Shown here: positions 1 through 64,000 of the stretch, piece after piece
Layout: the number at the start of each line of letters is the position of its first letter
Position numbering within the stretch: the first letter of the stretch is position 1
Sequence record: NC_021531.1
DNA length: 64,000 nt
Reading direction: 5' to 3' (one strand)
Position numbers and translations under genes: made by a program
The notes under the pieces: generated by a model
Told to the model about the DNA's origin: nothing
The model's database searches: none
What the model saw: the letters and a program-made list of their open reading frames with translations, nothing else

Positions 1-84
1 CCCTTCGGGGAGAGTCCTTATTTTTCTTTTACGTCATTTTCTAATCCTATGCTAACAAACACCTCTTTAACAAGGAATTATTCG

Positions 85-828
85 ATGAACGAAATTATCC
101 GTTACATGCTCTCCGCCGATGTCATTCTGAAGATTGACGAATACGAGAAAGCAACGTTCGGTAAAAAAGCCACCAAGCTCTGGGACCGTATCATCAAAGT
201 CCTGCCGCACGGTGAGCAGATTGAAATTCTGGGTGTGCAGGCAACCAACCGCGATACCACCATTGCTATCCTCTATAAAGTCGATGGCGTGGAAGGCGGT
301 AAAAACCTGCCTATCGCTGACGAAGGTTCACTGGGCAACCTGCTGTTCATGCACTGCGTAGCGTTTGCTACCCCGTACCAGATTTTGCATACGCTGTATA
401 GCTTCGACTATATCTACGCGATTGCAAACATCATCTCGGGCCGTATTAAGCCGGGCGACTCCGACACTTATCCGCAATACGTTAAGCGTATCCGTCCGGA
501 AGACTTCGACGACGAAGTTTCGCTGGATGTGTTCCGCTTTGAGCTGATTGGTGAAAACCGCACCGACGACTTCGTGACCTACCTGAAAGCGATCGTGCGC
601 TACCATGCGCAGATGTCGACTGACGATATGTCCAACAACCACAACGAGCTGTATCCGGTTCTGATGTACGGTAACCGTGTAGCCTTCGGTACGTACATTC
701 CGTTCCCAGCCCGTATCCTCGCACCGTACCACGACAGCACTATCCTGCCCGAGCCGGAAGAGCTGGGTCTGTTGTTCAGTGATGCGGTCAATGTGATTAG
801 CGAACAGCGTCACCATCTGCAGCATTAA
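85..828 (+). CDS. hypothetical protein (247 aa)
   Basis: Long ORF with biased codons. AAGGA SD precedes the ATG at 85 (ORF track starts at 49). Followed by a terminator. Confidence 0.75.
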   Translation: MNEIIRYMLSADVILKIDEYEKATFGKKATKLWDRIIKVLPHGEQIEILGVQATNRDTTIAILYKVDGVEGGKNLPIADEGSLGNLLFMHCVAFATPYQILHTLYSFDYIYAIANIISGRIKPGDSDTYPQYVKRIRPEDFDDEVSLDVFRFELIGENRTDDFVTYLKAIVRYHAQMSTDDMSNNHNELYPVLMYGNRVAFGTYIPFPARILAPYHDSTILPEPEELGLLFSDAVNVISEQRHHLQH

Positions 829-840
829 AAATAAAGCCGA

Positions 841-880
841 CTACTACCCTTCGGGGTAGTAGCGGTTATTTTCTTTTTTT
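841..880 (+). terminator. intrinsic terminator, UUCG loop
   Basis: ctactaccc-ttcg-gggtagtag followed by a T-rich tract. Confidence 0.9.
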
Positions 881-884
881 CCTA

Positions 885-920
885 ACGAAAAATATTTCAG
901 ATATATATTACTTTTGTGAA
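885..920 (+). promoter_or_regulatory. putative early (virion RNAP) promoter, TATTAC type
   Basis: aacgaaaaatatttcagatatatattacttttgtgaa; near-identical copy at 26168-26204; TATTAC matches the phiKZ early promoter -10 element. Confidence 0.75.
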
Positions 921-965
921 CGAGATACATTATCTCTTAATCTAATACACTGTGGAGCTATTCAA

Positions 966-1241
966 ATGTCTATTATTCGTGTTCTGATTCATACCCTCGC
1001 TATTCTGGCTGTCGCTGTATTCTTCATCCTGTCTCCATTCGCAGTAATGGATTTGCTGGGTGGTCAAGAGAATGCAATCGTTGCTGGTTTAGGTGGCGCG
1101 CTTTACATCGTCACCGCTTTAGGTTTCCTCTTCAGCGATGCTTTAGAATTGAACTTCGGTCCATTCCGCTGGTACCGCAATCTCGTTGAAAAGAACCGTT
1201 ACGTGGCTCCAGTGTGGAACTACATCTTCGGCAACGAATAA
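966..1241 (+). CDS. small two-TM membrane protein, early
   Basis: GGAG SD; two hydrophobic segments. Confidence 0.75.
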   Translation: MSIIRVLIHTLAILAVAVFFILSPFAVMDLLGGQENAIVAGLGGALYIVTALGFLFSDALELNFGPFRWYRNLVEKNRYVAPVWNYIFGNE

Positions 1242-1290
1242 CCCCAACTCTTAACTGACTCACAACAACTCATTTATAAGGAATACTATT

Positions 1291-1464
1291 ATGCGCAACG
1301 ACAACCTCGACGCCCTGCTGAAACTCTCTGGTAAAGAACTGGCTGCTGTAATGGCTCAGGTTAAAGCTGAAAAGGCAGCGGGTCAACGCCTGGCGTCTGT
1401 TAATCCGGTAAAGGCGTACCTGTCTACCGATTCCCATCCTAACCGTATCATCAATAAGGTGTAA
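1291..1464 (+). CDS. small hypothetical protein (57 aa, not in ORF track)
   Basis: AAGGA SD, ATG 1291, TAA 1462-1464; MRNDNLDALLKLSGKELAAVMAQVKAEK...; fills the gap between neighbours. Confidence 0.7.
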   Translation: MRNDNLDALLKLSGKELAAVMAQVKAEKAAGQRLASVNPVKAYLSTDSHPNRIINKV

Positions 1465-1466
1465 CC

Positions 1467-1916
1467 ATGTACGTACTGAATGACAAAGGCGCAGCACGCG
1501 TCGCTGAACTGAAAATTCTCTCCGGCGTTGAACTGACGCCGGTACATGGCAAACAAACCATCCAACGTGACGGAGGCATCTACCGTAAATTTAAATTGAC
1601 TAACCACGGACGGGTGCACTTCGTCGAACTGGAGCTTGATGAATACAGTCTGACACATCCGGCTGACATTCAACCAATCACGCTCGACGATGAAGAACCT
1701 ATCGTGTTCGAAACCATGCACAACTGTTCACGTGGTGCACGCTACAAAGTCGAGCTGTGTCGTGACGGCGGACGTGGGTTCATCAAAGTGAAAACACTGG
1801 CAGGCATCAACCCGAGCGATTTCAGCTTTGCCATTAACCACATCATCCAAGACCTGTTAACGAGCGCTGCTCAAAACATGCGGATGAAAATTAACTCTTT
1901 CCCTCAAATTTCTTAA
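1467..1916 (+). CDS. hypothetical protein
   Basis: 149-aa ORF starting 2 nt after the upstream stop. Confidence 0.7.
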   Translation: MYVLNDKGAARVAELKILSGVELTPVHGKQTIQRDGGIYRKFKLTNHGRVHFVELELDEYSLTHPADIQPITLDDEEPIVFETMHNCSRGARYKVELCRDGGRGFIKVKTLAGINPSDFSFAINHIIQDLLTSAAQNMRMKINSFPQIS

Positions 1917-1930
1917 TAAGGATTTCCAAC

Positions 1931-2068
1931 ATGAAAGCTTACTTCAATACTCGCGTTCTGGCTGTTTTCATCATCGCAACCCTGCTGGGTACTCTGGGTG
2001 CCAGCGTGGTTAAAGGCTACGAGCAGTGCCGTGCTAATGGCCATAGCAGCATGACCTGCAACCGTTAA
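1931..2068 (+). CDS. small single-TM protein with C-x9-C tail (45 aa, not in ORF track)
   Basis: AAGGA SD; MKAYFNTRVLAVFIIATLLGTLGASVVKGYEQCRANGHSSMTCNR. Confidence 0.7.
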   Translation: MKAYFNTRVLAVFIIATLLGTLGASVVKGYEQCRANGHSSMTCNR

Positions 2069-2141
2069 GTAATACCGTAGTACCCGATAAATAAAGTAAT
2101 CATACCTTCTGCAAATCTATCTAATATACTTGGAGCTAATC

Positions 2142-2585
2142 ATGACTATCACCGTTAACCACCTGACTGCATCTACTATCACCACCGAAGTTAAAGATTA
2201 CGTGCGTAATCACCCAGTTGCTCTGCTGTGCCTGACTAACTACGTTTACTCTGGCCGTGACCTGCAAGAGCTGACTGTAGATGAACTGAGCCGCGTTCAC
2301 GATGAGAACGTTGCCAAAGTTTCCCAACTGAAATTGGAAGTACCTGAAGCCGACCAGCCTCAGGAAGTTCTGAATCAGTATTACCATAACGCGATTGTTC
2401 ATGCGCTGGTATCTGACGAAATCAATCGTCCTTTCGAAGCGTCTACTATCCCAACGATGGTAGACGAACTGGTTGAACGTGTTCGCACTAGCGACCGCGT
2501 TGGTCAGTATTACGCAATCCTGCTGAAGTCAGAGCCGGAGTCTGAGAAATTCTTCGACGACATGAAAGCTTTGATTTTAGAGTAA
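2142..2585 (+). CDS. hypothetical protein
   Basis: GGAG SD before the ATG at 2142; followed by a terminator. Confidence 0.75.
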   Translation: MTITVNHLTASTITTEVKDYVRNHPVALLCLTNYVYSGRDLQELTVDELSRVHDENVAKVSQLKLEVPEADQPQEVLNQYYHNAIVHALVSDEINRPFEASTIPTMVDELVERVRTSDRVGQYYAILLKSEPESEKFFDDMKALILE

Positions 2586-2593
2586 GACCAACT

Positions 2594-2626
2594 GGGGAAC
2601 TTCGGTTCCCCCTAACTTTATTTTTT
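2594..2626 (+). terminator. intrinsic terminator, UUCG loop
   Basis: ggggaac-ttcg-gttcccc plus T tract. Confidence 0.85.
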
Positions 2627-2642
2627 CCTGAGGAGTAATCGA

Positions 2643-3230
2643 ATGACGTTTGAAATGGGCACCGACACTAAAATCCCTGTTCTCAATGCAAAAGGCGTAG
2701 CGGCACATCCATACGCCCCGCTTGAAGTGGGTATGCTGGTAAACCAGCGTAACCGTAACGGAATGGCACAACCTGACCATGTCCGTAAATCAGCGTTTGT
2801 CTTTAACTGGTTCCGTGAATTCCACTTCATTGAATTGGAAGACGATATGATTGACTGGGTCGATGATTCCCCGTGGTTGCAGAAACCGATTTTCATGTTC
2901 CACATGGACCTGCCGGATTACGGTGAACCGCTGTTACGTAATGCCATCAAAGACGTTCCTATTCAGCACGCGCTGCGCCGTTGTGATGGCTACAAGGGTA
3001 TGATTTACACCATCGAAGACTTCGGTGACATTCACGGGAACTTCAAAGAAAGCGTCACGACCAGCCGTGCGAACTTCCTGAACAAAGTTAAGGAGAACAT
3101 CCCAGACTTCCAGTTCCCGACCAGTAACTACATTAGCCCAACCGTCTGGCGTGAGGTATCTCACCTCATCGTTAACGAATACGGTAATCTGGTAGAAACC
3201 GTTGTTCGCGAGCCGGTTGAACGGACATAA
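2643..3230 (+). CDS. hypothetical protein
   Basis: GAGGAG SD; 195 aa. Confidence 0.75.
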   Translation: MTFEMGTDTKIPVLNAKGVAAHPYAPLEVGMLVNQRNRNGMAQPDHVRKSAFVFNWFREFHFIELEDDMIDWVDDSPWLQKPIFMFHMDLPDYGEPLLRNAIKDVPIQHALRRCDGYKGMIYTIEDFGDIHGNFKESVTTSRANFLNKVKENIPDFQFPTSNYISPTVWREVSHLIVNEYGNLVETVVREPVERT

Positions 3231-3235
3231 AGCCC

Positions 3236-3290
3236 ACCCCCGTACCCACAAGGGTACGGGGGTCATAAACCTCTTCGGTTTATTTTTTTT
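3236..3290. terminator. terminator between convergent genes
   Basis: perfect 12-bp stem acccccgtaccc-acaa-gggtacgggggt, a second small hairpin and a T run. Confidence 0.85.
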
Positions 3291-3292
3291 GC

Positions 3293-4834
3293 TTAGAACA
3301 AATCTCCGGACATGCCGCCGGTGAACTTATTGATAGAGTTGGCAGTTACTTCAACTTCCTTATCCACATCCCAAGGCAGGATGCAATGGTCTTCAAACGG
3401 TATTACAGTGTAGTGATGTTTTTCAGGCGTGTCGATAATGGTACGATGTTTACCACGCTGCACTTCTAAATAACTACGTCCTTCAATTACACGCTTGTTG
3501 AAGAACATCTCACCGTCGGCTTCGTTATCCAGAGAGGAACAGGTATCGTACAGACCGCGACCCGGTAACGACTTAACGAATGCAGATTCATCAATCGCTT
3601 TCAGTCGTTTACCTTCCGGGCTAATCTGGTGTGGGCCTAAGATGAACCCACGGTTACGTACCACCTGAATGTTACGGGCGATACGATAAATCTCTTTAAT
3701 GTCGGAACCTGCAATACCGTTTCCGTGACCTGCTTTGTTGATGGTACCAAAGTAGTCTGCACGAATCCCAACAACATGATAACCACGACGCTTCGCATCG
3801 CTGATAAGGTCATTGAGGTAGTGCACTTTGAAATCGGAGTTGGTATGTTTCTGGAACTCATAGTTCCATCCGTTCCGGTTCAGTTTCGAACAGACGTAAT
3901 CTGCCATCGCAGTGACGTCCTGATTCACCATGTCCGCTTTCACGCCTTCGAAGTGACCATACAGCATCTGATAAGCAGTTGCGATATTGATATCGAGTTC
4001 GTTCTCAAGCGACAGGTCAAGAATCATTGGCTGCAAATCACCCTTGACATCTTTCATCACGTATTCCGGTGTGTTGAATACCGGAACCGAGATTGCCATG
4101 CAAAGACTAAACAGAGACTTACAGTTAAACGGCAGAGCGGGCATCAGCCACATCTCTTCGGTAATCCCGCCATTACAACCCATCATACGGTTTATGGATT
4201 GCCAGCCCGTACGTAAGCCGTGACCCGCTGCTTTATCTTTGATGGAGCTAAACACTTTCGCAAACGGTGCAGCGTTCGCTGTGTTCAGTGTGTTCACCAA
4301 AGATGGAATCTTATTATGACTACGTTCAGTGAACGTGGAGATGGAGTCACGAAGATTACCTAAAGCGGTGCTGAGGTCAATACGGGTCTCGGTACCGTTC
4401 AATGCACCAAATGCTTGACCCAGAGTTTTACGCAAAGTAATCGCGTTTAATGACTGGCGCAATTGGAAGTAATGACGCGATACCATCTTATTGAGGTAAG
4501 CAACACGCTCCTCGGGTTTTGTGTCGTCCGGTATATCGTCGCCCGCGATAAATTCTACTACGGTATCGTATAGGGGACGATTCTGCGTTGTTGCCAGTTT
4601 TAACTGGCGCATGACGGCATCGTGATCGTATGTAACCTGTCCGTCAATGATGGGTTCGATAATCGCTTTGATTTCGGTGAGTGCGAGACGTTCGTCGTCC
4701 TCATCGACATAATCCGGAAGACGAGATTCCGCCAATACCTTTCTTATGACCTCATGATCAGTTTGAGGTTCGGTTAAAAGGCTTTCCGCGTGCAAAGTGG
4801 CTAATGCGGTAATCAACATCGTCTTAATATTCAT
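3293..4834 (-). CDS. dnaB: DnaB-like replicative helicase (phiKZ gp118-like)
   Basis: GLRTGWQSINRM, variant Walker A ALPFNCKS, SLENE, RADYFG and HQ motifs; conserved position next to the capsid gene in phiKZ-like phages. Confidence 0.8.
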   Translation of the reverse strand: MNIKTMLITALATLHAESLLTEPQTDHEVIRKVLAESRLPDYVDEDDERLALTEIKAIIEPIIDGQVTYDHDAVMRQLKLATTQNRPLYDTVVEFIAGDDIPDDTKPEERVAYLNKMVSRHYFQLRQSLNAITLRKTLGQAFGALNGTETRIDLSTALGNLRDSISTFTERSHNKIPSLVNTLNTANAAPFAKVFSSIKDKAAGHGLRTGWQSINRMMGCNGGITEEMWLMPALPFNCKSLFSLCMAISVPVFNTPEYVMKDVKGDLQPMILDLSLENELDINIATAYQMLYGHFEGVKADMVNQDVTAMADYVCSKLNRNGWNYEFQKHTNSDFKVHYLNDLISDAKRRGYHVVGIRADYFGTINKAGHGNGIAGSDIKEIYRIARNIQVVRNRGFILGPHQISPEGKRLKAIDESAFVKSLPGRGLYDTCSSLDNEADGEMFFNKRVIEGRSYLEVQRGKHRTIIDTPEKHHYTVIPFEDHCILPWDVDKEVEVTANSINKFTGGMSGDLF

Positions 4835-4845
4835 GGAGCAACCTT

Positions 4846-5388
4846 ATGCTAATTCGTTTTAGTCCGCCGTGGGAAGATGGTCCTGACATAGATAAAGGTG
4901 CTAGTGTAAAAAAGTTAGCAGACCTTCAGGCCATGTTCTTTAATTGGCTCTACGATTGCCAACAAGGTTTCAGTTCTAAGACCTTACCCGAGCAATCCCC
5001 TGTTCGACTGTTTGAAGTGTTCATGGCCCGCCCTGAGTGTTCGAGCAGTTATTATGACTACCTACTCAACTTAGTTGAAACGGGTGGAAAAGTGACTCTG
5101 TCTGATTTATATGGGATAGAGTTTCCTGAAAGTCGACTCCGTTGGAAGTTTAAACTCCTGGACGACAAAACGGTTGTAGCGAAGTTGGTTGGTGAATCAG
5201 ACCTATCATGTGGGTTCGACGTTACCGACGAGCTAACTGCAAAAAAGATGTTCTGCGCAGAACTTTTTAAATTCATGCGTCCGAAGACTCGCGTCGTCGA
5301 CGACACGTATAGCACTTCTACGCAATTCGCGCAAAACGAAGTGTTAACGGCGTTATACGCATGTCATCTAACTGAAAGGGTATTATGA
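4846..5388 (+). CDS. conserved hypothetical protein upstream of the major capsid gene
   Basis: GGAG SD; overlaps the capsid start. Confidence 0.7.
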   Translation: MLIRFSPPWEDGPDIDKGASVKKLADLQAMFFNWLYDCQQGFSSKTLPEQSPVRLFEVFMARPECSSSYYDYLLNLVETGGKVTLSDLYGIEFPESRLRWKFKLLDDKTVVAKLVGESDLSCGFDVTDELTAKKMFCAELFKFMRPKTRVVDDTYSTSTQFAQNEVLTALYACHLTERVL

Positions 5389-7643
5389 TGAAAGAAAGTC
5401 GTATCATTAAGCTGGAGTCGCTGATCGACGTTGGCCAAAAAATGGTTGATAACGCTAAGCTTAGCGGTAACTCCGAAGTGCTGTGGAAAACCATGGTAGG
5501 GCGCGAGTCCATTAAAGGCAGTCGTGATCTGATGAAAACTCAGACCGAAACCGCGGTCGCCAATTATCAGGAAGTCGACGGTAAGAAACTGGGCGTAGCT
5601 GCACAGCGCGCATCCAACATGATCCTCGCTGCGGCTCACAACCCAATGGGCTTCGTCACCACCGTGGCGCAAGAGTCCCTGAAGGCTGACTACGACAAGT
5701 TCCAGTCTGCTTCTTTCGCCGGCGCAACCGACGTTGACTACGGCAAAAACTTCATCGGTGCAGAATACTACTCCGATAAAGACCTGGACAAAAACCTGGG
5801 CCTGAGCTGGACTCTGAACGTACGTGCACTGGAAACCCAGTCCCGTTTCGCAGAAACCCTGTATCCGACCATCACCGTTGACAGCAACGATGTTGGTATC
5901 ACGATCCGTACCAAAATCACCACTGTAACCCGCGGCGTCATGAACGCACTGCTGGCCAAAGACAGTGTTGAAGATAACCGTCGTCCGCTGCACGATGCGC
6001 TGACCGACCACCGTGTTCTGCAGGATGATGCAATCCGCATCGTTCCGTACATCATGGAAGACGGCAAAAACGCCGAGTTCTTCGTTGACCCTAACATCAT
6101 CGAAAACACCACTGTACAGCTGGGCCGCGTGCCGGCGTATCCGACTAACTACCTGAACTTCGAGCAAACCCAGCTGAACCTGTTCCGTCTGGCCGCTCAC
6201 CCGGGTATCGTTACCGAAGGTTACGACGAAACCGACGAAATCGCACCGGGCGCAGCTCTGGGCGAAATCCTGCTGTCCGTGCGTAAGAAAGGCGAAGCGA
6301 TCGCTGATGGCGCGCTGTTCAAAATCAACACCCGCGACATGCAATACTCTACTTTCCAGCGTCCTGCTGAAGGTGGTGGTCGTGAGCTGCTGCTGAACTT
6401 CCGCGCAACTGTGTTTACCATCAACGGTAAATCCAAAGACTGGAAAGGCAACGAAATGCCTGCCCTGGACGCGCTGAAAGCGAACGGCTATAGCCTGCGC
6501 TTCGTGATTTCTGTGAACATGAGCATGCACACCACTGGTGACCGCTCTGGCTTCGTGGACATCACTGGTAAGTCTCTGCGTATCGACTCCGTGGTAACTG
6601 CTGACGGTACTAAACTGCCGATCAACGAAGGCTCCGTGAAAACCATCCTGGACAACATCCAGCTGGAACTCTACGGCTGGCGCTTCGATGGTACTCGTAC
6701 CAACGAAAACCGTCGTACTCAGGGCCTGATGCTTGACCCGATCTGGGAGCAGGAAAACTACAAACTGCAGTACGGTTCTCCGCTGCTGACCAAATCTCCA
6801 ATCGGTCAGGAGTACGATGACGCTGAGCGTCTGGATGACCTGATCTCTGCGGTTAACATCCGTAACGAATCCCTGGCTGTTAGCCAGACTCTGAACTACA
6901 CCGAACAGCTGCGCGAAGTTGTTGCTGCTAAAGTTACGGCGTACGACAAGTCTGCTATCCGCGGTCTGGGCCGTCACTGGGTGTCTGCATGGTTCGAAGA
7001 GCTGGAATTCGATGTGTCCAAACACATCCAGACCTCCGATACCAAAGATGCGCTGGTTAACGCCCGTCAGGGTCTGCTGAACCGTCTGGGTGATCAGGTT
7101 ACCCGTGCAATTCAGGAATCTCGCTACATGCCGGCTCTGCGCCTGCTGACTGCGAACCCTGACGCACGTCCGGTAGTTGTGATTGCAACTGACGAGCCGA
7201 CTGCTTCTATGCTGCTGCTGCAGCAGGGTGAAACCCGTATCCTGGGTGACCGCTACCAGTACGAAGTCGTTACCACTAACGATGACCGCTGGCGTGTGAA
7301 AGACGCGGATTACAACTCTGTAACTCGTCGTCTGCAATGGGTGCTGCGTGTTGACCAGGAGAACGACGGTTCTTACTGCGTTCTGAACTGGGGTAACCAC
7401 TTCTGGTCTCCGGTAATGGTAACCAACATCAACATCCAGCGTAACGGTGGTGTGTCTAAAGAGCTGGCAGTTCAGCCTCGTAACGCGCACATCAACCACT
7501 GCCCAATCGCCGGGGTTATCCTGATCAAAGGTATCACCGAGTTCGTTGCGAAGAAACTGGCTTACTATGTCGAGCTGGCTAACGCACCGACCGACGACAC
7601 CAATCTGGGTCCGGTTGACGGTTCTGATGGCGCTGGCGCGTAA
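5385..7643 (+). CDS. major capsid protein (phiKZ gp120 / SPN3US gp75-like)
   Basis: 752 aa; extreme high-expression codon bias; between the helicase and the RNAP subunit as in phiKZ-like phages; N-terminal AQE-S/GAE protease-type sites; double hairpin downstream. Confidence 0.88.
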   Translation: MMKESRIIKLESLIDVGQKMVDNAKLSGNSEVLWKTMVGRESIKGSRDLMKTQTETAVANYQEVDGKKLGVAAQRASNMILAAAHNPMGFVTTVAQESLKADYDKFQSASFAGATDVDYGKNFIGAEYYSDKDLDKNLGLSWTLNVRALETQSRFAETLYPTITVDSNDVGITIRTKITTVTRGVMNALLAKDSVEDNRRPLHDALTDHRVLQDDAIRIVPYIMEDGKNAEFFVDPNIIENTTVQLGRVPAYPTNYLNFEQTQLNLFRLAAHPGIVTEGYDETDEIAPGAALGEILLSVRKKGEAIADGALFKINTRDMQYSTFQRPAEGGGRELLLNFRATVFTINGKSKDWKGNEMPALDALKANGYSLRFVISVNMSMHTTGDRSGFVDITGKSLRIDSVVTADGTKLPINEGSVKTILDNIQLELYGWRFDGTRTNENRRTQGLMLDPIWEQENYKLQYGSPLLTKSPIGQEYDDAERLDDLISAVNIRNESLAVSQTLNYTEQLREVVAAKVTAYDKSAIRGLGRHWVSAWFEELEFDVSKHIQTSDTKDALVNARQGLLNRLGDQVTRAIQESRYMPALRLLTANPDARPVVVIATDEPTASMLLLQQGETRILGDRYQYEVVTTNDDRWRVKDADYNSVTRRLQWVLRVDQENDGSYCVLNWGNHFWSPVMVTNINIQRNGGVSKELAVQPRNAHINHCPIAGVILIKGITEFVAKKLAYYVELANAPTDDTNLGPVDGSDGAGA

Positions 7644-7670
7644 GCGTTTATGCCATTGAGCTGGTAAAAA

Positions 7671-7692
7671 ATACGCCGAGAAATCGGCGTAT
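7671..7692 (+). other. GNRA-loop RNA hairpin after the capsid gene
   Basis: atacgccga-gaaa-tcggcgtat, 9-bp perfect stem with no T tract; possibly 3' mRNA stabilising. Confidence 0.6.
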
Positions 7693-7698
7693 GGTATT

Positions 7699-7738
7699 CG
7701 GGAGTCCCTTCGGGGGCTCCCGTATATTTTTATTTTTT
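7699..7738 (+). terminator. intrinsic terminator, UUCG loop
   Basis: cgggagtccc-ttcg-ggggctcccg plus T-rich tract. Confidence 0.9.
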
Positions 7739-7834
7739 ACGTGATGAGTATGTCTTATGCAAGAGAGGTGCAGTGTAAAAAAACATAGACATATGTTATT
7801 TTCGTGACATCCTGCAATAAAAGAGGTCTACGTT

Positions 7835-8842
7835 GTGAACTTCCAGCAACAACGGCCCTCTGCAATAGCGACTATAATGCCAGCTTATCAACCGTTCAGT
7901 AGGACGGTGGTCTATGAGAATCGTACGGGCTTTCCAATTACAGCCAGTCAAGCTCATGGCGAGTACGTGGTTATTCACCCGTTGAATGAACAAGTGCCGA
8001 AGATGGAATTTAGCGTCTATGTACATTACCACGCAAGAACCGAAGCAAACCTTGCGGGTTTAAAGGGGGCCTTAACCGATACTGAATATAGTTTGGTTAG
8101 GGATGGAATCGTAGAGCGCGGTCATGCCACGTTGAAGTATTGCGTGACAGATTTCAGTGCGTTCGCGTTGGAAGAGGGAATCCATCTTCCTGCGGTGGGG
8201 GTTGCGTTAGTGAAGGGTGTGGTAACGAACCATGTCTATCCGACGGAGAAACCTGCAGTAAGCGAATCATTGGGAAGTTCTCACTTACAGATTGCCGTAA
8301 GTGTAGTAACAGACCAAGTCCTACGGACAGAACGAAAATACATTCGATTTCTCTCTAGCGTTATTGAGGTGCAACCTCAGGCGAGTTCAGTTTACGAACC
8401 TGGCGTATACATCATGATTAATCCTAATGGGCCAAAACCCATGATGGAGTTTTTCCCACTTGGCGACAGACGATGTCCGTTCCAAGTGTTCCCTAGTCGA
8501 GCACAAGCAGAGGCATTTGAATGGGAGGATAGTTCTCCTGAGTATTTGTCGATGCTGAAAGAACAAATTGCTCGAGATAGGATACTGTTAGATAAGGAGG
8601 CTACAGAGAAACGCAATGAGTTGGAGCTTGCACATAAAGCACAACTCGATGACCTTGCGCTAAGAAAAGAAGAGATGAGCATGGAACGTAAGGAGCGTGA
8701 GTACGAATTCAAGACGCGCCTAGAACAACAAAAGGCGTATTACGAAGAACGTTCATACGCACGAAAGGACTCTTCAGAGCTGCTGAAGTGGCTACCTGCA
8801 TTAATAACAGGTGCAGCAGCATTGTTTGGATTTTTAGCTTAG
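7835..8842 (+). CDS. conserved hypothetical protein with C-terminal coiled coil and TM anchor (phiKZ gp122-like by synteny)
   Basis: GTG start after AGAGG; E/K/R-rich coiled coil, then WLPALITGAAALFGFLA. Confidence 0.7.
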   Translation: MNFQQQRPSAIATIMPAYQPFSRTVVYENRTGFPITASQAHGEYVVIHPLNEQVPKMEFSVYVHYHARTEANLAGLKGALTDTEYSLVRDGIVERGHATLKYCVTDFSAFALEEGIHLPAVGVALVKGVVTNHVYPTEKPAVSESLGSSHLQIAVSVVTDQVLRTERKYIRFLSSVIEVQPQASSVYEPGVYIMINPNGPKPMMEFFPLGDRRCPFQVFPSRAQAEAFEWEDSSPEYLSMLKEQIARDRILLDKEATEKRNELELAHKAQLDDLALRKEEMSMERKEREYEFKTRLEQQKAYYEERSYARKDSSELLKWLPALITGAAALFGFLA

Positions 8843-8853
8843 CGAGGCAATCA

Positions 8854-10629
8854 ATGTTTAAGGACGCAATAGATTTGTTAGTGTCCTCGGGAGACGTTCC
8901 TAAGTTTAATAAAGCAATTGCGGAAGGTGTGGGCTTTACGCAAGCTAAGGACGGCATCCACAAACGAGTACATTCTATCCTTAAGCGTGAGCTCGTTCAC
9001 AGCAGTGATAACCCCAAACTTCCCGAGGGTTTGGAGTACGTAGGGCTACGACATATGTCGCCGCTGGAAACCTACGTCTTTAGCCTTAAGGATGACAGTA
9101 ATAAGAAGTCACGTCGACGCGGTGTTGCCATCTCCCCATCTGATAAATACATGGTGGCGTTGGAATTCAAAGTGCCGGGTGTCGGACAGTCGGTGTGGCG
9201 TCAGTTATTCTTACCGTTCATCCGTCGTGGTGGGTTTATGTACTCGTGGGGTACGTTGTATCACGTGGCACCGGTAATCCACACACCGGGCATTGTACGC
9301 GAGCACGGTGGTCTCTTCATTAACTTTGACTTTACCCGTAAGGTTACGTTGCAGTTCTGTGACCGCACGGTGAAGATTCTGGTCAATGGTCGTGAAGAGC
9401 AACTCTTCATCCCGGGTTCTTCCACGCTGTACGGTGGTAAAGGACAAGGCGGTGCAGAGAACGGTCCGAAAGCATTACCTTACTGGATATTCGGCAAGTA
9501 CGGGTTCACAGAAGGTATTAAGCGCATGACCGGCGCAAACGTCTTTATCTATCCTGCACATCGTGTCCATGAGCTGGACTTGACGAAGTATGTGGTCATC
9601 CAATCGGGTGAACGTGCGCACTCTCGTGAAATCCAATATGTTCTGGTCACCGACGCGGCAACAATGCCTTCGTCGACACGCGGGGGTTGGACCGAAGATG
9701 AACACGTCTTACTGGTGATGTGTGCGGCATTCTTCCGCGCAGCGCACTTCTATGCTGGTAAACGTATCGGAAGACGCGGGGGAGGACGTGAATTAGCACC
9801 GCTGTTCACCCGCCTCGAGTTAGAATCCGAAGCGGAAGATTTAGCGAACTTAGACTCCGCCGATACATGGAAGGAGATTCTGGGTCGTAGCTGGCTGGGG
9901 AATAAACCAACGGACATTGATGTGCTTCGCAGTATGGAAACACACTTCTCTGAATGTGAACGTTATCTGACGTCACAATTCCGCGGGGAACTGATGATTA
10001 CCGACCCGGAAATTAAACCGGACATTGACTTCTTCGAATTCCTGTTCTACATCGTGAAGTTAATGACGCGTACTCGTCTGACTCGTCAACGTGATATTTC
10101 GTCCATGTATGGTAAGCGACTGACTGTGACGGATTATTTGTTGTTGGGTAATAACGGCTTTACAGCTACTATTTCTAAACTACGTTGGCGTCTCGAAGGA
10201 CTTGATAAGTTTAGTAACAACGGTGAGCGTGCAAACCTCGGTAAAGTCATCACCGACCAACTGAATCGGAACATTATTGCTAACCTCGTTCAGCGTTCTG
10301 AATCGAGCAATGGTGGTATCAGTACATTCAACGCATCCACCGAGTCTCTGGTGCTGGCTATCTCTACGCATGCTATCTCACAAACGGAAACGGATGTGAA
10401 GAAAGGCGGCAGTGGTAAGACGGTTAACCTCAGCGACAAAACGAAACAAGTAAGTGCGTCCATGGCGGAAAACGGTAACGTGTACTACGTGCCGAAGTCT
10501 GCACCGTTTAAATACAACATGCTGAACACTTACATGAAAACCACACCAACGCTGGTGATGGTGCCTAACCCGAAATTGCGTCCGATAATTTCGGTGATTG
10601 AAAACGATTTGGCCAAAATCGGTAATTAA
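8854..10629 (+). CDS. non-virion RNA polymerase beta subunit, N-terminal part (phiKZ gp123-like)
   Basis: FLPFIRRGGFMYSWGTLYHVAPVIHTPG aligns with the RpoB motif IPLMT..[21 protein letters not shown]; syntenic with the capsid gene. Confidence 0.8.
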   Translation: MFKDAIDLLVSSGDVPKFNKAIAEGVGFTQAKDGIHKRVHSILKRELVHSSDNPKLPEGLEYVGLRHMSPLETYVFSLKDDSNKKSRRRGVAISPSDKYMVALEFKVPGVGQSVWRQLFLPFIRRGGFMYSWGTLYHVAPVIHTPGIVREHGGLFINFDFTRKVTLQFCDRTVKILVNGREEQLFIPGSSTLYGGKGQGGAENGPKALPYWIFGKYGFTEGIKRMTGANVFIYPAHRVHELDLTKYVVIQSGERAHSREIQYVLVTDAATMPSSTRGGWTEDEHVLLVMCAAFFRAAHFYAGKRIGRRGGGRELAPLFTRLELESEAEDLANLDSADTWKEILGRSWLGNKPTDIDVLRSMETHFSECERYLTSQFRGELMITDPEIKPDIDFFEFLFYIVKLMTRTRLTRQRDISSMYGKRLTVTDYLLLGNNGFTATISKLRWRLEGLDKFSNNGERANLGKVITDQLNRNIIANLVQRSESSNGGISTFNASTESLVLAISTHAISQTETDVKKGGSGKTVNLSDKTKQVSASMAENGNVYYVPKSAPFKYNMLNTYMKTTPTLVMVPNPKLRPIISVIENDLAKIGN

Positions 10630-10664
10630 TTTAATACACTAAAACATAATGGAGTAATCAAGAC

Positions 10665-12209
10665 ATGTCTATTACAGCTCAACACCTGAAAGATCTGCTC
10701 ACTGCTGCTACTTCCGGTAACCCACGTCTGAAGACCATCATCGATGGCGCAACAGCGAAAGGTGTTAGCATGGATAACGCGGCGAAGGCAGCTATGATTG
10801 TTGCTAACCTGATGTTCTCTCAGAACACTCCGCCGAACATCGTATCTGCTGCTACAGTACGTACGTTCGAAGCGGTTCTGTACGTTGACCTGTCTCAGGC
10901 GACGGGTATTCAACTCGATAATGCAACGCATAACGAGCTGTTGAACAACCGTCAGCAGGCGCTGGACTTTGTGCAGAAACAAAACGGCAACAGCGGCAAC
11001 CCATTCACCAGCGGTGGCGGTAGCAGCAATAACCCGTTCTTGGGTAGCAGCAACAATAACGCAAGCAACAACAATCCGTTCCTGAGTAATAACAGCAGCA
11101 ACAATACTCAGGGCACCACCAACGATAATCCGTTCCTCGGCACCACCAGTAACAACGGTAACGAAGGCGAAAACATCTTTACCTCCGCGCCGTCGGCACC
11201 TGAAAAGCCAGCGGCACCTGCACAACCTGCACCACAGACTACTGTGGAGCCGGCCAAACATAAAACAATCAAGGCGGGAACCTCAATGGAAAAGTATCAA
11301 GACCATGAGCTGAACGTGGACTATACGACTGCGGCACAACCTCCTCGTAAGACTAACGAAACCCTGAAACAGTTCAAACTGAACGGTGACTGGGCTGAAC
11401 GTGTGTGTAATGCGCTGGACGAAGGCAAAGTCATTATCAACTTTGACGACGCAGAAGTCCTCGGCAAACTGATGGTTGATCGTCGTACCTTCAGCGGCTT
11501 CAACGAGCAGACTCAGGATAAGTTCAACGACTGGATTGAAAAGCATCGTCAGGCTATCAACGATCTCGATGGTCTGCAGGAGCAAGATGACATTCAGATT
11601 ATCATGAAGAAAGTCATCAGCACCATGCACACTCTGCGCGACAACGCGATGGAGTATTTCCGTTACGTTGAAGAAGCTGGCGTACCGAACACGGTGAAGA
11701 TGGATGTCTCTGCGCTGGTTGCGTGTTACCTGAATCGTCTGGAAGAGCTGGTACTCAACGGCTTCCGTATCGGTTCTGGCCAGTGCCATACTCCGGACGG
11801 TCGTCGCTTCGGTATTAAGAATACCTTTGCTGACCTCGCCGACTTTGCTGATAGTGTGTTCAATCACTTCTGCGACAATAACGGCGTGTGCATGGAGCAA
11901 GACTACTTCCGCGAGCTGTATCTGAGCGTTGCTGCGCAGCTTAAGAAACTGCGCCTGAAAGTTCAGGAAGCAGGTGAAGTGGATGTTGAGATGGTAACCT
12001 TCGAAGTCGTCACCGCAGGTAACTACACGAACTACGATAAAGATAACGTGGTAACTGTAAACTCCTTCGGCCCGCTGGCAGAAGTGTTGTCTTCTATCTA
12101 CGAAGTGATCGCTGAAAAGGTACCGTACGCGTCTGTAACCGTACAGTTACCAACCGGTAATATCGAACTGCTTCAATCCCTTGACCTGGGTGCGCCGATT
12201 CGTTATTAA
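10665..12209 (+). CDS. hypothetical protein with Asn/Ser-rich NPF-repeat linker
   Basis: GGAG SD; strong codon bias; low-complexity region about 10985-11260. Confidence 0.8.
   Translation: MSITAQHLKDLLTAATSGNPRLKTIIDGATAKGVSMDNAAKAAMIVANLMFSQNTPPNIVSAATVRTFEAVLYVDLSQATGIQLDNATHNELLNNRQQALDFVQKQNGNSGNPFTSGGGSSNNPFLGSSNNNASNNNPFLSNNSSNNTQGTTNDNPFLGTTSNNGNEGENIFTSAPSAPEKPAAPAQPAPQTTVEPAKHKTIKAGTSMEKYQDHELNVDYTTAAQPPRKTNETLKQFKLNGDWAERVCNALDEGKVIINFDDAEVLGKLMVDRRTFSGFNEQTQDKFNDWIEKHRQAINDLDGLQEQDDIQIIMKKVISTMHTLRDNAMEYFRYVEEAGVPNTVKMDVSALVACYLNRLEELVLNGFRIGSGQCHTPDGRRFGIKNTFADLADFADSVFNHFCDNNGVCMEQDYFRELYLSVAAQLKKLRLKVQEAGEVDVEMVTFEVVTAGNYTNYDKDNVVTVNSFGPLAEVLSSIYEVIAEKVPYASVTVQLPTGNIELLQSLDLGAPIRY
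10998..11181 (+). repeat. NPF peptide repeats in a low-complexity linker
   Basis: Four N-P-F motifs (10998, 11031, 11073, 11127) and one NIF, spaced by N/S/G/T runs. Confidence 0.85.
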
Positions 12210-12227
12210 TCGGTAAAAAAAATATAA

Positions 12228-12265
12228 AGAGATACACCCCCGGTTGGGGGTGTATTCTTTTTTTG
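12228..12265. terminator. bidirectional terminator between convergent genes
   Basis: A run, then gatacaccccc-ggtt-gggggtgtatt, then T run. Confidence 0.85.
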
Positions 12266-12272
12266 TTTCGAC

Positions 12273-15011
12273 TTAGAACTTCAAGTCGGGGTCGGTGCCG
12301 TCGTCTGTCCCGTCACCTTCAGTACCATCATCCTCGGTACCATCCCCTTCCGTGCCGTCATCCTCAGTACCATCGTCTTCAGTTCCATCCCCGGCGTCGG
12401 TACCGTCATCCGTTGTATCGTCGTCAAGCGACATATCGTCCGCGTTATCGTTCATGCCGTCGTCTTCGGTAGTATCGCCCGTTCCGCCAGTATCATCGTC
12501 AAATCCAGTATCGCCGCCACCTGCATTATCACCGAAGCCCATGTCACCACCTTCCTGTCCTACACCGGCTTGTTTAGCAACCGTTTCAACTTTACCGGTC
12601 GCACGCTTAGCCATCTGCAGGAAGAACTGTGCCACTTTCTGAGTTTCGTCTGTGATAGTCTTAATAACATCAGCACGTTTCTCTTCATCGAACAGGTCGA
12701 AGAAGTCAGATTCGATACCGTTGTTCTTAAGCCAGCTGCGCAGGTAGTAGTTCTTAACCATCGCCTTCAGGTCATCCGGCTGCATTTCAATGTTGTTCTC
12801 AGACAACAGTGAAGTCAGCTCTTCAGACATTACAGTATCCGCAATCTTCTCGAGGAATTCAACGCGCTTGTCGAACTGCTCCATCTGAGAGGACGCTGCA
12901 GAGGTATCCGGCGGCGGTAAGGTTACCAACAGATTCTCGGTGAAACGTCGAACGACCTGACTGATTTGTGGCATCAGGTTTTCGATGTTCAAATCCGGTT
13001 TCTGGGTTTTGTAGAACTCAACAACTTCTTGCAGCAACTCAGCCTGCAGTTTCGGTGACGCTGTGGTCATCGTTTTGCAGTACAGAGTAATCGGCTTAGA
13101 GAGCTGTTCTTGTTTCTTGGTAACCTGCTGGGTAGTAATCAACGACTTAGAATAAATCTGGCTGGCGAACTCAAGGTTCTCCGGGGTCAGTACCAGATCC
13201 GGGTCAACCCCGGCGATAGCACACGTACGACGCAGAAGCTTATCATCCAGTTCGGAATCCGGCTCTTTATAGTCAGGCGTGTTATCTGACACAGACACTT
13301 TGTGCGAAGCGTAATGGTCGTTACCTTCAACGTTAAACGCAATACCTGCGTTCGTGGCGTTGGCGAAGGTGTCGTTCATGTCGCCCCACATTGGCATACG
13401 ACGTGCGTAAGAGTTAATGATGTCCGATTTGATACGGTCAACAGACTCCTGCGGGTTCATGTCATCCGGAGACAACTGAATATCGTACTGTAAGTGACGT
13501 GCAGAGTTCAGAATCGCGGTGTTCATGCCTGCGAACAGTAATGACATGCGAATGGTCGAGATAACGAACGAGCGCTCGGTAATCGACACACCGATACCGT
13601 CTTCATTGAAGTCGGTTGCAAAGTACGGCATGTTCTCAGCAGGAACGTACAGCACTTGGGTGTGTTCTTTCGCCAGATGGCGACCGAGCATTACACGACC
13701 AAAGTCCTCGCTGATATCTACGGAAACATCACCGCCACCCAATGCCGTGGAAATCATCCGCGACATTTGGTCTTCGGCCAGCTCACCGTAACGGGCAATC
13801 AGTTTGTTAGCGATGTCAGGCGATACGCTGCCTTGGTTGCCAAGGTTAAGACTCGTGCGGTTAACAATGGAGTCCACCTGACCATCGTTGGTCAAGTAGT
13901 TCATGAATGTAGCATCGCCGTAGATAGACGATTTCGCACTCACGAAGTTACCGATGTCATCCAGAATCAATAACCAACCAATCGGATTTCTTACGTCGCC
14001 AGACAATACTACGGGTAACGCACACTCTGGAGGAACGCGTCGACGAATAGGTTCAAGTCGGTTCTTTTCCCCAAACTCAATCAGCGGTGCTTCTTTATAA
14101 GTGTGCAGTTCGAACTGACGATCGTATTTCGGGTTTAAATCCGCACCAGACATCAGTTTCTTTTCGTCAGCCTGGCCTTGCAGAAGATTCCCACCGCTCG
14201 GCTCAGATAACGTACCCTGCACGCCATTATATGACGGCACGCCCATCTGCTTGCGCAATGCGCCACGCGCGCTCTCCGTTGCTAAACGGCGACGGAAGGC
14301 TGCAAGCTGAGTAATCTGCGGGTTGTCAGTCACCGTTATTTTTTGGGTTGCCAGTTCTTCTTTGAACAGGCCATCCAGTTTTAAAACGAATTCCTGAGGT
14401 TTCTCCGAAGCGCTTGCTGCGTTCAGGATAGACTCCAGCCCAGCGAGTTTTTTCTCTGGGTTGATGTTGCGAAGGATGCCGAGTTGTCCTTCGAACGTGG
14501 ATTTAAGTTTGGTACGAAATGATTCCTGCGCCACCTGCTCGTTGAGGTTAAACATCTCATCGAAGCCGGAGTCGGACGTAATCAGAATCGGCGTTGCACC
14601 TTTCGAACGCTGGGCGTCATAAAGCCACTCGTAAAGGTTACGCGGCAGGTTGTCTACGTCATTGAAGAAATCCCGGACGCGGCGAACCATGTTTGTACGC
14701 AAATCCAGTGGAATCTCATCGTCGAGACATTCGTAAACCAATGACGTTGTTACGAGGTCTTTTGTTGACAGAAGAGATGAGGTAGAGATTGTAACAATCG
14801 TCTCTAACTCAGGCAGTGCGTCGAATATTTTTTCGGCATTACGAATGGCGCGAATACGCGAGCCTGCCATACCTACCAACTCACCACGGGTGGGAGTTAC
14901 ACCGCCCTGGTCACGTTGGCCGCGTCGCTGTTGCGGCGCTGGGCTCGTGGTCTTTCTCAGTATAGCGCTCATCGATTCGTCTTGCGCTGTTAATTTCTTT
15001 AAATCGTCCAT
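12273..15011 (-). CDS. portal protein (phiKZ gp129 / SPN3US gp81-like)
   Basis: About 912 aa from MDDLKK with GGAG SD; AQE-S, GLE-S and ATE-S processing-type sites in the N-terminal third; divergent from a large structural gene as in phiKZ-like phages. Assigned by size and synteny. Confidence 0.7.
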   Translation of the reverse strand: MDDLKKLTAQDESMSAILRKTTSPAPQQRRGQRDQGGVTPTRGELVGMAGSRIRAIRNAEKIFDALPELETIVTISTSSLLSTKDLVTTSLVYECLDDEIPLDLRTNMVRRVRDFFNDVDNLPRNLYEWLYDAQRSKGATPILITSDSGFDEMFNLNEQVAQESFRTKLKSTFEGQLGILRNINPEKKLAGLESILNAASASEKPQEFVLKLDGLFKEELATQKITVTDNPQITQLAAFRRRLATESARGALRKQMGVPSYNGVQGTLSEPSGGNLLQGQADEKKLMSGADLNPKYDRQFELHTYKEAPLIEFGEKNRLEPIRRRVPPECALPVVLSGDVRNPIGWLLILDDIGNFVSAKSSIYGDATFMNYLTNDGQVDSIVNRTSLNLGNQGSVSPDIANKLIARYGELAEDQMSRMISTALGGGDVSVDISEDFGRVMLGRHLAKEHTQVLYVPAENMPYFATDFNEDGIGVSITERSFVISTIRMSLLFAGMNTAILNSARHLQYDIQLSPDDMNPQESVDRIKSDIINSYARRMPMWGDMNDTFANATNAGIAFNVEGNDHYASHKVSVSDNTPDYKEPDSELDDKLLRRTCAIAGVDPDLVLTPENLEFASQIYSKSLITTQQVTKKQEQLSKPITLYCKTMTTASPKLQAELLQEVVEFYKTQKPDLNIENLMPQISQVVRRFTENLLVTLPPPDTSAASSQMEQFDKRVEFLEKIADTVMSEELTSLLSENNIEMQPDDLKAMVKNYYLRSWLKNNGIESDFFDLFDEEKRADVIKTITDETQKVAQFFLQMAKRATGKVETVAKQAGVGQEGGDMGFGDNAGGGDTGFDDDTGGTGDTTEDDGMNDNADDMSLDDDTTDDGTDAGDGTEDDGTEDDGTEGDGTEDDGTEGDGTDDGTDPDLKF
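12290..12400 (-). repeat. degenerate 15-bp coding repeats (GTEDD/GTEGD)
   Basis: C-terminus DGTDAGDGTEDDGTEDDGTEGDGTEDDGTEGDGTDDGTDPDLKF. Confidence 0.85.
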
Positions 15012-15026
15012 CCGGAGTTGTCTCCA

Positions 15027-17198
15027 ATGCAAAGATACAATATATTCGTTGGGCAATGTATTGACTTGGCAGACTCAATGATTATTAAATCAGAGGCAAT
15101 TGCCGATGCCATGAACAGGCCCCTTCTGGAATCCGGAAAACAGATTCCTACGGACAAGTCACAATGGCGTTATTATCAACATCTCGCCGGTCAGCGGTTG
15201 AGCACCGACAGTCCGGTGATGATAACGTCACTGGATGATCAGAAGTCAATTGAGCTTACGGTTGAGAACCTTGCTCGCCATAAGAAGACTTCTAATGTGT
15301 ATCGGGCCAATCCCACGTATATTACCGCGTTGGTGTCCGATTACCCTGACATGGTTGTCTACATCAAAGGCTGCTTCACACCGATTCCACTGTCTGAATC
15401 CTTAGCCGCCCCCGACTGTACCGTTATGCGCTACAGTAGGCTGTTGGTTGAAGAGCAAGAGCAGTCTATCATCAGTGACCTCCAGACGTGGATACTCGCG
15501 TCACACCGACGTTGGATGTCGGAAGGGTGGAAGGTACACAACGATGCTTTTGAAGCGGCATTCTATGCACAACTGTATCCACAAATTCCCGGTAAGATTA
15601 TGGAACTGCGGATGGCACGATGCCACACGCCGGAAGTCCATAGCTACCACGTCGAGGAATTCTTAGCCTCTCACCAGAAGCTTAACGAGTTCCTTCCTTA
15701 CCTGACACCGGCTCAAAAGTTCACGTTGTATCGCAACATCCGTTATTGGGAACGTAACACCGGTAAAGATGATATCTTTACATGGTTAGTCGACGTCTTC
15801 CTGACAGGCTGGAACATGCCAACGGTGGCCTACGACGTGGGCCAGCAGATTCATGATGCGTCGGATGACAATCACCTGCGCCCGGAACCGGTCGGGTACA
15901 AAGTCCCACTTAACTTTGATGAGATTCAGGGCGGTCGTGACCTGCAGTTGGTGTCGACTACTGAAATCATTAATAAAGAGTACGGACTGGCTGACGAGAA
16001 CTACCTCTATCAAGAGGAGATGCTCAACGAGCTCAATGAGAACCTCTCGCTGACTCAGTACCCTGACCAGCCGACGAAGCTCATTGAAATCACAGCGATT
16101 GACCCCGAAGCTGTGGAGCGTGACCAGCTCGATATGACGCTCTTTAATGAGCTGTTACATCTGGCTTGTCTGGGGCGTTACAATATCCAACACGAAATCA
16201 TTAACCCGACAAACGGTGATACGATGCGCATGTCAACCAAAGAGTTGATTGCGCTATACTTGTACGCTGGCTTCCAAGGTTATTCGGGCATCACGCTCGA
16301 ACACATCCCGACATTGAACTGTCAGGGTGTGCTGATTAAACGTTGGGTTACCGTTGATGAGTTAATGGCGTTTCTGCCAGAATCTTATCCGGGTCGTTGG
16401 ACGCCTACTGTTAACTATTATGTTGACACGCACACAGAGATTTACAGCAACTTATTGAGTGCTGATGAGTTTTATGAGTCGGTCGCGAAAATCCTCGAGA
16501 TGAAACGCAACCGGTGGAAGTACACACATAACCGTCGTCGTGGCACGGATACTATCGCAGGTCAGCTGCTGTATCAGTATTACTACCGCAGTTACGAGTG
16601 TGACTTGAAACTCAACTTCGAGAATTACGCTGAGTTCTTTGCGAAGTTTGCAATGGACTACGAAATCATTTCCTCCGAATCCTGGGCCGACATTGCGGTT
16701 GATGCGTTCAATATCTTGACTGCGTACGAGACAAACACCTCGGTTACGCAGAGCGAGATTCAGCGTGCAATGGTGCGACTGCTTTCAATGCTGTCGTCGT
16801 ATACGATTCACTTTGCGACACGTATGGCGTCAGACTCCTTTATCGTTACCGAACCGGTGGTGATTAAGCCCGATGAAACCTTAACGTCTGCATCGTTAGG
16901 TGAAGTGATTATACAGGAAGCTATCGAGCCCATCGATAGCAAAATAAAAGCACGTGGGAATATTGAAATCGATTCACCGATGCCCGATGTGGTAGAAGTG
17001 AATATCCCACAGAACTTTAATTTCTTCTTTAACATGCGTCCTCGTATCGAGGTGCAGGTCGAAACCAAACTGGACGTATCGATTGACCAACCGCTGGCAA
17101 TGCCTGACGTGACATCAATTGATCGTATTCCGTGGGATGGTCGCCGACTCGTTGAACGCGTTGTTATAAGGGATAACGGGCCGTATACCGCCCCGTAG
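15027..17198 (+). CDS. virion structural protein (baseplate/neck-type; SPN3US gp82-like by synteny)
   Basis: 723 aa; GGAG SD 9 nt upstream; divergent from the portal gene. Confidence 0.65.
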   Translation: MQRYNIFVGQCIDLADSMIIKSEAIADAMNRPLLESGKQIPTDKSQWRYYQHLAGQRLSTDSPVMITSLDDQKSIELTVENLARHKKTSNVYRANPTYITALVSDYPDMVVYIKGCFTPIPLSESLAAPDCTVMRYSRLLVEEQEQSIISDLQTWILASHRRWMSEGWKVHNDAFEAAFYAQLYPQIPGKIMELRMARCHTPEVHSYHVEEFLASHQKLNEFLPYLTPAQKFTLYRNIRYWERNTGKDDIFTWLVDVFLTGWNMPTVAYDVGQQIHDASDDNHLRPEPVGYKVPLNFDEIQGGRDLQLVSTTEIINKEYGLADENYLYQEEMLNELNENLSLTQYPDQPTKLIEITAIDPEAVERDQLDMTLFNELLHLACLGRYNIQHEIINPTNGDTMRMSTKELIALYLYAGFQGYSGITLEHIPTLNCQGVLIKRWVTVDELMAFLPESYPGRWTPTVNYYVDTHTEIYSNLLSADEFYESVAKILEMKRNRWKYTHNRRRGTDTIAGQLLYQYYYRSYECDLKLNFENYAEFFAKFAMDYEIISSESWADIAVDAFNILTAYETNTSVTQSEIQRAMVRLLSMLSSYTIHFATRMASDSFIVTEPVVIKPDETLTSASLGEVIIQEAIEPIDSKIKARGNIEIDSPMPDVVEVNIPQNFNFFFNMRPRIEVQVETKLDVSIDQPLAMPDVTSIDRIPWDGRRLVERVVIRDNGPYTAP

Positions 17199-17221
17199 CG
17201 GTCCTAATTACTGGAGGAATC

Positions 17222-17737
17222 ATGAGTTACCGCCTAGACATGACCTTGCGACCCGAGGTCATCTTGCGTTCGTTAGTTAACTACCGTAACCACACGAACT
17301 ATAAAGAGAACCAATTAACATGGCACCCGAGTGGGGCGCGTGAACTCGAAAAACGCTTGCGTGATACGTTGGTACCGCGTTGCGATACTTACGCGTTGGC
17401 GAGCTTCTCACACGGTTATATCGGTTCGCGAAACTTTACCTACCTGCGTGTAGACCTCGACGAAATGTTCGACGGTCAGGTAGCGTACGCGCCTGCGAAT
17501 GAACACACAGAAACTGACGAGCTGCTGCCTTATATCCTCGCCGACCTCGGTGTTAGTCTGACCCGTAAAGACATTATCCCTCTGTTGATTCCTGAAGATG
17601 CAGAGGAAGTAGATGTTTTGATTGCGCCTCGTCATCTGACGTATAAAGGCAAGATTACGGTCTCGCTGACAGGTGGGAAGAAGCGTTTGGTGGAGCGCGT
17701 GTTGATTACTGACGTGGGTCCTTACCCAACTGCTTAA
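17222..17737 (+). CDS. virion structural protein; single-domain member of the tail paralogue family
   Basis: LGVSLTRKDII...TYKGKITV...LVERVLITD matches the N-domain and linker of the 52.7-64 kb paralogues. Confidence 0.65.
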   Translation: MSYRLDMTLRPEVILRSLVNYRNHTNYKENQLTWHPSGARELEKRLRDTLVPRCDTYALASFSHGYIGSRNFTYLRVDLDEMFDGQVAYAPANEHTETDELLPYILADLGVSLTRKDIIPLLIPEDAEEVDVLIAPRHLTYKGKITVSLTGGKKRLVERVLITDVGPYPTA

Positions 17738-17748
17738 TGGAGCAATAA

Positions 17749-18630
17749 ATGTCTAAGGTTTATGATGGGAAACTCTCGACGCCTACTCTCAGTGCCATGC
17801 GTTTAGCAATGGCGTTGATGACCGGCTCGCTGATTAAGTACCCCGAGAAATCAACTCTGAACGAACACTTTAACTTGCTGGCAAACCGTATCCCGGATGG
17901 GACGGAACGTGCAACGTTGAAGTATCTCTGTATCGGCAACCGTGGCCACGTCGCGCAGACTGAAAGCGACGGCTTTACTGACTTCGTACCTGTCGGTAAA
18001 GTGGCGAATGCCTCGGGGATGTTTAACGCAGTGCCGTTCGTGCTGCGTGAACTTGATAATGACCTGAGCGATGCACAGCGTAAGAACTATGCGTTCCGCA
18101 CACAGGTCAACATCAATGGCCGTAACTACTGGGCGTATTACCTCAAGCGTATCGACATGCGTACCGTGGAAACCAACGACTACCTGATTACCAAGCAAGG
18201 TTCAGTGCAGACGGTGGTTGACCACGTGTACACCGACAATGAGCTCTTCCCTAAACCAATTGAGCTGCCGGAGTATGACTACGACGATGATCAGCGCGTC
18301 GATATCCCGGACGGTCGTTACGTAACCTCGAACGCAGATATCAAAATTGTCTTCGATGAGTTCGACGTGCAGGAGTACATGAACGTCACCGCGATTATGC
18401 GTGGTAGTTCGCGTTCTTCTGTTATCTCGGAAATCGCGTTGGCCTCAGGTATTGACGGCGTAGCGACGGGTGAATCTGCAACCGGTTCTCCGTTCTCTTA
18501 CGACGAAGCGCTGGGTGTGCAGGTCCTGTACTACATTACGCTGTACAGCAACCTCGCCATCACCAACGAAAACCTGAACATGACAGTGAAAATCGGTCAG
18601 TCATCGCCGTTCTTTATTGGAGCGGTCTGA
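17749..18630 (+). CDS. conserved virion structural protein (phiKZ-like baseplate region)
   Basis: 293 aa; GGAG SD; conserved position before RuvC. Confidence 0.65.
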   Translation: MSKVYDGKLSTPTLSAMRLAMALMTGSLIKYPEKSTLNEHFNLLANRIPDGTERATLKYLCIGNRGHVAQTESDGFTDFVPVGKVANASGMFNAVPFVLRELDNDLSDAQRKNYAFRTQVNINGRNYWAYYLKRIDMRTVETNDYLITKQGSVQTVVDHVYTDNELFPKPIELPEYDYDDDQRVDIPDGRYVTSNADIKIVFDEFDVQEYMNVTAIMRGSSRSSVISEIALASGIDGVATGESATGSPFSYDEALGVQVLYYITLYSNLAITNENLNMTVKIGQSSPFFIGAV

Positions 18631-19295
18631 TGCTAATCCCTGCTCCGCGCAAGCCAGAAACCATGCTGCGTATTGTTGGGGTCGACCCCGGCACTTCGCA
18701 TCTTGGTCTTGCAGTTCTGGACTGGGAGTGGGGTGCCGAGCAAGCTGAAGTGGCTTGGTCCAAAACGATTCACGTGAAAGATGCCACCCACGATTCTGAT
18801 TTTACCGAGAGTTGTGGGAAACGTGATAAACGACTTCAGCAACTGAAGGACGCGTGGTCTGAGTTCTTAGACTTAGTCGGCGGTACGTTCTTCATTACTG
18901 AAACCCCGTTTATGCTGCGCAGTAAGTTAAGCGCTTATGAATCCGGCGTCGAGTTACAGAAAATGTTAAGAGAAGGTCTGTGGGATAAACACCCGCAGAA
19001 ACTCTTGCATGGCATTAACCCGATAATGGTAAAGTCTTTTGTAGGAGTTGCGGCAAAAGGGACGACCAAGGAAGATATGGCAGTAGCAGTAACTAAGCTG
19101 TACGCCAATCACACCTTGATTGACCTCTCAGTTTTAGACGAACACTCGATAGATGCCATCGCAGTTGCGAACTACTTTGTACGTTCGTCGCTGCTTAACC
19201 TTAACACTCTACTACCGCCGAAGGAAAAGAAACCGGAAAGTGGTGTGGGTGGGAAAAAGAAACGGCGTGGTCGTTTCAGGAGAAAGAAAAAATGA
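18630..19295 (+). CDS. ruvC: RuvC-like Holliday junction resolvase
   Basis: IVGVDPGTSHLGLAV, E(TPF), P..VKSFVG...KEDM, DEHSIDAIAVA catalytic motifs. Confidence 0.9.
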   Translation: MLIPAPRKPETMLRIVGVDPGTSHLGLAVLDWEWGAEQAEVAWSKTIHVKDATHDSDFTESCGKRDKRLQQLKDAWSEFLDLVGGTFFITETPFMLRSKLSAYESGVELQKMLREGLWDKHPQKLLHGINPIMVKSFVGVAAKGTTKEDMAVAVTKLYANHTLIDLSVLDEHSIDAIAVANYFVRSSLLNLNTLLPPKEKKPESGVGGKKKRRGRFRRKKK

Positions 19296-19879
19296 GTGAA
19301 GTTGCTGAGGCCGTGAAGACTGTAAGTGCGCCTTCTGCCCATGACGTGGTGGGACCGATTCTTGATATCCTCATCAAAGCTGGTACGGATAAGATTGCCA
19401 ACGATGAAGATGCCAAGAAAGTTGTGGACGCCGCGAAAGACGCACTGGGTGTCACGGTGGATGTCACCAAACCCGCTTCGGAGATTCTCGGTAATCTCCG
19501 TCCGATGATTGTGGGGACGGTTGGGCAGATGTCCGATGTCTTCGCAAACAAAGCTGCTGCCGCAGTCGATAACCTCAATGAAATCTACGGCAAAGAAACC
19601 CTGCTGACGATTTACCCAACACTTCAGTTCGCCCAGAAGCTGCTAATTTGGCTGTTCTTCTTGGCGTCGTGTGGTGTGTCCGCAGCCCTGACGTTGGATT
19701 TCATCAAAGCCCCCGCGTACGATTACTTCGACCTTATCTTTGCGGCCGGTTGGCCGGTGCTGGCTGGTTTCGCGTTCTGTACGTGGCCAATCAAAACGCT
19801 GGCACTGACCTCGCTGCAGATTGGTTCGAAGGCTGTCGCGATTAAGCTTGAACGTACTGCGAAAAAGACGAAAGTCTAA
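19292..19879 (+). CDS. membrane protein (2-3 C-terminal TM helices, basic tail)
   Basis: LLIWLFFLASCGVSAALTL and LIFAAGWPVLAGFAFCTW hydrophobic segments. Confidence 0.75.
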   Translation: MSEVAEAVKTVSAPSAHDVVGPILDILIKAGTDKIANDEDAKKVVDAAKDALGVTVDVTKPASEILGNLRPMIVGTVGQMSDVFANKAAAAVDNLNEIYGKETLLTIYPTLQFAQKLLIWLFFLASCGVSAALTLDFIKAPAYDYFDLIFAAGWPVLAGFAFCTWPIKTLALTSLQIGSKAVAIKLERTAKKTKV

Positions 19880-19885
19880 TAGGCT

Positions 19886-19921
19886 GGCCAGTCACCTCGG
19901 TGGCTGGTCGCTTTTATTTTT
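19886..19921 (+). terminator. intrinsic terminator
   Basis: ggccagtcac-ctcg-gtggctggtc plus T tract. Confidence 0.85.
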
Positions 19922-19963
19922 AAACATCAATTCTCCATTATGTGTAAATTAATGAGGTGAACT

Positions 19964-20563
19964 ATGGACATTCGTATTGTTTATCGGGATATCTTAATCC
20001 CCGTGCGCGGTTTGAAGAAAACTATTCCTACCGGGCGCAAGTACCGTATCACTGAAGATAAAAAAGAAGAAATTATCTTAGCCGCTTTCCGCGACTGGTT
20101 CTCCATTACGCGCCGTTGCCAACATGCTGACGAGGTGGATACCCCGAAACCTGCCAGCAGGCTCGTACCGGTGCTCGCACAATTGCCGTACACTGACGAA
20201 GAGCGGAAATATATCGCGTCGATGTTGCCTGTCGAGATAGAGAAAATCCTGCGCACGATGCACATGGACACGGTCGATTTTGGTGGTGGTATTACCTGTG
20301 CGTTTTGGGGTGAGAACATGTATTCGTTACGCTTTACTCGTAACTGTGTTGTGTTCCGCTTCCCTCGGGTGTATCGCGATTACAAACTGATTACCGCGAA
20401 TCACTATATTGACGAATGCGTCCGTAAAGTCTCTCTGCGTTTGAAGATGAGTCAGAACGAGGTCTATAAAGAGTTAACCGCACTGACTGGCAACGATTTA
20501 CTTAAACCTGATATCACCAATGTGCTGACCGAAGCTATCCGCACTCGCTTGAACATTATTTAA
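19964..20563 (+). CDS. hypothetical protein
   Basis: GAGGT SD; 199 aa. Confidence 0.75.
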   Translation: MDIRIVYRDILIPVRGLKKTIPTGRKYRITEDKKEEIILAAFRDWFSITRRCQHADEVDTPKPASRLVPVLAQLPYTDEERKYIASMLPVEIEKILRTMHMDTVDFGGGITCAFWGENMYSLRFTRNCVVFRFPRVYRDYKLITANHYIDECVRKVSLRLKMSQNEVYKELTALTGNDLLKPDITNVLTEAIRTRLNII

Positions 20564-20571
20564 GGACCGCT

Positions 20572-21048
20572 ATGTATCTCATCGATGTTGAACGTGACAA
20601 AATTCCAGTCGGGACATTCCCCGGCCTGAATGAATGGTTAGACGATATTAATTCGGTTCGCTCGACACCGGTAACCTTTACGTTAGCGGTAGAAGACGAT
20701 GTGGCTGTGGGCGTGTGTATCCATGAGCCCGGTCACATTCTGTATCTGATCGTGGCGAAAGACGAACGTCGTCAGGGTTACGGGTCTACGTTATTGAAGA
20801 ATGTAACCAACCTCTCTAAAGGCCCTGTATGGCTCCGTATCGAACCGAATAACTGCGAAGGTATTTGCTTCTTTACCTCTCACGGAGCGGTTATAGACCG
20901 CGTACACGTCGCAGAAGAGGGTGGTGTGTTTCATCGTATGGTACTTGGTGCCAAATCGAAACGCGCAACCCCGCCAGAGGAGACTTCTTTACTACATTAT
21001 TTAGCTAACACACCTGTGTTCGTTTCGGTGGCGGGTAAGATCGTATAA
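20572..21048 (+). CDS. GNAT-family acetyltransferase
   Basis: LYLIVAKDERRQGYGSTLL (acetyl-CoA motif A); LRIEPNN...FFTSHG (motif B). Confidence 0.85.
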   Translation: MYLIDVERDKIPVGTFPGLNEWLDDINSVRSTPVTFTLAVEDDVAVGVCIHEPGHILYLIVAKDERRQGYGSTLLKNVTNLSKGPVWLRIEPNNCEGICFFTSHGAVIDRVHVAEEGGVFHRMVLGAKSKRATPPEETSLLHYLANTPVFVSVAGKIV

Positions 21049-21072
21049 TTTACCCCTGGGAGCGAAGTAACT

Positions 21073-21597
21073 ATGAAACGTGTTGTCTATGAAAAATGGA
21101 TTTCATGCGAAGAAGGGCCCAAACGGGTTCGTTGTGTGGATGTAGTACCGACTTACGAAGTCAACGAAGCCGCATCCACTCTTCGTGGCTCGACTGTAAA
21201 CTTTCTGAGTGTGAAGTCTGTTGAATTGAAGCTGCCCCAACAGCCTCGACCGACAACCAAATACTCAGGCCCGCAGTTCGAGCCTTTGCGACAGCACCTT
21301 TATCGGCACTATCGACGTTCATCTTGGCGCGCCTGCGTTGAGTTGCTAATCGATGATCTAATAGTTGACCTAGAATGGGACAGGGTCGTGGCACAAGCTG
21401 GCTATGACCAGATCCCATTTCAGGTACGCTGGAATAAATTTAAAGAGGCCTACCACAAGGAACTGTACTGGTCACCTAACACACGCAACATGATGCGCCG
21501 TCTTGAAACCATGCCGTGGCTTCAACCTTATCTTAATCAGAAACCTTGTCATAATGCGAATGTACTGATGTCGACCCCAGACCACGCCCCCGTTTAA
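21073..21597 (+). CDS. hypothetical protein
   Basis: 174-aa ORF in operon. Confidence 0.65.
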   Translation: MKRVVYEKWISCEEGPKRVRCVDVVPTYEVNEAASTLRGSTVNFLSVKSVELKLPQQPRPTTKYSGPQFEPLRQHLYRHYRRSSWRACVELLIDDLIVDLEWDRVVAQAGYDQIPFQVRWNKFKEAYHKELYWSPNTRNMMRRLETMPWLQPYLNQKPCHNANVLMSTPDHAPV

Positions 21598-21626
21598 TAT
21601 GACCTTCGGTTATCGGGAGATTGGTT

Positions 21627-22301
21627 ATGTCAAAAGAGCTCTACACTCTCATCCAAGAACGGATGAAGAAAGACCTCGTCTACACCGCCAAGGTTGACGG
21701 TGTTTGGGGTGGCGGAAGTGAACGCGCTTTTGCTACGGGTATCGCGCGGGGAATCGATTATGCCGATGGTCTGTTCGACATTGCATGGTCTGCAAAAGTG
21801 TCCCCGGAGTTTGTCCGTAAGCTTAAAGGGATTGCACAACAGCTACAGCTTACTAAAAAAGGTCCGGACGAAATGATGGGCTGCATGGCTTTTGAGTCTG
21901 GTGAGACGTTCAGTCCTACCATTCGCAACGGAGCCGGCGCGCCGTATTACGGCATCATTCAATTCGGTGAAGACGCAGCGAAAGATGCAGGTACTACTTT
22001 ATCTGCTCTGTTGAAGATGACTGCTGAAGAACAGCTCGACTACGTGTACCGTTTCTTTAAACCGTACACCGGCAAGCTGCATGATATCAGCGACATCTAC
22101 ATGCGCATCCTTTGGCCTGCTGCGGTGGGTAAACCGTTGAACTCGGTCCTTTGGGACCAGAAGACACGGCCAACCACGTACGCGCAGAATAAAGGTCTTG
22201 ACTTGAACTTCGACAAAGTCATCACTAAAGCCGAAGCTGCTGCAAAGGTACAAGAAAAACTGAACCGTGGGATGTCCCCACTTTTCCGTCGGCCATTATA
22301 A
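21627..22301 (+). CDS. endolysin / lytic transglycosylase (lysozyme-like fold) with short peptidoglycan-binding-like N-terminus
   Basis: MAFESGETFSP...GIIQF catalytic Glu motif, EEQLDYV, Y..N.GLD; N-terminal VDGVWG motif. Confidence 0.85.
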   Translation: MSKELYTLIQERMKKDLVYTAKVDGVWGGGSERAFATGIARGIDYADGLFDIAWSAKVSPEFVRKLKGIAQQLQLTKKGPDEMMGCMAFESGETFSPTIRNGAGAPYYGIIQFGEDAAKDAGTTLSALLKMTAEEQLDYVYRFFKPYTGKLHDISDIYMRILWPAAVGKPLNSVLWDQKTRPTTYAQNKGLDLNFDKVITKAEAAAKVQEKLNRGMSPLFRRPL

Positions 22302-22310
22302 GTGTGTCTA

Positions 22311-22339
22311 TAAGGGGGCGTTTGCCCCCTTATTTTTTT
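22311..22339 (+). terminator. intrinsic terminator
   Basis: taagggggc-gttt-gccccctta plus T7. Confidence 0.85.
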
Positions 22340-22376
22340 GTCTCAATTACTATGACTAGGGCGAAGGAGTAGTAAA

Positions 22377-22907
22377 ATGGGTTACGTTATTAATTTTGGA
22401 ACTAAGCATGATACGTCGCTCTTAGAGAAAATCAACGCGATAAACGCAGCCACTGTAGGCCGGAAGCTGAAGGTTGAGGATATCGAAATCGTTGAATTAA
22501 GCGAGCTGCCTTCCGGGGCATTTAGCGTGGAGTTAATCAACCGTGAAGACCTGACGGATACAGTGGTCATTTCACATGAGAAGCTCGATTTAGCGGATTT
22601 TCTTAAGCATGAACTGGCAGATTTAACATGGTGGGACCCGGACAACTTTGATGCAACACGCGATACCGCGGCTGCAACGGTGATGTTCAACAACGCCATT
22701 ATCAAAGCAGGTATTATCGCCTCCAACGCATGGGAACCCGGCAGTGGCAAAATAGCAATCGTCTACGATGCCGCCACGTCGCAATACACCATGGTGTTTA
22801 CGTGTACATCGCACGTGTGGAAAGAATACCGCTTCGACCTGCCGCGCAGTTTTGCTAGTGTGTTCTCTGAGCAAGTTCTGCCGGGGTTTGTAGCTGACGA
22901 CGTCTAA
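22377..22907 (+). CDS. putative virion protein, distant tail-paralogue-family member
   Basis: LLEKINAINA N-terminus, EKLDLADFL, and C-terminal SFASVFSEQVLPGF linker motif. Confidence 0.55.
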   Translation: MGYVINFGTKHDTSLLEKINAINAATVGRKLKVEDIEIVELSELPSGAFSVELINREDLTDTVVISHEKLDLADFLKHELADLTWWDPDNFDATRDTAAATVMFNNAIIKAGIIASNAWEPGSGKIAIVYDAATSQYTMVFTCTSHVWKEYRFDLPRSFASVFSEQVLPGFVADDV

Positions 22908-22914
22908 GAAATGC

Positions 22915-22952
22915 AGAGAGTATCTTCGGATACTCTCTTTTTCTTTTATTTT
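22915..22952 (+). terminator. intrinsic terminator, UUCG loop
   Basis: agagagtatc-ttcg-gatactctct plus T tract. Confidence 0.9.
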
Positions 22953-22998
22953 TTACAACAGACCTGTTTGATATAGATGAGCAGCGAGGTGAGGTCTA

Positions 22999-23595
22999 AT
23001 GGGAGCCGCAATTCGGATAGCCATTATTGGTTCAAGAAAAACTGACGGGGAAACCATGTCAGAGATGGGGAAGGTCATGGCGGCAATGATTCGTAAGGCC
23101 GTCAGTATGGAGATACCCATCGAAATTACATCCGGAGCTTGTGCGGAAGGACCTGACCAAGTACAACTCATGTTGTCGCGCATATTCGACGACGAGTTGG
23201 TAACGTTCACTGCGTATCTACCGGACGATAAAAAGCTTTGGCTTTCTAAAGTCTATCCTAGGGTTAAGTTTGTTGTGGGAACAGACGATGACCGCCATCG
23301 AGCGACAGTCGAAGAACTGCATCCTGCCCCACAGAACTTAAAAGATTATGCGTACAAACTACACGGGAGGAACTTAGAGATAATAGCTGGCGAGAGTTTA
23401 GGGGACCTCGTCGACGCAGTCTACTTTTCAGCACCTGAGAACGAAAAGGGAATTGTTTCAGGTGGCACAGCAATGGGGGTATCGTACGCACGACAGCGTA
23501 ACGTCCCTACATTCAACGCATCTACACCTGACGGAACTGATGCTTTTATTAGACATGTGCGTACTCTCATCCGTAACTACTCACGGAAAGAGTGA
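22999..23595 (+). CDS. SLOG-superfamily (DprA/Smf/YspA-like) nucleotide-binding protein
   Basis: IAIIGSRK, ITSGACAEGPDQ, HGRN, SGGTAMGVSYA...VPTFN motifs. Confidence 0.75.
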   Translation: MGAAIRIAIIGSRKTDGETMSEMGKVMAAMIRKAVSMEIPIEITSGACAEGPDQVQLMLSRIFDDELVTFTAYLPDDKKLWLSKVYPRVKFVVGTDDDRHRATVEELHPAPQNLKDYAYKLHGRNLEIIAGESLGDLVDAVYFSAPENEKGIVSGGTAMGVSYARQRNVPTFNASTPDGTDAFIRHVRTLIRNYSRKE

Positions 23596-23653
23596 CAGTC
23601 AGAACGGAGTTATGTGATAGAGAGTGTAGCAGTACAGCCCACTGGGGGTTACT

Positions 23654-24901
23654 ATGCTTTCCATCAGCAACGCGAATCTGGAGATGGTTCGTCGCTTTTG
23701 TACTGTAGAGACAGCAATACACACGTGCCCTGACACGGTATTAGACCTCGATAAAAACGTGGTCTTAGAGATGCTTGCCACTAACGAGATTTCTAAGGAA
23801 GTGGCATTGCGTGCAGCGTATGTTTTAGGATGCACTTTGGGAACGGTTCGGGACATGACCCTGTTGGAGCGTATTGCTTCACTGAGTAACCCTGCCTACG
23901 CAAAGAGCTGGTATAGCATGAGAGACTACTGGTCTCGCCTGCTTTATTGTAACCCAGAAAATTCCGACCTGCTCTCCGTGGTCTTACGTCATTTGAATCC
24001 TGAGGATATCAGACGTCATGACTACAGTGTTGAGCGGTATTTGGCCGCGAAGGTGCCTTTTATCGGCGACATTGCTGGTGCGCCTTCCAGTGCGACGATT
24101 CGCTATGCCCAACCGAAGTTCGAACCGAACGACCCGGTATTGGCTGAATGGCGTCGTCGTCTCACTCCCGCCATGGCAGTTAAATTGTTTGATAGTACCG
24201 GCTGGGATATTTTCAACCCGGCATCGGATGACTACATCATGGTTGACACCACTGATGAGCAAACCGAACTGTTGTTGGATTCTGATAAACCGTTAACCGT
24301 GGTGGTATCTCGCGGACGTTGGACACGGAGTAACATCGAGCGTATCTTGAGTCGAATCGAGAACTCGCCTGCACGAGACGGGCTGATGATTATTCTGTAC
24401 GAACGTGTTTGCGAATTATGGGGAGATTCTTCTGTTCTGGCGAAATTGGTCCGTGACCATCTTCGTTACGCAGCCATTATGGATGCTGAACATGTGCAGA
24501 AGATTTATACCACCGGTTGGCATTGTTGCGTGCCGCCAATCCATTATTACTTGGTTAACGCCAACTATTTGGATTTGCGTCGTTTGATTGAAACGAATTT
24601 CAATGCCCGGGTAACAATCTTTGACATCGTTAGGAACGCCACGCCAGAGGCTATTCGAGCAGTAGGCGTAGAAGCCGTTCGCTGGCTCGTGGAGTACCAT
24701 CCGCACGACTACAAAGGTATCCGTAACGTGTTAAACGTTATTGCCAATCACACGACGTCCGTTGCGTGGTCGGAAGATACTGCTGCGATTATGATGCGTG
24801 GTCTGCGTAGAACCTACACGAAAAAACTGATTCTTCAGTTTATTCTGATGTCGACTTTCCCACACGAGTTAAAAGAGGAGCTCGTGCAATTACCGTGTTA
24901 A
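23654..24901 (+). CDS. hypothetical protein (415 aa, largely helical)
   Basis: Long ORF with no recognisable motif. Confidence 0.75.
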   Translation: MLSISNANLEMVRRFCTVETAIHTCPDTVLDLDKNVVLEMLATNEISKEVALRAAYVLGCTLGTVRDMTLLERIASLSNPAYAKSWYSMRDYWSRLLYCNPENSDLLSVVLRHLNPEDIRRHDYSVERYLAAKVPFIGDIAGAPSSATIRYAQPKFEPNDPVLAEWRRRLTPAMAVKLFDSTGWDIFNPASDDYIMVDTTDEQTELLLDSDKPLTVVVSRGRWTRSNIERILSRIENSPARDGLMIILYERVCELWGDSSVLAKLVRDHLRYAAIMDAEHVQKIYTTGWHCCVPPIHYYLVNANYLDLRRLIETNFNARVTIFDIVRNATPEAIRAVGVEAVRWLVEYHPHDYKGIRNVLNVIANHTTSVAWSEDTAAIMMRGLRRTYTKKLILQFILMSTFPHELKEELVQLPC

Positions 24902-24947
24902 CAAACTTTCCTCTTGGTATGGTTGTACTCGCCTAGGAGAGAAAGGT

Positions 24948-25220
24948 ATGAAAGCTTCACTTGTTAACGTGGGACTGGCAGTGCTTAAACTGCTTTCATT
25001 AGTAAAGCGTCCCAAACCCGTGGCCCGACATGAGCCGTGGGAGGGTTCTGAGGAAGACTTCTTTGACAAAATGCTCAATGAAGGTACGTACGCGGTATCT
25101 GACAACACTGCACGCGCGGTGGTTACCACGTATCACGACAAAGAGACTCACGAACAACTGGGAATGGCTGTTCGCTGGCCTAACCGTCATCTCTACTTCG
25201 AAACCACGCGGAAGAGTTGA
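24948..25220 (+). CDS. hypothetical protein
   Basis: AAGGT SD; 90 aa; hairpin follows at about 25234-25272. Confidence 0.65.
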   Translation: MKASLVNVGLAVLKLLSLVKRPKPVARHEPWEGSEEDFFDKMLNEGTYAVSDNTARAVVTTYHDKETHEQLGMAVRWPNRHLYFETTRKS

Positions 25221-25365
25221 GGTATCGGCACCCAAAGCCCCGTGTTAGCACGACGTTGATACGGGGCTTTTATCTTAAAACAAATTCTCTCCCTTATTGT
25301 GAGCAGTACAAATCTCTCTTACCGTATTGGTAAGACATTTTGACTACAACAGTAAGGTGCGTGCT

Positions 25366-26118
25366 ATGGGACGTGAAAAACAACGTGTAGGTCGTAAAGC
25401 TCGTCAGCAGTCTGGTAAAGGGCAAGTTATCCCGTTCCCTGACCAAGACCTTGATGAATCGTTGCCGCAGTTAAAACGCGATACCAGTCCGATTGAACCA
25501 CGCAATCCGTGCCAGCAACATTACATGCTCGCACTGGAAACGAAAAATCTTATCTTCGCCACCGGCGAAGCGGGGTGTGGGAAAACGTTTATTTCCGCCG
25601 CATACGCTTGCGAACGTTTGCTGGCCAAAGATATCGAACGTATCATCGTCACTCGTCCGGTGCTCTCCGCAGATGAAGATTTAGGCTTCCTGCCCGGCGA
25701 CGTTGCCGAAAAATTCGCCCCGTACTTCCGCCCTGTTTATGACGTTCTTCAAAAACGTCTCGGTAGCCGCTACCTGCAATACTGCCTTAAGCCCGGTATC
25801 GACAAAGTGGAGATTGCTCCTTTTGCGTACATGCGTGGCCGCAGTTTCGAAAATGCGGTTGTCATTTTAGATGAAGCTCAGAACACTACTGCTCAGCAGA
25901 TGAAGCTCTTCCTGACACGTATCGGGGAGAACTGTATCGTTATCGTAAACGGTGACGTCACACAGTGCGACTTGCCCAAAGGGGTGAAGTCTGGACTGGC
26001 CGACGCGTTGACCCGTTTCGAGGAAGACGATTTAGTTGGCGTCGTTCGTTTTACGAAAGACGACTGTGTGCGCTCTTTGCTTTGTCAGCGTGCGTTGAAA
26101 GCGTACGGGGACGAATAA
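25366..26118 (+). CDS. phoH: PhoH-family ATPase
   Basis: ATGEAGCGKT, VTRPVL.ADEDLGFLPGD, APFAYMRGRSF, ILDEAQN, GDVTQCDL; closely follows E. coli PhoH as recalled. Confidence 0.95.
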   Translation: MGREKQRVGRKARQQSGKGQVIPFPDQDLDESLPQLKRDTSPIEPRNPCQQHYMLALETKNLIFATGEAGCGKTFISAAYACERLLAKDIERIIVTRPVLSADEDLGFLPGDVAEKFAPYFRPVYDVLQKRLGSRYLQYCLKPGIDKVEIAPFAYMRGRSFENAVVILDEAQNTTAQQMKLFLTRIGENCIVIVNGDVTQCDLPKGVKSGLADALTRFEEDDLVGVVRFTKDDCVRSLLCQRALKAYGDE

Positions 26119-26122
26119 AAAA

Positions 26123-26161
26123 AGTGAGGGGCTTTTGCCCCTCACCATTTATTTTTTTCAT
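26123..26161 (+). terminator. intrinsic terminator
   Basis: gtgaggggc-tttt-gcccctcac plus T tract. Confidence 0.85.
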
Positions 26162-26167
26162 TTTGCG

Positions 26168-26204
26168 AACGAAAATAATCTCAGATATATATTACTTTAG
26201 TGAA
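26168..26204 (+). promoter_or_regulatory. putative early promoter, TATTAC type
   Basis: aacgaaaataatctcagatatatattactttagtgaa, near-identical to 885-920. Confidence 0.75.
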
Positions 26205-26248
26205 TAACAATGGTTATTCTTTATTCAACTATCGTGGAGATTTCATTT

Positions 26249-26725
26249 ATGTTCGCTATTCAATCTTTCAATTTCGAAAAGGTTTGTGATGTGGTTCGTG
26301 AAGACGGCTTTTACAATAAAGCCAAAGACGGGCTGCCGAAGAATATGCAGGTGCTTGAGAAAGCCACTGAGCAGCAGCTCGCTGCATTCGCCATTCATCG
26401 TACCGGTATTAATGAACATGTTCTGCCGTGGCTGCCGACCCTGAACATTATCCCTTCGCCGATTAAGAAGTATCAGGCGTTGATTGTGGTCGACCGTGGG
26501 AATAAAACTTTCCTTGAAACAATGGAAGGTTTCAAAGTTGCACGTGTAGTCCGCGTACCGCACGGTACCGCTGAGCCAATACTGCACGAAGGCAAAAGCG
26601 TTATTATCAACCTGTCTGAGCACAAAATCGCGTTCAGTCGTATTGCCCTGTTCTTTACGGGGTTCTGGGCTGCGTATCAGGAAGGTAAAAAGAATGCGTT
26701 ACTGAAACGCATGTTTCGTAAGTAA
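26249..26725 (+). CDS. hypothetical early protein
   Basis: GTGGAG SD before ATG 26249. Confidence 0.7.
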   Translation: MFAIQSFNFEKVCDVVREDGFYNKAKDGLPKNMQVLEKATEQQLAAFAIHRTGINEHVLPWLPTLNIIPSPIKKYQALIVVDRGNKTFLETMEGFKVARVVRVPHGTAEPILHEGKSVIINLSEHKIAFSRIALFFTGFWAAYQEGKKNALLKRMFRK

Positions 26726-26772
26726 GTTGTAGTAACAGTAGTACAAAAATAATCGATTAATTAGGAGCTATC

Positions 26773-27204
26773 ATGGAATACACTTTTGAAAATGTCACTA
26801 CTCGTAAATATACCGTTGGCGTGTGCACCATCACGTGGATGGATAACGGTAATCAGCGTAAAGCAACCCTGTCGCTGAACGGGAAGGAAATGTGCAAGTG
26901 GGAAGAGAACGAAGAAGGTCGCTGGATTGCCTCCGCCGCTATTGAGTTCATGGACCGTTTGAAGAAACGCAAATTCTCCCACGAAAATACCTTCTGCATC
27001 TACGCCTGTATCGGCCGTATGCTGGAAGCGCCTCATGCTGGCCTGCACTGGCAGGATTTCCACCGCCCGGGTTCTGTTGGTTCGGCTATCGTCCGTGCAC
27101 AAGCAATGTGCGGGTTGATTTTCCGTGTTAACAAGAAGTACCAAATTCCGAGCACCGTCTCCTCCATCAATACTGCCGATGTGTCTCGCGCCCATCTGCA
27201 CTAA
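26773..27204 (+). CDS. hypothetical early protein
   Basis: AGGAG SD; 143 aa. Confidence 0.75.
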   Translation: MEYTFENVTTRKYTVGVCTITWMDNGNQRKATLSLNGKEMCKWEENEEGRWIASAAIEFMDRLKKRKFSHENTFCIYACIGRMLEAPHAGLHWQDFHRPGSVGSAIVRAQAMCGLIFRVNKKYQIPSTVSSINTADVSRAHLH

Positions 27205-27227
27205 GCATTAGTGGCTGTCGACGTTTA

Positions 27228-27256
27228 GCCCCTACTTCGGTAGGGGCATCTTTTTA
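27228..27256 (+). terminator. intrinsic terminator, UUCG loop
   Basis: gcccctac-ttcg-gtaggggc plus T tract. Confidence 0.85.
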
Positions 27257-27301
27257 ATTTCTTCGTGTCAAACAATCTATCTAACTTATCTGGAGCTAAT
27301 C

Positions 27302-28090
27302 ATGTTTAAATTCGAACCTACTGACATTCTGCACAACATCGACAACAACGCACTGGAAAACAACTATGCGGTTAACTGGGAAGCGCTCGACGCTGCTGGT
27401 TTCCGCTTCGACGCCTACAAAGGCGAGAAAGAAGGTACCGAGTATCTGCTCATCGTCGCCGGTCGCAACGTGGGTATGATTACGCGCACTAAAGGTGTGG
27501 TCGAAGCGATTCGTGTGGCTGACGACGCACAATCTCGTCAGGCGCTGGAAACTCTGATTGAGAAGAATCTCGATTGGCGCTTCTACGAGAACGGTAGCTT
27601 AGGCTATACCGTGCAAAAACCACGCGCTTTCCTGAGCCGTCTGTTCGGTAAGAAAGCATCCAATATCGCCGCTGTTAAAGAAGAGGTAAATGCACAATTG
27701 AAAAACGCACAGGAAAAACTGGCTAAAGCCAAAGAAGCGTTAAAAGACGATACTTCTCCTGAAGCAGCTGCGGCTGCAGAAGCAGTTGAAGGTTTAACGC
27801 AGGTTGTACAGGCGATGAGTGACGACGTTAACTCGCCGGAAGTCAAAGCGGAAGAAAGCCAGAGTGAACCTAAGCGCAACCTGTCTATGGCAGTGGCTGC
27901 GATTAATCACAACGGCCAACCGCTGGCTGACCGTCTGGCGGCAATGCGTCTGCTCGTCGATATGGAAGAGTTCGCTAACGACCCACAACTGCCTGCACTG
28001 CGTGTCAACCTTGGCCAATCGGTGATGGTGAAAGTGGAAGTCGAAGTAGAAATTCCTAATCCGGATGCGGTCGCCGCATCTGCGAACTAA
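27302..28090 (+). CDS. hypothetical protein with central coiled coil
   Basis: GGAG SD; biased codons; KEEVNAQLKNAQEKLAKAKE heptads. Confidence 0.8.
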   Translation: MFKFEPTDILHNIDNNALENNYAVNWEALDAAGFRFDAYKGEKEGTEYLLIVAGRNVGMITRTKGVVEAIRVADDAQSRQALETLIEKNLDWRFYENGSLGYTVQKPRAFLSRLFGKKASNIAAVKEEVNAQLKNAQEKLAKAKEALKDDTSPEAAAAAEAVEGLTQVVQAMSDDVNSPEVKAEESQSEPKRNLSMAVAAINHNGQPLADRLAAMRLLVDMEEFANDPQLPALRVNLGQSVMVKVEVEVEIPNPDAVAASAN

Positions 28091-28094
28091 GAAT

Positions 28095-28122
28095 AAGGGG
28101 CTCCGGCCCCTTTTCTTTTTTT
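28095..28122 (+). terminator. intrinsic terminator
   Basis: aaggggc-tccg-gcccctt plus T tract. Confidence 0.8.
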
Positions 28123-28160
28123 GCCCTTTGATATGTATCCCTCAACCTCCGAGACAAACT

Positions 28161-29213
28161 ATGGACCTTTTAGACCATGACTTGGACAGAGACTTTGCCG
28201 TACTGTCGGAAGACTTCGAAACAGTGCTGGCACTCGAGTCCTTAGGCGTTAAGCCGCATGACGTAGCACTGCTCACCATTGCTAACCGTTGGGTTGCTCG
28301 CGAGTATTACGGCGAAGGTGGCGTTGCATTAGGTAAACGTATCACGAAAGATGCGGCGAAAGCCGCACTCCGTGGTGCGGCAACTGGCACTAAGAAACTT
28401 TCATCACATTTGGCCAATACTTTTATGGAGTGGGCTAAAGCACGCGACGGACAAATCCGCGCGAAGCTTGCCGACGCCACATCGAAGGGCGAAACCCTCC
28501 GGGGTAAAACGGCTAAACTCCAATCGCACGTTCTCGGTTTGAAGTCGCTCAATAAGCACGACGTGAAAACCGGGAGCTGGACCTCCAAAGTTTGTCAGGA
28601 AGATAAGGTCAATGTACAAGCATGCATTCAATTGGCTCATGGCCATGCTAGTCTCGACGATATTGTCGAAGCCTATACCGTATTCACCAAATCCGTTCTC
28701 AAGGGTCCGGCCAAACGTGAAGGTAATGGGCTTACCAAACTCGGCCACTCCACCGCCAGCGCTGTAAAACGTGCCTCAGGCATTCTCGGCTTATTGCACA
28801 CCAAATCCGTTGATGGGTATCCACTGCCCGGTAACGTCTTTGTTGTGGTGTCTAATCCCGGCACCCGCACTGAGCGTGTACAGTTCGCTGTAGCCCGTGA
28901 TGGTGAATATGGCGACACTGTCCCGTCGTTATCCTTGCAGCAGTGTAAGGACGCGTTAAATGCCGCAGAGACGCTCAGTAAAGCTATCTATCAGCGCGGT
29001 ACGAAACGTGGCGTATTTTCCTACAGCGGCATTTACGACAACATCCAATCTATTGAGGGTGAACTCGACCGCGACGACATTTCCAATCGTGAAGTGCATG
29101 AGATTACTCAGCGCTACAAAAACGCGATTGAAATCGAGGATGCCATTACCACGGCGTTGGTACGTGTAACCGAAGGGTTGCTGGAATACGTCCAGCGTTC
29201 AATCAAATCCTAA
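28161..29213 (+). CDS. putative internal head (ejection/inner-body) protein with cleaved propeptide
   Basis: Acidic N-terminus ending in VLALE-S, like the A/S/G-x-E prohead protease sites of phiKZ/SPN3US head proteins; basic mature region; stand-alone transcription unit. Confidence 0.6.
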   Translation: MDLLDHDLDRDFAVLSEDFETVLALESLGVKPHDVALLTIANRWVAREYYGEGGVALGKRITKDAAKAALRGAATGTKKLSSHLANTFMEWAKARDGQIRAKLADATSKGETLRGKTAKLQSHVLGLKSLNKHDVKTGSWTSKVCQEDKVNVQACIQLAHGHASLDDIVEAYTVFTKSVLKGPAKREGNGLTKLGHSTASAVKRASGILGLLHTKSVDGYPLPGNVFVVVSNPGTRTERVQFAVARDGEYGDTVPSLSLQQCKDALNAAETLSKAIYQRGTKRGVFSYSGIYDNIQSIEGELDRDDISNREVHEITQRYKNAIEIEDAITTALVRVTEGLLEYVQRSIKS

Positions 29214-29215
29214 AT

Positions 29216-29243
29216 AAAGGGGCTTCGGCCCTTTTATTTTTTT
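29216..29243 (+). terminator. intrinsic terminator, UUCG loop
   Basis: aaaggggc-ttcg-gcccttt plus T tract. Confidence 0.8.
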
Positions 29244-29264
29244 AATACATGAAGGTGTCCTTAT

Positions 29265-29741
29265 ATGGGCGAAATACGAGATGTCGAATTTGTGGTGTTT
29301 ACGGATATGGAGAGTGGTCTGTATCGCCAGCTTGAACCGCAACTTTTGAAGTTGCAGGAAGAGTTAACAAAGCAGGAGCTGACATCTAGCTTCGCCGCTT
29401 TAGGGATTGACATGGGTGACTTTACCATCCCGCCCGTGAATCCGGGTTGGTGGAAAGGTTCCCTGTTGGTTGCTTACAATGAAGACCGTGTCCATGGGAT
29501 GCTTAGCATTCGTCCAGACACCTCGGCTGAGCAGGCTAAGATTACCAATGTCATCGTCCATCGAGACTCTCGCGGGTTTGGTATTGCAACGGAGCTTATG
29601 AACCGTGCGACTGAACAAGCAAAGGGTGAAGGGTTTACTACCGTCACTTTGGATGTGATGCACGACAACACAATTGCTGAAGAGTTCTATCGGAAGTTGG
29701 GTTACGCGCAGCTCACCAAAAAGATGTTTAAATACCTTTAA
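29265..29741 (+). CDS. GNAT-family acetyltransferase
   Basis: ITNVIVHRDSRGFGIATELM; LDVMHDNTIAEEFYRKLGY. Confidence 0.9.
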   Translation: MGEIRDVEFVVFTDMESGLYRQLEPQLLKLQEELTKQELTSSFAALGIDMGDFTIPPVNPGWWKGSLLVAYNEDRVHGMLSIRPDTSAEQAKITNVIVHRDSRGFGIATELMNRATEQAKGEGFTTVTLDVMHDNTIAEEFYRKLGYAQLTKKMFKYL

Positions 29742-29799
29742 GTTCAATAAAAACAATAAGTTACTGTAGTATGGATACGCAAGCAGAGGAGTTTTTGGT

Positions 29800-30432
29800 A
29801 TGGTTTGTATTAAAAACGCTGTTGCAAGCGAAGGACGCCGCTACACCTTTAAAGTTAAGCGCTATTCGCTACCAGTTCATCTAGGCTGGACTGCCGTGCG
29901 GTTGTGGGGTAGGATTTGGAACCTCCCGCCCGGTTTGACTCGCCACCTCGAAGTGGAGTATATCGACCGTGTCTTTCGAGACGGTCCATCTCCACAGCTC
30001 CGTAACTTTGAATCCGTCTGCGCGTTACGTCCTACTGGGCAGACTACAGACGCGACAAAGCCGGGGGTGTATTGGGACGGCGCTAACCTTTTTCACGTTG
30101 GTCGAAAATGCTCTAAACCCAGTGTTACCGAAGTGATAGTGGAAACCGAAAAACAACGCTTCATTGGAATCGAAATCGCAGTCGAGAAAGACGGGGCCGA
30201 GTTACGGTATCAACTACTTACTGATAAGGACGTGGATATTAGGACGTTCTACAAATATCTCTTATTTCAGAAGCACCGTATTTCGGTGCGCGGCGTATCT
30301 GGCGCGTTTGGTAATTTCGCCACGATGCGTTTTGGACGTGATAAACGTTTGGAGGGTGAATGTATTACCACGAACTTAGACGGTACACGACTGCGCTTGC
30401 CGCAGCCCGAACCGCAAAAGATAACAGCCTAG
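29800..30432 (+). CDS. hypothetical protein
   Basis: GAGGAG SD; 210 aa. Confidence 0.7.
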   Translation: MVCIKNAVASEGRRYTFKVKRYSLPVHLGWTAVRLWGRIWNLPPGLTRHLEVEYIDRVFRDGPSPQLRNFESVCALRPTGQTTDATKPGVYWDGANLFHVGRKCSKPSVTEVIVETEKQRFIGIEIAVEKDGAELRYQLLTDKDVDIRTFYKYLLFQKHRISVRGVSGAFGNFATMRFGRDKRLEGECITTNLDGTRLRLPQPEPQKITA

Positions 30433-30731
30433 CCGATGTCAAGGCTGCACTGGAGTCGATTGAGAACCCCCCGATTGTTATTCTGCAGGAGCGGAAAATC
30501 GGACGGTCTACTCAGGCGCATCTGCGTGTGGCTATCGGTAATGACTGTTTTCACTTGCGTTGCGTTATCAGCGAGCTTGCGTTTGCGATAATGCGTTCGA
30601 GTGTGAGTATCGATGGCACGAGAAAAGAGTGGTGCTGGAATAACAAACCAGTGGACTTTAAATTTGATGCAACAGACGAAGAACGTCAGACGCTGCATTC
30701 GTTTATAGCCGCAATCATTAACGCGTTATAG
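30360..30731 (+). CDS. hypothetical protein (start uncertain)
   Basis: GGAGG SD; overlaps the upstream gene by 73 nt. Confidence 0.55.
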   Translation: MYYHELRRYTTALAAARTAKDNSLADVKAALESIENPPIVILQERKIGRSTQAHLRVAIGNDCFHLRCVISELAFAIMRSSVSIDGTRKEWCWNNKPVDFKFDATDEERQTLHSFIAAIINAL

Positions 30732-30739
30732 GTGCTGTT

Positions 30740-31342
30740 ATGATTTTAGAATCTCTTTTACGAATTACCAGAGCTCGCTTTAAAGAATCTGGGAAGTTGC
30801 CTGCACACGTGACTATCCGTCGTCACGGTTTTGAGCGTAAGTATCACATCACAACTATCGTGGCTATCGCCTCCCGTATCGCCGGTAAGAAGCGTACGAT
30901 TGGCGTTAGTGATGAACAGAACGCGGCGTGCATGATCCGTATTGCCAGTCGTGAAATGTATAAGTACCGCAAACAGTCCCCGGTCGCTTGCTGGGCTTTG
31001 CGCGATGTCGAAAAAACTCCGTTGCCTGCGGCGGCACGTGTTATCGACCTGCGTGAAGACTATTGCAACGTCGAAGGTCTGGTGCTTGACCGCTTAATGC
31101 GTGTCATTAAAGCCGACCAGTCAGGTGAGTGTTCGCAACAGCACGGTGTCGCGGCAGTTCAAAAGCTGCTGGAAACGGACATCATCATTGTTAACACCCC
31201 GCTCGAATCTGCACGTATGCAAGATTACCTTGCTCGTCGTGTTCTCAAGCCGGTCGTGGTAACAGGGGAAGAAATCGCGGGTTACTACGACGCGCCGGTT
31301 ACAAAGGGCGAGTGGAGTAAACCCACTGTAGCGTACGGTTAA
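30740..31342 (+). CDS. hypothetical protein
   Basis: AGGT SD; 200 aa. Confidence 0.7.
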   Translation: MILESLLRITRARFKESGKLPAHVTIRRHGFERKYHITTIVAIASRIAGKKRTIGVSDEQNAACMIRIASREMYKYRKQSPVACWALRDVEKTPLPAAARVIDLREDYCNVEGLVLDRLMRVIKADQSGECSQQHGVAAVQKLLETDIIIVNTPLESARMQDYLARRVLKPVVVTGEEIAGYYDAPVTKGEWSKPTVAYG

Positions 31343-31346
31343 TAAA

Positions 31347-31994
31347 ATGCAAAAGCCTTTTGTTATTGCTATAGGCGGTCCCGATTATGGTGGGAAGTCT
31401 ACTTTTTGTAAGTCAGTAACGGAACTACTGGCCGCGTCTGGGTACAAAGCAGTGACTATCGGTTTCCCTAGCACGACTGAGCTAGGTCTGGCTGCCCGTG
31501 AATCTATCCGGGCAGGTGAGCCTGCTGAAGTGCAAGCGGCGAAACTGATAGCCGACTTCAAATCGCACCTGAACACGTTCGGGAAAAGCGATGCGGATGT
31601 CATCCTTCTTGACCATTTCGTTATCTCAACGATTATGCATCAGGGGGACGCTGGAAAAGCGGCTGTCTTTAACAGTGCGATACTGCGCCACAACTACGCC
31701 CCGTCAGTCTTCGTGGAAATTACCTGCGACTACGAGACAATGCTTCAACGTGCGAAAGCGCGCTTCGAAGAGAAGGGTGAAACGTGGGACGATGTGTTGA
31801 CTGCGAAATACACCGCGTCACCGGAGAAGTGGGAAGCCTTAGTGCAGCGAAGTGAATTCGCCCACCGTATAGTCACCGAATCAGGAGAACGTCGTGAGTG
31901 GATTCGTCTGAGTCCACATTGGCAAACCAGCGATGCGTTGCAGCTGGTCCTGAAGTTGGTGAATACGTTTGAGCACGAACGCCAGCCTGCTTAA
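31347..31994 (+). CDS. tmk: thymidylate kinase-like dNMP kinase (divergent)
   Basis: IAIGGPDYGGKST P-loop, FPS..ELG, LLDHFVIS (canonical DR..S), P.VFVEI.CD...L.R. Confidence 0.75.
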   Translation: MQKPFVIAIGGPDYGGKSTFCKSVTELLAASGYKAVTIGFPSTTELGLAARESIRAGEPAEVQAAKLIADFKSHLNTFGKSDADVILLDHFVISTIMHQGDAGKAAVFNSAILRHNYAPSVFVEITCDYETMLQRAKARFEEKGETWDDVLTAKYTASPEKWEALVQRSEFAHRIVTESGERREWIRLSPHWQTSDALQLVLKLVNTFEHERQPA

Positions 31995-32000
31995 GATGTG

Positions 32001-32038
32001 CGTCCTGACTTCGGTCAGGACGTCATCAATTATTTTTT
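32001..32038 (+). terminator. intrinsic terminator, UUCG loop
   Basis: cgtcctgac-ttcg-gtcaggacg plus T-rich tract. Confidence 0.85.
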
Positions 32039-32061
32039 CAGATATATTTTATTTTGATGAA
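32037..32061 (+). promoter_or_regulatory. variant early-type promoter upstream of the tandem-GNAT operon
   Basis: ttcagatatattttattttgatgaa resembles tcagatatatattacttttgtgaa. Confidence 0.5.
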
Positions 32062-32109
32062 AATAACATGGTATCGCCATGCTATGCCGAAGAACCGTGG
32101 AGCTTTAAA

Positions 32110-32967
32110 ATGAAAACCGTGGAATTAACTTTGTCCCATTTACATCGCAGTGAATGGATTAAGCAACTGAATGCGATGTCCGATAAGTACCCTGTTCGTA
32201 AGACGTTACTCGACATGAAAAAGAAAGACGTCAAGATTGCGATACAGGTAACAGACGATAAAAAGCTCCTTGCCTTTTTAGCCATGATGGACGGCGTACA
32301 GGAAGGCGACGCTGTGGGTCTGTGCTTCGGCAATGCGCCAGCCGCTACCGCTGATTTTGCTGGAGAGGCCATGCGCCTTTTCAACTACAAGGTACTGCGT
32401 ATGCAAGTACCACAGAAACACTTCCACCCAGAAGCAGAACGTCTGGGCATCCTGAAGAACTTTACCATGCTGCATCGTCGTGGCGTGTATGACGGTGAAC
32501 CGGTTGAAGATGTTGAACTGGTAAGTGGGGAAATATTCCCGTCAGTAGATGCGCGTGACATTGTTAAGATGCGTGACTTACTGACGTATGCGGTGAGCGT
32601 GGAGGAGAAATTCGACCGCTTAGGCCGTGACCACTTAAGTCACTATAGCAGCCAGCATGTGATTGGGCGTATGGAGAGCTTTGGCTTCTTTGCGCTTGTC
32701 CATCGCTGTGAAGGGGAAGTGGTGGGGATGATTACGGCACAAGCCGGGTCAGAGTTTATAGAAATTAATGGCTTGGCGGTGGCAGCAGAACACCAACGCA
32801 AAGGCATTGGCACCAAACTGGTAAAAGGTCTGATGCATCTGGTCAAAGAGTATTACGACCAGACCGCTGCAATGGTCTTTACCAATAACGTAGGTTCGAT
32901 TGCTCTGTTTGAAAAATTAGGATTCGTTGAAGAGTCCGCCCTATTCATGAAAATCATTGAGGATTAA
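32110..32967 (+). CDS. tandem-GNAT protein (degenerate N-domain, intact C-domain)
   Basis: GGAG SD; C-domain INGLAVAAEHQRKGIGTKLV and TNNVGSIALFEKLGF. Confidence 0.85.
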   Translation: MKTVELTLSHLHRSEWIKQLNAMSDKYPVRKTLLDMKKKDVKIAIQVTDDKKLLAFLAMMDGVQEGDAVGLCFGNAPAATADFAGEAMRLFNYKVLRMQVPQKHFHPEAERLGILKNFTMLHRRGVYDGEPVEDVELVSGEIFPSVDARDIVKMRDLLTYAVSVEEKFDRLGRDHLSHYSSQHVIGRMESFGFFALVHRCEGEVVGMITAQAGSEFIEINGLAVAAEHQRKGIGTKLVKGLMHLVKEYYDQTAAMVFTNNVGSIALFEKLGFVEESALFMKIIED

Positions 32968-32970
32968 TTA

Positions 32971-33828
32971 ATGGAATATGCACTGTTAGATGTCACCAGT
33001 AACGACCCGATGCCGCTGGTACCGGAAGAAATGCAGCATGCTATCGTTGGCATGACAATGCAAGGCGGTAAGGTTTTCGTTGCTGAAGATAAAGAAGCCG
33101 GCGAAGTCCGCGGTATTCTTGGTGTATTCCCTTCCTACATTCCGACTGCGCTGGAAATCGGGATGATGTACACGTTCGGCGATGAGAACGCTATCACGCC
33201 GGAATTCATTAAGCACGTGCTCACCACGCTGGAGTGCGATACGTTACGTTGTCAGATGCGTGATGACCCTTCCCGTGAAATGGTGGCGGCTCTGGGCTTT
33301 AAGCAGGAAACCACTATCTACGCAACTGACCTCGCGGACGGCGACACCGAAGCGGATATCGTGTCTGTTGCCGGTGATAAGTTCGATTACCTGACGCCCG
33401 AGCAGGTTGAGCAGATTCGCATGCTCATTCGCGTCGGTGGGGCTGAAGAAGCTTCCTTTACAGGTAAGCCACATACCCCGTCCGATGAAGACATCGAAAT
33501 CATGCTGCAGACCGTCAAAGATGCACAGGTCGATTTGCTGCTGCGGATTATCGATGAGAAGGTCGTTGGGTTGTTGGCCGTAGAACCCTGCCCGGGCCAT
33601 GCGACTATTACTTGCTTGACGGTACACCCTGAATATCGTTTACAGGGTATCGGTCGTAAGCTGGTGAATCGTGCGGCGATTGAGTACATCCGCAATGACG
33701 GCGAACTGCTACTGGCAAACGTAATGGAATGCACTCCGCATCTGAAAGAGTTTGCCTACTCGATCAAGATGGTGCCGGTTGCTACAGTTCACAAATTCGT
33801 TCTGCTGGAGGAGAAGGAGGCAGCATGA
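32971..33828 (+). CDS. tandem-GNAT protein (degenerate N-domain, intact motif A in C-domain)
   Basis: ITCLTVHPEYRLQGIGRKLV; N-domain EVRGILGVF...ALGFK. Confidence 0.85.
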   Translation: MEYALLDVTSNDPMPLVPEEMQHAIVGMTMQGGKVFVAEDKEAGEVRGILGVFPSYIPTALEIGMMYTFGDENAITPEFIKHVLTTLECDTLRCQMRDDPSREMVAALGFKQETTIYATDLADGDTEADIVSVAGDKFDYLTPEQVEQIRMLIRVGGAEEASFTGKPHTPSDEDIEIMLQTVKDAQVDLLLRIIDEKVVGLLAVEPCPGHATITCLTVHPEYRLQGIGRKLVNRAAIEYIRNDGELLLANVMECTPHLKEFAYSIKMVPVATVHKFVLLEEKEAA

Positions 33829-34712
33829 TTGTTGCAGGACACAAATCGGATCTCCCGTTAGTAGTCTGGGAGAGTGCAAGCAAGAAAATGCCGGATGAGC
33901 TTCTCCGGCAGTCTCGTTTCCCTAACGTCAAGTTCATTATTGAAACCGACGACGACGGGGAAGTGATTGCTTTTGCCGCTGGCGAGTCGACGATGGTTTA
34001 TTACGTCATGGCCGGCATTTACAGTGTCAACGATTCCCCTAGTCCAGAGTTCATGGAAGTGGGGATGCGACAACTCAACCTTCAGGTTGCGACGTTGCCG
34101 GTAGAATCCGATGAGCACGTCTTCGAACAGATGGGCTTTAAAGTAATCCACCGGTTGTACGCCTCGACCCCGGAAGTGCCACTCCAGACTCCTGAGTTTA
34201 TCACGAGTATGGATATGGTGCCGATGATTGATTGGCCAAAGTACGAAATGTTGATGGCAATGGATTTGGAACTGGCGCAGCCGACAGAAAGTGGCCGCGG
34301 TTACGAAAAACCAATGCGTGAGCTTTTCGAGCAGATAAAAGCCAATCCCGAACTGGCGATCGTTAAACTGAAAGACGGGCGACTGCACGGGGTCATGATG
34401 TTGATGAAATCCCTGATGCGCCCCGACGATTGTACTCCGTTGTTGCAGACCGAATTGTACGTCCCTAAGGCGTTACTCTCACTGCCAACGGATGACGGAA
34501 TCAGCAACCCTAATGAGATGCTGCACTACGCAACTCGTCTTTTAGAGTCGCAAAATAAACGAATGGTCATCCAATCTGAAGACCCTGCGGGCGAATTATA
34601 TTTGCGCGATACGCTGAAATACCAATATATTTACAGCACGTGCCAGTATTACGTTCCCGACGAGTCTGAAGTGACCGAACCTGCCACACATGCTATGGAC
34701 GACCCATCCTAA
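33825..34712 (+). CDS. tandem-GNAT-fold protein, probably catalytically degenerate
   Basis: ATGA overlap with GGAGG SD; same architecture (GEVIAFA...EQMGFK; GRLHGVMML...LYV) but no R/QxxGxG motif. Confidence 0.6.
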   Translation: MIVAGHKSDLPLVVWESASKKMPDELLRQSRFPNVKFIIETDDDGEVIAFAAGESTMVYYVMAGIYSVNDSPSPEFMEVGMRQLNLQVATLPVESDEHVFEQMGFKVIHRLYASTPEVPLQTPEFITSMDMVPMIDWPKYEMLMAMDLELAQPTESGRGYEKPMRELFEQIKANPELAIVKLKDGRLHGVMMLMKSLMRPDDCTPLLQTELYVPKALLSLPTDDGISNPNEMLHYATRLLESQNKRMVIQSEDPAGELYLRDTLKYQYIYSTCQYYVPDESEVTEPATHAMDDPS

Positions 34713-34791
34713 GGCAATACCGCTTAATAAGCGGACGTGTGGGAATTTTATTCTCAACCAAGCTTGCGCAATAATCCATTATGGAGTAACC

Positions 34792-35058
34792 ATGAGTCAG
34801 AATATTAACCGCAAAGTCAGTGCCAAGAAAGACGTGTACTATGCCGTAGGTGAAGTCGTTCGCGCGGTAATCGATAAGGAGCAAGTCCTTCACCTCGCAG
34901 TGCCTAGCGAAGTCACACGTGCAGATCGCCGCATGTTGGACAAGCTGGTCATCAAAGCAAAAGCGCGCGACGGTGTTCGTAGCGTCAAGGAAGTCCCGGG
35001 TACTGTGATGGAACTGGTAGACGGTGAGATCCATGTAAGACGTGGCGCGGCGGCCTAA
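34792..35058 (+). CDS. small basic hypothetical protein
   Basis: GGAG SD before ATG 34792. Confidence 0.7.
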   Translation: MSQNINRKVSAKKDVYYAVGEVVRAVIDKEQVLHLAVPSEVTRADRRMLDKLVIKAKARDGVRSVKEVPGTVMELVDGEIHVRRGAAA

Positions 35059-35266
35059 GGCTGTCTACGAGCACCTGAGCGACGACTATACGTCACTCAA
35101 GGGGGTTCGTATGGCTGTATCTATCCTGACGGGTGCATTAATCTCCGCGTTCGTATGGGAATGCTTATCTTGGTTTTTCAAACTGGGTGGTGTTCCCGTA
35201 CTTCAGCGTGTGGGTATGATGGGCATGTGGTTTGGCTTCTACTATGCCCTCTTTCACATTGATTAA
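35042..35266 (+). CDS. small two-TM membrane protein
   Basis: Two hydrophobic segments; start uncertain. Confidence 0.6.
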   Translation: MARRPKAVYEHLSDDYTSLKGVRMAVSILTGALISAFVWECLSWFFKLGGVPVLQRVGMMGMWFGFYYALFHID

Positions 35267-35305
35267 AAATAACAAGCTTCACGATTTCTCTGGGAGTGGA
35301 GAATC

Positions 35306-35494
35306 ATGTCGTATAACGTAGCAATCGTTCCACAACGTAAATTTGGAGCGGCGCGTCGTATTAGCGCAATTCAACTTTACGCACAGCGCAATAATCTCGA
35401 CTACAACGTAGCAGCAAGTCAGCTGGCGCAAACGCCTCTCAACGATATCCTTCGTGAGCTCGGTCTTTTACCGAAACAAGAAGCTGCAGTGTAG
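35306..35494 (+). CDS. small hypothetical protein
   Basis: GGAG SD; 62 aa; followed by a UUCG terminator. Confidence 0.7.
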   Translation: MSYNVAIVPQRKFGAARRISAIQLYAQRNNLDYNVAASQLAQTPLNDILRELGLLPKQEAAV

Positions 35495-35502
35495 CACTCA
35501 GG

Positions 35503-35539
35503 CGTCCTCTTCGGGGGACGTCATTTTCTATTTTTTTAT
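35503..35539 (+). terminator. intrinsic terminator, UUCG loop
   Basis: cgtcctc-ttcg-ggggacg plus T-rich tract. Confidence 0.8.
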
Positions 35540-35550
35540 TTGGAGTAATC

Positions 35551-35970
35551 ATGAAAACTTCTCGAATGTTAGAAGATGTGTTAATGGGACATGGGGCACA
35601 GGGCCATATCGTTGATGACTTCATTGCAGCATCTCGCGTAATTTATCGTATTCGACCGAGCAAGCTGAAACCCGGCCAGCGGGACATGGTCTTCGGTCAC
35701 GGTGCTTTGAAGATATCTTACATTCGTCTCAATCTGGGCAAGATGTTAGACGGTTACAATATCGTGGTGTATAACCCAGAAGACCCGCCGATTGATATCA
35801 TTAGTCGCACCTTACACCTGCAGGACTTACAGGACTTAAAGGTCAGCCCAATAAAGTACGACAAGAAACGACGCAAGCATTTTATTTCTATTGCGGCTAT
35901 ACGTGGTTCAAACGTTTACGTCGGTGGTGGTAGGGTATACTTACATCTCGTAGACCCCAATGCCAAATAA
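35551..35970 (+). CDS. hypothetical protein
   Basis: GGAG SD; 139 aa. Confidence 0.7.
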   Translation: MKTSRMLEDVLMGHGAQGHIVDDFIAASRVIYRIRPSKLKPGQRDMVFGHGALKISYIRLNLGKMLDGYNIVVYNPEDPPIDIISRTLHLQDLQDLKVSPIKYDKKRRKHFISIAAIRGSNVYVGGGRVYLHLVDPNAK

Positions 35971-35978
35971 AAAATACA

Positions 35979-36019
35979 TTAGTGCGCAAACTTATGCGCA
36001 CTAAACACTTTATTTTTTT
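35979..36019 (+). terminator. hairpin/terminator
   Basis: ttagtgcgca-aactta-tgcgcactaa plus T tract; A run upstream. Confidence 0.75.
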
Positions 36020-36031
36020 GTGGAGTATCCA

Positions 36032-36466
36032 ATGGATAATAAAGGTTATGTTGAATGTTCGAAGGTGGTGCATGAATACGCTGCCCGCTCAGAACAAAAA
36101 TTGTTAGCGCTAGGTGTTATACGTGGCGTTGCTTCATTAACCGATGAAGATCTAATCGCCACAGGTTACCGCGAACGTTTTGATATTATTCTCATGACGT
36201 TGGGCGCAGCGGGTTTGGAATTGAACCTCACCCCTGATGAGATAACACTGGGTCTCGAAGCACCTCTCGCTAAAGGTGAGACGGTTGTTGGGGTTGCATG
36301 GGAAATGGCCACGGCGTTGACTACCGCCGTTAATGACCCGACCAATGCACTTGAGGCGTATATAGCCGCATGGGGCTGCATCAAGACTTTGATGTCGTTA
36401 TGCATGCTTGACTTTGAAGAGTACATGCAGACTTTCTCGTTTTTAAGAGGTTTGAAATCCGAATGA
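36032..36466 (+). CDS. helical hypothetical protein, paralogue of the next gene
   Basis: GGAG SD; shares LG...L...DDI.L.L..P and KTL......DF motifs with 36463-36885. Confidence 0.7.
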   Translation: MDNKGYVECSKVVHEYAARSEQKLLALGVIRGVASLTDEDLIATGYRERFDIILMTLGAAGLELNLTPDEITLGLEAPLAKGETVVGVAWEMATALTTAVNDPTNALEAYIAAWGCIKTLMSLCMLDFEEYMQTFSFLRGLKSE

Positions 36467-36885
36467 ATATTGAACACTTTGTCGTCCGTGCTCGTCAGTT
36501 TGATAATAACGAGCCTAATAAAACCCCTGCCAATAAACTAGCATTGGACTTCGCCGCCCACGTCAACTTCATGACGACAACAGACTACGCTCGCACCCGC
36601 GCAGTTGAACATGCTGAGGCCGCATTACGCATTGTGACTCTGTTGGGTATTCGTCTTGGCTTAGAGGATGATGATATCGAACTGGCTTTACATACGCCGG
36701 GCACCACTCTCTACAGCCACATGTTTGAGGCAGGTTTTGCCAGTGTTTCTGCGGCAATCGAATCTATTTCAGATGAGCGAATGAAACTTCGCAGCTGGCT
36801 TTTTGCCGTGTGCTCTTTCAAAACGTTATTGACTATCCTCAATATCGACTTCGACAAAACGTTAACCGATTTCATTCTGGTGTAA
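36463..36885 (+). CDS. helical hypothetical protein, paralogue of the previous gene
   Basis: ATGA overlap; shared motifs as above. Confidence 0.7.
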   Translation: MNIEHFVVRARQFDNNEPNKTPANKLALDFAAHVNFMTTTDYARTRAVEHAEAALRIVTLLGIRLGLEDDDIELALHTPGTTLYSHMFEAGFASVSAAIESISDERMKLRSWLFAVCSFKTLLTILNIDFDKTLTDFILV

Positions 36886-36894
36886 GGAACGACT

Positions 36895-37908
36895 ATGAAA
36901 CAGTATCAAGATTTAATGGCTGAAGTCTTTGCGAAAGGTACGCCGAAGAAAGACCGTACCGGTACAGGCACGCTTTCTATCTTCGGCCACCAGATGCGTT
37001 TCAACTTGCAAGAAGGTTTCCCGCTGGTAACGACCAAGCGTTGCCACCTGCGCTCTATTATCCATGAACTGCTGTGGTTCCTGAAAGGCGACACCAATAT
37101 CCAGTACCTGAAAGATAATGGTGTAACCATTTGGGACGAATGGGCGGACAAAAATGGCGACCTCGGTCCGGTATACGGTAAGCAGTGGCGGGCATGGACT
37201 GCGCATGATGAGGTCCATACTGGCAATAAGAAAATTATTGCTGAGATGGAAGAAGATGGGTGGGAAGAAGCGGGTTATCGCGAAGCTTCGATGCTGCTGA
37301 CTAAAGATATCGACCAGATTGCCAAAGTCATGGGCCAGTTGAAAAACGACCCGGATAATCGGCGTATCATCGTTAGTGCATGGAACGTAGCTGACCTTGA
37401 CGATATGGCCTTAGCTCCTTGCCACGCCTTCTTCCAGTTTTATACTCGTGAAATGTCCTTGGATGAGCGTGTACAGTGGGCGGAAGAAAACGACAACGAG
37501 CTGTGGTCTGATTACATCCACGCCACGTTTGTGGATGAAAACACCCGTCTCGGGTGGCTGGATAAAGCCGGGGTTCCTACGCGTAAGTTGTCTTGTCAGC
37601 TCTATCAGCGTAGTGCCGACGTGTTCTTGGGTGTGCCGTTTAACATCGCGTCGTATGCTCTACTGATTCACATGTTTGCACAGCAGGCGAATATGGCGGT
37701 GGGCGATTTCGTCTGGACCGGCGGTGATGTGCATCTGTATTCTAACCATCTGGAACAGGCACGTACTCAGTTAGGTCGTACTCCGCGTGCGTTGCCTAAG
37801 CTGATTATCAAACGTAAGCCGGACTCTATCTTCGACTATAAGTTCGAAGATTTTGATATCGAAGGCTACGACCCACACCCGGCTATTAAAGCACCGGTGG
37901 CGATATGA
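36895..37908 (+). CDS. thyA: thymidylate synthase with two insertions
   Basis: [60 protein letters not shown]-terminus. Confidence 0.97.
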
Positions 37909-38171
37909 GTAATAAATCTCGCTATCAAGAGCCTAGGCTCGGTATCACCATTCGACTAGCTAAAAAGGACGTTATGGCTAAAGGTGACCATTTCTCTCAG
38001 GAGCAGTGGGAGGCGCTTAAAAAGCTACGGCCAGATATCACCGCGTCGTCACTCGTGCAGTTGGCCTTAGCTGAGTACGCTAAGATTCTTCCCGATATCC
38101 TTATTCAGGAGCAGGAGAAGGAGCTGGAAAGACTGCGTGAACTCAAAAACTATCTCTACACGACGGATTGA
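37905..38171 (+). CDS. small protein, possible ribbon-helix-helix DNA binder
   Basis: ITIRL strand, then EQWEALKKL and [12 protein letters not shown] helices, then coiled coil. Confidence 0.6.
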
Positions 38172-38173
38172 TT

Positions 38174-38353
38174 ATGGCCAGTGATAGACCGGCGCAGGAA
38201 ATCGTAAGCGATATTCTTGCCGACTATAATGAGCGCGGATTACAGCAAATCACTTTACACAGCACGGGCGAGTTTATTCACGTCTCTGCTGTGGATGTGA
38301 AACGTAAACGCGTAGTTAATACTTACGCCCGTACGGAGCCTAAACGCCGATGA
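38174..38353 (+). CDS. small hypothetical protein
   Basis: Tightly packed ORF; ATGA overlap downstream. Confidence 0.6.
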   Translation: MASDRPAQEIVSDILADYNERGLQQITLHSTGEFIHVSAVDVKRKRVVNTYARTEPKRR

Positions 38354-39081
38354 GCAGAATCCCGCAGTATGACGATAAGAACCGACTTTATTACCCAATC
38401 ACTCTTATCGACACAGAAGGCCGTTTTACGATTAACGGTATTAGTTATGCGGTGGACGTAGACAACATTGAAAACTTCAGTGTGTTTAAACGTCCCAATG
38501 TTTATGTTGAGTTAGAACATCCGGCGCGTTTACCGACGATGTCTGACGAAGACTATCGTCGTCGAAATGCCAGCATCGAAACTCAAAACGTGGTGGGCAC
38601 GGTCGACGTAACTATCCTGCGTCCGAGTCGCAGTCGTGTTGTTGTAACAGGTAACTTCTACCCGGGCAACCTCAAACCTGAAATCCGCGAAGCCTTTGAA
38701 CGCGGGGACCTTTCGTTAGGTGTTCGTGCCCGTGTCACGACAGACCGGTTGGTGGACATCATCACGTGGGATTTGGTGTTCCTGCCTGAACGTGAACTGC
38801 GCCATGTGGAATGCGAGCGACCGCCGTTAAATACGACGCTGTTCGTTTCTTCCAATCGGGGCTATACGTGGTTCCCGGCAATGTTTCTCTGGATAGGCGA
38901 GAAAACGTTTGTCTGGCGCAACATGGTAGGTGGTGCGCAGGCTGATAACGAAATCACCAACAACAACCGCTTCACGTACTTCATGTGGTCACCTGTACCT
39001 GAGGGTGTTGAATTAAAAACGTATAGCGGCAATGATGTGCCCGATTTCCTACGCAAAAGGAGTGATGCGAATGCTAATTAA
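38350..39081 (+). CDS. hypothetical protein
   Basis: 243 aa; GGAG SD. Confidence 0.7.
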   Translation: MSRIPQYDDKNRLYYPITLIDTEGRFTINGISYAVDVDNIENFSVFKRPNVYVELEHPARLPTMSDEDYRRRNASIETQNVVGTVDVTILRPSRSRVVVTGNFYPGNLKPEIREAFERGDLSLGVRARVTTDRLVDIITWDLVFLPERELRHVECERPPLNTTLFVSSNRGYTWFPAMFLWIGEKTFVWRNMVGGAQADNEITNNNRFTYFMWSPVPEGVELKTYSGNDVPDFLRKRSDANAN

Positions 39082-39559
39082 AGAATTGGATGACCGCATT
39101 AACTTTATCGATAAGAACGATAACTTTGTGGGCATCGAGCATGCTAAGCAGCATCACGGCCTGTGCGCGTTTGATTGGTGGATTACTGACGATGAACGTG
39201 AAATCGGTACGTTGAAGCCACGTCAAGACCGCTTCATGCTTCGCGACGGTAGCATGGTAGATGTGAATGAACTGGTGTTTGATACTCGCTCAGACATCTT
39301 TCAAGGTAAACTGGTGTTGAAAGGCGTCAGTAATAAGCACCCAATGATGGGTGACCGTGAAGAGCTTGAAACTAAGCACTATATCGTCGCCGTCAAAGTT
39401 CGTGACCAGTACGATATTGAGCATTGGCTGGTTATGACCAATAACCATAACGGCTGGTACAGCCTAGGCTGGAAATCAAATCTGATTCCCGGCGAGGTTG
39501 ATATTAACGACAGCAACTTCTATCAGGAAGATTGCGACGGTAATACTCTGGGGATTTAA
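39071..39559 (+). CDS. hypothetical protein
   Basis: AGGAG SD before ATG 39071. Confidence 0.7.
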   Translation: MLIKELDDRINFIDKNDNFVGIEHAKQHHGLCAFDWWITDDEREIGTLKPRQDRFMLRDGSMVDVNELVFDTRSDIFQGKLVLKGVSNKHPMMGDREELETKHYIVAVKVRDQYDIEHWLVMTNNHNGWYSLGWKSNLIPGEVDINDSNFYQEDCDGNTLGI

Positions 39560-40090
39560 ATGTCAGATAAAATCGTACCCTTCACACCGCGCCCGTCTAA
39601 CGGACCTTCACTGGATGTGAACCCAGTTGATGTGTCCGAGGTTGCTCAGTTCAGAGATTATGACACTGGCCGTATTGAAGTACCGCAGGCTGATGGCTCA
39701 ACCCGTTCGGTTATCTTCAACATGGATTTAGTTGACTGGTGGCTGGCATTGTCTGAGCGGTTTGTTAAAACGATGCCAGAAGGTCCGTATGGCCGCGCTT
39801 TCATCGGACTGAACAAACTCGAACACGCGGTTACGGATGTTTTCACGAACCGCAAGCGTCATCTTGAAATGGAGATTACGCGCCAGCAGTTCGAACAGTT
39901 TGTTCAGGCGGTTCCATGTCAACTGATGGAGACCACCCATCGTACCTGTCAGTTGAGCGTAGCGGAGTTCGTTATTGAACACGTTGAAGATAACATCTTC
40001 GCTAAGCAAATTCCGGCTGACCTTGAGTCAGCTATTTTCCTCTATCAAGTGGACGGCGAACGCTTCCGTCTCCACTACGTCGAACAGTAA
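39560..40090 (+). CDS. hypothetical protein
   Basis: Abuts the upstream stop; 176 aa. Confidence 0.7.
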   Translation: MSDKIVPFTPRPSNGPSLDVNPVDVSEVAQFRDYDTGRIEVPQADGSTRSVIFNMDLVDWWLALSERFVKTMPEGPYGRAFIGLNKLEHAVTDVFTNRKRHLEMEITRQQFEQFVQAVPCQLMETTHRTCQLSVAEFVIEHVEDNIFAKQIPADLESAIFLYQVDGERFRLHYVEQ

Positions 40091-40099
40091 GGGTAAGTA

Positions 40100-40336
40100 A
40101 TGAAAGAACGTAACGGTGTTGTAGATAACTCGCACATCTCCCTCGGTCGCGCTACCTCTTTAACAGGTGACCCGGTCGATGTCGCTCGCGGTCAGACCAC
40201 ACAGTTCCAGCATGCGGATGACTCGGCCTTCGATTTGGACGCTATCCCCGGCCTGGACCCTGAGGCAGGCGTCGAGGGCGGTGTCGACCCGTCCAAGGAA
40301 GACGATAACTGTACGGGAGGCGCATGCAAGATTTAA
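40100..40336 (+). CDS. small acidic disordered protein ending in an NrdA-like redox tail (CxxxxC-KI)
   Basis: AAGGG SD; C-terminus EDDNCTGGACKI versus E. coli NrdA QDDGCESGACKI. Confidence 0.75.
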   Translation: MKERNGVVDNSHISLGRATSLTGDPVDVARGQTTQFQHADDSAFDLDAIPGLDPEAGVEGGVDPSKEDDNCTGGACKI

Positions 40337-40809
40337 AGCCCGACAACACGGTCGCGCAACAAACCGCCGAGTTAATGGAAGAACACGCCCGAATTAACGA
40401 ACGTTACTCTCCTGACGACGGGGTGAGTTGGTTCGGAACACGTCGCCAGTTGGTAACCAAATACTACGCGGAATCGTTGCCATCGATTTGCTGGCAAGAA
40501 GTCAGTGAAAAGATTCGTACCCAGCGCGTGATTGTTTGCGCTGCGCTCCGTTACCCGGATTTGGATTTGGTGATTCCGGGTGCCCGTCACTATAGCCCAG
40601 ACATTGGTCGTTTACTCGACCGTCTGGAGAAGTTCGGTGTAATGCCCAAAAAGAAACAGCAAGTCGTTGGCGACAACCAAGGCTTCATTGACAACTTCGG
40701 TAATTACTGGACGCGTGAAGAAGCCCTGATAATTGCTAAAGCCGCCAGTCAGGTTAACCCTGATAAGTGCGGGCGTGAAAACGAGCTGTATTCTGAAGAC
40801 CTGTATTAA
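40324..40809 (+). CDS. conserved phage protein of unknown function
   Basis: IVCAALR, GARH, QGFIDNFGNYWTREEA, LYSEDLY pattern typical of a widespread phage family. Confidence 0.75.
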   Translation: MQDLKPDNTVAQQTAELMEEHARINERYSPDDGVSWFGTRRQLVTKYYAESLPSICWQEVSEKIRTQRVIVCAALRYPDLDLVIPGARHYSPDIGRLLDRLEKFGVMPKKKQQVVGDNQGFIDNFGNYWTREEALIIAKAASQVNPDKCGRENELYSEDLY

Positions 40810-40858
40810 TCCCCGAGCCCTAGCATCTCGTTAGGGCTACTCAAAAGAGAAAACTAAT

Positions 40859-41314
40859 ATGTCTACGACTCCAGATTTTGATTTGGTAGTGCAAGAGCTT
40901 AGTAAGAACATGTATCCCCTTGACGGTGTCGTTGCTAAAGCAACGCCGTTTCCGCGCGATTATCTACTCTCGGAGTTTAGAACCATTAAACTAGGGGCGG
41001 GGCGTGAGCAGGGTATTGGGGCATGGGCGGTTAAGAAGTTTATTGACCATCCGGGTAAAACTTTAATGTTGTGCGCTAATCAGGGTGTTTCTACCGACTT
41101 CATCGAAGAAATAAAATTCGCTGATGGCGAAGACGCCCTTAAACGTGGGATGGTATTACACAACGATTACCCCGACCATGTGCGATTCCACAAATTCGAT
41201 CAAGTTATCATTATCTCTGCCGGTTATTATTTTAATCGCTATAAGCACAGCAAAATCTATAAACTTCTTGCTGAATGCGTAACCGATGATGTAATTATTT
41301 ACCACCTTAATTAA
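40859..41314 (+). CDS. hypothetical protein, degenerate P-loop/helicase-like fragment
   Basis: RTIKLGAGREQG resembles an RQxGKT loop; FDQVIII resembles a Walker-B strand. Confidence 0.55.
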   Translation: MSTTPDFDLVVQELSKNMYPLDGVVAKATPFPRDYLLSEFRTIKLGAGREQGIGAWAVKKFIDHPGKTLMLCANQGVSTDFIEEIKFADGEDALKRGMVLHNDYPDHVRFHKFDQVIIISAGYYFNRYKHSKIYKLLAECVTDDVIIYHLN

Positions 41315-41327
41315 TGGAAATAACGAA

Positions 41328-42209
41328 ATGACCCGTCAAACTTTTCAAGTACCTGTAGCGTATACCATCATCAAACCGACTGATGGTGTGTTGGGTGACC
41401 TTATCCCCTCCATCAACAAATGGTCTGCGCAACAGGCTGCGCATCTTTCCGGCCCGGGCGTTAAGCTGGAAGCCCTGAAAGAGATCGCCATCAACAACGA
41501 AACCAAGCAGTGGCGTATCTCCGGCCGCGAAGCCATTAATGGCGACGTGTGGTTCTGGATGACTCCAACTGCACTGGTGTTTGAACATGAAGTGGTCGGT
41601 AAGACTACTTACCCGCGCGATGTTCCGCTGTTCAGCGTCGCTGAGTGTGTGGAAAATGTTGTAGGTTGGTCTACCGCTCGCGGTATTCTGGAAAACGGTC
41701 GTTGGGCTACGCAGGTCACTAAGTTCTACGAAGAAGACGGCGAAGCGGCAACGGGTATCAGCAAAACCCAACGTCAGGCTATCATGGACGGTTTAGGCGA
41801 TGCGCTGGTTGTACTGGTTAACATTACAGCGCTCATTGACTGGACGCCGAAGGTTATCGCAGTTATGCTGGATCGTGCCCGCGACCGTATTGAAAACAAT
41901 GTGCCTTTCGGTGACTCTCACCGCCTGTTCCACAAAATGCGTTTGAACTTCACGTTGATGAATGACGTTATCTATAACGCGTGCGATATGTATCCACTGA
42001 AAGATAACGGCAGACCTTTACTCGGTAACGATGAAGGTATCGAATTCGAAGAACTGATGTTGAAATCTCTCTGGTACATGGAAGCATTGGCCCGTGCGTA
42101 TGAAGTGACGCTGGAACAATGTTTCTCGCTGGCGTGGGACGAAATCAAAGACCGTAAAGGTTATTTGAACGCAGACGGTATCTTCATCAAAGAAGCTGAC
42201 GCGAAATAA
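41328..42209 (+). CDS. MazG-like nucleotide pyrophosphohydrolase with N-terminal extension and internal insert
   Basis: W..ARGI...Q..KFYEEDGE...DGLGDALVVL and C-terminal LEQCF..AWDEIKDRKG...GIFIKE. Confidence 0.8.
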   Translation: MTRQTFQVPVAYTIIKPTDGVLGDLIPSINKWSAQQAAHLSGPGVKLEALKEIAINNETKQWRISGREAINGDVWFWMTPTALVFEHEVVGKTTYPRDVPLFSVAECVENVVGWSTARGILENGRWATQVTKFYEEDGEAATGISKTQRQAIMDGLGDALVVLVNITALIDWTPKVIAVMLDRARDRIENNVPFGDSHRLFHKMRLNFTLMNDVIYNACDMYPLKDNGRPLLGNDEGIEFEELMLKSLWYMEALARAYEVTLEQCFSLAWDEIKDRKGYLNADGIFIKEADAK

Positions 42210-42219
42210 CAAAAACAAC

Positions 42220-42256
42220 TGGGTGATGCTTTATGCGTCACCCCTTTTATTTTTTT
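42220..42256 (+). terminator. intrinsic terminator
   Basis: gggtgatgc-ttta-tgcgtcaccc plus T tract. Confidence 0.8.
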
Positions 42257-42268
42257 GAGGATTCAACG

Positions 42269-43714
42269 ATGAATATCATCATGGAGTGGTATAACCTCCT
42301 GACCGATTCTCTGAAAGCTTACCCTTCCCTACAGGCAGCGTTCTTAACAGTCATGTCAGGCGGCGTAATGGCTGCAGTAGGTTTCGCTTTAGTGCGATTA
42401 CCTCGCAGTGTCGCCACGTTCTTTCGCAATCAGTGCCTCACATCTCTCGTTTTCAATACAGCATCGTCCGGCTGGTCTGAATACAACCAGATGCAGTACG
42501 TCGCTTTTATTAAGTGGTTCTCAAAGAATCGCTGGTTCGGTTGGTCGCGCACTATCACTTTCGACTCAGACGGGCGAAAGGATGGTGACGGCGTAGGCCC
42601 CGGCTTAGGTCGCCATTTCTTTTTTCATAACTGGCGATTGTTTATCTTCTCCATCAGTGAGATGGACTCGCAAGGCACCAGCAGCCAAAAATATAAAGTC
42701 AGCCTGTCTTGTGTAGGTCGTTCAAAGAAACCGATTTATGCGGTGATGGAAGAGTTCATGGTTAAGCCTGACCGTGAGAATCGCATCGGGGTTTATCGTA
42801 ACGGCACCGACGGTTGGAACTGGGTCACCTATGCGAACAAACGCTCTTTACGTTCGGTGATTATGTCGCCCGAGCTCGAAGAAGAACTGGTAGGCTCAAT
42901 GACAAACTTCGTGAATAACGAAGCGTGGTATCGTGAGCGGGGTCTGAACTATAAGCTGACCTACCTACTCTACGGACCTCCGGGTACGGGTAAGAGCTCG
43001 CTGGGGCGTGCGTTAGCATCACACTTTAACCGTGACCTTTATATCCTGAGTCTGTCGGAGTCTTCAGACCTACTGACCCTATTGCAAAACGCAAAAGGCG
43101 GCATGGTTCTCATTGAAGATATCGACGGGTTCAGCGCAGCACGCAAACGTACCGGTAAGAAGAACCAAATCGAATCGCCGAAGTCGGGTAAGAAAACCGT
43201 TGAACAGATTCACTTCGACGGTAATGGCGAACAGATTGCGCCGGCTAACCCGAGCAAGAACCTCGAAGACATTATGGCAGAATGGGGCGGGATGAATACC
43301 TCAGCACTGCTCAATGCTTTAGATGGGGTTGTTGGGCTGGACGATGTCATTATTCTGCTGTCCACGAACCATCCGGAGAAACTCGACCCGGCGCTGATTC
43401 GTGATGGGCGTGTGGATATCCGTGTAGAGGTCGGTCTGCTGCGTTCTGCCGAAATCCACCGCTACATTAATCTGTTCTTCCCGGACTTTGTTGTGCCGGA
43501 AGAGATGGTGTTCGCAGACATGCCGGGTTGTACCGTGCAGCGTCACTTCATGGAAAACAAAAACAACCCTGAAGGGTTTGTGCAGGCGTTATTGGATGCC
43601 TCAGACGGCGGTAACTTTACCACCAGTCCGATTCGTCCAGAGCTTGCTTTCAGTGAAGCGAACAACCGTTATTTGGTTGACCCGGATGCGCCTAAGGAGG
43701 TTGTCAATGCTTAA
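42269..43714 (+). CDS. BCS1-like membrane-anchored AAA+ ATPase
   Basis: N-terminal TM (AAFLTVMSGGVMAAVGFALV), BCS1-type middle domain, YLLYGPPGTGKSS, LIEDID, LLNALDGV, STNHPEKLDPALIRDGRVD. Confidence 0.88.
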   Translation: MNIIMEWYNLLTDSLKAYPSLQAAFLTVMSGGVMAAVGFALVRLPRSVATFFRNQCLTSLVFNTASSGWSEYNQMQYVAFIKWFSKNRWFGWSRTITFDSDGRKDGDGVGPGLGRHFFFHNWRLFIFSISEMDSQGTSSQKYKVSLSCVGRSKKPIYAVMEEFMVKPDRENRIGVYRNGTDGWNWVTYANKRSLRSVIMSPELEEELVGSMTNFVNNEAWYRERGLNYKLTYLLYGPPGTGKSSLGRALASHFNRDLYILSLSESSDLLTLLQNAKGGMVLIEDIDGFSAARKRTGKKNQIESPKSGKKTVEQIHFDGNGEQIAPANPSKNLEDIMAEWGGMNTSALLNALDGVVGLDDVIILLSTNHPEKLDPALIRDGRVDIRVEVGLLRSAEIHRYINLFFPDFVVPEEMVFADMPGCTVQRHFMENKNNPEGFVQALLDASDGGNFTTSPIRPELAFSEANNRYLVDPDAPKEVVNA

Positions 43715-43931
43715 GTATTTAAGCTGGGCGCTGGTTGAACTGGCGATGTTTATTCTGGTGGGGTTGGGTATGGTGTTGTCTATCCTCCCCGCCCTGTGTT
43801 TCATGATAGGCTTTGCCGGTCAAGAACGTGCCGAGTTCGAACGTGTCAAGTTGCGCTCTGAACTGGGCATCCGTTGGCGTGAACGTAACCGTGCTGCAAA
43901 CCAAAGGGCGTGTGGAAAACGCCCTAATTAA
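43707..43931 (+). CDS. small membrane protein
   Basis: AAGGAGG SD; long hydrophobic N-terminus, basic tail. Confidence 0.7.
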   Translation: MLKYLSWALVELAMFILVGLGMVLSILPALCFMIGFAGQERAEFERVKLRSELGIRWRERNRAANQRACGKRPN

Positions 43932-43979
43932 GCACTCTTTATGAGACCACACCCGTGGTGCCACTTAGAGGAAACTCCC

Positions 43980-44468
43980 ATGGAGAATATCGACTTGACT
44001 CAACTCGAGTCACATGACTACGACCTTGCGGTTCGAGATGAGGCTGGTGCTGATGCGAACACGCTGCTGTCTCGCTACCATGAGTTGTTCACTGGTGAGA
44101 AGGTCGACGACGAACTGTTGTCTAAATTCGAGAAGCTGCTCGTTGCGCTGCTGCGTAGCGACACTGAAAACTCGGCTATGCTCACCGAATTAGGCTTTGG
44201 CGGTATTTATGCCTCTGACCTTCAGGCTATCCTGCAACAGGCCATCGTCCCGCCCGACGACATTCAGGATGAAGCCATGGTTCTGCGTGGTAAGTTCGAA
44301 GAGCTTGCTGAGCGTTACGCTGAACATTTATCAGGGCTGGAAACGCATGGGCCTATCGGTGAACCGCTGCCGAGCCCGGAAGAAACTAACAAATACAAAA
44401 TGCGTCTCGCGGTGTTTGTTGTTGCTTCGTTGCTGACCGCCATCCCTGAAGACCCGGACGATGCGTAA
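43980..44468 (+). CDS. acidic hypothetical protein
   Basis: GAGG SD before ATG 43980. Confidence 0.7.
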   Translation: MENIDLTQLESHDYDLAVRDEAGADANTLLSRYHELFTGEKVDDELLSKFEKLLVALLRSDTENSAMLTELGFGGIYASDLQAILQQAIVPPDDIQDEAMVLRGKFEELAERYAEHLSGLETHGPIGEPLPSPEETNKYKMRLAVFVVASLLTAIPEDPDDA

Positions 44469-44476
44469 AGTTTTTA

Positions 44477-44500
44477 CAGATAGATATTATCTGTATGCAC
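44477..44500 (+). promoter_or_regulatory. variant early-type promoter
   Basis: cagatagatattatctgtatgcac resembles cagatatatattacttttgtgaa. Confidence 0.45.
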
Positions 44501-44535
44501 TAAGCACATTAACCTTTTAAATGGAGTCGTTGAAA

Positions 44536-44871
44536 ATGCAAGAACTGATTAAGATTGTTGGCCTGCTCCCGTTCGTCAATGGTAAATCTGAACTGCGTGT
44601 TCTGGATGTCAAAGGTAAAGATTTCACCATCATGGCCGATGTAACTGCCGAAGGTAACCCGATGGGCATTCGTGAATTCACTATCGAATCCCCGACGCTC
44701 AAAGAGCTGCGTATCGGCAAAGGCGAAACCGCCTATCTGGTTAAGACCGATTCGAGCGAAGAAGGTGTTGGCCCGTACGCAGTTGAGTACACTGCGCCGG
44801 CTAAAAAGGTTGCATCTGAATCTGTTGGTACCGGTCGCGGCGCGACGCCGAACTTCAGCATTCAGCGTTAA
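44536..44871 (+). CDS. hypothetical protein
   Basis: GGAG SD; biased codons. Confidence 0.75.
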   Translation: MQELIKIVGLLPFVNGKSELRVLDVKGKDFTIMADVTAEGNPMGIREFTIESPTLKELRIGKGETAYLVKTDSSEEGVGPYAVEYTAPAKKVASESVGTGRGATPNFSIQR

Positions 44872-44879
44872 GCAGTAAA

Positions 44880-44919
44880 TAGGTAGTCCTTCGGGACTAC
44901 CTAGCACCTATTATTTTTT
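44880..44919 (+). terminator. intrinsic terminator, UUCG loop
   Basis: taggtagtcc-ttcg-ggactaccta plus T-rich tract. Confidence 0.85.
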
Positions 44920-44934
44920 CGTGGAGTATTCAGA

Positions 44935-45438
44935 ATGACAACTGTTTTCGTTTGCAGTGACTTTATTGTCGCAGACCGTGTATTGACGCGAGGCGACGAA
45001 ACGATACACGCTGATTTTAAGAAGCTACATCTCAATCGTGAGAAAACGATTGCTATCGCGGCAGTGGGTAACGTGAACTTTCGTAATCACCACAAAACTG
45101 TGGTTGACCATTTCTTCAAGGTGGTGGAGCAACGCTACACGGGGATTCCATCGCCCATGTTGTCTAAGAACGATGTGGCGGTGTTGGGCGACCTCCAGTT
45201 ATACGTTCTCACTGCACTGGATGTGTTTGTGATTACCCGTGACCAGAACGTCCAATGGGTTGGGGACGGCATGGTGGAAGGAGCAGGTACTGGATACCCG
45301 CTGGCTTGTGCAGCGTACTCACTCGGTGCTAAACCTGAGCATATCGTGCCACTGACTGCGAAGATTGACCCAATGTCGTCCAGTAAGTTCAACATCATCT
45401 ATCGCCGCGAACTCAAACGCATTACCCCGAGGAAATAA
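44935..45438 (+). CDS. hslV: HslV/proteasome-beta-like Ntn-hydrolase peptidase
   Basis: M-T-T N-terminus (Thr1 nucleophile), IVADR, conserved Lys (FKKL), AAVGN, GAGTG..LA.AA, A.IDPMSS. Confidence 0.7.
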   Translation: MTTVFVCSDFIVADRVLTRGDETIHADFKKLHLNREKTIAIAAVGNVNFRNHHKTVVDHFFKVVEQRYTGIPSPMLSKNDVAVLGDLQLYVLTALDVFVITRDQNVQWVGDGMVEGAGTGYPLACAAYSLGAKPEHIVPLTAKIDPMSSSKFNIIYRRELKRITPRK

Positions 45439-45440
45439 CC

Positions 45441-45989
45441 ATGGATATTGCAGCCATTGTCACGAAGAAAGAACTCTTTATCCGCAGTGTCCATTGGGCC
45501 GCAGGTTTACCACAGCCGTTAAACATGGATGTCTGCTATACGCCATTCGGCTTTATTTTCCCCAGCAATAATTTCCAACCTGTTATCGATGCATTAAATA
45601 CAAAACAGGTTGATGCTATGGCGTCCGGTTTGTTACGTTGGGCTATCTTAACCCATGACAATGAACTCCGTTTCGGACGGATTAATTCGGAGTTCTGGAC
45701 ACTTAATACTGTATCCAAAGACCAGCGGTTTTATTGTTTTGCAGATGAGGCAGAATCGCATTATTTGGCGGTAATGATTCACCTGATGTCCAGTAACGTT
45801 ATCGAAGAAGAGATGCAGTTGAAAGACACTGCCCCTCAGCTGTTACGTCGACTGCGTAAACACTGGCCGTTAGTTGGCGACTATCTGAAGTTCAACCGTA
45901 ACGAAATCGTAGCAGAGTTAAACAAACGCTATCCTCATCCTGAAGAGATTCTTTTCCATTCTAAATTCACACGAGTAATCAAAGACTAA
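45441..45989 (+). CDS. hypothetical protein
   Basis: GAGG SD; 182 aa. Confidence 0.7.
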   Translation: MDIAAIVTKKELFIRSVHWAAGLPQPLNMDVCYTPFGFIFPSNNFQPVIDALNTKQVDAMASGLLRWAILTHDNELRFGRINSEFWTLNTVSKDQRFYCFADEAESHYLAVMIHLMSSNVIEEEMQLKDTAPQLLRRLRKHWPLVGDYLKFNRNEIVAELNKRYPHPEEILFHSKFTRVIKD

Positions 45990-45990
45990 T

Positions 45991-46737
45991 ATGGCTAAAT
46001 CTAAATCCCCACGTAAAAAGAAACCCGCTAACTCCAAACACGCTGCGCGTCACATCGTGCTGGCTATCAAAGCGGCGTATAACAAGCTGTTCTTCATGGG
46101 TTCATCTAACTGCCCTATTCAGGCGTTCAAGACCAATACCCTGCGCATGCACCTGAAACCGAACGACGTGCGTTTGGCTATCCCAACGCTGTTGGATGAG
46201 CTACGCTTCTTCCCACGTGACTGGCATCTGTGGGTCGGGGTGTTCTGCGAGAAAGACGGCGAGCAGTGGGTTGAAACCTCCGTTTGTAAAATGCCACAGT
46301 TCGTTATCAAAGACTTCTCTGACAACGCTGAACATATCGTTCGCGGGGTAATGGCAGAAGAGGCGGTAGAACACATGGTCGGTTATGCGTATTTGGTCGC
46401 GCCTAACGATTACTACAACCTTGAAGTCATGTCCGATGCGTTGTGTGATGAATGGGTTGAAGCGAAAATCTTCGACAAGTCAACACACCTGGACAAAGAC
46501 CTGCTCAAAATGAACGAGCACGATATCGCCGCCGCCTTCATGGGCTTACCGAACTTTGTCATGAAATCCCGTGACAAAATCGTGCAGAAAACTATCGAGC
46601 GTCTGGAGGCGAAAGGGGTGAAGGTGACTGAAGAGTTTGTCCAATCTCACTTCGACCAGGAAGAGATAGTCACCGCGTTAGTACCCGGAACCACGCAACG
46701 TAACCCGTTCAGTCTGGACAAAGGAAATCCGCTATGA
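45991..46737 (+). CDS. hypothetical protein with basic N-terminus
   Basis: MAKSKSPRKKKP; 248 aa. Confidence 0.75.
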   Translation: MAKSKSPRKKKPANSKHAARHIVLAIKAAYNKLFFMGSSNCPIQAFKTNTLRMHLKPNDVRLAIPTLLDELRFFPRDWHLWVGVFCEKDGEQWVETSVCKMPQFVIKDFSDNAEHIVRGVMAEEAVEHMVGYAYLVAPNDYYNLEVMSDALCDEWVEAKIFDKSTHLDKDLLKMNEHDIAAAFMGLPNFVMKSRDKIVQKTIERLEAKGVKVTEEFVQSHFDQEEIVTALVPGTTQRNPFSLDKGNPL

Positions 46738-46967
46738 TTGGTGCGCAATATAATGACCCTTCTCATCCTGATTATGTCCCCGCGCTACAACGGGTGATGT
46801 CTTTGGCGAAAGAGAAAAAACATGATGTGACTATTGTCTACTCAGGTTCGCAAGATGCATGGAGCGTTGATATCGGTAACGACTATTATAGTCGAGTTTT
46901 GCCTACTGCAAACAACACGCTCTCTGAAGTGATGGCTACCACGATTAACCATCTCGAAAAGCTTTAA
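46734..46967 (+). CDS. small hypothetical protein
   Basis: ATGA overlap; AAGGA SD; hairpin 46982-47002 follows. Confidence 0.7.
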   Translation: MIGAQYNDPSHPDYVPALQRVMSLAKEKKHDVTIVYSGSQDAWSVDIGNDYYSRVLPTANNTLSEVMATTINHLEKL

Positions 46968-47032
46968 AAAATACATTTATACCCCTTACTTTGTGTAAGG
47001 GGATATAGTTATTTTCTTCGTGGAGAAGTCAA

Positions 47033-47353
47033 ATGAAAAAGAAACTGTTGCTACTTTTGCCGCTCATCGCGCTGGCAGGGTGCGATACAGCTCCAACCAA
47101 CGCTTATCAAGACCAGGCGTTACGGCGTCAGATTTTCAAAGAGTGTCTGGAGTCAATTCCGAAAGGTCCGGAAAAGATTGATAACTCTAACGACTGGCAG
47201 GAAGTAGTGGAAGAGTGCGGTGACCAAGCCGACAAAATGTCTTCTTTCAATGTTGAGATTCCGGGCAACACTGGCGGCCAGACGTACTACTTTAACGACA
47301 ACATTAAGAGTGGCGAAGAAAAGCCACGTGAAAGCTGGAAACCGCAACTATGA
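47033..47353 (+). CDS. lipoprotein
   Basis: MKKK, hydrophobic core, lipobox LAG-C-D. Confidence 0.85.
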   Translation: MKKKLLLLLPLIALAGCDTAPTNAYQDQALRRQIFKECLESIPKGPEKIDNSNDWQEVVEECGDQADKMSSFNVEIPGNTGGQTYYFNDNIKSGEEKPRESWKPQL

Positions 47354-47607
47354 AAACAACCTTACTCGCAATTACAGTCGCAGTATTGTCACTGACCGCT
47401 TGTGACCAGAATAAAAAGCAAGCAGTGTACCAGACAGATGAGGTCAAGGAAGAACGTTTGTATCTGGCGTGTCTGGACGCAGTAAAGGTGAAAGTAAAAG
47501 CTGGTGAAGACAATCTTGAAGATGGTATCACTGCATGCCGTACTAACGCTAACGCACTTTCCTCCAAACTGGTTTATGTTCATGCTGATGGTAAAAATGC
47601 TCGTTAA
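47350..47607 (+). CDS. lipoprotein, paralogue of the previous gene
   Basis: MK, hydrophobic core, lipobox LTA-C-D; shared two-Cys pattern. Confidence 0.85.
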   Translation: MKTTLLAITVAVLSLTACDQNKKQAVYQTDEVKEERLYLACLDAVKVKVKAGEDNLEDGITACRTNANALSSKLVYVHADGKNAR

Positions 47608-47695
47608 GACTGGCGCGTACGCTGTCGGTACTGTCGGAGTTGTCGTGGGGTCTGCGTTCTGCGTATACCTGCTTTCTTATTACGTTATTGTGTAA
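47597..47695 (+). CDS. micro membrane peptide (32 aa)
   Basis: Overlaps the lipoprotein stop; almost wholly hydrophobic. Confidence 0.45.
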   Translation: MLVKTGAYAVGTVGVVVGSAFCVYLLSYYVIV

Positions 47696-47741
47696 ACTGT
47701 CACCTGCCTACTATGTGTGGGCGGGTACTAGAGGATAAAAA

Positions 47742-49805
47742 ATGAAAGGTCCGAACGGAATTATGTCTCCCGTTGAGATGGTAAGCGTTTTTGATAAGTC
47801 AGTGCGTGGGCAGGAGGAGGCGAAACGTCAATTGTCTATTGCGCTCTTTAACCGTCATCGACGTGCAAAGCTGTCTGCAGAAGACCGCAAGTACGTCAAG
47901 AAACAGAACATCCTCATCGAAGGGCCAACTGGTTCTGGTAAGACGGCGTTAATGCGTGTACTGCGCGAAGACTTCGGTCTGCCGGTGTTGGAAGTTGACA
48001 TTACGGAATATAGCGAAGCAGGTTATCACGGTAAGTCAGTTGACGACATGATTAAAGAGTTGCAGGGTATCGATTTCCGTGTGCCGAAGTGGTTTAACGA
48101 GAAGCCGCCGGTTAAGAAAGCTGAACCTGTTAAGCTTGAAAGCAACAATGACAGCTTCGACCCAACGTTCGTTCGCGATAAAAAGACGGCGCGTGAAATC
48201 TTCATTGCGATGCGTATTATGCTCATCGGCATGGTGGGTGCACGGGTTTATCCGATGCATGTTTTCAGTGACCCTAACGCAGGCTCTATGCTACATCGTA
48301 CCGTGGAAGAAAACGCCGAAGAAAATCCAGATGAACTGATTCGTTTCTTCCGTCGCGGTGTTGATTTGGTCATGTCCAAAGATATCCCGTTGACCGGTAA
48401 GTTCATGGAGCTGGCTAACCACACCGCCGAGTCACTGATGACCATGGACGAAATCGGCAACCCTGAAGCGGAAATCACCGACGAGTTCTTTGCCAAGTTC
48501 CTACTGCCGCAGCAAACACTGGTTGGGATGGTCAGTTCATTAGTGAACCTTGACGTAGCAGACTACAACGCGATTTGGGATATCAAAGTCCCTTATCAGG
48601 AAATCAACGAGTGGCCGAGCAGTGATTTAGCTGGCGACAAGTCAGGTTTCTATCGTGAGCGTTTGAAAGCAGCCATGGTTGCGTATTTCTTCCGTGCGCT
48701 CATCGCGGGTCTGATTAAGACCGGTGTCAGCAAAGTAGAAGACCACGCTAGCAAGACAATGGCCATGCAGCGTTATAACGGCAAAGACATGGCGAAAGAA
48801 GTCGCGTCGATGTTCGGGTTGGGCTTTGATGCTGCAGCGCAGTCTCAGGAGAAACTGAAAGAGCAGGTTCGCGCAGGTATGCCTTGTATGGCGCAGGAAC
48901 GTGTTATTCAACTGGGCCGTAGTTTCCGGGCGTGGACTAACCAATTGTCCAAACTCAAGATGGTTGGTGAGTCGAAGGTTATCTTCCCGGCGAAGATGAC
49001 TGCCGCGTGGGAAGAGTTGAAAGAAATGTCTTTCGATGATTTCTGGAAGCTGGCCACTGCAGAGATTGCCCAACGCAGCGCTAAACAGATTCGTGAAGAC
49101 GTTCAACACGCGTCATTAATCTTTGCACCGAATGCGGACACGCCTGATTTTGGTGGGATGACATTCCGTCCAATGGGTCGTCCAATGGGTGGTTTGGGCA
49201 TTCCGGGACTGGGCCACATCTTTGGCATGGGTGGTGGGGCATCAGTGTCAGGCGATAGCAAAGAGTTCCTTGAGAACTTTGCTGTGGTCTTCATTGATGA
49301 AATCGATAAACTGATTCAGGAACCGGGCCGTTCGGGAGATGTTTCTCGAATGGGTGTGCAACGTGGGCTGTTAAAACTGGTAGAAGGGGGTGTGTACGCA
49401 GGTATTGATACATCCAACATTCTGTTTGTTGGTGCAGGCGCGTTTTCCGGGACTTCCCCCGCCAAGCTGTTGCCTGAACTCGTTGGTCGCTTCCCAATTC
49501 GCGCACGTCTTAAAGCATTGACGAACGAAGACTATGTGGCCATCTGTAAACTGGAGCGTTCTCCGTTCAACATGTATTGTAAGATGCTGGGAACGGATGA
49601 GGTGAAGGTCAAATACGACGAAGATACATTCGAATACATTGCTCAGTTAACCGAGCTTGAGAACCAAGAGTTCAATCTTGGCGCTCGTCGTATTGAAGGT
49701 ATTATCGAACGTGTTTTTGCGCCGGCTATGTTCGAGCCGGAGAAATATTTAGAACACGGATTTGATATTCGTGGTGAAACACTCCGTAAAACCTTAAGAG
49801 GCTAA
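47742..49805 (+). CDS. hslU: HslU (ClpY)-like AAA+ unfoldase with expanded I-domain
   Basis: GQEEAKR..SIALFNRHRR, NILIEGPTGSGKT, VFIDEIDK, VSRMGVQRGLLKLVEG, TSNILF...GAF, LLPELVGRFPIR, NLGARR. Confidence 0.88.
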   Translation: MKGPNGIMSPVEMVSVFDKSVRGQEEAKRQLSIALFNRHRRAKLSAEDRKYVKKQNILIEGPTGSGKTALMRVLREDFGLPVLEVDITEYSEAGYHGKSVDDMIKELQGIDFRVPKWFNEKPPVKKAEPVKLESNNDSFDPTFVRDKKTAREIFIAMRIMLIGMVGARVYPMHVFSDPNAGSMLHRTVEENAEENPDELIRFFRRGVDLVMSKDIPLTGKFMELANHTAESLMTMDEIGNPEAEITDEFFAKFLLPQQTLVGMVSSLVNLDVADYNAIWDIKVPYQEINEWPSSDLAGDKSGFYRERLKAAMVAYFFRALIAGLIKTGVSKVEDHASKTMAMQRYNGKDMAKEVASMFGLGFDAAAQSQEKLKEQVRAGMPCMAQERVIQLGRSFRAWTNQLSKLKMVGESKVIFPAKMTAAWEELKEMSFDDFWKLATAEIAQRSAKQIREDVQHASLIFAPNADTPDFGGMTFRPMGRPMGGLGIPGLGHIFGMGGGASVSGDSKEFLENFAVVFIDEIDKLIQEPGRSGDVSRMGVQRGLLKLVEGGVYAGIDTSNILFVGAGAFSGTSPAKLLPELVGRFPIRARLKALTNEDYVAICKLERSPFNMYCKMLGTDEVKVKYDEDTFEYIAQLTELENQEFNLGARRIEGIIERVFAPAMFEPEKYLEHGFDIRGETLRKTLRG

Positions 49806-49810
49806 GCATC

Positions 49811-50851
49811 ATGCAATTTGCAACTGTCGAAGAACTGCAATCTTTCTTGGCGAGTTCTTCTATAAACGAGCGCATGAACTGGGCCAGAGAAATGCTCATT
49901 AATAACGATGGTTGGCTGACCTTTACGGTTCCCAACCTTATCGATATTGGTGACGACCTTGTAGCGGCGAATTGCCGCTCTTGGGGCGGGAAACAAAAGC
50001 GTGCCGCACGCCTGACTTTCACCCGCCACGATAGCTTTCTCTGGAGTGACATTGTTTATAACCGGGCATTGCGCCAGACGTCGGATTCGTATTTTTCCTC
50101 GATGTACCGCAACGCAGCAGAAACTTTTCGTCACGCCACTGACGCGTCTATTATCGAAATCGTATACATAATTGCGAGAAAGTTAATGGACACCAAAGAA
50201 GAGTACAACATGGTTTACGAGTTTCGTGACTGTGCTGATAAACTCTTCGCCCATTTTGAGTTGCCGCGCAAACCTGACCAGCGCCGTAGCATTCAGGCAA
50301 TTCTTTTACTGGCACGTATGTTTCCCGGCCGTGAGATTAAGGTTGGGGATTTTGAATGGCAGAAACAATTCTCTGAGTTACTCCCGGAGGACAGTGCGCC
50401 GGCGAAGTTGTTGCGTACGCAAATGGAAGACGGTGTCGCGTGGCAGCAGACCGGCAGTTCCCATAGCGAGACTGGCTTAAGTTTCAGCTACACTACGTTG
50501 GGTCTTTCTGCAGGTAACCGCTCTGAAATACGCGTCGTATTTGAAAACTGCAACCGTAGTCATCCTGATACCTTTTCGAATTTGCTCGACGCGGGTACCA
50601 ATATCCAACGTGAGCTATTAGGGGGTATCACGGACATCCTGAAACGTGAGTGCGTCTATTACGGTGTGGACGTGCAGAACGTGCAGCGGGACATCCGTCT
50701 GTACCTCCGTGAGAAGGGGTACAAACTCGATGTGGGGGGAACAACGACGATGTCAATGCCGTTAGCAGGGTCAGTGTTCCCACAGGCCGTACAGGTGTTC
50801 AAGGTAGACCTTACCCATGAAAGCCTACACGATAAGCCTGTCGAAGCATAG
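49811..50851 (+). CDS. hypothetical protein
   Basis: 346 aa directly after hslU. Confidence 0.75.
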   Translation: MQFATVEELQSFLASSSINERMNWAREMLINNDGWLTFTVPNLIDIGDDLVAANCRSWGGKQKRAARLTFTRHDSFLWSDIVYNRALRQTSDSYFSSMYRNAAETFRHATDASIIEIVYIIARKLMDTKEEYNMVYEFRDCADKLFAHFELPRKPDQRRSIQAILLLARMFPGREIKVGDFEWQKQFSELLPEDSAPAKLLRTQMEDGVAWQQTGSSHSETGLSFSYTTLGLSAGNRSEIRVVFENCNRSHPDTFSNLLDAGTNIQRELLGGITDILKRECVYYGVDVQNVQRDIRLYLREKGYKLDVGGTTTMSMPLAGSVFPQAVQVFKVDLTHESLHDKPVEA

Positions 50852-51203
50852 AGTCGCGAAGGGGAAAGGAATCCCCTTAGTTGACATCACCGTAAAGTCT
50901 GGCATAAAGGAATTTGCACCCGATTGGGATTTCTTGATGGAGTACAAGAAGTCAAATCAGGATGCAGAAGCCCAAGCGATTTATACTGAGAAATATTACG
51001 CCAAACTTAATAGAGTATGGCGGGAGAAACCCCAGTTATTTTTATCTCTGTTTGAACAATACCCGGACGAAGTAGCATATGCCTGTTACTGTCCAGAACA
51101 TGCCTGTTTTTGCCACCGCTTCCTTTTCGTTAAAGGGCTAGCGAAAATGGCAAGTAAACTAAACCTCCCGTTCGAAGACGGAGGTGAACTCACAGCAAAT
51201 TAA
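50817..51203 (+). CDS. DUF488-like protein
   Basis: DITVKSG..EFAPDWD, YTEKY...L, ACYC.....FCHR motif. Confidence 0.7.
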   Translation: MKAYTISLSKHRVAKGKGIPLVDITVKSGIKEFAPDWDFLMEYKKSNQDAEAQAIYTEKYYAKLNRVWREKPQLFLSLFEQYPDEVAYACYCPEHACFCHRFLFVKGLAKMASKLNLPFEDGGELTAN

Positions 51204-51220
51204 ACCGTGGAGCATTAGCG

Positions 51221-51739
51221 ATGGAACTGAACTTTTACACACCGCGCGAAAAAGCGTATCTGAACGGCCAGATTCAGGCGGGGAAAGCCAACATTAATAT
51301 CGAACCCCTGAAAGAAATCGTGGCCCGTAAATTCCCGAACGATAACTGGGACCGTATATATTTTGTAGCAAAGGCCGTAGGCAATGCCTTGGCTAGTCTG
51401 GCGGCGATGAATACCTGCCACCGCGATAAATGGGAATGGTATGTACCAAAGACCCCATCGAGCATTTACATCGATGGATTTCAGCATCCCATCTACACCG
51501 TGGCGCACAACAAAGCGGCAAGTGATTTGCTGAAAGTCATTTGGGACCGTCCGCGCCGTGAACTCGTCGCAGCAGTTGAAGTATTAAAAGAAGCCGGATA
51601 CGAGGGACTAACGGGAGTATGGATTGACGAAGAGGACGACAAAGGCGAATACCTCACGTTAATCTGGCACGGTAAACGTGTACCCTCCACTCGTAACATG
51701 ATCTACTTGTACAAAGGCAGTCAGGGACGTCCTAACTAA
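51221..51739 (+). CDS. hypothetical protein
   Basis: GGAG SD; 172 aa. Confidence 0.75.
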   Translation: MELNFYTPREKAYLNGQIQAGKANINIEPLKEIVARKFPNDNWDRIYFVAKAVGNALASLAAMNTCHRDKWEWYVPKTPSSIYIDGFQHPIYTVAHNKAASDLLKVIWDRPRRELVAAVEVLKEAGYEGLTGVWIDEEDDKGEYLTLIWHGKRVPSTRNMIYLYKGSQGRPN

Positions 51740-51770
51740 ACGTGACGGTCCCTGTCTGACAGGTGACCGT

Positions 51771-51980
51771 ATGTTTTCACGTTTGTTTTGGTGTATCGTC
51801 CAGCGAGTGAATAAGCGTAATGCTGAACTCATGAAGCGAAACAATGACCTGACCGCTATGCTGAATAGCGAGAAGCTCGCACACGTCCAGACAAAGGATG
51901 AAGTATTGGGACTCAAAGAGATTATTGCCCGGCACGAAGTGGGTATGGCGGACTTAGTAAGGAAGCTTGACAATGTGTGA
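51771..51980 (+). CDS. small coiled-coil protein
   Basis: AGGTG SD inside a hairpin; heptad-rich. Confidence 0.6.
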   Translation: MFSRLFWCIVQRVNKRNAELMKRNNDLTAMLNSEKLAHVQTKDEVLGLKEIIARHEVGMADLVRKLDNV

Positions 51981-52317
51981 TTTGTGCAAGTTTTTAGACG
52001 ACGGGGTACTGGACCAACTCCATACCTCGTTAGTAGTGGTTCAGATGCTGCCTCAAAAGGGTTGGCGTCAGCGCAAAATGTCAGTCCGCATTATGTCGCT
52101 TCTAACGCGCTACAACGCGCTGAAAGATTTAATGGTAGAAAGACTCGAAGCGGACTATCAAACGTCCTTAGAACGCTATAGGGAAGACCCTAATCAGCGT
52201 AACGAGCTCTTCTTTAGAGAACTGCAACACGCCCGCTCGCAATGGCTGATTAAGCTCGGTGAAATCAAAAAGATGATTGCGAACGCGGAGCCGTGGCTGA
52301 CCGTAATGGAGGCGTGA
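51973..52317 (+). CDS. hypothetical protein
   Basis: AAGGA SD; overlaps upstream stop. Confidence 0.65.
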   Translation: MCDLCKFLDDGVLDQLHTSLVVVQMLPQKGWRQRKMSVRIMSLLTRYNALKDLMVERLEADYQTSLERYREDPNQRNELFFRELQHARSQWLIKLGEIKKMIANAEPWLTVMEA

Positions 52318-52601
52318 TGGTAGACGGTCGTTTGTTGTTAAACGATATCATGCTTGGTAAGAAAATTGAGGATACGCACGAGAATGCTGACGCATTACTC
52401 CAGATGTTTATCCCACTCACCTCCGAGCATTATGAAATCCTCCCGATTGGCGTCGAGTATATTTTCCGTTCTCGCGACAAAAAATATGAAGCCGCCCGCT
52501 ACCCGCGGACGTTGGGTGGTCTGATTTTACTCCAGGCTCAGTTCGAAGGTGCGTTGGCGAGAATCCTCGTCTACTACGCAACTGGCGGGCAGGGGTTTTA
52601 A
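52317..52601 (+). CDS. hypothetical protein
   Basis: TGATG overlap; GGAGG SD. Confidence 0.65.
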   Translation: MVDGRLLLNDIMLGKKIEDTHENADALLQMFIPLTSEHYEILPIGVEYIFRSRDKKYEAARYPRTLGGLILLQAQFEGALARILVYYATGGQGF

Positions 52602-52606
52602 TCGTG

Positions 52607-52641
52607 GGAGCCTTCGGGCTCCTTACCCTTTTATTTTTTTG
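52607..52641 (+). terminator. intrinsic terminator, UUCG loop
   Basis: ggagcc-ttcg-ggctcc plus T tract. Confidence 0.85.
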
Positions 52642-52711
52642 TCTTCTCGACTTAACCCTATTCGTATGTATCCACGAGTTACTTTTTAACTTTGTCATAA
52701 GGCGCTTCAAG

Positions 52712-53512
52712 ATGAGGTCAGGCACATTAGAGAATTTAATCTCGCTAATTAATCTCGCTAACTCAGCTGAAACACCCATCGCACTTGAAGATGTCGACGT
52801 TTCAGCACCGTACGAGGTTAACAAAGACGGCTGTAATACCGAGGTAGAAGTTACCGTTAAGCCGTCCTATTTCCCTCTGCGTGGGAAGCAGACGTTTCGT
52901 TATAATCGTCTCCCCATTGGTACAGTGGTAAAAGGTGATTTGGAGCTGTACATGGACCCTGAGATGCGGAACAGTTACGACATGATTCCGTTCTTAAACC
53001 AACAGCTCGGTATTGAACTGACTGAAAGCGACGTCATTAACGACCCGGTGGTGGGCGAGCAGCATACCTTCCGTGCTGCGTCCACATCTTACCAATGGAA
53101 CGACATGGCGTTGGTGTTGTTAAAGCAAGCGACACCGTTGGATGAGGTTATCCTCGCGACGGAGCTTGACGGCTTGAAATATCCTGACACGCAAGAACCA
53201 AAAGGGCAGGCATCAATTTATTCCTACGGGGTGGATTGCTCGCACATCGCATCGTTCCTTTGGGTAATGGCAGCAGGTATTGATTTTGACGACACGGCGT
53301 TGGCGGTGGAGTTCAACAAAGTTGTCCCTGAAGTATGGGTTTCAGTTCCCGAGCCGGCTCCTTGGAACCTGCGTGACTCGAAGTGTGTCTACGAAGGGTT
53401 AACCTCCAGACTGCCCGGTGCCAATACTGACTTCCAACGCGTAGTGTCCATTGAGTTAGGTGCGCTTTGCACGAACTTTGCAGGCACTCTTAACCTACAT
53501 TACAACCCGTGA
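52712..53512 (+). CDS. tail/baseplate paralogue family protein 1
   Basis: Family pattern LIN..N / NT.V / Y.RL / LN...G..L...D / L..V..LDGL.YP / Y.YG.D / G.L.LHYN; start at 52712 rather than 52604. Confidence 0.75.
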   Translation: MRSGTLENLISLINLANSAETPIALEDVDVSAPYEVNKDGCNTEVEVTVKPSYFPLRGKQTFRYNRLPIGTVVKGDLELYMDPEMRNSYDMIPFLNQQLGIELTESDVINDPVVGEQHTFRAASTSYQWNDMALVLLKQATPLDEVILATELDGLKYPDTQEPKGQASIYSYGVDCSHIASFLWVMAAGIDFDDTALAVEFNKVVPEVWVSVPEPAPWNLRDSKCVYEGLTSRLPGANTDFQRVVSIELGALCTNFAGTLNLHYNP

Positions 53513-53521
53513 GGTTAGAAG

Positions 53522-54364
53522 ATGGCTAAGTACACTAAAACCTCCGACGCAATGTTGCTCGACGCGATTAATATCGAGAACAACCTGCAAAATGACCCGC
53601 TGACGTGGAATCAGATTGCAGCGGGTTTCCCAGAGAAGGTTACCACCCCAGGCGCTGACCGTAACACCCGTCTCTTGATTTACGGGTTAAAACAAGGTGG
53701 CTATAAAGGTACGGTAACTTTGCAATACGACCGTATTTCGCTGCCGGAAATCTTCCGCAATGTTACCCCTGTGGTGGTAACCGAGCCTGTCAATTTACTC
53801 AGCCAATTGTTACCTCAACTCAATAAAGCCTACGGGCTGTCCATTACTGCCGACGATATTATCGAGCAGTCTGTTGCTGGGTTGGGTGACGATTTCCTGA
53901 TTAATGTGCAGCTCCGCGCCGGGTGTTTAGCATGGGAAGGGGATTTCGAATTACGCTTTACCAAATTCCGTCCGAAATTAAAAGATATCATCGCAGACGC
54001 TGTGCTGGATGTTATCGTTGCACCGTTCCCGATGGGGGCGAAGCCTCGTGCTGAGTATGTGGCCTACGGGTACGATTACTCCACGATGGGAGAAACGTTT
54101 AAAACGTGGGCTATTAATCGGACATTGACGCAAAACGATATTGATGAACTGAACGAAACCGTGCAGGGGTTAAAGCTGGTCAACAAGACTGGTGCCAACG
54201 CCGCTGCCGGGGAGATAGCGTTGTCGGGGGCGAAAGTCACTACGATTACCAACGTTACTGAAGGCAGTTTGTTTAACGTCGCGTACGAGAAGGCAATCGT
54301 AATTACGCTGGCCACAACCAGTAACTACGAGGGTCAGCTTATCATCCACTACTCATCGCTTTAA
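53522..54364 (+). CDS. tail/baseplate paralogue family protein 2
   Basis: Same pattern, ends GQLIIHYSSL. Confidence 0.75.
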   Translation: MAKYTKTSDAMLLDAINIENNLQNDPLTWNQIAAGFPEKVTTPGADRNTRLLIYGLKQGGYKGTVTLQYDRISLPEIFRNVTPVVVTEPVNLLSQLLPQLNKAYGLSITADDIIEQSVAGLGDDFLINVQLRAGCLAWEGDFELRFTKFRPKLKDIIADAVLDVIVAPFPMGAKPRAEYVAYGYDYSTMGETFKTWAINRTLTQNDIDELNETVQGLKLVNKTGANAAAGEIALSGAKVTTITNVTEGSLFNVAYEKAIVITLATTSNYEGQLIIHYSSL

Positions 54365-54372
54365 GGATTGCT

Positions 54373-55218
54373 ATGCCTATCTTAAAACGACCCGAGCAGT
54401 TAATAGTCGATCGGATTAACCTTGAGAATAAGACCGACTTAAAGCTTACCGACGTAACTTTATTTACGCCGCGTACGCCAACCACTGCTGACGAGATACA
54501 GACCGCGCAAGGTCGTAACACGGTCGTCCGTATCGCTGCGACACCGCTGGCTAATGCGACCGGGGCGACGTTTGTGTACTATAACCGCCTTGACTTCACC
54601 GCAATGTTCACTGATGCCGATGGTATTCAACCGTTGGTGGTTCCAGTAAACTTTGACACGGTGTTTACGGCGTGGGATGTTGTGTCGTTCATTAACCAGT
54701 ATTACGGGCTGATGCTCGAGACGAAAGATGTGTTGGAAGAGACCATCAATCGTGCTGAATGGACGGTGCAGCTGAAGGCCCATCCTGAGTCCCTTGGCTG
54801 GATTGGCGAAGTGCCTGTTAAACTGGTGCGTGGCGATGCGTTAATTCCAACGAACTTCACCAATGTGCAAATCGCGCCATATGCCTACCCGCACTTCAAC
54901 ACGAAGGTCGGACAGGGTGCCATTTATTCGTACCCGTGGCGTTTTGATGAGTTCGCGGCGGAGCTGCGAGATATGGGCATTACAACCAACGAAGTACGCT
55001 TGGCGCAAATGCTCAAGAAAGTCACTGCGGACAGCTGGATGGTGTACCGTAGTCCGGTTGATTTCAATCTGAAAGAAGCACGGGTCGTGTATAACGGCAA
55101 AAACAGCCGTGACCTACCGACCAACCCCTCAGTTGACAACGTGATGATTATCGAGTTGTCGCTGTACTGTCTCAACTTTGGCGGGCGCTTGTACCTGCAT
55201 TACAATGACCCTGAATAA
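54373..55218 (+). CDS. tail/baseplate paralogue family protein 3
   Basis: Same pattern, ends GRLYLHYNDPE. Confidence 0.75.
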   Translation: MPILKRPEQLIVDRINLENKTDLKLTDVTLFTPRTPTTADEIQTAQGRNTVVRIAATPLANATGATFVYYNRLDFTAMFTDADGIQPLVVPVNFDTVFTAWDVVSFINQYYGLMLETKDVLEETINRAEWTVQLKAHPESLGWIGEVPVKLVRGDALIPTNFTNVQIAPYAYPHFNTKVGQGAIYSYPWRFDEFAAELRDMGITTNEVRLAQMLKKVTADSWMVYRSPVDFNLKEARVVYNGKNSRDLPTNPSVDNVMIIELSLYCLNFGGRLYLHYNDPE

Positions 55219-55231
55219 GGAATATCGTTAA

Positions 55232-56152
55232 ATGAAACCGTTAAACAAAACTGCCGACTTGCTGGTACTGGACCTCATCAATGAGGCCAACGTTGATGCG
55301 AACCTCGACCTGTCCAAAGTCGTTCTGCTTCCTCCTGTTGATAACGACGAAGAAGACGCGATTCGTAACTCCAAGCTGACCGTTAAAGCCCGTAAAAACT
55401 CCGGCTTTATCAAAACACAAGACGTGACCTACGACCGTCTGGTGGGTGAGGCTCTGTTCCGTAATGTGGCGGCGTATCTGGATGTGAAACTGCCAACTAA
55501 GTCAGAAGACCTGTTGGCGACGCTGAACAAACAATACGGCCTGAAGATTCAGCCGGAGGACATTGTCTCTGCGCCGATTGCTCCGGATACCAACCCACCG
55601 CTGGAAGACCCGGAAGCTGATGCACCGCCTGCCGTACAGCACACCATCACCTTCAAAGACGATTGCTATGCGTTTAAAGGTGCTATCAATGTGCTTATCG
55701 GTGAGCGTCCTCAGGTAGGTGAGCGCCTGTCTCTGGTCATCACCAAAACTAAACTGGATGGTATCGCATACCCGGATGGTCACAGCGCCAGCAAAGGTCA
55801 GGCGTACATCTACTCGTACGGTACCGACTGCACTGCGATTCAGGGCTTCCTGAGCAAACTCGCAGTGGGTACGGCGTTGGACGACACCGCCACAGCTACC
55901 GAGCTGAACAAAGTCTTCCCGGAAGAGTGGGTGGCGGTAGAAGGTACTGCCGACTACAACCTGAAAGGGGCAACTGTAGTCTACGCGGGTTCTACTACTG
56001 AAACTGTTACAGACCCGAAAGATTCCGGGTCTACCATTCAGCAGGATGTGCCGGGTGCCGATATGAGCTACAACTCTATCGTCAAGCTGAAACTCGACGA
56101 TTCCAACTGCGCCAACTTCCAGGGCGAATTGTTCCTGCACTTTAACGCGTAA
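55232..56152 (+). CDS. tail/baseplate paralogue family protein 4
   Basis: Same pattern, ends GELFLHFNA; strongest codon bias in the array. Confidence 0.75.
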   Translation: MKPLNKTADLLVLDLINEANVDANLDLSKVVLLPPVDNDEEDAIRNSKLTVKARKNSGFIKTQDVTYDRLVGEALFRNVAAYLDVKLPTKSEDLLATLNKQYGLKIQPEDIVSAPIAPDTNPPLEDPEADAPPAVQHTITFKDDCYAFKGAINVLIGERPQVGERLSLVITKTKLDGIAYPDGHSASKGQAYIYSYGTDCTAIQGFLSKLAVGTALDDTATATELNKVFPEEWVAVEGTADYNLKGATVVYAGSTTETVTDPKDSGSTIQQDVPGADMSYNSIVKLKLDDSNCANFQGELFLHFNA

Positions 56153-56160
56153 CAACACCC

Positions 56161-56197
56161 CGGGGGAGATCACTCCCCCGGTTCATCTGCTATTTTT
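56161..56197 (+). terminator. hairpin/terminator inside the paralogue array
   Basis: cgggggag-atca-ctcccccg followed by a delayed T tract. Confidence 0.7.
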
Positions 56198-56215
56198 GAT
56201 TAGAAGGATGGTATT

Positions 56216-57235
56216 ATGCCAAGTCCATATGCCAAGCCCTCGCAGCAGTTATTTTGGGATTTGGTAAACCGTTCGAATCCTCAGCTTAAGATTCCTTTGT
56301 CAGACGACAACTGCGTTATTTACGGCTACCCTGTGAGTGTTACCCCGAGTGCTGCGACGGGTATGCGTAACACCCGCATTCGTTTGTATGCCAAAGTCGG
56401 CAAAGGGTATAAAGGGGAAATATTCCTTTACTACAACCGCCTGAGCATCACCTCGTTCTTTACGGGCATAGGCACAGTCGTGACCAATTACGCGGCCTAC
56501 AACTATCTCCTGGTTCTGGCGGCTTTCAATAATACTTACGGATTATCCCTCACCAGCACTGACCGAACTTATAACACAAGCCGGAACCCGCCGCCGTGGA
56601 CACTGGGGATGACCATCCCAGACATTATGCGATATGACGGGAGTTACTCATTAGGTAGCTCGGGTGCTGATAACACCATGCTCTTTACCACCTGTCCAGA
56701 ATCACTATGCTGGATTGGCGGTCAAAATATAAACATTAGCCGTATCCGCGGCAACCCTGACTTCGGAACCTTGATTACCAAGCCTGAGATTGCGCAGATG
56801 CGTAAAGTCCCAGTAATGCCGGAAGGTACGTATGACACCGCCCTGCTGACGTGGGGGTACGACTTCACGGATAATTTACCGACGATCTCAAACTTTTTGG
56901 GCAACCCATCGAGCCGCACGTATCAAGTCAACCTCGCCGCAATGCTGGCACAAGTGACGGGTCTACCGTTCGCATGGGGCAGCGGCAACGCCGCCGGCGC
57001 GTTAGACCTGCAAGGGTTTACGTATAACAATTACCAGCAGGCGATTGGGTCGAGGGCGCATTACAATTCCGACGATTTCAACCGGTGTCTGGTAATATAT
57101 CGTGATTATTCCGCAGCGTCCCCACCGCTAGGTTCGGGCTGGTCTACCGAAGGGTGGCAGGGGATGAGTCCTGACCAAGACGATGTGAATGTCACGTTAT
57201 TCCGCCACGCTGTTTTCATGCACTACAACGTCTAA
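56216..57235 (+). CDS. tail paralogue family protein 5 (divergent, with insertions)
   Basis: Family N-domain and TWGYDFT retained; extra loops; ends VFMHYNV. Confidence 0.75.
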   Translation: MPSPYAKPSQQLFWDLVNRSNPQLKIPLSDDNCVIYGYPVSVTPSAATGMRNTRIRLYAKVGKGYKGEIFLYYNRLSITSFFTGIGTVVTNYAAYNYLLVLAAFNNTYGLSLTSTDRTYNTSRNPPPWTLGMTIPDIMRYDGSYSLGSSGADNTMLFTTCPESLCWIGGQNINISRIRGNPDFGTLITKPEIAQMRKVPVMPEGTYDTALLTWGYDFTDNLPTISNFLGNPSSRTYQVNLAAMLAQVTGLPFAWGSGNAAGALDLQGFTYNNYQQAIGSRAHYNSDDFNRCLVIYRDYSAASPPLGSGWSTEGWQGMSPDQDDVNVTLFRHAVFMHYNV

Positions 57236-57249
57236 CCGGAGTAAAAAGA

Positions 57250-58143
57250 ATGTCACGTAACCTTTTCTATTACACCGGATTAGAACGTGTGATGCGAGCA
57301 ATCTCCTTGGCGAATGGGCTTAACCCCACCGTAACCGTCGATAACTGCATCATTTCAAAACCTGCGCCGGTGGCAGGGAGCTGGAAAGAAGTGACCACGA
57401 CCAAAAACACCGTGGTGAAAATTTCCCAAACAGTTCCGGCCGTCACGTACAACGGTAAAAACTGGGTTGTGTACGACCGCGTCCCTATTTCTGCGATGCT
57501 TAATCGTTTACCTGACCCGACGGTTCTACGAGTTGACAATCCGAAAACCGTAAAAGATCTACTGCGCGCAATTAACCGACGTTGGGGTATCGGGTTAGAA
57601 GACCGCGATATTATTGACGACCCGATCGTTTTGGACAGCGATGGGAAAGCGACGGTCACGATGATGATTCATCCGGACAGTTATCTCTACACGGGCAGTT
57701 TCACGTTCAGTGTGGTACCGGGCGATGCCATGTTAAGTGAGAACGTTACCACAACGGCACAAGCTGGCTTTACTTATCCTGACGGTAATATCGACTATGT
57801 CGGCGGTCAGAAGGGTTATGCTCAGCCATACAGCTACAGTTTTGACTTCACTTTAAAAGAGACAGAGCTGCGTGCGCTGAAAGTCGGTACCGACCTCACT
57901 GGTCTGGCGGATATCCTGACCTATATCACGAAGACAACATGGACAGACTCGGCATCTGATGCCGATAACGCCTACACGGTTACGGGTGCTGAGATTCTGT
58001 ACAACGGACTGAACAGTACGGACTACCCAACCAGTTCGGCCTTTAAATATCTGGTGATTGTGAAGATGGGTCCAAAGTGTAAGCTGCAAGGGAAGATGTA
58101 CCTGCAGTTCAACGACAAGGATGACCCGAACTCCCCTAACTAA
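57250..58143 (+). CDS. tail paralogue family protein 6
   Basis: Same pattern, ends GKMYLQFNDKDDPNSPN. Confidence 0.75.
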   Translation: MSRNLFYYTGLERVMRAISLANGLNPTVTVDNCIISKPAPVAGSWKEVTTTKNTVVKISQTVPAVTYNGKNWVVYDRVPISAMLNRLPDPTVLRVDNPKTVKDLLRAINRRWGIGLEDRDIIDDPIVLDSDGKATVTMMIHPDSYLYTGSFTFSVVPGDAMLSENVTTTAQAGFTYPDGNIDYVGGQKGYAQPYSYSFDFTLKETELRALKVGTDLTGLADILTYITKTTWTDSASDADNAYTVTGAEILYNGLNSTDYPTSSAFKYLVIVKMGPKCKLQGKMYLQFNDKDDPNSPN

Positions 58144-58154
58144 CGGAGGCTGCT

Positions 58155-58973
58155 ATGGCTTTGTATAGCCAGTCTCAGCAACAGTATCTGGTGGATGCTA
58201 TTAACGCCCAAAACCCGGGCGCTATTGACTTACTGACGTTGAAGAACTGCTTCATCGGTAAGCCTAAAGCTATCACCCAGAACTTTCCGACCGACCCGAA
58301 TACCGAAATCACGGTACGTGGTCGTCCGGGGAGCGGGTACAACGGTTCGCAAACGTTCCGTTACACTCGCTTGTCGCTGAGTGATTTGTTCAAAAACTTT
58401 ACGCCTGTGATTACCATGCCGGGTATCGGCACAACGTTACAAGCGGTAGCCAACATTAACGGGCGGTACGGGTTAAACCTTTTGCCTGAAGATGTGGTGT
58501 CGTATTACTTGTACCGCAACTCTTTAAGCCCGTTGCGGGTTTACGGAACCAGTTTGCAGTACACTGGTAGCGTGAATATCAAATACGTGCCGGGCCCGTA
58601 CAGCTTGGAAGAACTGGTGGTAAACAACATCTTAAATGAGTTGAACCACCCGATTGACCCTGACGACGGGAAAAAATGCGGGACAATGCTTGCCTACGGT
58701 GTGGACTTTACTGATGAGTACCAGCTACTCAGCTCGTTTACCGCCGGACCGTTGGGTACTGGAGATAACTTCACCTCTGGCCGTAGTCAGGCGCTGGTTG
58801 ACATGATGGAATCACACGGACTCCCACGTTGGGACTTTACCGGCGCTCGTGTACAAGTGAAAACCACTGCCAATGAAACCCGTGCCGATAAGCGATTCGA
58901 CCGGGTACTTGTTATTACGCTAGTTAACGACCCCGACGTGGCAGGCGATTGGCTACTCCACTACAATATTTAG
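58155..58973 (+). CDS. tail paralogue family protein 7
   Basis: Same pattern, ends GDWLLHYNI. Confidence 0.75.
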   Translation: MALYSQSQQQYLVDAINAQNPGAIDLLTLKNCFIGKPKAITQNFPTDPNTEITVRGRPGSGYNGSQTFRYTRLSLSDLFKNFTPVITMPGIGTTLQAVANINGRYGLNLLPEDVVSYYLYRNSLSPLRVYGTSLQYTGSVNIKYVPGPYSLEELVVNNILNELNHPIDPDDGKKCGTMLAYGVDFTDEYQLLSSFTAGPLGTGDNFTSGRSQALVDMMESHGLPRWDFTGARVQVKTTANETRADKRFDRVLVITLVNDPDVAGDWLLHYNI

Positions 58974-58985
58974 TAGGAAACGAAA

Positions 58986-59864
58986 ATGGCAATTTATCAA
59001 CCATCGAAAGAGGTGCTGTTGGCCGCTGTTAATGCTCAGAACTCCTTGAACATTAAGCTGACCGACATCACCTATAGTGCCCCCAAAGACATTCGCGGGA
59101 CTGACCAGGCAACCACAACCCAGCGTAACACTCTGGTAAAAATCACCGCCACACCGACCGGGTCGTGGACAGGTAAAAAGAACCTCTTCTATACCCGTCT
59201 GAACATTGAAGATATCCAACAGCTGATCGGTGACACCTTGCAGGTTGGCGGTGTTGAAAAGCTTCACGATGCGCTGATTGGGCTGAACAACCGTTACGGT
59301 TTTGCGTTTGAGCCCGAAGATTTGGTGAATACCGATTTGGAGTGGGAGCCTGACGGTCAAACAGGTTTCTTAGACGTCACCGCCGAGGCTGACTCGCTCG
59401 GTTGGATCGGCACTGCCCGCTTTAAACTGGTGAAAGGTGATGAGTCGCTGCAAACTGCGGTTACCACGACCACCCTGAACGGCCTGAAGTATCCGAACGG
59501 CGATATGGGCTCTGTCAACCAGACGGCTATCCTTGCCGAGGTTTACTCCTATCCGTTCGACTTCACCACACAGCGCGATGCGTTGCTGGTGTTCGGGACG
59601 GGCGTGTTGGCAGCAGGCGCTACCCTCAACAACCTTGTCGGTATCCTCAACCCAATTACGGGTACCACGTGGGTGGCGTCGAACGCAGCATCGTGGGGTC
59701 TGTTGGGTGCGGAAATCACTTACAACGGCCTCAACAAAGCCGAGTTCCCAACCAACAGCAAGTACAAGTACGCGATGGCAATCAAACTGCCAGCTACTAC
59801 CACTAACATCAAGGGCACGCTGTACGTCCAGTATAACGACCCTGACGACCCGAACGAGGTGTAA
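58986..59864 (+). CDS. tail paralogue family protein 8
   Basis: Same pattern, ends GTLYVQYNDPDDPNEV. Confidence 0.75.
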   Translation: MAIYQPSKEVLLAAVNAQNSLNIKLTDITYSAPKDIRGTDQATTTQRNTLVKITATPTGSWTGKKNLFYTRLNIEDIQQLIGDTLQVGGVEKLHDALIGLNNRYGFAFEPEDLVNTDLEWEPDGQTGFLDVTAEADSLGWIGTARFKLVKGDESLQTAVTTTTLNGLKYPNGDMGSVNQTAILAEVYSYPFDFTTQRDALLVFGTGVLAAGATLNNLVGILNPITGTTWVASNAASWGLLGAEITYNGLNKAEFPTNSKYKYAMAIKLPATTTNIKGTLYVQYNDPDDPNEV

Positions 59865-59867
59865 TCC

Positions 59868-60695
59868 ATGTTGTCCTACAAAAAGCCCTCTAATGAGCTG
59901 GTATACGACCTGATTAACCTCGCCAACCCCGACTTGCCGATTCCGGTTGATGCTAACAACGTTATCATCGAAAAGATTACGGAAGTCGCGGTGAACGCTG
60001 CGTCTAATAACCGCAACACCTCCGCGCGTTTGCGTGGGGTGCAAGGGATGGGGTATACCGATTCGGTAACGTTGTTTTACGACCGCATCGATTTGAAAGC
60101 GATTCTCCCACTGTACACTCAATCGAAAGCCGGCTTTACGACGTTTACAGCTACCAATGTGCACTCTGCTTTAGCGGCAATCGAAGAAGCGTTCGGCGTC
60201 AAATTCGGTACCATGGACGTGGTGAATACCGGTTTATCCGGTGCTAATACGCCAGATTACACGTACCAGTTTAATCTGACAGCACAGCCCACCTCTCCAG
60301 CGTACCGCGGTTCTCAGGCAGTGCGTTATTACCGGGGTAAACCTGTGTTAGATACGTCGATTACCAAAGACGCGTTGGATGTCTTAAAGCATCCGATTGA
60401 TGAAACGTTAGGTAAAAAGTGTATCGACCTGTTGACTTACGGTATCGACTTCACGGCGTACAAGAACCTGCTGAACGTGACCTCTGCGGGACTACCAAAC
60501 TGGGCAGGATTGCGCACGGTACTGGATCAACTGGGGATTCCGCAGTACGATGGGCCGCTGAACTCTAACACCGTGCAAGATGTCGCAACTTCCACCATGC
60601 CAACGGCGAACAAGAACTTCGACCGCGTTGTGGTGCAGACCGGCATTGACGACACTGGCGTTAAAGGCGTGGCTTATTACCACTATAATAGTTAA
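59868..60695 (+). CDS. tail paralogue family protein 9
   Basis: Same pattern, ends GVAYYHYNS. Confidence 0.75.
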   Translation: MLSYKKPSNELVYDLINLANPDLPIPVDANNVIIEKITEVAVNAASNNRNTSARLRGVQGMGYTDSVTLFYDRIDLKAILPLYTQSKAGFTTFTATNVHSALAAIEEAFGVKFGTMDVVNTGLSGANTPDYTYQFNLTAQPTSPAYRGSQAVRYYRGKPVLDTSITKDALDVLKHPIDETLGKKCIDLLTYGIDFTAYKNLLNVTSAGLPNWAGLRTVLDQLGIPQYDGPLNSNTVQDVATSTMPTANKNFDRVVVQTGIDDTGVKGVAYYHYNS

Positions 60696-60700
60696 CCGTG

Positions 60701-60730
60701 GGGAGAGGGGAAACCCTCTCCCTCTTTTTT
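60701..60730 (+). terminator. intrinsic terminator, GAAA loop
   Basis: gggagaggg-gaaa-ccctctccc plus T tract. Confidence 0.85.
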
Positions 60731-60743
60731 GAAGGGTATTGCA

Positions 60744-62060
60744 ATGGGACCTTTTAATTTACCCTCTGCGGAACTTGTTTGGCAACAGGTTAACCGGGAC
60801 AATCCTCAATTACCGTACCCCGTAAACGGGAAGAATGTGGTGTTATTGCAGGGCCCTTTTACAACCGGACTAGGGGACACTGGCCGAAACACGCGCATCA
60901 TTGTGAATGGGCAGGGTGCTCAGTATTCCGGTAAAACCACGTTGTGGTATGACCGCATTGCGTTAGGCAGTCTGTTCAGTGGCTTGCGTGTGCCAGTAAC
61001 GATTCCTTATCATGCGACCACGCTACGCGAAATTATCGCGTCGGTATCCGAGACATGCGGTGTGCTTTTAACCGCTGACGATTTAAATGCGCCAGATATG
61101 AACATTGGCGCAGTGACCGTCAACACCGCGAACTTAAACATCGCCGTAAAAGCAGAATGCCCTGCATATACGGGGGTGTTGCCGATAGTGTGGACACGTG
61201 AACCTCCGAGTTTGGTTGACTTATATGCAGACACAGAAACGACGGCGTGGGAGTTGCCTGATATTTACACGACTGTGTATCAGTTAGACTGGACCCCGTA
61301 TACCTCGCAGCTGACGGCGCTGGCCACGAATGCGGGACTTACTCGTAACTCAGCAGGGGTTATTAACTTCGTGGGCGCACTTGCGGCCTGGTCAGGCATT
61401 CCGTTTACCATCGGTACCGCCCCGAACGATGACCCTTACGACCTTTATGGGTACATTGCATCGCGCGACACTAATCCGGGTATTAATCCCGAGATGCGTG
61501 GTGAGTTTAACGGATGTCTTAAACTGACGCCGCCGGCGGCGCTGCTTAACATGCGTCGACCTTTATACCTTCACTACTCTCGCAAAGATGGTAAGGTCTA
61601 TTTGGCGCAGGAGGCCGATTTGCAGCGTTATGCAAATGCTAAGGGTATCGAAACGCCGAGTTTTACCGGTCCGGTGGTTGCTAATACCGGGAAGCCGGTG
61701 CTGGCACGAACGCCGTTGGCAGTTGCCGCCGACACGTTGTTAGGCACACCGTACGGTTCTTATATGCTGGGCAACGTGTACTGGCCACGGTTGATGCAAC
61801 ATGCATACCCTACACAGGCGCTATATGAGGCAGCGGCAGCTAAAAACCTCCTAACGATGGCCCTGTGTACGTTAGTAACGTTTGCTTCCACGACGGTTCC
61901 TGGGTTGGCGCGTAACGGCTATACAAGTTTGGCTGCAACGTCCACACAAGGGTGGAAGTTGACGCAATTCGTTTACTACGACAGTGATGCGGGTGGTTAT
62001 AAAACGTATGATCCGTTCAGTAAAACAGCACCGGTTAACTGGTACCCACCGTATGCTTGA
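60744..62060 (+). CDS. tail paralogue family protein 10 with extra C-terminal domain
   Basis: Family pattern up to PLYLHYS, then about 155 further residues. Confidence 0.75.
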   Translation: MGPFNLPSAELVWQQVNRDNPQLPYPVNGKNVVLLQGPFTTGLGDTGRNTRIIVNGQGAQYSGKTTLWYDRIALGSLFSGLRVPVTIPYHATTLREIIASVSETCGVLLTADDLNAPDMNIGAVTVNTANLNIAVKAECPAYTGVLPIVWTREPPSLVDLYADTETTAWELPDIYTTVYQLDWTPYTSQLTALATNAGLTRNSAGVINFVGALAAWSGIPFTIGTAPNDDPYDLYGYIASRDTNPGINPEMRGEFNGCLKLTPPAALLNMRRPLYLHYSRKDGKVYLAQEADLQRYANAKGIETPSFTGPVVANTGKPVLARTPLAVAADTLLGTPYGSYMLGNVYWPRLMQHAYPTQALYEAAAAKNLLTMALCTLVTFASTTVPGLARNGYTSLAATSTQGWKLTQFVYYDSDAGGYKTYDPFSKTAPVNWYPPYA

Positions 62061-62068
62061 GGTGAATC

Positions 62069-64000
62069 ATGGCATTTGAACCTGATTTAGTAACGGCCGT
62101 TATACGGTCGCTAAACCGGAAAAATTTAGTCCCCTCCGCTAGGGCCGCTAATCCGAATGATGTGCGGCTGGTATCGGTTGTTGTCCGTGATGAACGTACA
62201 CTCGATGTTACGGTGGAAGGCAAGTCAAATAAACCCACTTACGGCCGAATTACGGCACAAGTGTTTCGCCAAAACATTGCCGACTATTTTGCGAAGATAA
62301 CGCTAACGGCCATCCCGACAGTTACGAGCGTGCATAAACTGCTGCCCGAGTTGGCGACGTTGGTGGGGTTGAGTTTTTTGCCTGAGGACTTTGAAGACTT
62401 GCCAATCGTTTGGGTCGACAACAAAGCCAAAGTAACTTTCCAGTCAAAGCCGGGGAGTTATTTTTGGTACGGGTCTATAACACTGGATGTGGAAAACGGC
62501 GATGTGGATATCAACACCGTGTACACGTACAGCAACTATAACCCGACGGCAAAAACCCTGAACAAACAGCAGTGGGTTGATAACTACTCCGCGTTATGCA
62601 AACGAACACTCGATCTCAACAAAGTGGAAGTGAGTTTACCGCAGAAGCCGTCAGACCTCGGCATCAGTTCGGCGTATAACACCATTGTGACGTTAACTGC
62701 GAAACCGAACTCCGGACTGTTTGGTGTAAAATACGTACATTTCACCCGTATCAACCTTGCCAGCTTTGAAGGCCAAACAACCGCGGTTCCTGATGATTTC
62801 ACAGGTGACCTGTACGATGCATTAGCGACCGAAAATATTGGCTTTCGAACGTATCTTGATGTTAACGAGGTTGAGCGGTGCCCACTGGATACCAGTAGCT
62901 GGCCTATTGACGTTCAGTTGAAAGCGAAACCCGACTCTTACAGAGCGGTCGGTGTCGCGAATATCAAAGTCGGGCGTTATGCGGACGATACAAAATCTAT
63001 CACGATAGACTTCAATAGCAACAACATCGCAATGACGGCAACAACCATTGCTGACATTTGTAGGGCACGGGTAGCTAAGGCCGCGCAAGTTAATTTAACG
63101 ATTAACGTCGCGGCGGGTGTTTACCTGGTTGGTGCAAAAGTCACCGATTACGCGTTAACTATCCCGTATATGTCCCAGTATGCCAACGTAAATGTTGTGC
63201 TCAACAACCGAGGTTTCATTACAGGACGCGGTGCGCAGGGTTCGGATACGGGCTGGCCAAACGCCGCAGGTAACGGATTATTTATCGATCCTAAATTTAA
63301 AGGCAGTGTGGCCATCAATAATCTCGGGACAATCGCCGGTGGTGGTGGCGGTGGTGGGATGTCGTCGGCATTGAATTACGTCGGTGGTGGTGGCGGACAA
63401 CCTTTAGGGGCAGCCAGCAATACTAAAGATTCTGGTAACTTCTATGCTGGTCCTGCGGCGACCCTGACTGCCCCAGGCGCGAGTCGTGAAGTCTGGAGGT
63501 CAGATACACTCTACTATTTCGGTGGGGCAGGCGGTGGGCTTGGGCAGCCCGGTAAGATTCCCGGGCAGCGTAACGGAAACCCGCCTTATTACGCCGTGAA
63601 TCAAACCACAGCGCCCGGCGACCCTGGGAAGTCAGTTGTCGATACGGCAAATATCGCGACTTGGATTACGGCCGGCATCGTTATGCCGCCTGTGGTTGAT
63701 CAGCAGGAGTTGCTTAATCAGTGGTTGGATGTTCAAGATGCGAGGGTCGTTAGCGACACCACGGAATTGGATTTACTCGAAGCTGACGGTAAATTTATTG
63801 TTCAGTTAGATAGTAAAACCAATTTCTATACCGATCGCGACGGTTGGACTTTAGCGTCTAAGTTGCAGTGTTACGGACAAGTGTGGGGTCAACCGGTCGG
63901 TAGAGTATTCTACTCGCGTATTCCGGGCATGCTTCAGCTCGGTATGGAAAATGAAAACGTTTTCTATTACAACTACCGAAAAAACAACCGGGTGTATTTC
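62069..64000 (+). CDS. tail fibre/receptor-binding protein: two family N-domains plus gp38-like polyglycine adhesin (3'-truncated by the window; not in ORF track)
   Basis: GAGGTG SD; open frame from ATG 62069 to the window end (644 codons, no stop, translated by hand); contains GRGAQG, INNLGTIAGGGGGGG, GGGGGQPLG, TLTAPG, GGAGGGLGQPG. Confidence 0.85.
   Translation, partial: MAFEPDLVTAVIRSLNRKNLVPSARAANPNDVRLVSVVVRDERTLDVTVEGKSNKPTYGRITAQVFRQNIADYFAKITLTAIPTVTSVHKLLPELATLVGLSFLPEDFEDLPIVWVDNKAKVTFQSKPGSYFWYGSITLDVENGDVDINTVYTYSNYNPTAKTLNKQQWVDNYSALCKRTLDLNKVEVSLPQKPSDLGISSAYNTIVTLTAKPNSGLFGVKYVHFTRINLASFEGQTTAVPDDFTGDLYDALATENIGFRTYLDVNEVERCPLDTSSWPIDVQLKAKPDSYRAVGVANIKVGRYADDTKSITIDFNSNNIAMTATTIADICRARVAKAAQVNLTINVAAGVYLVGAKVTDYALTIPYMSQYANVNVVLNNRGFITGRGAQGSDTGWPNAAGNGLFIDPKFKGSVAINNLGTIAGGGGGGGMSSALNYVGGGGGQPLGAASNTKDSGNFYAGPAATLTAPGASREVWRSDTLYYFGGAGGGLGQPGKIPGQRNGNPPYYAVNQTTAPGDPGKSVVDTANIATWITAGIVMPPVVDQQELLNQWLDVQDARVVSDTTELDLLEADGKFIVQLDSKTNFYTDRDGWTLASKLQCYGQVWGQPVGRVFYSRIPGMLQLGMENENVFYYNYRKNNRVYF

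Follow-up and report, generated by a model that had tools for sequence, protein, structure and literature searches.

Tandem and phage-encoded GNATs

The closest described relatives in architecture of the proteins reported here are the characterised tandem GNATs, namely VipF (6WQB, 7WX5), MshD (1OZP, 2C27), GlmA (5KF1), CBG (2WPW) and MAB_4324 (7Q3A). Among these, GlmA is a glucosamine N-acetyltransferase. Two phage-encoded GNATs are known to disable a host machine: Rac of phiKMV-like phages reportedly acetylates the alpha subunit of the host RNA polymerase, and AcrVA5 is said to acetylate Cas12a. Both are single-domain enzymes. Relatives of phiKZ and SPN3US among the jumbo phages are under development for biocontrol and therapy, and the function of most of their genes is not known.

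It has been proposed that GNATs of jumbo phages disable host machines, although this is a prediction (PMC7824862). In characterised tandem GNATs, the catalytic lobe is as a general rule only the C-terminal one, while the N-lobes of VipF and MshD still bind acetyl-CoA (PMC10936415). The hallmark of acetyl-CoA binding used below is motif A, the loop that binds the pyrophosphate of acetyl-CoA, which was searched for as the pattern [QR]xxGx[GA].

A three-gene locus in Cronobacter phage CR5

The window analysed here is the whole stretch of 64,000 nucleotides from record NC_021531.1, and it corresponds at 100% identity to bases 62001-126000 of the Cronobacter jumbo phage CR5. All coordinates below are those of the window. 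The locus, termed the triad, consists of three genes and the elements around them:

32001..32038, + strand: intrinsic-terminator-like hairpin (9-bp stem, 4-nt loop, T-rich tail), closing the upstream thymidylate kinase gene, read from the sequence
32037..32061, + strand: promoter-like motif, a variant of the recurrent early-type motif of CR5, from a pattern search
32062..32109, + strand: conserved leader containing GTGGAG, a Shine-Dalgarno-like sequence, at 32097-32102, from the alignment of four upstream regions
32110-32967, + strand: gene 1 (CR5_099), 285 aa, tandem GNAT whose N-lobe (about residues 1-134) is degenerate and whose C-lobe is canonical
32971-33828, + strand: gene 2 (CR5_100), 285 aa, tandem-GNAT paralogue with motif A kept
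33825-34712, + strand: gene 3 (CR5_101), 295 aa, tandem-GNAT-fold paralogue and candidate pseudoenzyme
34720..34753, + strand: putative weak terminator 3′ of gene 3 (stem of 6 bp, with a T-rich stretch 12 nt further on), read from the sequence

An earlier note on this DNA had described three consecutive, coupled genes, and direct reading of the junctions bears this out. The TAA stop codon of gene 1 is followed by 3 nt and the ATG of gene 2, and genes 2 and 3 share an ATGA overlap. A Shine-Dalgarno-like GAGGA or AAGGAGG lies just 5′ of every start codon in the triad. Position 32037, at which the earlier note began the locus, is where the promoter-like motif begins and does not mark the start of a gene. 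An in-frame ATG at 32068, 5′ of gene 1, was considered as an alternative start and discarded, since the corresponding ATG of the related phage Phobos is not in frame; the start of gene 1 is therefore taken as 32110. In GenBank, CR5_099 and CR5_100 are labelled putative GNATs and CR5_101 is labelled hypothetical; the assignment of genes 1 and 2 to this superfamily was thus already in the public record.

The triad is flanked by genes for a thymidylate kinase and a thymidylate synthase, and a DNA hypermodification pathway was therefore considered for this neighbourhood. The idea was rejected as unsupported: with 481 bits, above the cut-off of 405, the synthase counts as a genuine ThyA, the kinase resembles dTMP kinase only weakly, and there is no further pathway gene nearby. 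Elsewhere in the window, an array of ten paralogous genes occupies positions 52712-62060.

An early-type promoter-like motif and putative flanking terminators

The hairpin at 32001..32038 is kept 5′ of gene 1 in EarlPhillipIV, Phobos and the metagenomic contig L007, as seen in the alignment. It was not called by the terminator scan because its T-run begins more than 2 nt after the stem. The hairpin after gene 3 at 34720..34753 was likewise not called by the scan, and possibly ends the unit as a weak terminator.

The motif that overlaps the end of the upstream hairpin belongs to a recurrent set. A pattern search of the window returned 4 sites compared to 0.06 expected, all on the + strand and intergenic. 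The whole CR5 genome contains 11 sites, all on the + strand and between annotated genes according to the gene tables, and these include sites 5′ of RNA polymerase subunit genes. Of its 24 positions, the copy at 32037 has 4 that deviate from the two exact copies (897-920 and 26181-26204), and it is conserved in three relatives in the alignment of upstream regions. The early promoter consensus sequences of OBP, N1M2, 201phi2-1 and phiKZ have been tabulated, and the CR5 motif resembles this jumbo-phage early consensus (PMC7058600, Table 2). Moreover, it shows the features of the early promoter class read by the virion RNA polymerase, being AT-rich and recurrent, with a TATATTAC-like core, and lying before an operon. 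The variant early-promoter motif reported upstream of these genes thus fits the published consensus. A scan for sigma-70 promoters did not call more sites than it did in shuffled sequence. In SPN3US, STsAS, Caitlin and Kwan, which carry a single orthologue, the upstream motif is different, and early expression is therefore not a conserved trait of the family.

Motif A and family membership by sequence

Motif A occurs once in gene 1 (residues 229-234, nt 32794-32811) and once in gene 2 (residues 223-228, nt 33637-33654), in each case in the C-half. The pattern scan found none in gene 3 and none at the homologous position of any N-half, in agreement with the earlier claim. The graded loss that had been described also holds among relatives, where motif A is present in 5/5 sequences of gene 1, 3/4 of gene 2 and 0/5 of gene 3; the gene-2 orthologue of contig L007 is the one that has lost it. 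The restriction of motif A to C-halves stands as an observation, but it does not stand as a special loss in this locus, since activity of the C-lobe only is the rule for characterised tandem GNATs (PMC10936415).

Among the Pfam GNAT models, matches above the cut-off are confined to the C-halves of genes 1 and 2. Against Acetyltransf_1 (PF00583, gathering cut-off 20.7 bits), gene 1 scores 55.9 bits over residues 189-272 and gene 2 scores 37.7 bits over residues 175-245, the latter match spanning only positions 23-93 of the 116 in the profile. Gene 3 has no match to Pfam GNAT models at E up to 1 and thus cannot be placed in the superfamily by these models. It also has no match to Pfam as a whole or to NCBIfam, and a six-sequence profile of gene 3 found no match among PDB sequences at E up to 10.

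Below the level of the GNAT superfamily, no curated family cut-off is reached by the triad. The mycothiol synthase MshD equivalog (TIGR03448) requires at least 163.1 bits, compared to 21.1 for gene 1, 25.1 for gene 2 and no match for gene 3. Gene 1 scores 31.3 and 32.5 bits against the RimI and AAC(3)-I equivalogs, respectively, which have cut-offs of 86.4 and 200 bits. Full-length searches of PDB sequences returned single-domain matches to the C-half only. By sequence, the C-lobe is closest to protein N-terminal and lysine acetyltransferases (archaeal Nat, Naa30, RimI, GCN5) and to AAC(3)-I.

Predicted fold and paralogy

AlphaFold2 models were made for genes 1 and 3 from shallow input alignments of 20-24 sequences, with pLDDT values of 91.7 and 86.8, respectively. 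Both models match solved GNATs in Foldseek with a probability of 1.00, as the earlier prediction of a GNAT fold required. At least the top 20 PDB matches of each are tandem-repeat GNATs, aligned over about 300-345 columns including gaps, and the proteins matched are VipF, MshD, GlmA, CBG and MAB_4324. The top match of the gene 1 model is VipF (3e-14), and the best matches of the gene 3 model are again tandem GNATs (E 9e-11). The TM-scores of these structural matches are modest, at 0.3-0.55, which reflects differences in lobe orientation. For gene 2, the BFVD model of the orthologue in phage Derbicus matches the gene 3 model with E 1e-14.

The N-halves are not detected as GNAT by Pfam. Comparison of N-half and C-half profiles gives a probability of 68% with E 5e-5, and together with the Foldseek and BFVD matches this agrees with the earlier description of two GNAT-like halves per gene. 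Every gene of the triad is thus predicted with good support, on the basis of these models, to consist of two GNAT-fold lobes.

All three genes align in register in profile comparisons. With hhalign, gene 1 matches gene 2 at 97% and gene 3 at 86% (E 5e-6, in register), and genes 1 and 2 share the PHROG phrog_8663. As judged from these profiles, the similarity among the three genes is beyond chance and they are paralogues.

Selection and the state of each gene

Purifying selection acts on all three genes. The pN/pS values are 0.149/0.722 for gene 1, from the comparison with EarlPhillipIV, 0.342/0.688 for gene 2 and 0.151/0.700 for gene 3. The identities of orthologues are 77/65/61% for gene 1, 48/40/35% for gene 2 and 75/44/37% for gene 3.

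Gene 1 looks active from its sequence. Its C-terminal stretch appears canonical by eye and ends in LGF. However, the position before this conserved LGF that is usually occupied by the general-acid Tyr is Phe in every aligned orthologue of gene 1, so that catalysis is not guaranteed. Gene 2 is the fastest-evolving member of the triad, and its sequence suggests that it is eroding: motif A is kept, the stretch after it has diverged, and one lineage is without the motif. Gene 3 is a candidate pseudoenzyme, which has no acetyl-CoA motif yet is conserved, with invariant loops of its own. Six orthologues share 78 invariant columns, even as their identity falls to 37%, and the loop that replaces motif A varies among them. 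The unusual part of the locus is this conserved dead paralogue, and not activity confined to the C-lobe.

Distribution and relatives

The triad has been found only in Derbicusvirus and in one metagenomic contig. Its order and tight spacing are kept in EarlPhillipIV, Derbicus, pEa_SNUABM_38, Phobos and contig L007, and the synteny check that the earlier note had suggested thus found all three genes, in the same order and with conserved spacing, in every complete relative found. Word-indexed sequence searches returned orthologues only. When 1.84 billion representatives were searched exhaustively with a profile, only 7 proteins fell below 1e-10, and each of these is a phage orthologue or paralogue. 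The next matches were tandem GNATs of about 290 aa from Firmicutes (Lactococcus, Fictibacillus, Dethiothermospora), whose similarity is through the GNAT domains only; several of the tested members of these clusters of about 290-aa tandem GNATs are metagenomic proteins. Since both halves of the Firmicutes proteins align to the phage C-half, they are uninformative on the phage N-half. A search of IMG/VR and JGI metagenomes with the gene 3 profile returned no loci beyond CR5, Derbicus and Phobos.

A more distant relative of gene 1 occurs in SPN3US-type phages, which have a single copy bearing motif A (SPN3US YP_009153398, STsAS_085, Caitlin gp115 and Kwan gp131; 314-333 aa). This copy is a true homologue of gene 1, with a BLAST E of about 1e-10, colinear alignment and motif A at the same place, and it lies in the same neighbourhood, downstream of thymidylate kinase. 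It differs from gene 1 in having a C-terminal tail. Unlike in the triad, the copy is followed by a Dam-type methyltransferase gene and then by genes for hypothetical proteins of 245-276 aa. For these, no similarity in sequence to genes 2 and 3 could be detected (hhalign below 1%), and when the proteins encoded 3′ of the methyltransferase gene were compared as profiles with genes 1 and 3, there was likewise no signal (below 1%). At least some of the 245-276 aa proteins match the gene 3 model in BFVD, where they are identified only by length and phage name. Based on these model matches, the neighbours of the motif-A copy in SPN3US-type phages probably share a degenerate tandem-GNAT fold.

Proposed explanation and alternatives

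The triad may be a separate early-type transcription unit of three diverged paralogues from one phage-specific tandem-GNAT family, in which gene 1 is catalytic and gene 3 is a non-catalytic binder. We give this explanation an even chance. The unit would be bounded upstream by the terminator hairpin and driven by the variant early-type promoter motif. By analogy with other tandem GNATs, gene 1 would be an acyl-CoA-dependent N-acyltransferase, whose C-lobe catalyses the reaction and whose dead N-lobe helps to shape a cleft for the acceptor between the two lobes. Gene 3, and gene 2 in part, would be non-catalytic binding proteins that keep an acceptor-type surface, and gene 3 could work together with gene 1 or bind on its own. 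The nearest relatives of the C-lobe acetylate protein N-termini or lysines, or are AAC(3)-I, and the acceptor therefore leans weakly towards a protein or amine met early in infection.

Whether the three proteins work together is where the alternatives part. They could form a heteromeric acetyltransferase complex, as the earlier note had proposed. Gene 1 would then be catalytic and gene 3, perhaps with gene 2, a dead scaffold or targeting subunit that directs acetylation to host defence, transcription or translation proteins. The translational coupling through the 3-nt gap and ATGA overlap, which is kept in relatives, and the strict co-occurrence of the three genes are consistent with such a complex. 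So are the purifying selection on the dead paralogue, with conserved loops where GNATs form the acceptor site, and the fact that the SPN3US-type motif-A copy also adjoins proteins of probably degenerate tandem-GNAT fold. However, the case for physical association comes from tight gene spacing and co-occurrence, and in SPN3US-type phages the would-be partners are parted by a DNA methyltransferase gene. No heteromers are described for characterised tandem GNATs in PMC10936415. As for action on defence, PADLOC gave no match for the triad and no search gave an AcrVA5-like match. A complex is thus rather doubtful. It is also unlikely that the three are independent proteins, which arose by tandem duplication and diverged to other acceptors or toward loss with no joint work, gene 2 drifting to inactivity and gene 3 acting as an independent binder or decoy. 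This would accommodate the very unequal rates at which genes 1, 2 and 3 diverge among orthologues and the gene-2 lineage that is without motif A. In addition, paralogue arrays are common in this phage group, as illustrated by the ten-gene array at 52712-62060 and by the SPN3US head family with its 17 members (PMC5105663). The retention of order, spacing and presence of all three genes in every complete relative found argues against it.

A further alternative concerns gene 3 by itself, which might be active with another donor in place of acyl-CoA, such as the aminoacyl-tRNA used by Fem-type transferases, so that motif A would not be needed. Sbb17 and Sba18 are aminoacyl-tRNA-dependent peptide synthases, and both appear with FemX among the fold matches of gene 3 at E 3e-7 to 1e-6 (FemX 6.5e-7, Sbb17 3e-7). 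These matches rank below about two dozen chains of acetyl-CoA tandem GNATs, however, with lower TM-scores of 0.30-0.32, and gene 3 has no sequence similarity to any of the three proteins. The variation of the loop that replaces motif A among orthologues also speaks against use of another donor, which is highly improbable.

A bolder form of the proposed explanation would treat gene 3 and the probably degenerate neighbours in SPN3US-type phages as pseudoenzyme specificity subunits that pair with the active paralogue, giving a modular acetyltransferase system of the phage that is re-aimed at different host proteins. We regard this as quite unlikely; if it applied, the array of dead copies would be a record of an arms race over targets.

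The analysis gives the triad a fold and a probable chemistry, and one of its three genes was previously without annotation. It also describes a dead GNAT paralogue that is kept under selection beside a probably active one, a pattern that appears to reach several SPN3US-like genera in more diverged form. If the dead copies are targeting or regulatory partners, the locus would reveal a new mode of organising the acetylation of proteins or metabolites in phages. If they are not partners, the locus would provide a clean natural series for the decay of an enzyme into a pseudoenzyme.

Comparison with known systems

VipF, MshD, GlmA, CBG and MAB_4324 are like the triad proteins in that each is a single chain of about 285-340 aa built from two lobes of GNAT fold, although the identity in structural alignments with the triad models is only 10-16%. 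The N-lobes of the triad are without any motif A, whereas the N-lobes of VipF and MshD still bind acetyl-CoA, and in the literature consulted no known tandem GNAT is reported from an operon of three paralogues of which one has lost the motif altogether. Proteins of the Eis type have a third, C-terminal domain and about 400 aa, compared to two lobes and 285-295 aa in the triad, which is therefore not of this type. Among the matches of the gene 3 model, Eis chains first appear at rank 33, with target-normalised TM-scores of 0.21-0.23.

Rac and AcrVA5 resemble the triad in being phage-encoded GNATs, and the searches show no tie beyond the superfamily. Both are absent from the matches of any search with the three proteins; for AcrVA5, this covers the 38 PDB sequence matches at E up to 1, the profile search and the top 50 fold matches.

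Chimallin, which makes up the phage nucleus shell, is much larger than the triad proteins and has a different architecture, and it is absent from the matches listed for either model. Its C-terminal domain has a GNAT fold that has lost the active-site residues and plays a non-catalytic role, in phages of the same broad group (PMC9365700). It thus offers a precedent for a dead GNAT that is kept for binding or assembly.

Gene layout and source phage

At 100% identity, the window corresponds to positions 62001-126000 in the genome of Cronobacter phage CR5 (NC_021531.1 / JX094500). This jumbo myovirus (224 kb, genus Derbicusvirus) is a relative of Salmonella phage SPN3US and a more remote one of phiKZ; phages of the SPN3US/phiKZ-related group encode both virion and non-virion multisubunit RNA polymerases (PMC5105663). 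The genes considered here form a triad of consecutive N-acetyltransferase-like (GNAT) genes.

The triad and its upstream signals (window coordinates)
32001-32038, terminator-like hairpin (9-bp, T-rich tail) at the end of the upstream thymidylate kinase gene
32037-32061, promoter-like motif immediately 3′ of the hairpin
32110-32967, + strand, gene 1 (CR5_099), 285 aa, GenBank "putative GCN5-related N-acetyltransferase 1"
32971-33828, + strand, gene 2 (CR5_100), 285 aa, GenBank "N-acetyltransferase 2"
33825-34712, + strand, gene 3 (CR5_101), 295 aa, GenBank "hypothetical protein"

Genes 1 and 2 already carried a GNAT annotation in the public record, and the fold itself is not new. Position 32037 is the first base of the promoter-like motif, and no gene starts there. 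Direct reading of the junctions confirms the tight coupling claimed in an earlier note: the TAA stop of gene 1 is followed by 3 nt and the ATG of gene 2, and the start of gene 3 overlaps the end of gene 2 at ATGA. A Shine-Dalgarno-like sequence for each downstream start is located within the preceding gene. The earlier note had also proposed a synteny comparison across related phages; triad order and spacing are shared by EarlPhillipIV (3-nt gap, then 4-nt overlap, as in CR5) and Phobos (4-nt gap, then 4-nt overlap).

Predicted fold and paralogy

Because Pfam detects nothing in the N-terminal halves (N-halves), structure prediction was undertaken, with alignments of phage relatives alone so that bacterial tandem GNATs could not supply the answer. 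The models of gene 1 (mean pLDDT 91.7, pTM 0.84) and gene 3 (mean pLDDT 86.8, pTM 0.74) have the GNAT strand-helix order in each half. At least the 20 best PDB matches of these models are tandem-repeat GNATs, including VipF, CBG, MAB_4324, MshD, GlmA, 3TT2, 3IWG, and 3FRM, with E values of 3e-14 to 1e-9 over ~300-345 alignment columns, gaps counted. Their TM-scores are modest (0.3-0.55) and rmsd is large, which is taken to reflect a differing inter-lobe angle. Among viral models, the gene-3 model matched the Phobos gene-3 orthologue, SPN3US-type GNATs, and the gene-2 orthologue of phage Derbicus (E 1e-14, TM 0.60); the last of these matches provides the fold evidence for gene 2. Compared with each other, the N-half and C-half profiles of the phage family match at every structural element in turn (68% probability, E 5e-5), an imprint of internal duplication at sequence level. 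Models, fold matches, and this profile match together bear out the two GNAT-like halves that had been claimed for each protein. The triad proteins are members of the GNAT superfamily and, on predicted fold, of its tandem-repeat group.

Genes 1 and 2 align in register over 168 residues by BLASTP (E 8e-8), their orthologue profiles match with 97% probability, and they share one PHROG, phrog_8663, with function not assigned. Gene 3 is far more distant, and its pairwise matches to gene 1 are weak yet in register every time. By hhalign, its profile matches that of gene 1 in register over 164 columns (86% probability, E 5e-6) when a six-sequence gene-3 alignment is used that includes the divergent copies of Phobos and of L007, a metagenomic contig; a narrower gene-3 alignment gives 40%.

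Motif A and conservation of gene 3

Motif A ([QR]xxGx[GA]), the acetyl-CoA pyrophosphate-binding loop of GNATs, has a single copy each in gene 1 (residues 229-234) and gene 2 (residues 223-228). The pattern search found it neither in gene 3 nor at the homologous position of any N-half, in agreement with the earlier reading. For genes 1 and 2, Pfam GNAT models score above cut-off in the C-half only; gene 3 has no match, and that of gene 2 ends before the domain's C-terminal part is reached. Relatives show the graded loss as well: motif A is kept in 5/5 copies of gene 1, 3/4 of gene 2, and 0/5 of gene 3, the first glycine being gone from gene 2 of L007. Gene 2 evolves fastest, with orthologue identities of 48/40/35% compared to 77/65/61% for gene 1.

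Between CR5 and EarlPhillipIV, pN/pS (Nei-Gojobori) is 0.149/0.722 for gene 1, 0.342/0.688 for gene 2, and 0.151/0.700 for gene 3, values comparable to those of neighbouring genes; the ratios are rough only, since synonymous sites are near saturation. Gene 3 retains 78 invariant columns among six orthologues with identity down to 37%. These include a strictly kept loop joining helices 1 and 2 of the C-lobe and conserved stretches on later helices and strands, and the loop in place of motif A is freely variable. By these patterns, gene 3 is not decaying.

Distribution among phages

The triad is found in CR5, EarlPhillipIV, Derbicus, pEa_SNUABM_38, and Phobos, and on the 14-kb contig L007, where it is flanked by the same genes. 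On a 3.6-kb contig (L008), a gene-1-like gene (23% identity) directly precedes a gene for a motif-less protein of 285 aa. When 1.84 billion representative proteins were searched exhaustively with a profile, seven matched below 1e-10, all of triad phages, and scans of IMG/VR and JGI metagenomes gave no additional loci. Proteins with ≥90% identity to gene 2 are also encoded on ~224-kb contigs in many Salmonella enterica assemblies (serovars Newport, Enteritidis, Muenchen, and Infantis). CR5-like jumbo phages therefore seem to accompany sequenced Salmonella isolates, as a carrier state or contamination, despite the isolation of CR5 on Cronobacter.

Matches in SPN3US-type phages (Seoulvirus, Machinavirus, Wellingtonvirus, and others) covered 56 records, six of them via short fragments alone. 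These phages have one colinear gene-1 homologue, 314-333 aa long, in the same genomic context; next come a Dam-type methyltransferase and, after it, hypothetical proteins of 245-276 aa. In profile comparison, the latter show no detectable sequence similarity to genes 2 and 3. In BFVD, however, uncharacterised models from Kwan, phiEaH2, and Huxley, in the size ranges 262-276 aa and 213-215 aa, match the gene-3 model (E 1e-12 to 1e-5). By length, the 276-aa Kwan entry fits gp133, the gene right 3′ of the methyltransferase and orthologue of SPN3US gp160, and the 215-aa entry fits gp127. Because of these matches between models, one motif-A tandem GNAT with degenerate tandem-GNAT-fold copies may be an older, wider trait of the group, which the matches suggest but do not prove.

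Transcription signals

The variant early-promoter motif reported upstream of the triad is present at 32037-32061, differing at 4/24 positions from a sequence with two exact copies elsewhere in the window. EarlPhillipIV, Phobos, and L007 all keep the hairpin, the motif, and the 48-nt leader. With a relaxed pattern, the window has 4 sites (0.06 expected) and the complete CR5 genome 11, every one of these on the + strand and, read against gene tables, between annotated genes; RNA polymerase subunit genes lie downstream of two of them. Core and flanks are similar to the published early consensus of OBP, N1M2, 201phi2-1, and phiKZ (PMC7058600, Table 2), and phiKZ early promoters are transcribed by the injected virion polymerase (PMC13282480). 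Given this resemblance, it is reasonable to infer that the Derbicus-type triad is expressed early. The single homologue of SPN3US, STsAS, Caitlin, and Kwan lies behind a terminator and a conserved T-rich motif of another kind; in SPN3US an early-type motif lies ~1.5 kb upstream, before another gene. Expression timing may therefore vary among genera.

A second recurrent pattern, a terminator hairpin and then a T-run ending TTTTTAC, lies 5′ of several genes (window 7644-7834 and 22908-23076) and precedes the single tandem-GNAT gene of SPN3US-type phages (loci L004, L005, L009, L010). It may be another promoter class. One early-type motif copy, at 223922-223940 of the CR5 record, is ~50 bp from the linear end and directed at CR5_001, consistent with circular permutation or an arbitrary opening point of the genome.

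Other genes of the window

CR5_094 (29265-29741) and CR5_082 (20572-21048) are small single-domain GNAT genes of 158 aa each, both at most 12 kb upstream of the triad, bringing the stretch to five GNAT-fold genes. Among candidate small GNATs, those of Caitlin and phiEaH2 have spermidine N-acetyltransferase activity and SPN3US YP_009153389 lacks it (PMC9992855); the gene position of the latter corresponds to CR5_094. CR5_134 to CR5_143 (52712-62060) are ten consecutive "virion structural protein" genes of ~265-440 aa each, which resemble a paralogue array, comparable with the SPN3US head-protein family of 17 members (PMC5105663). Alignment of the 337-aa thymidylate synthase CR5_107 (36895-37908) to the 264-aa ThyA model breaks into three stretches, so the phage protein has one or more sizeable insertions that bacterial ThyA lacks. 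An HslV-like peptidase (CR5_121, 44935-45438) and an HslU-like ATPase (CR5_127, 47742-49805) are a few kb apart. Annotation gaps at 1931-2070 and 35042-35266 contain small ORFs whose hydrophobic products look like membrane proteins; the position of the second matches a small annotated gene in EarlPhillipIV.

Proposed roles and comparison with known tandem GNATs

In the best reading, gene 1 would encode an acyl-CoA N-acyltransferase and gene 3 a non-catalytic binder, with gene 2 as a copy that is weakened or changing. The nearest sequence relatives of the C-lobe, all low-scoring, are archaeal Nat SSO0209, Naa30, RimI, GCN5, and AAC(3)-I; since these are protein N-terminal/lysine acetyltransferases plus AAC(3)-I, there is a weak lean to a protein or amine acceptor. 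Immediately ahead of a conserved LGF in the C-terminal stretch, where a Tyr general acid is usual, all gene-1 orthologues aligned have Phe, which urges caution on the predicted catalysis. The three proteins may form a complex, an idea with which gene coupling and co-occurrence agree.

Tandem-GNAT paralogy and the variant promoter stand from the earlier interpretation. Its comparison to AcrVA5 and host defence found no support: AcrVA5 gave no match in PDB sequence, profile, or fold searches of the triad proteins, nor did PADLOC match the triad. Jumbo-phage GNATs in general are predicted to act on host proteins, like Rac of phiKMV-like phages (PMC7824862); no paper was found in the literature on tandem GNATs of jumbo phages. 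New here are the assignment of gene 3, from its model, as a candidate tandem-GNAT pseudoenzyme, the erosion graded across relatives, the triad as a unit with its own putative promoter and terminator, and a probable wider pattern, by predicted fold, in SPN3US-like phages.

Scores fall short of the curated cut-offs for MshD (21-25 bits vs 163), RimI (31 vs 86), and AAC(3)-I (32 vs 200), and Eis has a third domain that the phage proteins lack. In characterised tandem GNATs, the C-terminal lobe alone catalyses and both lobes form the acceptor cleft (PMC10936415). Motif A in the C-half alone, correct as an observation, is therefore ordinary in genes 1 and 2 and no special loss. In VipF and MshD the N-lobe still binds acetyl-CoA (PMC10936415), whereas the triad N-lobes are without the CoA loop altogether. 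Unlike the characterised tandem GNATs, the triad also includes a third paralogue without any CoA loop, maintained by selection.

Follow-up and report, generated by a model that had tools for sequence, protein, structure and literature searches.

A phage micro-protein that ends in a redox tail of the class Ia ribonucleotide reductase type

Introduction

What use could a bacteriophage have for a small gene whose product ends like a large enzyme of its host and carries none of that enzyme's catalytic part? The supply of DNA precursors has its bottleneck at ribonucleotide reductase (RNR), and the regeneration of its active site by the C-terminal tail of the alpha subunit, NrdA, is slow and poorly visualised. 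The tail is reduced by thioredoxin or glutaredoxin (Trx/Grx) and then re-reduces the active-site disulfide after each turnover (PMC4078304, PMC5704485). The question arises from a stretch of 64,000 nucleotides, here called the window, which corresponds with 100% identity to positions 62001-126000 of the genome record of Cronobacter phage CR5 (NC_021531.1, 223,989 bp), a jumbo phage of the genus Derbicusvirus; a position in the record is the window position plus 62000. A sequence-only reading of the window had singled out one micro-ORF as a stand-alone protein bearing a redox tail of the class Ia NrdA type, and our analysis supports this assignment, the likeness being stronger than that reading had stated.

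Results

The micro-ORF and its product

The micro-ORF is a real gene, CR5_113 (Table 1), and its earlier description as an acidic stand-alone frame with its own Shine-Dalgarno (SD) sequence and with cysteines confined to the tail is borne out. The SD-like element lies 6 nt upstream of the ATG and overlaps the stop codon of CR5_112. The protein contains 15 Asp and Glu, 6 Lys and Arg and 10 Gly residues, has a pI of 4.2, and has C71 and C76 as its only cysteines. Based on an AlphaFold2 model built with the family alignment (mean pLDDT 56.5, pTM 0.16, zero secondary-structure elements), CR5_113 is predicted to be intrinsically disordered. No family was matched in Pfam (E up to 0.01) or NCBIfam, so that neither of the class Ia RNR alpha domains, the Ribonuc_red_lgC barrel and the all-alpha/ATP-cone, was found in its 78 residues, which agrees with the previous remark that no RNR catalytic domain is attached. 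Nor is CR5_113 a member of the Trx/Grx superfamily, as it has Cx4C instead of CxxC, no Trx fold and no Pfam match.

Table 1. Positions of CR5_113, its parts and its neighbours in the window
Feature	Position	Strand	Remark
thyA	36895-37908	+	Recurrent upstream neighbour of the family
SD-like AGGG of CR5_113 (in TAAGGGT, AAGGG-type)	40090-40093	+	Read from the sequence
Micro-ORF CR5_113	40100-40336	+	ATG start, 78 aa, TAA stop; deposited annotation 'hypothetical protein'
SLTGDP, CR5_113 residues 20-25	40157-40174	+	Invariant in 11 long-form members, absent from short forms
Second conserved segment, CR5_113 residues 49-63	40244-40288	+	From the 19-member alignment; absent from NrdA
Acidic run and NrdA-type tail, CR5_113 residues 67-78	40298-40333	+	From alignments and profile
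CR5_114 (Arn.3-like, phrog_839)	40324-40809	+	Start overlaps the tail codons
mazG-like pyrophosphohydrolase	41328-42209	+	Recurrent downstream neighbour in jumbo phages
Strongest terminator-like hairpin of the CR5 block	42221-42243	+	Directly after mazG

Likeness to the C-terminus of NrdA

E. coli NrdA, taken from a commensal chromosome (NZ_CP028746.1, L012:12996-15281, minus strand), ends in PSIQDDGCESGACKI, and CR5_113 ends in PSKEDDNCTGGACKI. BLASTP aligned residues 64-78 of CR5_113 with residues 747-761 of NrdA at a pairwise E of 5e-5, the two C-terminal ends being flush; 10 of these 15 residues are identical, and over the last 12 our recount returned the eight identities that had been reported from the letters. 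The feature of class Ia RNR alpha that is present in CR5_113 is the cysteine pair C71/C76, which follows a flexible acidic linker at the extreme C-terminal end. A phmmer comparison of the whole protein with the PDB gave no match to NrdA. When a profile of the last 30 residues (alignment A2, 17 members) was searched against 177,635 distinct PDB sequences, the best 14 matches were all C-termini of class Ia RNR alpha, with E about 1e-3, and these 14 included 1qfn_B, an isolated 25-residue R1 tail peptide that was matched over its last 15 residues with an E of 0.007. Comparison of CR5_113 with NrdB revealed no likeness.

Two further observations bear on how the resemblance may have come about. The tail pattern occurs once in CR5 and once in SPN3US, a phage of a different genus whose orthologue of CR5_113 is SPN3US_0234 (gp234), out of some 4,000 open frames per genome that are 30 codons or longer, and on these counts and alignments we judge the match to NrdA to exceed chance. 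In the hosts, the last eight residues of NrdA are identical in 80 of 80 Enterobacterales species, including Franconibacter, Erwinia and Pantoea, and the seven residues preceding them are nearly identical across these species. The tail codons of E. coli and CR5 share 32 of 48 nucleotides and differ at synonymous sites, which rules out a recent capture of the tail from host DNA.

Distribution and conservation of the family

Homologues were found by tblastn in about 80 cultured SPN3US-like jumbo phages of Seoulvirus, Erskinevirus, Derbicusvirus and other genera, which infect Salmonella, Erwinia, Escherichia, Cronobacter, Proteus and Serratia, and several other phage lineages carry them as well. 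The family is spread over three PHROGs, all without an assigned function; neither Pfam, NCBIfam nor PHROGs attaches a function or a name to it, and our literature searches turned up neither a study of SPN3US gp234 nor one of a free NrdA tail. When 5.8 billion proteins were searched through a word index, 15 family clusters were returned; HMMER, run exhaustively over 1.84 billion representatives with alignment A3 as the query (the window protein and the returned database proteins, IMG/VR rows left out), gave 17 matches, all of 39-157 aa. Two metagenomic representatives (P0028 and P0030) leave the reading frame before their end, each showing one or more apparent frame changes, probably through read errors. 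A short form of 47-49 aa occurs on IMG/VR contigs of about 60 kb, and a look-up of the encoding contigs placed another member in an SU10-like podophage lineage.

Family members are 39-98 aa long, and their N-terminal part varies in length and sequence or is lost. Invariant in 19 aligned members are P50, G51, D53, P54, G61, V62, D63, C71, G74, A75, C76 and K77, and I78 is conserved in at least 90% of them; C71, G74, A75, C76 and K77 are likewise invariant in an alignment of 17 members. Thus the comparison of homologues that the sequence-only reading had proposed finds the tail conserved, with both cysteines invariant, while the rest drifts. Each of the 11 invariant residues among the last 30 is encoded by two to four synonymous codons (13 gaplessly aligned members). 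Because these residues use several synonymous codons, selection acts on the peptide, and selection at the protein level argues for translation of CR5_113. Judged from the alignments, the constrained part of the protein is its last ~30 residues only, and the second conserved segment within it (Table 1) is a candidate docking segment.

An alternative explanation of the tail had been raised at the outset, namely that the next gene draws its GGAGG SD and its ATG from the tail codons, so that part of the match might be a by-product of this overlap. The observation is accurate, for the GGAGG (40316-40320) and the ATG (40324-40326) of CR5_114 do lie within the Gly-Gly-Ala-Cys codons. The explanation built on it fails: in SPN3US, in phiEaH2 and in an uncultivated jumbo phage (L096) the tail is conserved though no downstream gene overlaps it, and the SD-making GGA glycine codon is found in 1 of 13 members, CR5 alone. 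The overlap is a local, opportunistic arrangement peculiar to CR5, and CR5_114, which is confined to the Derbicusvirus group, is probably outside the tail system.

Gene neighbourhood

CR5_113 does lie between thyA and a mazG-like gene, as had been stated, with five other genes separating thyA from the ORF and two separating the ORF from mazG. Across the family, thyA or thyX is the usual neighbour. In jumbo phages thyA comes first and is followed by a few genes that differ by genus, then by the micro-ORF and by mazG; in CR5 all genes of this segment point the same way, and it reads as a single unit; a sigma-70 promoter scan of this block was uninformative because the phage has its own RNA polymerases. 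The 60-kb lineage encodes a dCMP-deaminase-like protein, an RdgC-like protein, a dNMP kinase and ThyX next to the micro-ORF, and for a 277-aa protein encoded upstream of the micro-ORF neither phage records nor PHROGs contain a relative. Two more metagenomic members sit directly downstream of thyA. The exception is the SU10-like member, which is outside any nucleotide cluster; on its contig (L130:3877-5677), ~1.8 kb without a called gene is followed by the 40-aa member, alone between divergent gene blocks.

In L096, the 237-kb uncultivated jumbo phage mentioned above, a full-length phrog_10453 protein is fused in frame with the tail module (L096:2188-3117). The fusion is followed by a terminator, and the small gene that separates the two parts in SPN3US is missing. 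The phrog_10453 proteins are the family of SPN3US_0232, which CR5 lacks. We also considered SPN3US_0232 and CR5_110 as one family, by which the L096 protein would have been an 'S80-like + tail' fusion, and rejected this because direct comparison shows no relation between the two.

Some other features of the region are recorded here in their own right. CR5_110 (38350-39081) gives a weak Peptidase_S80 (prohead-protease-like) match within the nucleotide-metabolism block; the real head maturation protease, CR5_213, is encoded a long way off, and CR5_110 is unrelated to the SPN3US gene in the equivalent position. CR5 ThyA has 337 aa and covers the full 266-position Pfam model, which implies an internal insertion of about 70 residues, and the thyA genes of SPN3US-like relatives are of similar length. 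An AAA+ ATPase, CR5_117, comes after mazG, and further downstream of the block (44935-49806) the genes for the HslV-like peptidase CR5_121 and the HslU-domain ATPase CR5_127 are separated by only a few others. A pair of radical SAM genes, whose role is unassigned, is conserved in CR5 (record 132830-134978) and SPN3US (140024-142139) and does not adjoin the micro-ORF.

RNR genes in carrier phages

The deposited annotation of CR5 lists no RNR gene, and Pfam revealed no RNR domain in eight long unannotated CR5 proteins. When the entire CR5 genome was searched by local tblastn with the two E. coli subunits, NrdA and NrdB, only the CR5_113 tail was matched, and this tail is the best NrdA match in the 224 kb. 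In SPN3US, too, neither the annotation nor Pfam nor tblastn shows an RNR alpha or beta, also when a phage NrdA/NrdB pair served as query. This whole-genome check covered the two complete genomes, and the flanks of 34 carrier loci (229 kb) contain no RNR gene. It had been proposed that the full genome be checked for an NrdA lacking its tail; CR5 encodes no NrdA at all. The related suggestion, that the micro-protein is the detached tail of a split phage NrdA, is refuted as a present-day arrangement by the lack of RNR alpha and beta in CR5 and SPN3US. Screening for CxxC motifs in search of a phage-encoded thioredoxin or glutaredoxin gave CR5_228 and CR5_132 only, neither with a recognisable domain.

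Phage NrdA tails and a possible origin

Phage class Ia NrdA is represented by nearly 3,000 records. The NrdA proteins of T2, Agtrevirus P46FS4 and Aeromonas phage Ahp1 have Cx2C tails with other final residues, and because these tails differ we regard that of CR5_113 as being of the enterobacterial host type. One uncultivated phage NrdA (L119/L120) also has a Cx4C tail with the G-A-C-K-I ending, and its last 12 residues are those of several free micro-proteins. The nrdA of this phage is interrupted by an intein and lies in two ORFs, which flank a free-standing gene for a GIY-YIG endonuclease (L120:93-3210); after it come a 204-aa ORF of unassigned function, nrdB and a ClpX-like ATPase gene.

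Residues 8-78 of CR5_113 are collinear with the last ~70 residues of the L119/L120 NrdA (36% identity, pairwise E 2e-9), and hhalign of alignment A1 against this protein gave a probability of 94%. With the tail removed, the signal between the two is weak (BLASTP E 0.008; 3/2000 in a shuffle test), and no NrdA signal was obtained in this way for Derbicus, for Phobos or against E. coli NrdA. Further, the SLTGDP motif of the long forms (Table 1) is collinear with the NrdA invariant S-x-N-T-x-x-D-P, with a profile-profile (hhalign) E of 4e-4 and a probability of just 35%. On this weak evidence, CR5_113 could plausibly be derived from the 3' end of a phage nrdA.

Discussion

Because CR5 has no RNR, the target of the CR5_113 tail would be the relay of the host. 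We hypothesize that CR5_113 is expressed together with thyA and mazG, that the free tail would be reduced by host Trx/Grx and/or would enter the active site of host NrdA in trans, and that the protein would thereby serve as an extra electron shuttle sustaining host RNR turnover for a 224-kb phage in need of host dNTP synthesis. That CR5_113 acts in this manner, as a trans-acting tail mimic in the Trx/Grx-to-NrdA relay of the host and most likely as an auxiliary shuttle, is the reading to which we lean, tentatively and at somewhat less than an even chance. The shuttle is favoured because of the dNTP-producing neighbour genes and the dependence on host RNR; which proteins it binds and whether it raises or lowers RNR activity are what we infer, and a shuttle, a decoy and a competitor would look alike in sequence. 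Several considerations speak against it. The tethered tail of NrdA is already at a very high local concentration, so that what a free copy would add is not obvious; identical features fit an inhibitor or a decoy; the member of the SU10-like lineage is not in a nucleotide cluster; and the L096 fusion could mean that the tail serves phage proteins and not host NrdA.

Foremost among the other explanations is that the tail occupies the active site of host NrdA, or titrates Trx/Grx, and so lowers RNR activity or diverts reducing power. All of the tail-mimicry evidence from sequence fits this equally, and the candidate docking segment at residues 49-63 could give tight binding. A free C-terminal fragment of RNR alpha binds the large subunit in trans and inhibits growth in the case of Neurospora UN-24 (PMC3618301), and PMC4078304 cites yeast Sml1 as acting on the function of the C-terminal tail. 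However, for phages such as CR5 and SPN3US that lack an RNR of their own, blocking the host enzyme would cut the main de novo source of dNTPs, and the gene resides among dNTP-producing genes rather than early host-takeover genes; we consider inhibition or titration rather unlikely, though a serious contender. Less likely still is that the tail brings host Trx/Grx, or their electrons, to a phage partner other than RNR. Such a partner could be served in trans or in cis, and the in-frame fusion in L096 would be the cis case. It also suits this explanation that the isolated tail peptide has a solved structure of its own, 1qfn_B, which we take to be the R1 tail 25-mer bound to glutaredoxin 1. The 1QFN entry is listed among glutaredoxin structures (PMC10897161). 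Yet a single fusion was seen, phrog_10453 is missing from CR5, the immediate upstream genes vary between genera, no conserved cysteine-rich partner was identified, and the CxxC screen recognised no phage redoxin.

A functionless relic or chance ORF would accord with an N-terminal part that resembles a decaying NrdA remnant, and a RiPP-type precursor matured by phage radical SAM enzymes with the two radical SAM proteins that CR5 and SPN3US each encode; taken together we hold these to be very improbable. Purifying selection on the protein across several lineages speaks against them, the CR5 radical SAM genes are about 30 kb distant from the micro-ORF and not adjacent to it, no such Pfam family is recorded for the called genes around the micro-ORF on three other carrier contigs (L130, L131 and L133), and the tail match is specific to NrdA. 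Hardly credible, finally, is a detached tail that works with a tail-less phage alpha subunit. The 12 terminal residues that the L119/L120 NrdA shares with several free micro-proteins and its collinearity with CR5_113 would fit such a split enzyme, but the idea is refuted for CR5 and SPN3US and finds no RNR gene in the carrier flanks; a split phage NrdA is viable solely as an evolutionary origin.

Returning to the trans-acting mimic in the host relay, CR5_113 probably acts on the DNA-precursor supply of the host in a previously undescribed way. We regard it as quite possible, though short of probable, that several RNR-less phage lineages encode a spare tail for the host RNR relay and thereby drive or re-gate the host enzyme in trans. 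If true, no earlier viral factor would be known to act where RNR has its thiols regenerated, nor any earlier RNR tail that stands alone in nature, and a diffusible tail under selection in host-RNR-dependent phages would reveal a new viral control point over nucleotide metabolism. RNR enzymologists would gain a ready-made probe of tail recognition by thioredoxin, by glutaredoxin and by the active site. Moreover, a family hitherto hypothetical only, in three PHROGs and about 80 cultured jumbo phages, is given a testable role, and if the plausible origin holds it would show how the final, exon-like part of an enzyme gene that has been lost can give rise to a micro-protein.

Considering known systems, the building element, the RNR redox tail, is already known, and what is new is its free-standing gene form. 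With the tail of E. coli NrdA (C754/C759) CR5_113 shares the extreme C-terminal position, the Cx4C spacing, the G-A-C-K-I ending and the preceding acidic run. The family differs in lacking a catalytic barrel, in presenting the tail on a carrier of 39-98 aa that is predicted to be disordered, in phages without RNR (CR5 and SPN3US), and in having an extra conserved segment that NrdA lacks. The 1QFN peptide is the same tail as a free peptide, but it is a laboratory construct whereas CR5_113 is a natural gene. Small size and disorder, the latter predicted for CR5_113, are common to CR5_113 and yeast Sml1 (Spd1/Hug1/Dif1-type), and Zhang et al. reportedly found in 2007 that Sml1 acts on the RNR large subunit in relation to its C-terminal tail. 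CR5_113 has no sequence relation to the Sml1 and Spd1 families (no Pfam match, E up to 0.01), and Sml1-type proteins are eukaryotic inhibitors without redox cysteines, whereas the CR5_113 family conserves its cysteines. GrcA/YfiD is a folded stand-alone C-terminal module of pyruvate formate-lyase that replaces the damaged domain in trans. It resembles CR5_113 in that both are small separate copies of the C-terminal module of a large radical enzyme, and it differs in enzyme and chemistry, CR5_113 being proposed as a viral thiol tail for a host enzyme. The C-terminal RNR alpha fragment of Neurospora UN-24, when produced by itself, binds in trans to the large subunit in a complex (PMC3618301); it differs from CR5_113 as a fungal, allele-specific and toxic domain of 135 aa that is not a natural separate gene.

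Follow-up and report, generated by a model that had tools for sequence, protein, structure and literature searches.

A gp38-type polyglycine adhesin core predicted on DUF7941 modules in CR5_144 of Cronobacter phage CR5

Gene CR5_144 and its N- and C-terminal domains

The window analysed here was a stretch of 64,000 nucleotides, which corresponds to bases 62001-126000 of the 223,989-bp genome of Cronobacter phage CR5 (NC_021531 / JX094500, genus Derbicusvirus). The reading frame of CR5_144 was found on the plus strand, with an ATG at window position 62069 and a stop at window-equivalent 64237, and encodes 722 aa. Its genome coordinates are 124069-126237, and 237 nt are located beyond the window end. 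Because the gene crosses the window edge, the frame was missing from the open reading frame track on which the original prediction was based. The GenBank entry (YP_008125884.1) describes the product as a "hypothetical protein", and phrog_19313 matched it over the full length. The features of the locus are given in Table 1. The hairpin upstream of CR5_143 and a second hairpin after CR5_147 formed brackets around genes 143-147, as judged from a consensus scan only. The DUF7941 paralogue cluster of CR5 adjoins tail-fibre chaperone genes.

Table 1. Features of the CR5_144 locus, in window coordinates
Feature	Position	Strand	Basis
Terminator-like GC hairpin and T-run between CR5_142 and CR5_143	60700..60723	+	consensus scan only
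CR5_143, 438-aa DUF7941 protein, C-terminal domain common with CR5_144, candidate partner	60744..62060	+	Pfam, hhalign, relatives
Shine-Dalgarno-like GAGGTG, 4 nt upstream of the CR5_144 ATG, overlapping the CR5_143 stop codon	62059..62064	+	read from sequence
CR5_144 (YP_008125884.1), 722 aa	62069..64000, on to window-equivalent 64237	+	ORF; full-length phrog_19313 match
DUF7941 N-module 1 (aa 1-160)	62069..62548	+	PF25613, 59 bits, profile 16-163
DUF7941 N-module 2 (aa 161-304)	62549..62980	+	PF25613, 33-35 bits, profile 23-153
gp38-type adhesin core (aa 305-545), predicted beta-helix and polyglycine-II sandwich, without Gp38_N	62981..63703	+	PF05268, AF2, Foldseek, VIA
Glycine-rich motifs alternating with variable segments (aa 380-522)	63206..63634	+	alignment of 45 sequences
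Orphan C-terminal domain, start (aa 546-722, end beyond the window)	63704..64000	+	hhalign to CR5_143 C-terminus

Two N-terminal domains had been predicted, and both were identified as DUF7941 N-modules. In a six-frame scan of the genome, PF25613 scored 59.4 and 32.9 bits in CR5_144, both above the cut-off of 27. N-module 2 matched the N-termini of CR5_136 and CR5_141 by blastp. The profile coverage ended at position 163 of 276 in module 1 and at position 153 in module 2. By this Pfam profile coverage, the DUF7941 linker and C-terminal globular domain were absent from both modules. In the full-length model, aa 1-142 matched chain 9xqd_0 of the phiKZ outer baseplate (Foldseek E 1.3e-6, prob 1.0), and the N-module 1 model was aligned to the same chain by VIA with Z 8.9 over 133/150 residues. 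The structure 9XQD, the phiKZ outer peripheral baseplate, contains gp127, with which the gp139 band terminates in every star lobe (PMC13250141). Since residues 1-150 of phiKZ gp127 were modelled in 9XQD (preprint 10.64898/2026.04.21.720040) and the chain is 150 residues long, 9xqd_0 was identified as gp127.

The proteins gp141, gp143, gp145, gp154 and gp160 of SPN3US all carried PF25613. This meant that the published "paralog family B" is DUF7941. DUF7941 is a filament-building module that is specific to jumbo phages of the nucleus-forming kind. CR5_144 resembled the members of this family (Goslar gp22 and gp23, phiKZ gp126 and gp127, SPN3US gp138-154) in the sequence and fold of the N-module, in its location within a tandem paralogue cluster and, via its orthologue SPN3US gp155, in virion association. 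However, CR5_144 has two tandem N-modules with no linker or C-domain, and it bears a gp38 core and a C-terminal domain common only to CR5_143.

The further domain that had been predicted after the gp38 core was located at aa 546-722. It was homologous to the C-terminus of CR5_143 (hhalign prob 98.6, E 6e-16, 107 columns) and ends in a ..LDGFKK tail. This region gave no Pfam match, no PDB sequence or profile match and no usable ESM Atlas lead. The modelled domain was superposed on an LCCL domain with Z 8.1 (rmsd 2.5 A, 98/100 residues), a borderline value that serves as a lead only.

The gp38-type core and its difference from canonical gp38

The gp38 polyglycine-II sandwich is a rare core and has been regarded as a hallmark of the long-tail-fibre tips of Straboviridae. 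The glycine motifs quoted in the original prediction were all present in CR5_144, in the order NNRGFITGRGAQG, INNLGTIAGGGGGGG, GGGGGQPLG, TLTAPG, GGAGGGLGQPG, PGDPG and ATW..G, which is far beyond chance. The region of aa 380-522 contains 25% Gly, with G7 and G5 runs. The Gly columns of the core were invariant across 45 sequences and the intervening segments were variable. In the 8 full-length homologues, the glycine motifs were all invariant down to 34% identity.

Sequence searches were performed with the whole protein and with the domain. Pfam GP38 (PF05268) matched aa 311-539 with 86.2 bits, where the cut-off is 25 (E 3.7e-24, profile 2-214/218). In the six-frame scan of the CR5 genome (224 kb), GP38 gave one match only, which was CR5_144 with 89.8 bits. 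A phmmer search of CR5_144 against PDB sequences returned gp38 proteins only, namely the PP01 gp38 fusion (9V85) and S16 gp38 (6F45). A word-index search with the single gp38 domain of CR5_144 gave no match at E<=1e-3, and a profile version was needed. In the PDB, the profile of six orthologue domains detected the two gp38 proteins of solved structure and nothing else, with 2.4e-8 and 2.7e-7. The same profile gave 43 matches down to E = 10 among 5.8 billion proteins, and the best of them were stand-alone proteins of 261-274 aa (E 2.5e-9 to 1e-5). A low-complexity artefact was considered for the Pfam GP38 match. It was rejected because PF05268 was carried by 43/43 of the matches, non-glycine positions were aligned and the fold match was specific.

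The first full-length AlphaFold2 model of CR5_144 was built from an alignment of 8 homologues. In this model, aa 427-522 had pLDDT <35 and the glycine region was left unmodelled. For the second model, a domain alignment of 45 sequences including 39 stand-alone GP38 relatives was used, and the model of aa 305-545 reached pLDDT 90.1 and pTM 0.88. Foldseek of this domain model against the PDB gave three matches <1e-3, all of them gp38 (9v85_C, 1.2e-13, TM 0.70/0.75; 9v85_A; 6f45_D, 9e-12), and the next match was at E = 2. VIA-align gave Z 24.9 with PP01 gp38 (9v85_A; rmsd 2.5 A, 209 residues) and Z 24.7 with residues 41-249 of S16 gp38 (6f45_D; rmsd 2.2 A, 207 residues). The next-best match after gp38 was Z 7.1. 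The adoption of the gp38 beta-helix and polyglycine-II sandwich by aa 305-545 was supported at the level of the predicted model. The model should be read as corroboration of the homology and not as independent proof, because the alignment included gp38 relatives and 6F45 is older than the AlphaFold training. The original prediction of a gp38-type polyglycine core was consistent with both the Pfam match and a predicted fold that matched gp38 structures only. It had also placed the core internally with more sequence behind it, as we observed. Taken alone, the domain architecture and gp38 homology of CR5_144 were close to certain.

In solved gp38, a three-helix attachment domain at the N-terminus is followed by a beta-helix and, after it, by the polyglycine sandwich, and tryptophans of the attachment domain dock on the gp37 trimer (PMC6851490, PMC12032242). 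The beta-helix is built from both N- and C-terminal parts (PMC12032242). Pfam treats the gp37-attachment domain as a separate family, Gp38_N (PF21721). Gp38_N was absent from CR5_144, both in the whole protein at E<=1 and in aa 250-330 at E<=10, and it was present in the stand-alone GP38 relatives P0021 and P0025. In addition, the structural alignment of the CR5_144 core to S16 gp38 began at S16 residue 41. Together, these two results indicated that the gp37-docking device was replaced by two DUF7941 modules. CR5_144 is no canonical gp38, and DUF7941 modules stand in the place of Gp38_N. The absence of the gp37-attachment domain had been overlooked in the original prediction.

T-even gp38 (S16, T2, T6, PP01; PDB 6F45, 9V85) has the beta-helix and three-layer polyglycine-II sandwich that are predicted in CR5_144. 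The order of the glycine motifs was the same, with variable segments between them, and the identity was 25-29% over ~207 superposed residues. However, T-even gp38 is a separate monomeric protein of ~260 aa that caps the gp37 fibre. The CR5_144 core is an internal domain of a 722-aa protein of a Chimalliviridae jumbo phage, anchored via DUF7941 and followed by an extra 180-aa domain. The phrog_11439 tail-fibre proteins were also similar, as their gp38-like region is covalently joined to a larger virion protein (E 4e-7). In that case the region forms the C-terminal end of a ~775-aa tail fibre, whereas in CR5_144 it lies internally on a non-fibre module.

Relatives and a swappable cassette

The CR5_144 architecture was kept in 8/8 full-length homologues (34-95% identity). 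It was found in 26 phage records, which included SPN3US-like Salmonella, E. coli and Proteus phages, Erwinia phage Phobos and CR5. A search of viral contigs for related loci yielded no confirmed relative. In a quick tree, which was unrooted, the six jumbo-phage gp38 cores grouped as a single clan (SH-aLRT 100), and a long branch separated it from the 39 stand-alone proteins. This clan was consistent with one old fusion event. Horizontal capture of the domain had been proposed; this is plausible, but the unrooted tree does not show in which direction the transfer went.

The three parts of CR5_144 were compared with the CR5-like metagenomic phage L007 and with SPN3US-type proteins. The N-modules had 31-32% identity to L007 and 49-66% to SPN3US-type proteins. 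For the glycine region these values were 92% and 38-43%, and for the C-domain 79% and 22-24%. The glycine region was 92-99% identical among CR5-like phages, and the segments of the CR5 type were very different from those of the SPN3US type. T-even gp38 has a conserved anchor and variable loops, whereas the CR5-like relatives showed the opposite pattern, with a conserved glycine region and swapped N-modules.

The L007 genes that flank the pair were 79-95% identical to those of CR5, but CR5_143 was only 33% identical. The DNA of CR5 and L007 was aligned at 81-83% on both sides of the swapped block, and no homology between them was detectable from ~120 nt inside gene 143 to codon 343 of gene 144. 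This gap with aligned flanks indicated that CR5_143 and the first 343 residues of CR5_144 were exchanged as one 2.2-kb block. On the basis of the DNA comparison, the two were shown to behave as a swappable cassette. In the relative L008, the pair of 143-like and 144-like genes was present in two copies, and the two gp38-fusion proteins were mutually 37% identical. The co-swap and co-duplication of the pair suggested that CR5_143 and CR5_144 may work together, and contiguity alone could also explain the pattern.

Location in the particle and proposed function

The orthologue of CR5_144 is SPN3US_0155 (gp155), with ~41% identity and the same architecture of two DUF7941 modules and GP38. In wild-type SPN3US virions, gp155 (78.3 kDa) gave 199, 218 and 209 PSMs, and in tailless heads purified from the tail-tube mutant 255(am107) it gave 140, 130 and 128 PSMs (PMC10052503 Table S2). 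The normalised head/WT ratio was 0.89, and gp155 was assigned to the head by the authors (PMC10052503 Table S2). The family B members of the gp138-154 cluster, together with gp83 and gp160, had ratios of 1.1-1.7, and the major capsid protein had 1.39. The sheath, tube, tape measure and the fibre candidates gp168-170 had 0.004-0.03 (all PMC10052503 Table S2). An exception was gp237, assigned to family B in the 2017 paper, with a ratio of 0.06 (PMC10052503 Table S2), and it therefore behaves as a tail protein. From PSM per kDa scaled to the capsid, portal, sheath and tube proteins, we estimated very roughly 8-46 copies of gp155 per virion. By rough PSM scaling, its amount was ~1.1 x that of gp154, the CR5_143 orthologue. 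The PHROGs category for the DUF7941 paralogues is head and packaging.

These results did not bear out the "tail paralogue" of the original prediction. The N-modules are DUF7941, and SPN3US gp155 and the clustered family B proteins were kept in tailless heads, where tail proteins fell to <0.07. One phiKZ DUF7941 protein is at the baseplate rim (9XQD), yet a tail location is not established by it. For the SPN3US/CR5 clade, the only direct data are the SPN3US mass spectrometry, in which the protein stays with the head. By analogy with this SPN3US equivalent, which stays with tailless heads, CR5_144 may be an adhesin located off the tail.

The behaviour of DUF7941 proteins is described in the Goslar preprint. 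Purified Goslar gp22 (DUF7941) assembles into filaments, and the linker and C-domain of one DUF7941 subunit are predicted to dock head-to-tail on the N-module of the next (10.64898/2026.04.21.720040). Three of the DUF7941 proteins of Goslar also have a carbohydrate-binding, hydrolase or LRR domain, and a baseplate-anchored DUF7941 "fibre cloud" was proposed for host recognition (10.64898/2026.04.21.720040). The terms gp38, adhesin and polyglycine have 0 occurrences in this preprint (10.64898/2026.04.21.720040), and SPN3US is likewise unmentioned. The two datasets are in conflict for DUF7941 proteins, as SPN3US mass spectrometry points to the head and the Goslar preprint to the baseplate. Goslar gp86, gp92 and gp161 are similar to CR5_144 in that a DUF7941 anchor is followed by a host-recognition domain (carbohydrate-binding, glycoside-hydrolase or LRR). 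However, the effector in CR5_144 is a T-even-type polyglycine adhesin core.

We favour the reading that CR5_144 is a virion adhesin carried by DUF7941 filaments, and the probability of this overall reading is about 0.6. CR5_144 would be a structural protein of the CR5 particle, with the gp38 receptor-binding core placed on DUF7941 instead of on a gp37 tip. Its two N-modules would be docking units on which other DUF7941 subunits bind with their linker and C-domain. Because CR5_144 has two N-modules and no DUF7941 linker or C-domain, it would join the flexible filament as an end or branch subunit, probably along with CR5_143. In the phiKZ re-fit of the Goslar preprint, gp127 has its N-module proximal and extends with its linker and C-domain to gp126 (10.64898/2026.04.21.720040). 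With this polarity, N-module-only subunits would lie at the distal end. As the gp38 beta-helix is built from both termini, the chain would enter and leave proximally, so that an internal core would leave the distal loops unburied. The glycine sandwich and its variable loops would point outward and bind a component of the host surface. CR5 is presumably flagella-dependent. SPN3US is reported to use flagella as the receptor (PMC11428620), and an adhesin at the tip of a long, flexible filament would suit a phage with such a target.

Some observations were against an adhesin. The glycine region of close relatives was 92-99% identical while the N-modules were swapped. In addition, SPN3US was reported on flagella (PMC11428620), whereas the characterised gp38 receptors are mostly porins (such as OmpA, OmpC, OmpF and Tsx) and LPS in some cases (PMC12032242).

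A location on the tail was considered, in which CR5_144 is a baseplate or fibre paralogue with a captured T-even gp38 and binds an outer-membrane protein as a host-range determinant. We regard this as unlikely. Characterised gp38 adhesins do bind porins such as OmpA, OmpC, OmpF and Tsx, but the receptor reported for SPN3US is the flagellum (PMC11428620). The position of phiKZ gp127 in the outer baseplate, where it closes the gp139 band (9XQD), the baseplate-anchored filaments proposed in the Goslar preprint, the adjoining tail-fibre chaperone genes and the tail behaviour of gp237 (0.06) all point to the tail. However, gp155, the clustered family B proteins, gp83 and gp160 remained at 0.9-1.7 in the heads of the tail-tube amber mutant, and the sheath, tube, tape measure and fibre proteins dropped 15- to 200-fold in the same heads. 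The unrooted gp38-core tree also gives the transfer no direction.

The same mass spectrometry would fit an internal head protein that is packaged and perhaps ejected. The glycine sandwich would then be, for instance, a rigid scaffold or, once injected, a binder of an inner target. Acting as an adhesin would make no sense for a protein inside the head. Internal head "ejection?" proteins had been an earlier suggestion for family B, and abundant members were labelled "Head ejection?" (PMC5694885). The high conservation of the glycine region among CR5-like phages agrees with this. However, purified DUF7941 forms long filaments, the sugar-binding or sugar-cleaving domains of relatives make sense only outside the capsid, and a complete adhesin core with aromatic-rich loops was retained. 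The protein is also not among the head proteins that the prohead protease is reported to cleave, though some packaged head proteins stay uncleaved. On balance, an internal head protein was judged improbable. A decaying or purely structural remnant, with the gp38 core as a mere spacer without a binding role, would fit the loss of the canonical attachment domain but is very improbable, as the frame is intact, no glycine motif varies among 8 homologues with identities down to 34%, L008 has two copies of the gene and the orthologous protein was detected in SPN3US virions.

For the favoured reading of an adhesin on DUF7941 filaments, a more specific version is offered only tentatively and with some doubt. 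In SPN3US- and CR5-type phages, the DUF7941 filaments bearing the T-even-type polyglycine adhesin would be located on the head and not on the baseplate. If this is true, CR5_143 and the front of CR5_144 would be an exchangeable connector cassette, and the capsid itself would be equipped to catch hosts at long range, perhaps by flagella or by the cell surface.

A literature search gave no description of a gp38 domain in SPN3US gp155 or CR5_144. The name "gp38" in SPN3US papers refers to an unrelated SPN3US gene. The Pfam pair of DUF7941 and GP38 is already precomputed in public protein collections, and one SPFM19 record has the automatic label "Phage tail fiber adhesin Gp38". A paper that describes or interprets such a pairing, with the gp38 core on a different anchor and possibly away from the tail, was not found in our search. 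In nucleus-forming jumbo phages, the same core is grafted on another anchoring system and the fibre-docking domain is cleanly replaced. This is a natural example of adhesin cores moving between unrelated attachment scaffolds. CR5_144 supports the recent proposal of host recognition by DUF7941 filaments. It is also a tractable candidate receptor-binding protein for CR5 and for SPN3US-like phages of Salmonella, which are employed for biocontrol.

A divergent block across CR5_143 and CR5_144

L007, a CR5-like metagenomic phage, was collinear with CR5 outside a 2.2-kb block covering parts of CR5_143, the 438-aa DUF7941 protein, and of CR5_144, the DUF7941-gp38 fusion. No DNA homology between CR5 and L007 was found within this block, and on either side of it the two were 81-83% identical in nucleotides. 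Judged from sequence, the block looks like a recombination cassette. The right edge of this candidate cassette falls inside the gp38 beta-helix. In L008, a related phage contig, the gene pair occurred twice in succession. The 143-like genes encoded 436 and 439 aa and the fusions 706 and 735 aa, with only 37% identity between the two fusion proteins. Partial GP38-type glycine motifs were also observed in the metagenomic proteins P0030 and P0040, where they adjoin PT-HINT/Hint domains, a non-tail-fibre context.

Coordinates of the features described
Feature	Position	Strand	Remark
Divergent block	window 60866-63099 (L002:4866-7099)		most of CR5_143 and codons 1-343 of CR5_144
Two gene pairs in L008	L008:4676-11681		each a 143-like gene, then a DUF7941-GP38 fusion gene
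CR5_144 terminal tail	genome 126190-126234		just beyond window end
CR5_145 terminal tail	L002:9735-9776		
CR5_146 and CR5_147	L002:9789-11723		counterparts of the SPN3US two-protein parts
Terminator-like hairpin, strong	window 60700-60723		directly before CR5_143
Terminator-like hairpin, strong	L002:11736-11763		directly after CR5_147
Short DUF7941 match	window 17411-17734	+	outside tandem cluster
Short DUF7941 match, CR5_148	genome 130073-130306	-	outside tandem cluster

The C-terminal region of CR5_144

The model of the C-terminal domain (aa 556-680; from window 63734, ending beyond the window) superposed on the LCCL domain 1JBI (Z 8.1, 98/100 residues, 14% identity). This likeness was seen in the model only, with no sequence-level support for aa 556-680. 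A tail of the form ..LS...(E/T)LDGF ended only two CR5 proteins, CR5_144 and CR5_145, and may be a docking peptide. The NGELDGF end recurs in three SPN3US proteins, gp145, gp148 and gp151, and most CR5_144 homologues share it; the orthologue SPN3US gp155 itself lacks it.

Downstream genes and other family members

Two non-DUF7941 proteins lie 3' of each ~500-aa gene, and both have a conserved ..(F/I/L)ELV(E/LP)-type end. This three-gene unit was present three times in SPN3US (locus L005; two-protein parts gp146/147, gp149/150 and gp152/153) and once in CR5. Terminator-like hairpins were located before CR5_143 and after CR5_147, a placement that suggests a separate transcription unit comprising genes 143-147 within the paralogue cluster.

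Beyond the tandem cluster, two more short DUF7941 matches were detected (48 and 28 bits). SPN3US gp237, placed in paralog family B in a 2017 listing, showed a 16-fold drop in tailless heads (PMC10052503 Table S2), unlike every other family B member in that table, none of which showed such a drop. It is possible that gp237 is a tail-side anchor for paralog family B.
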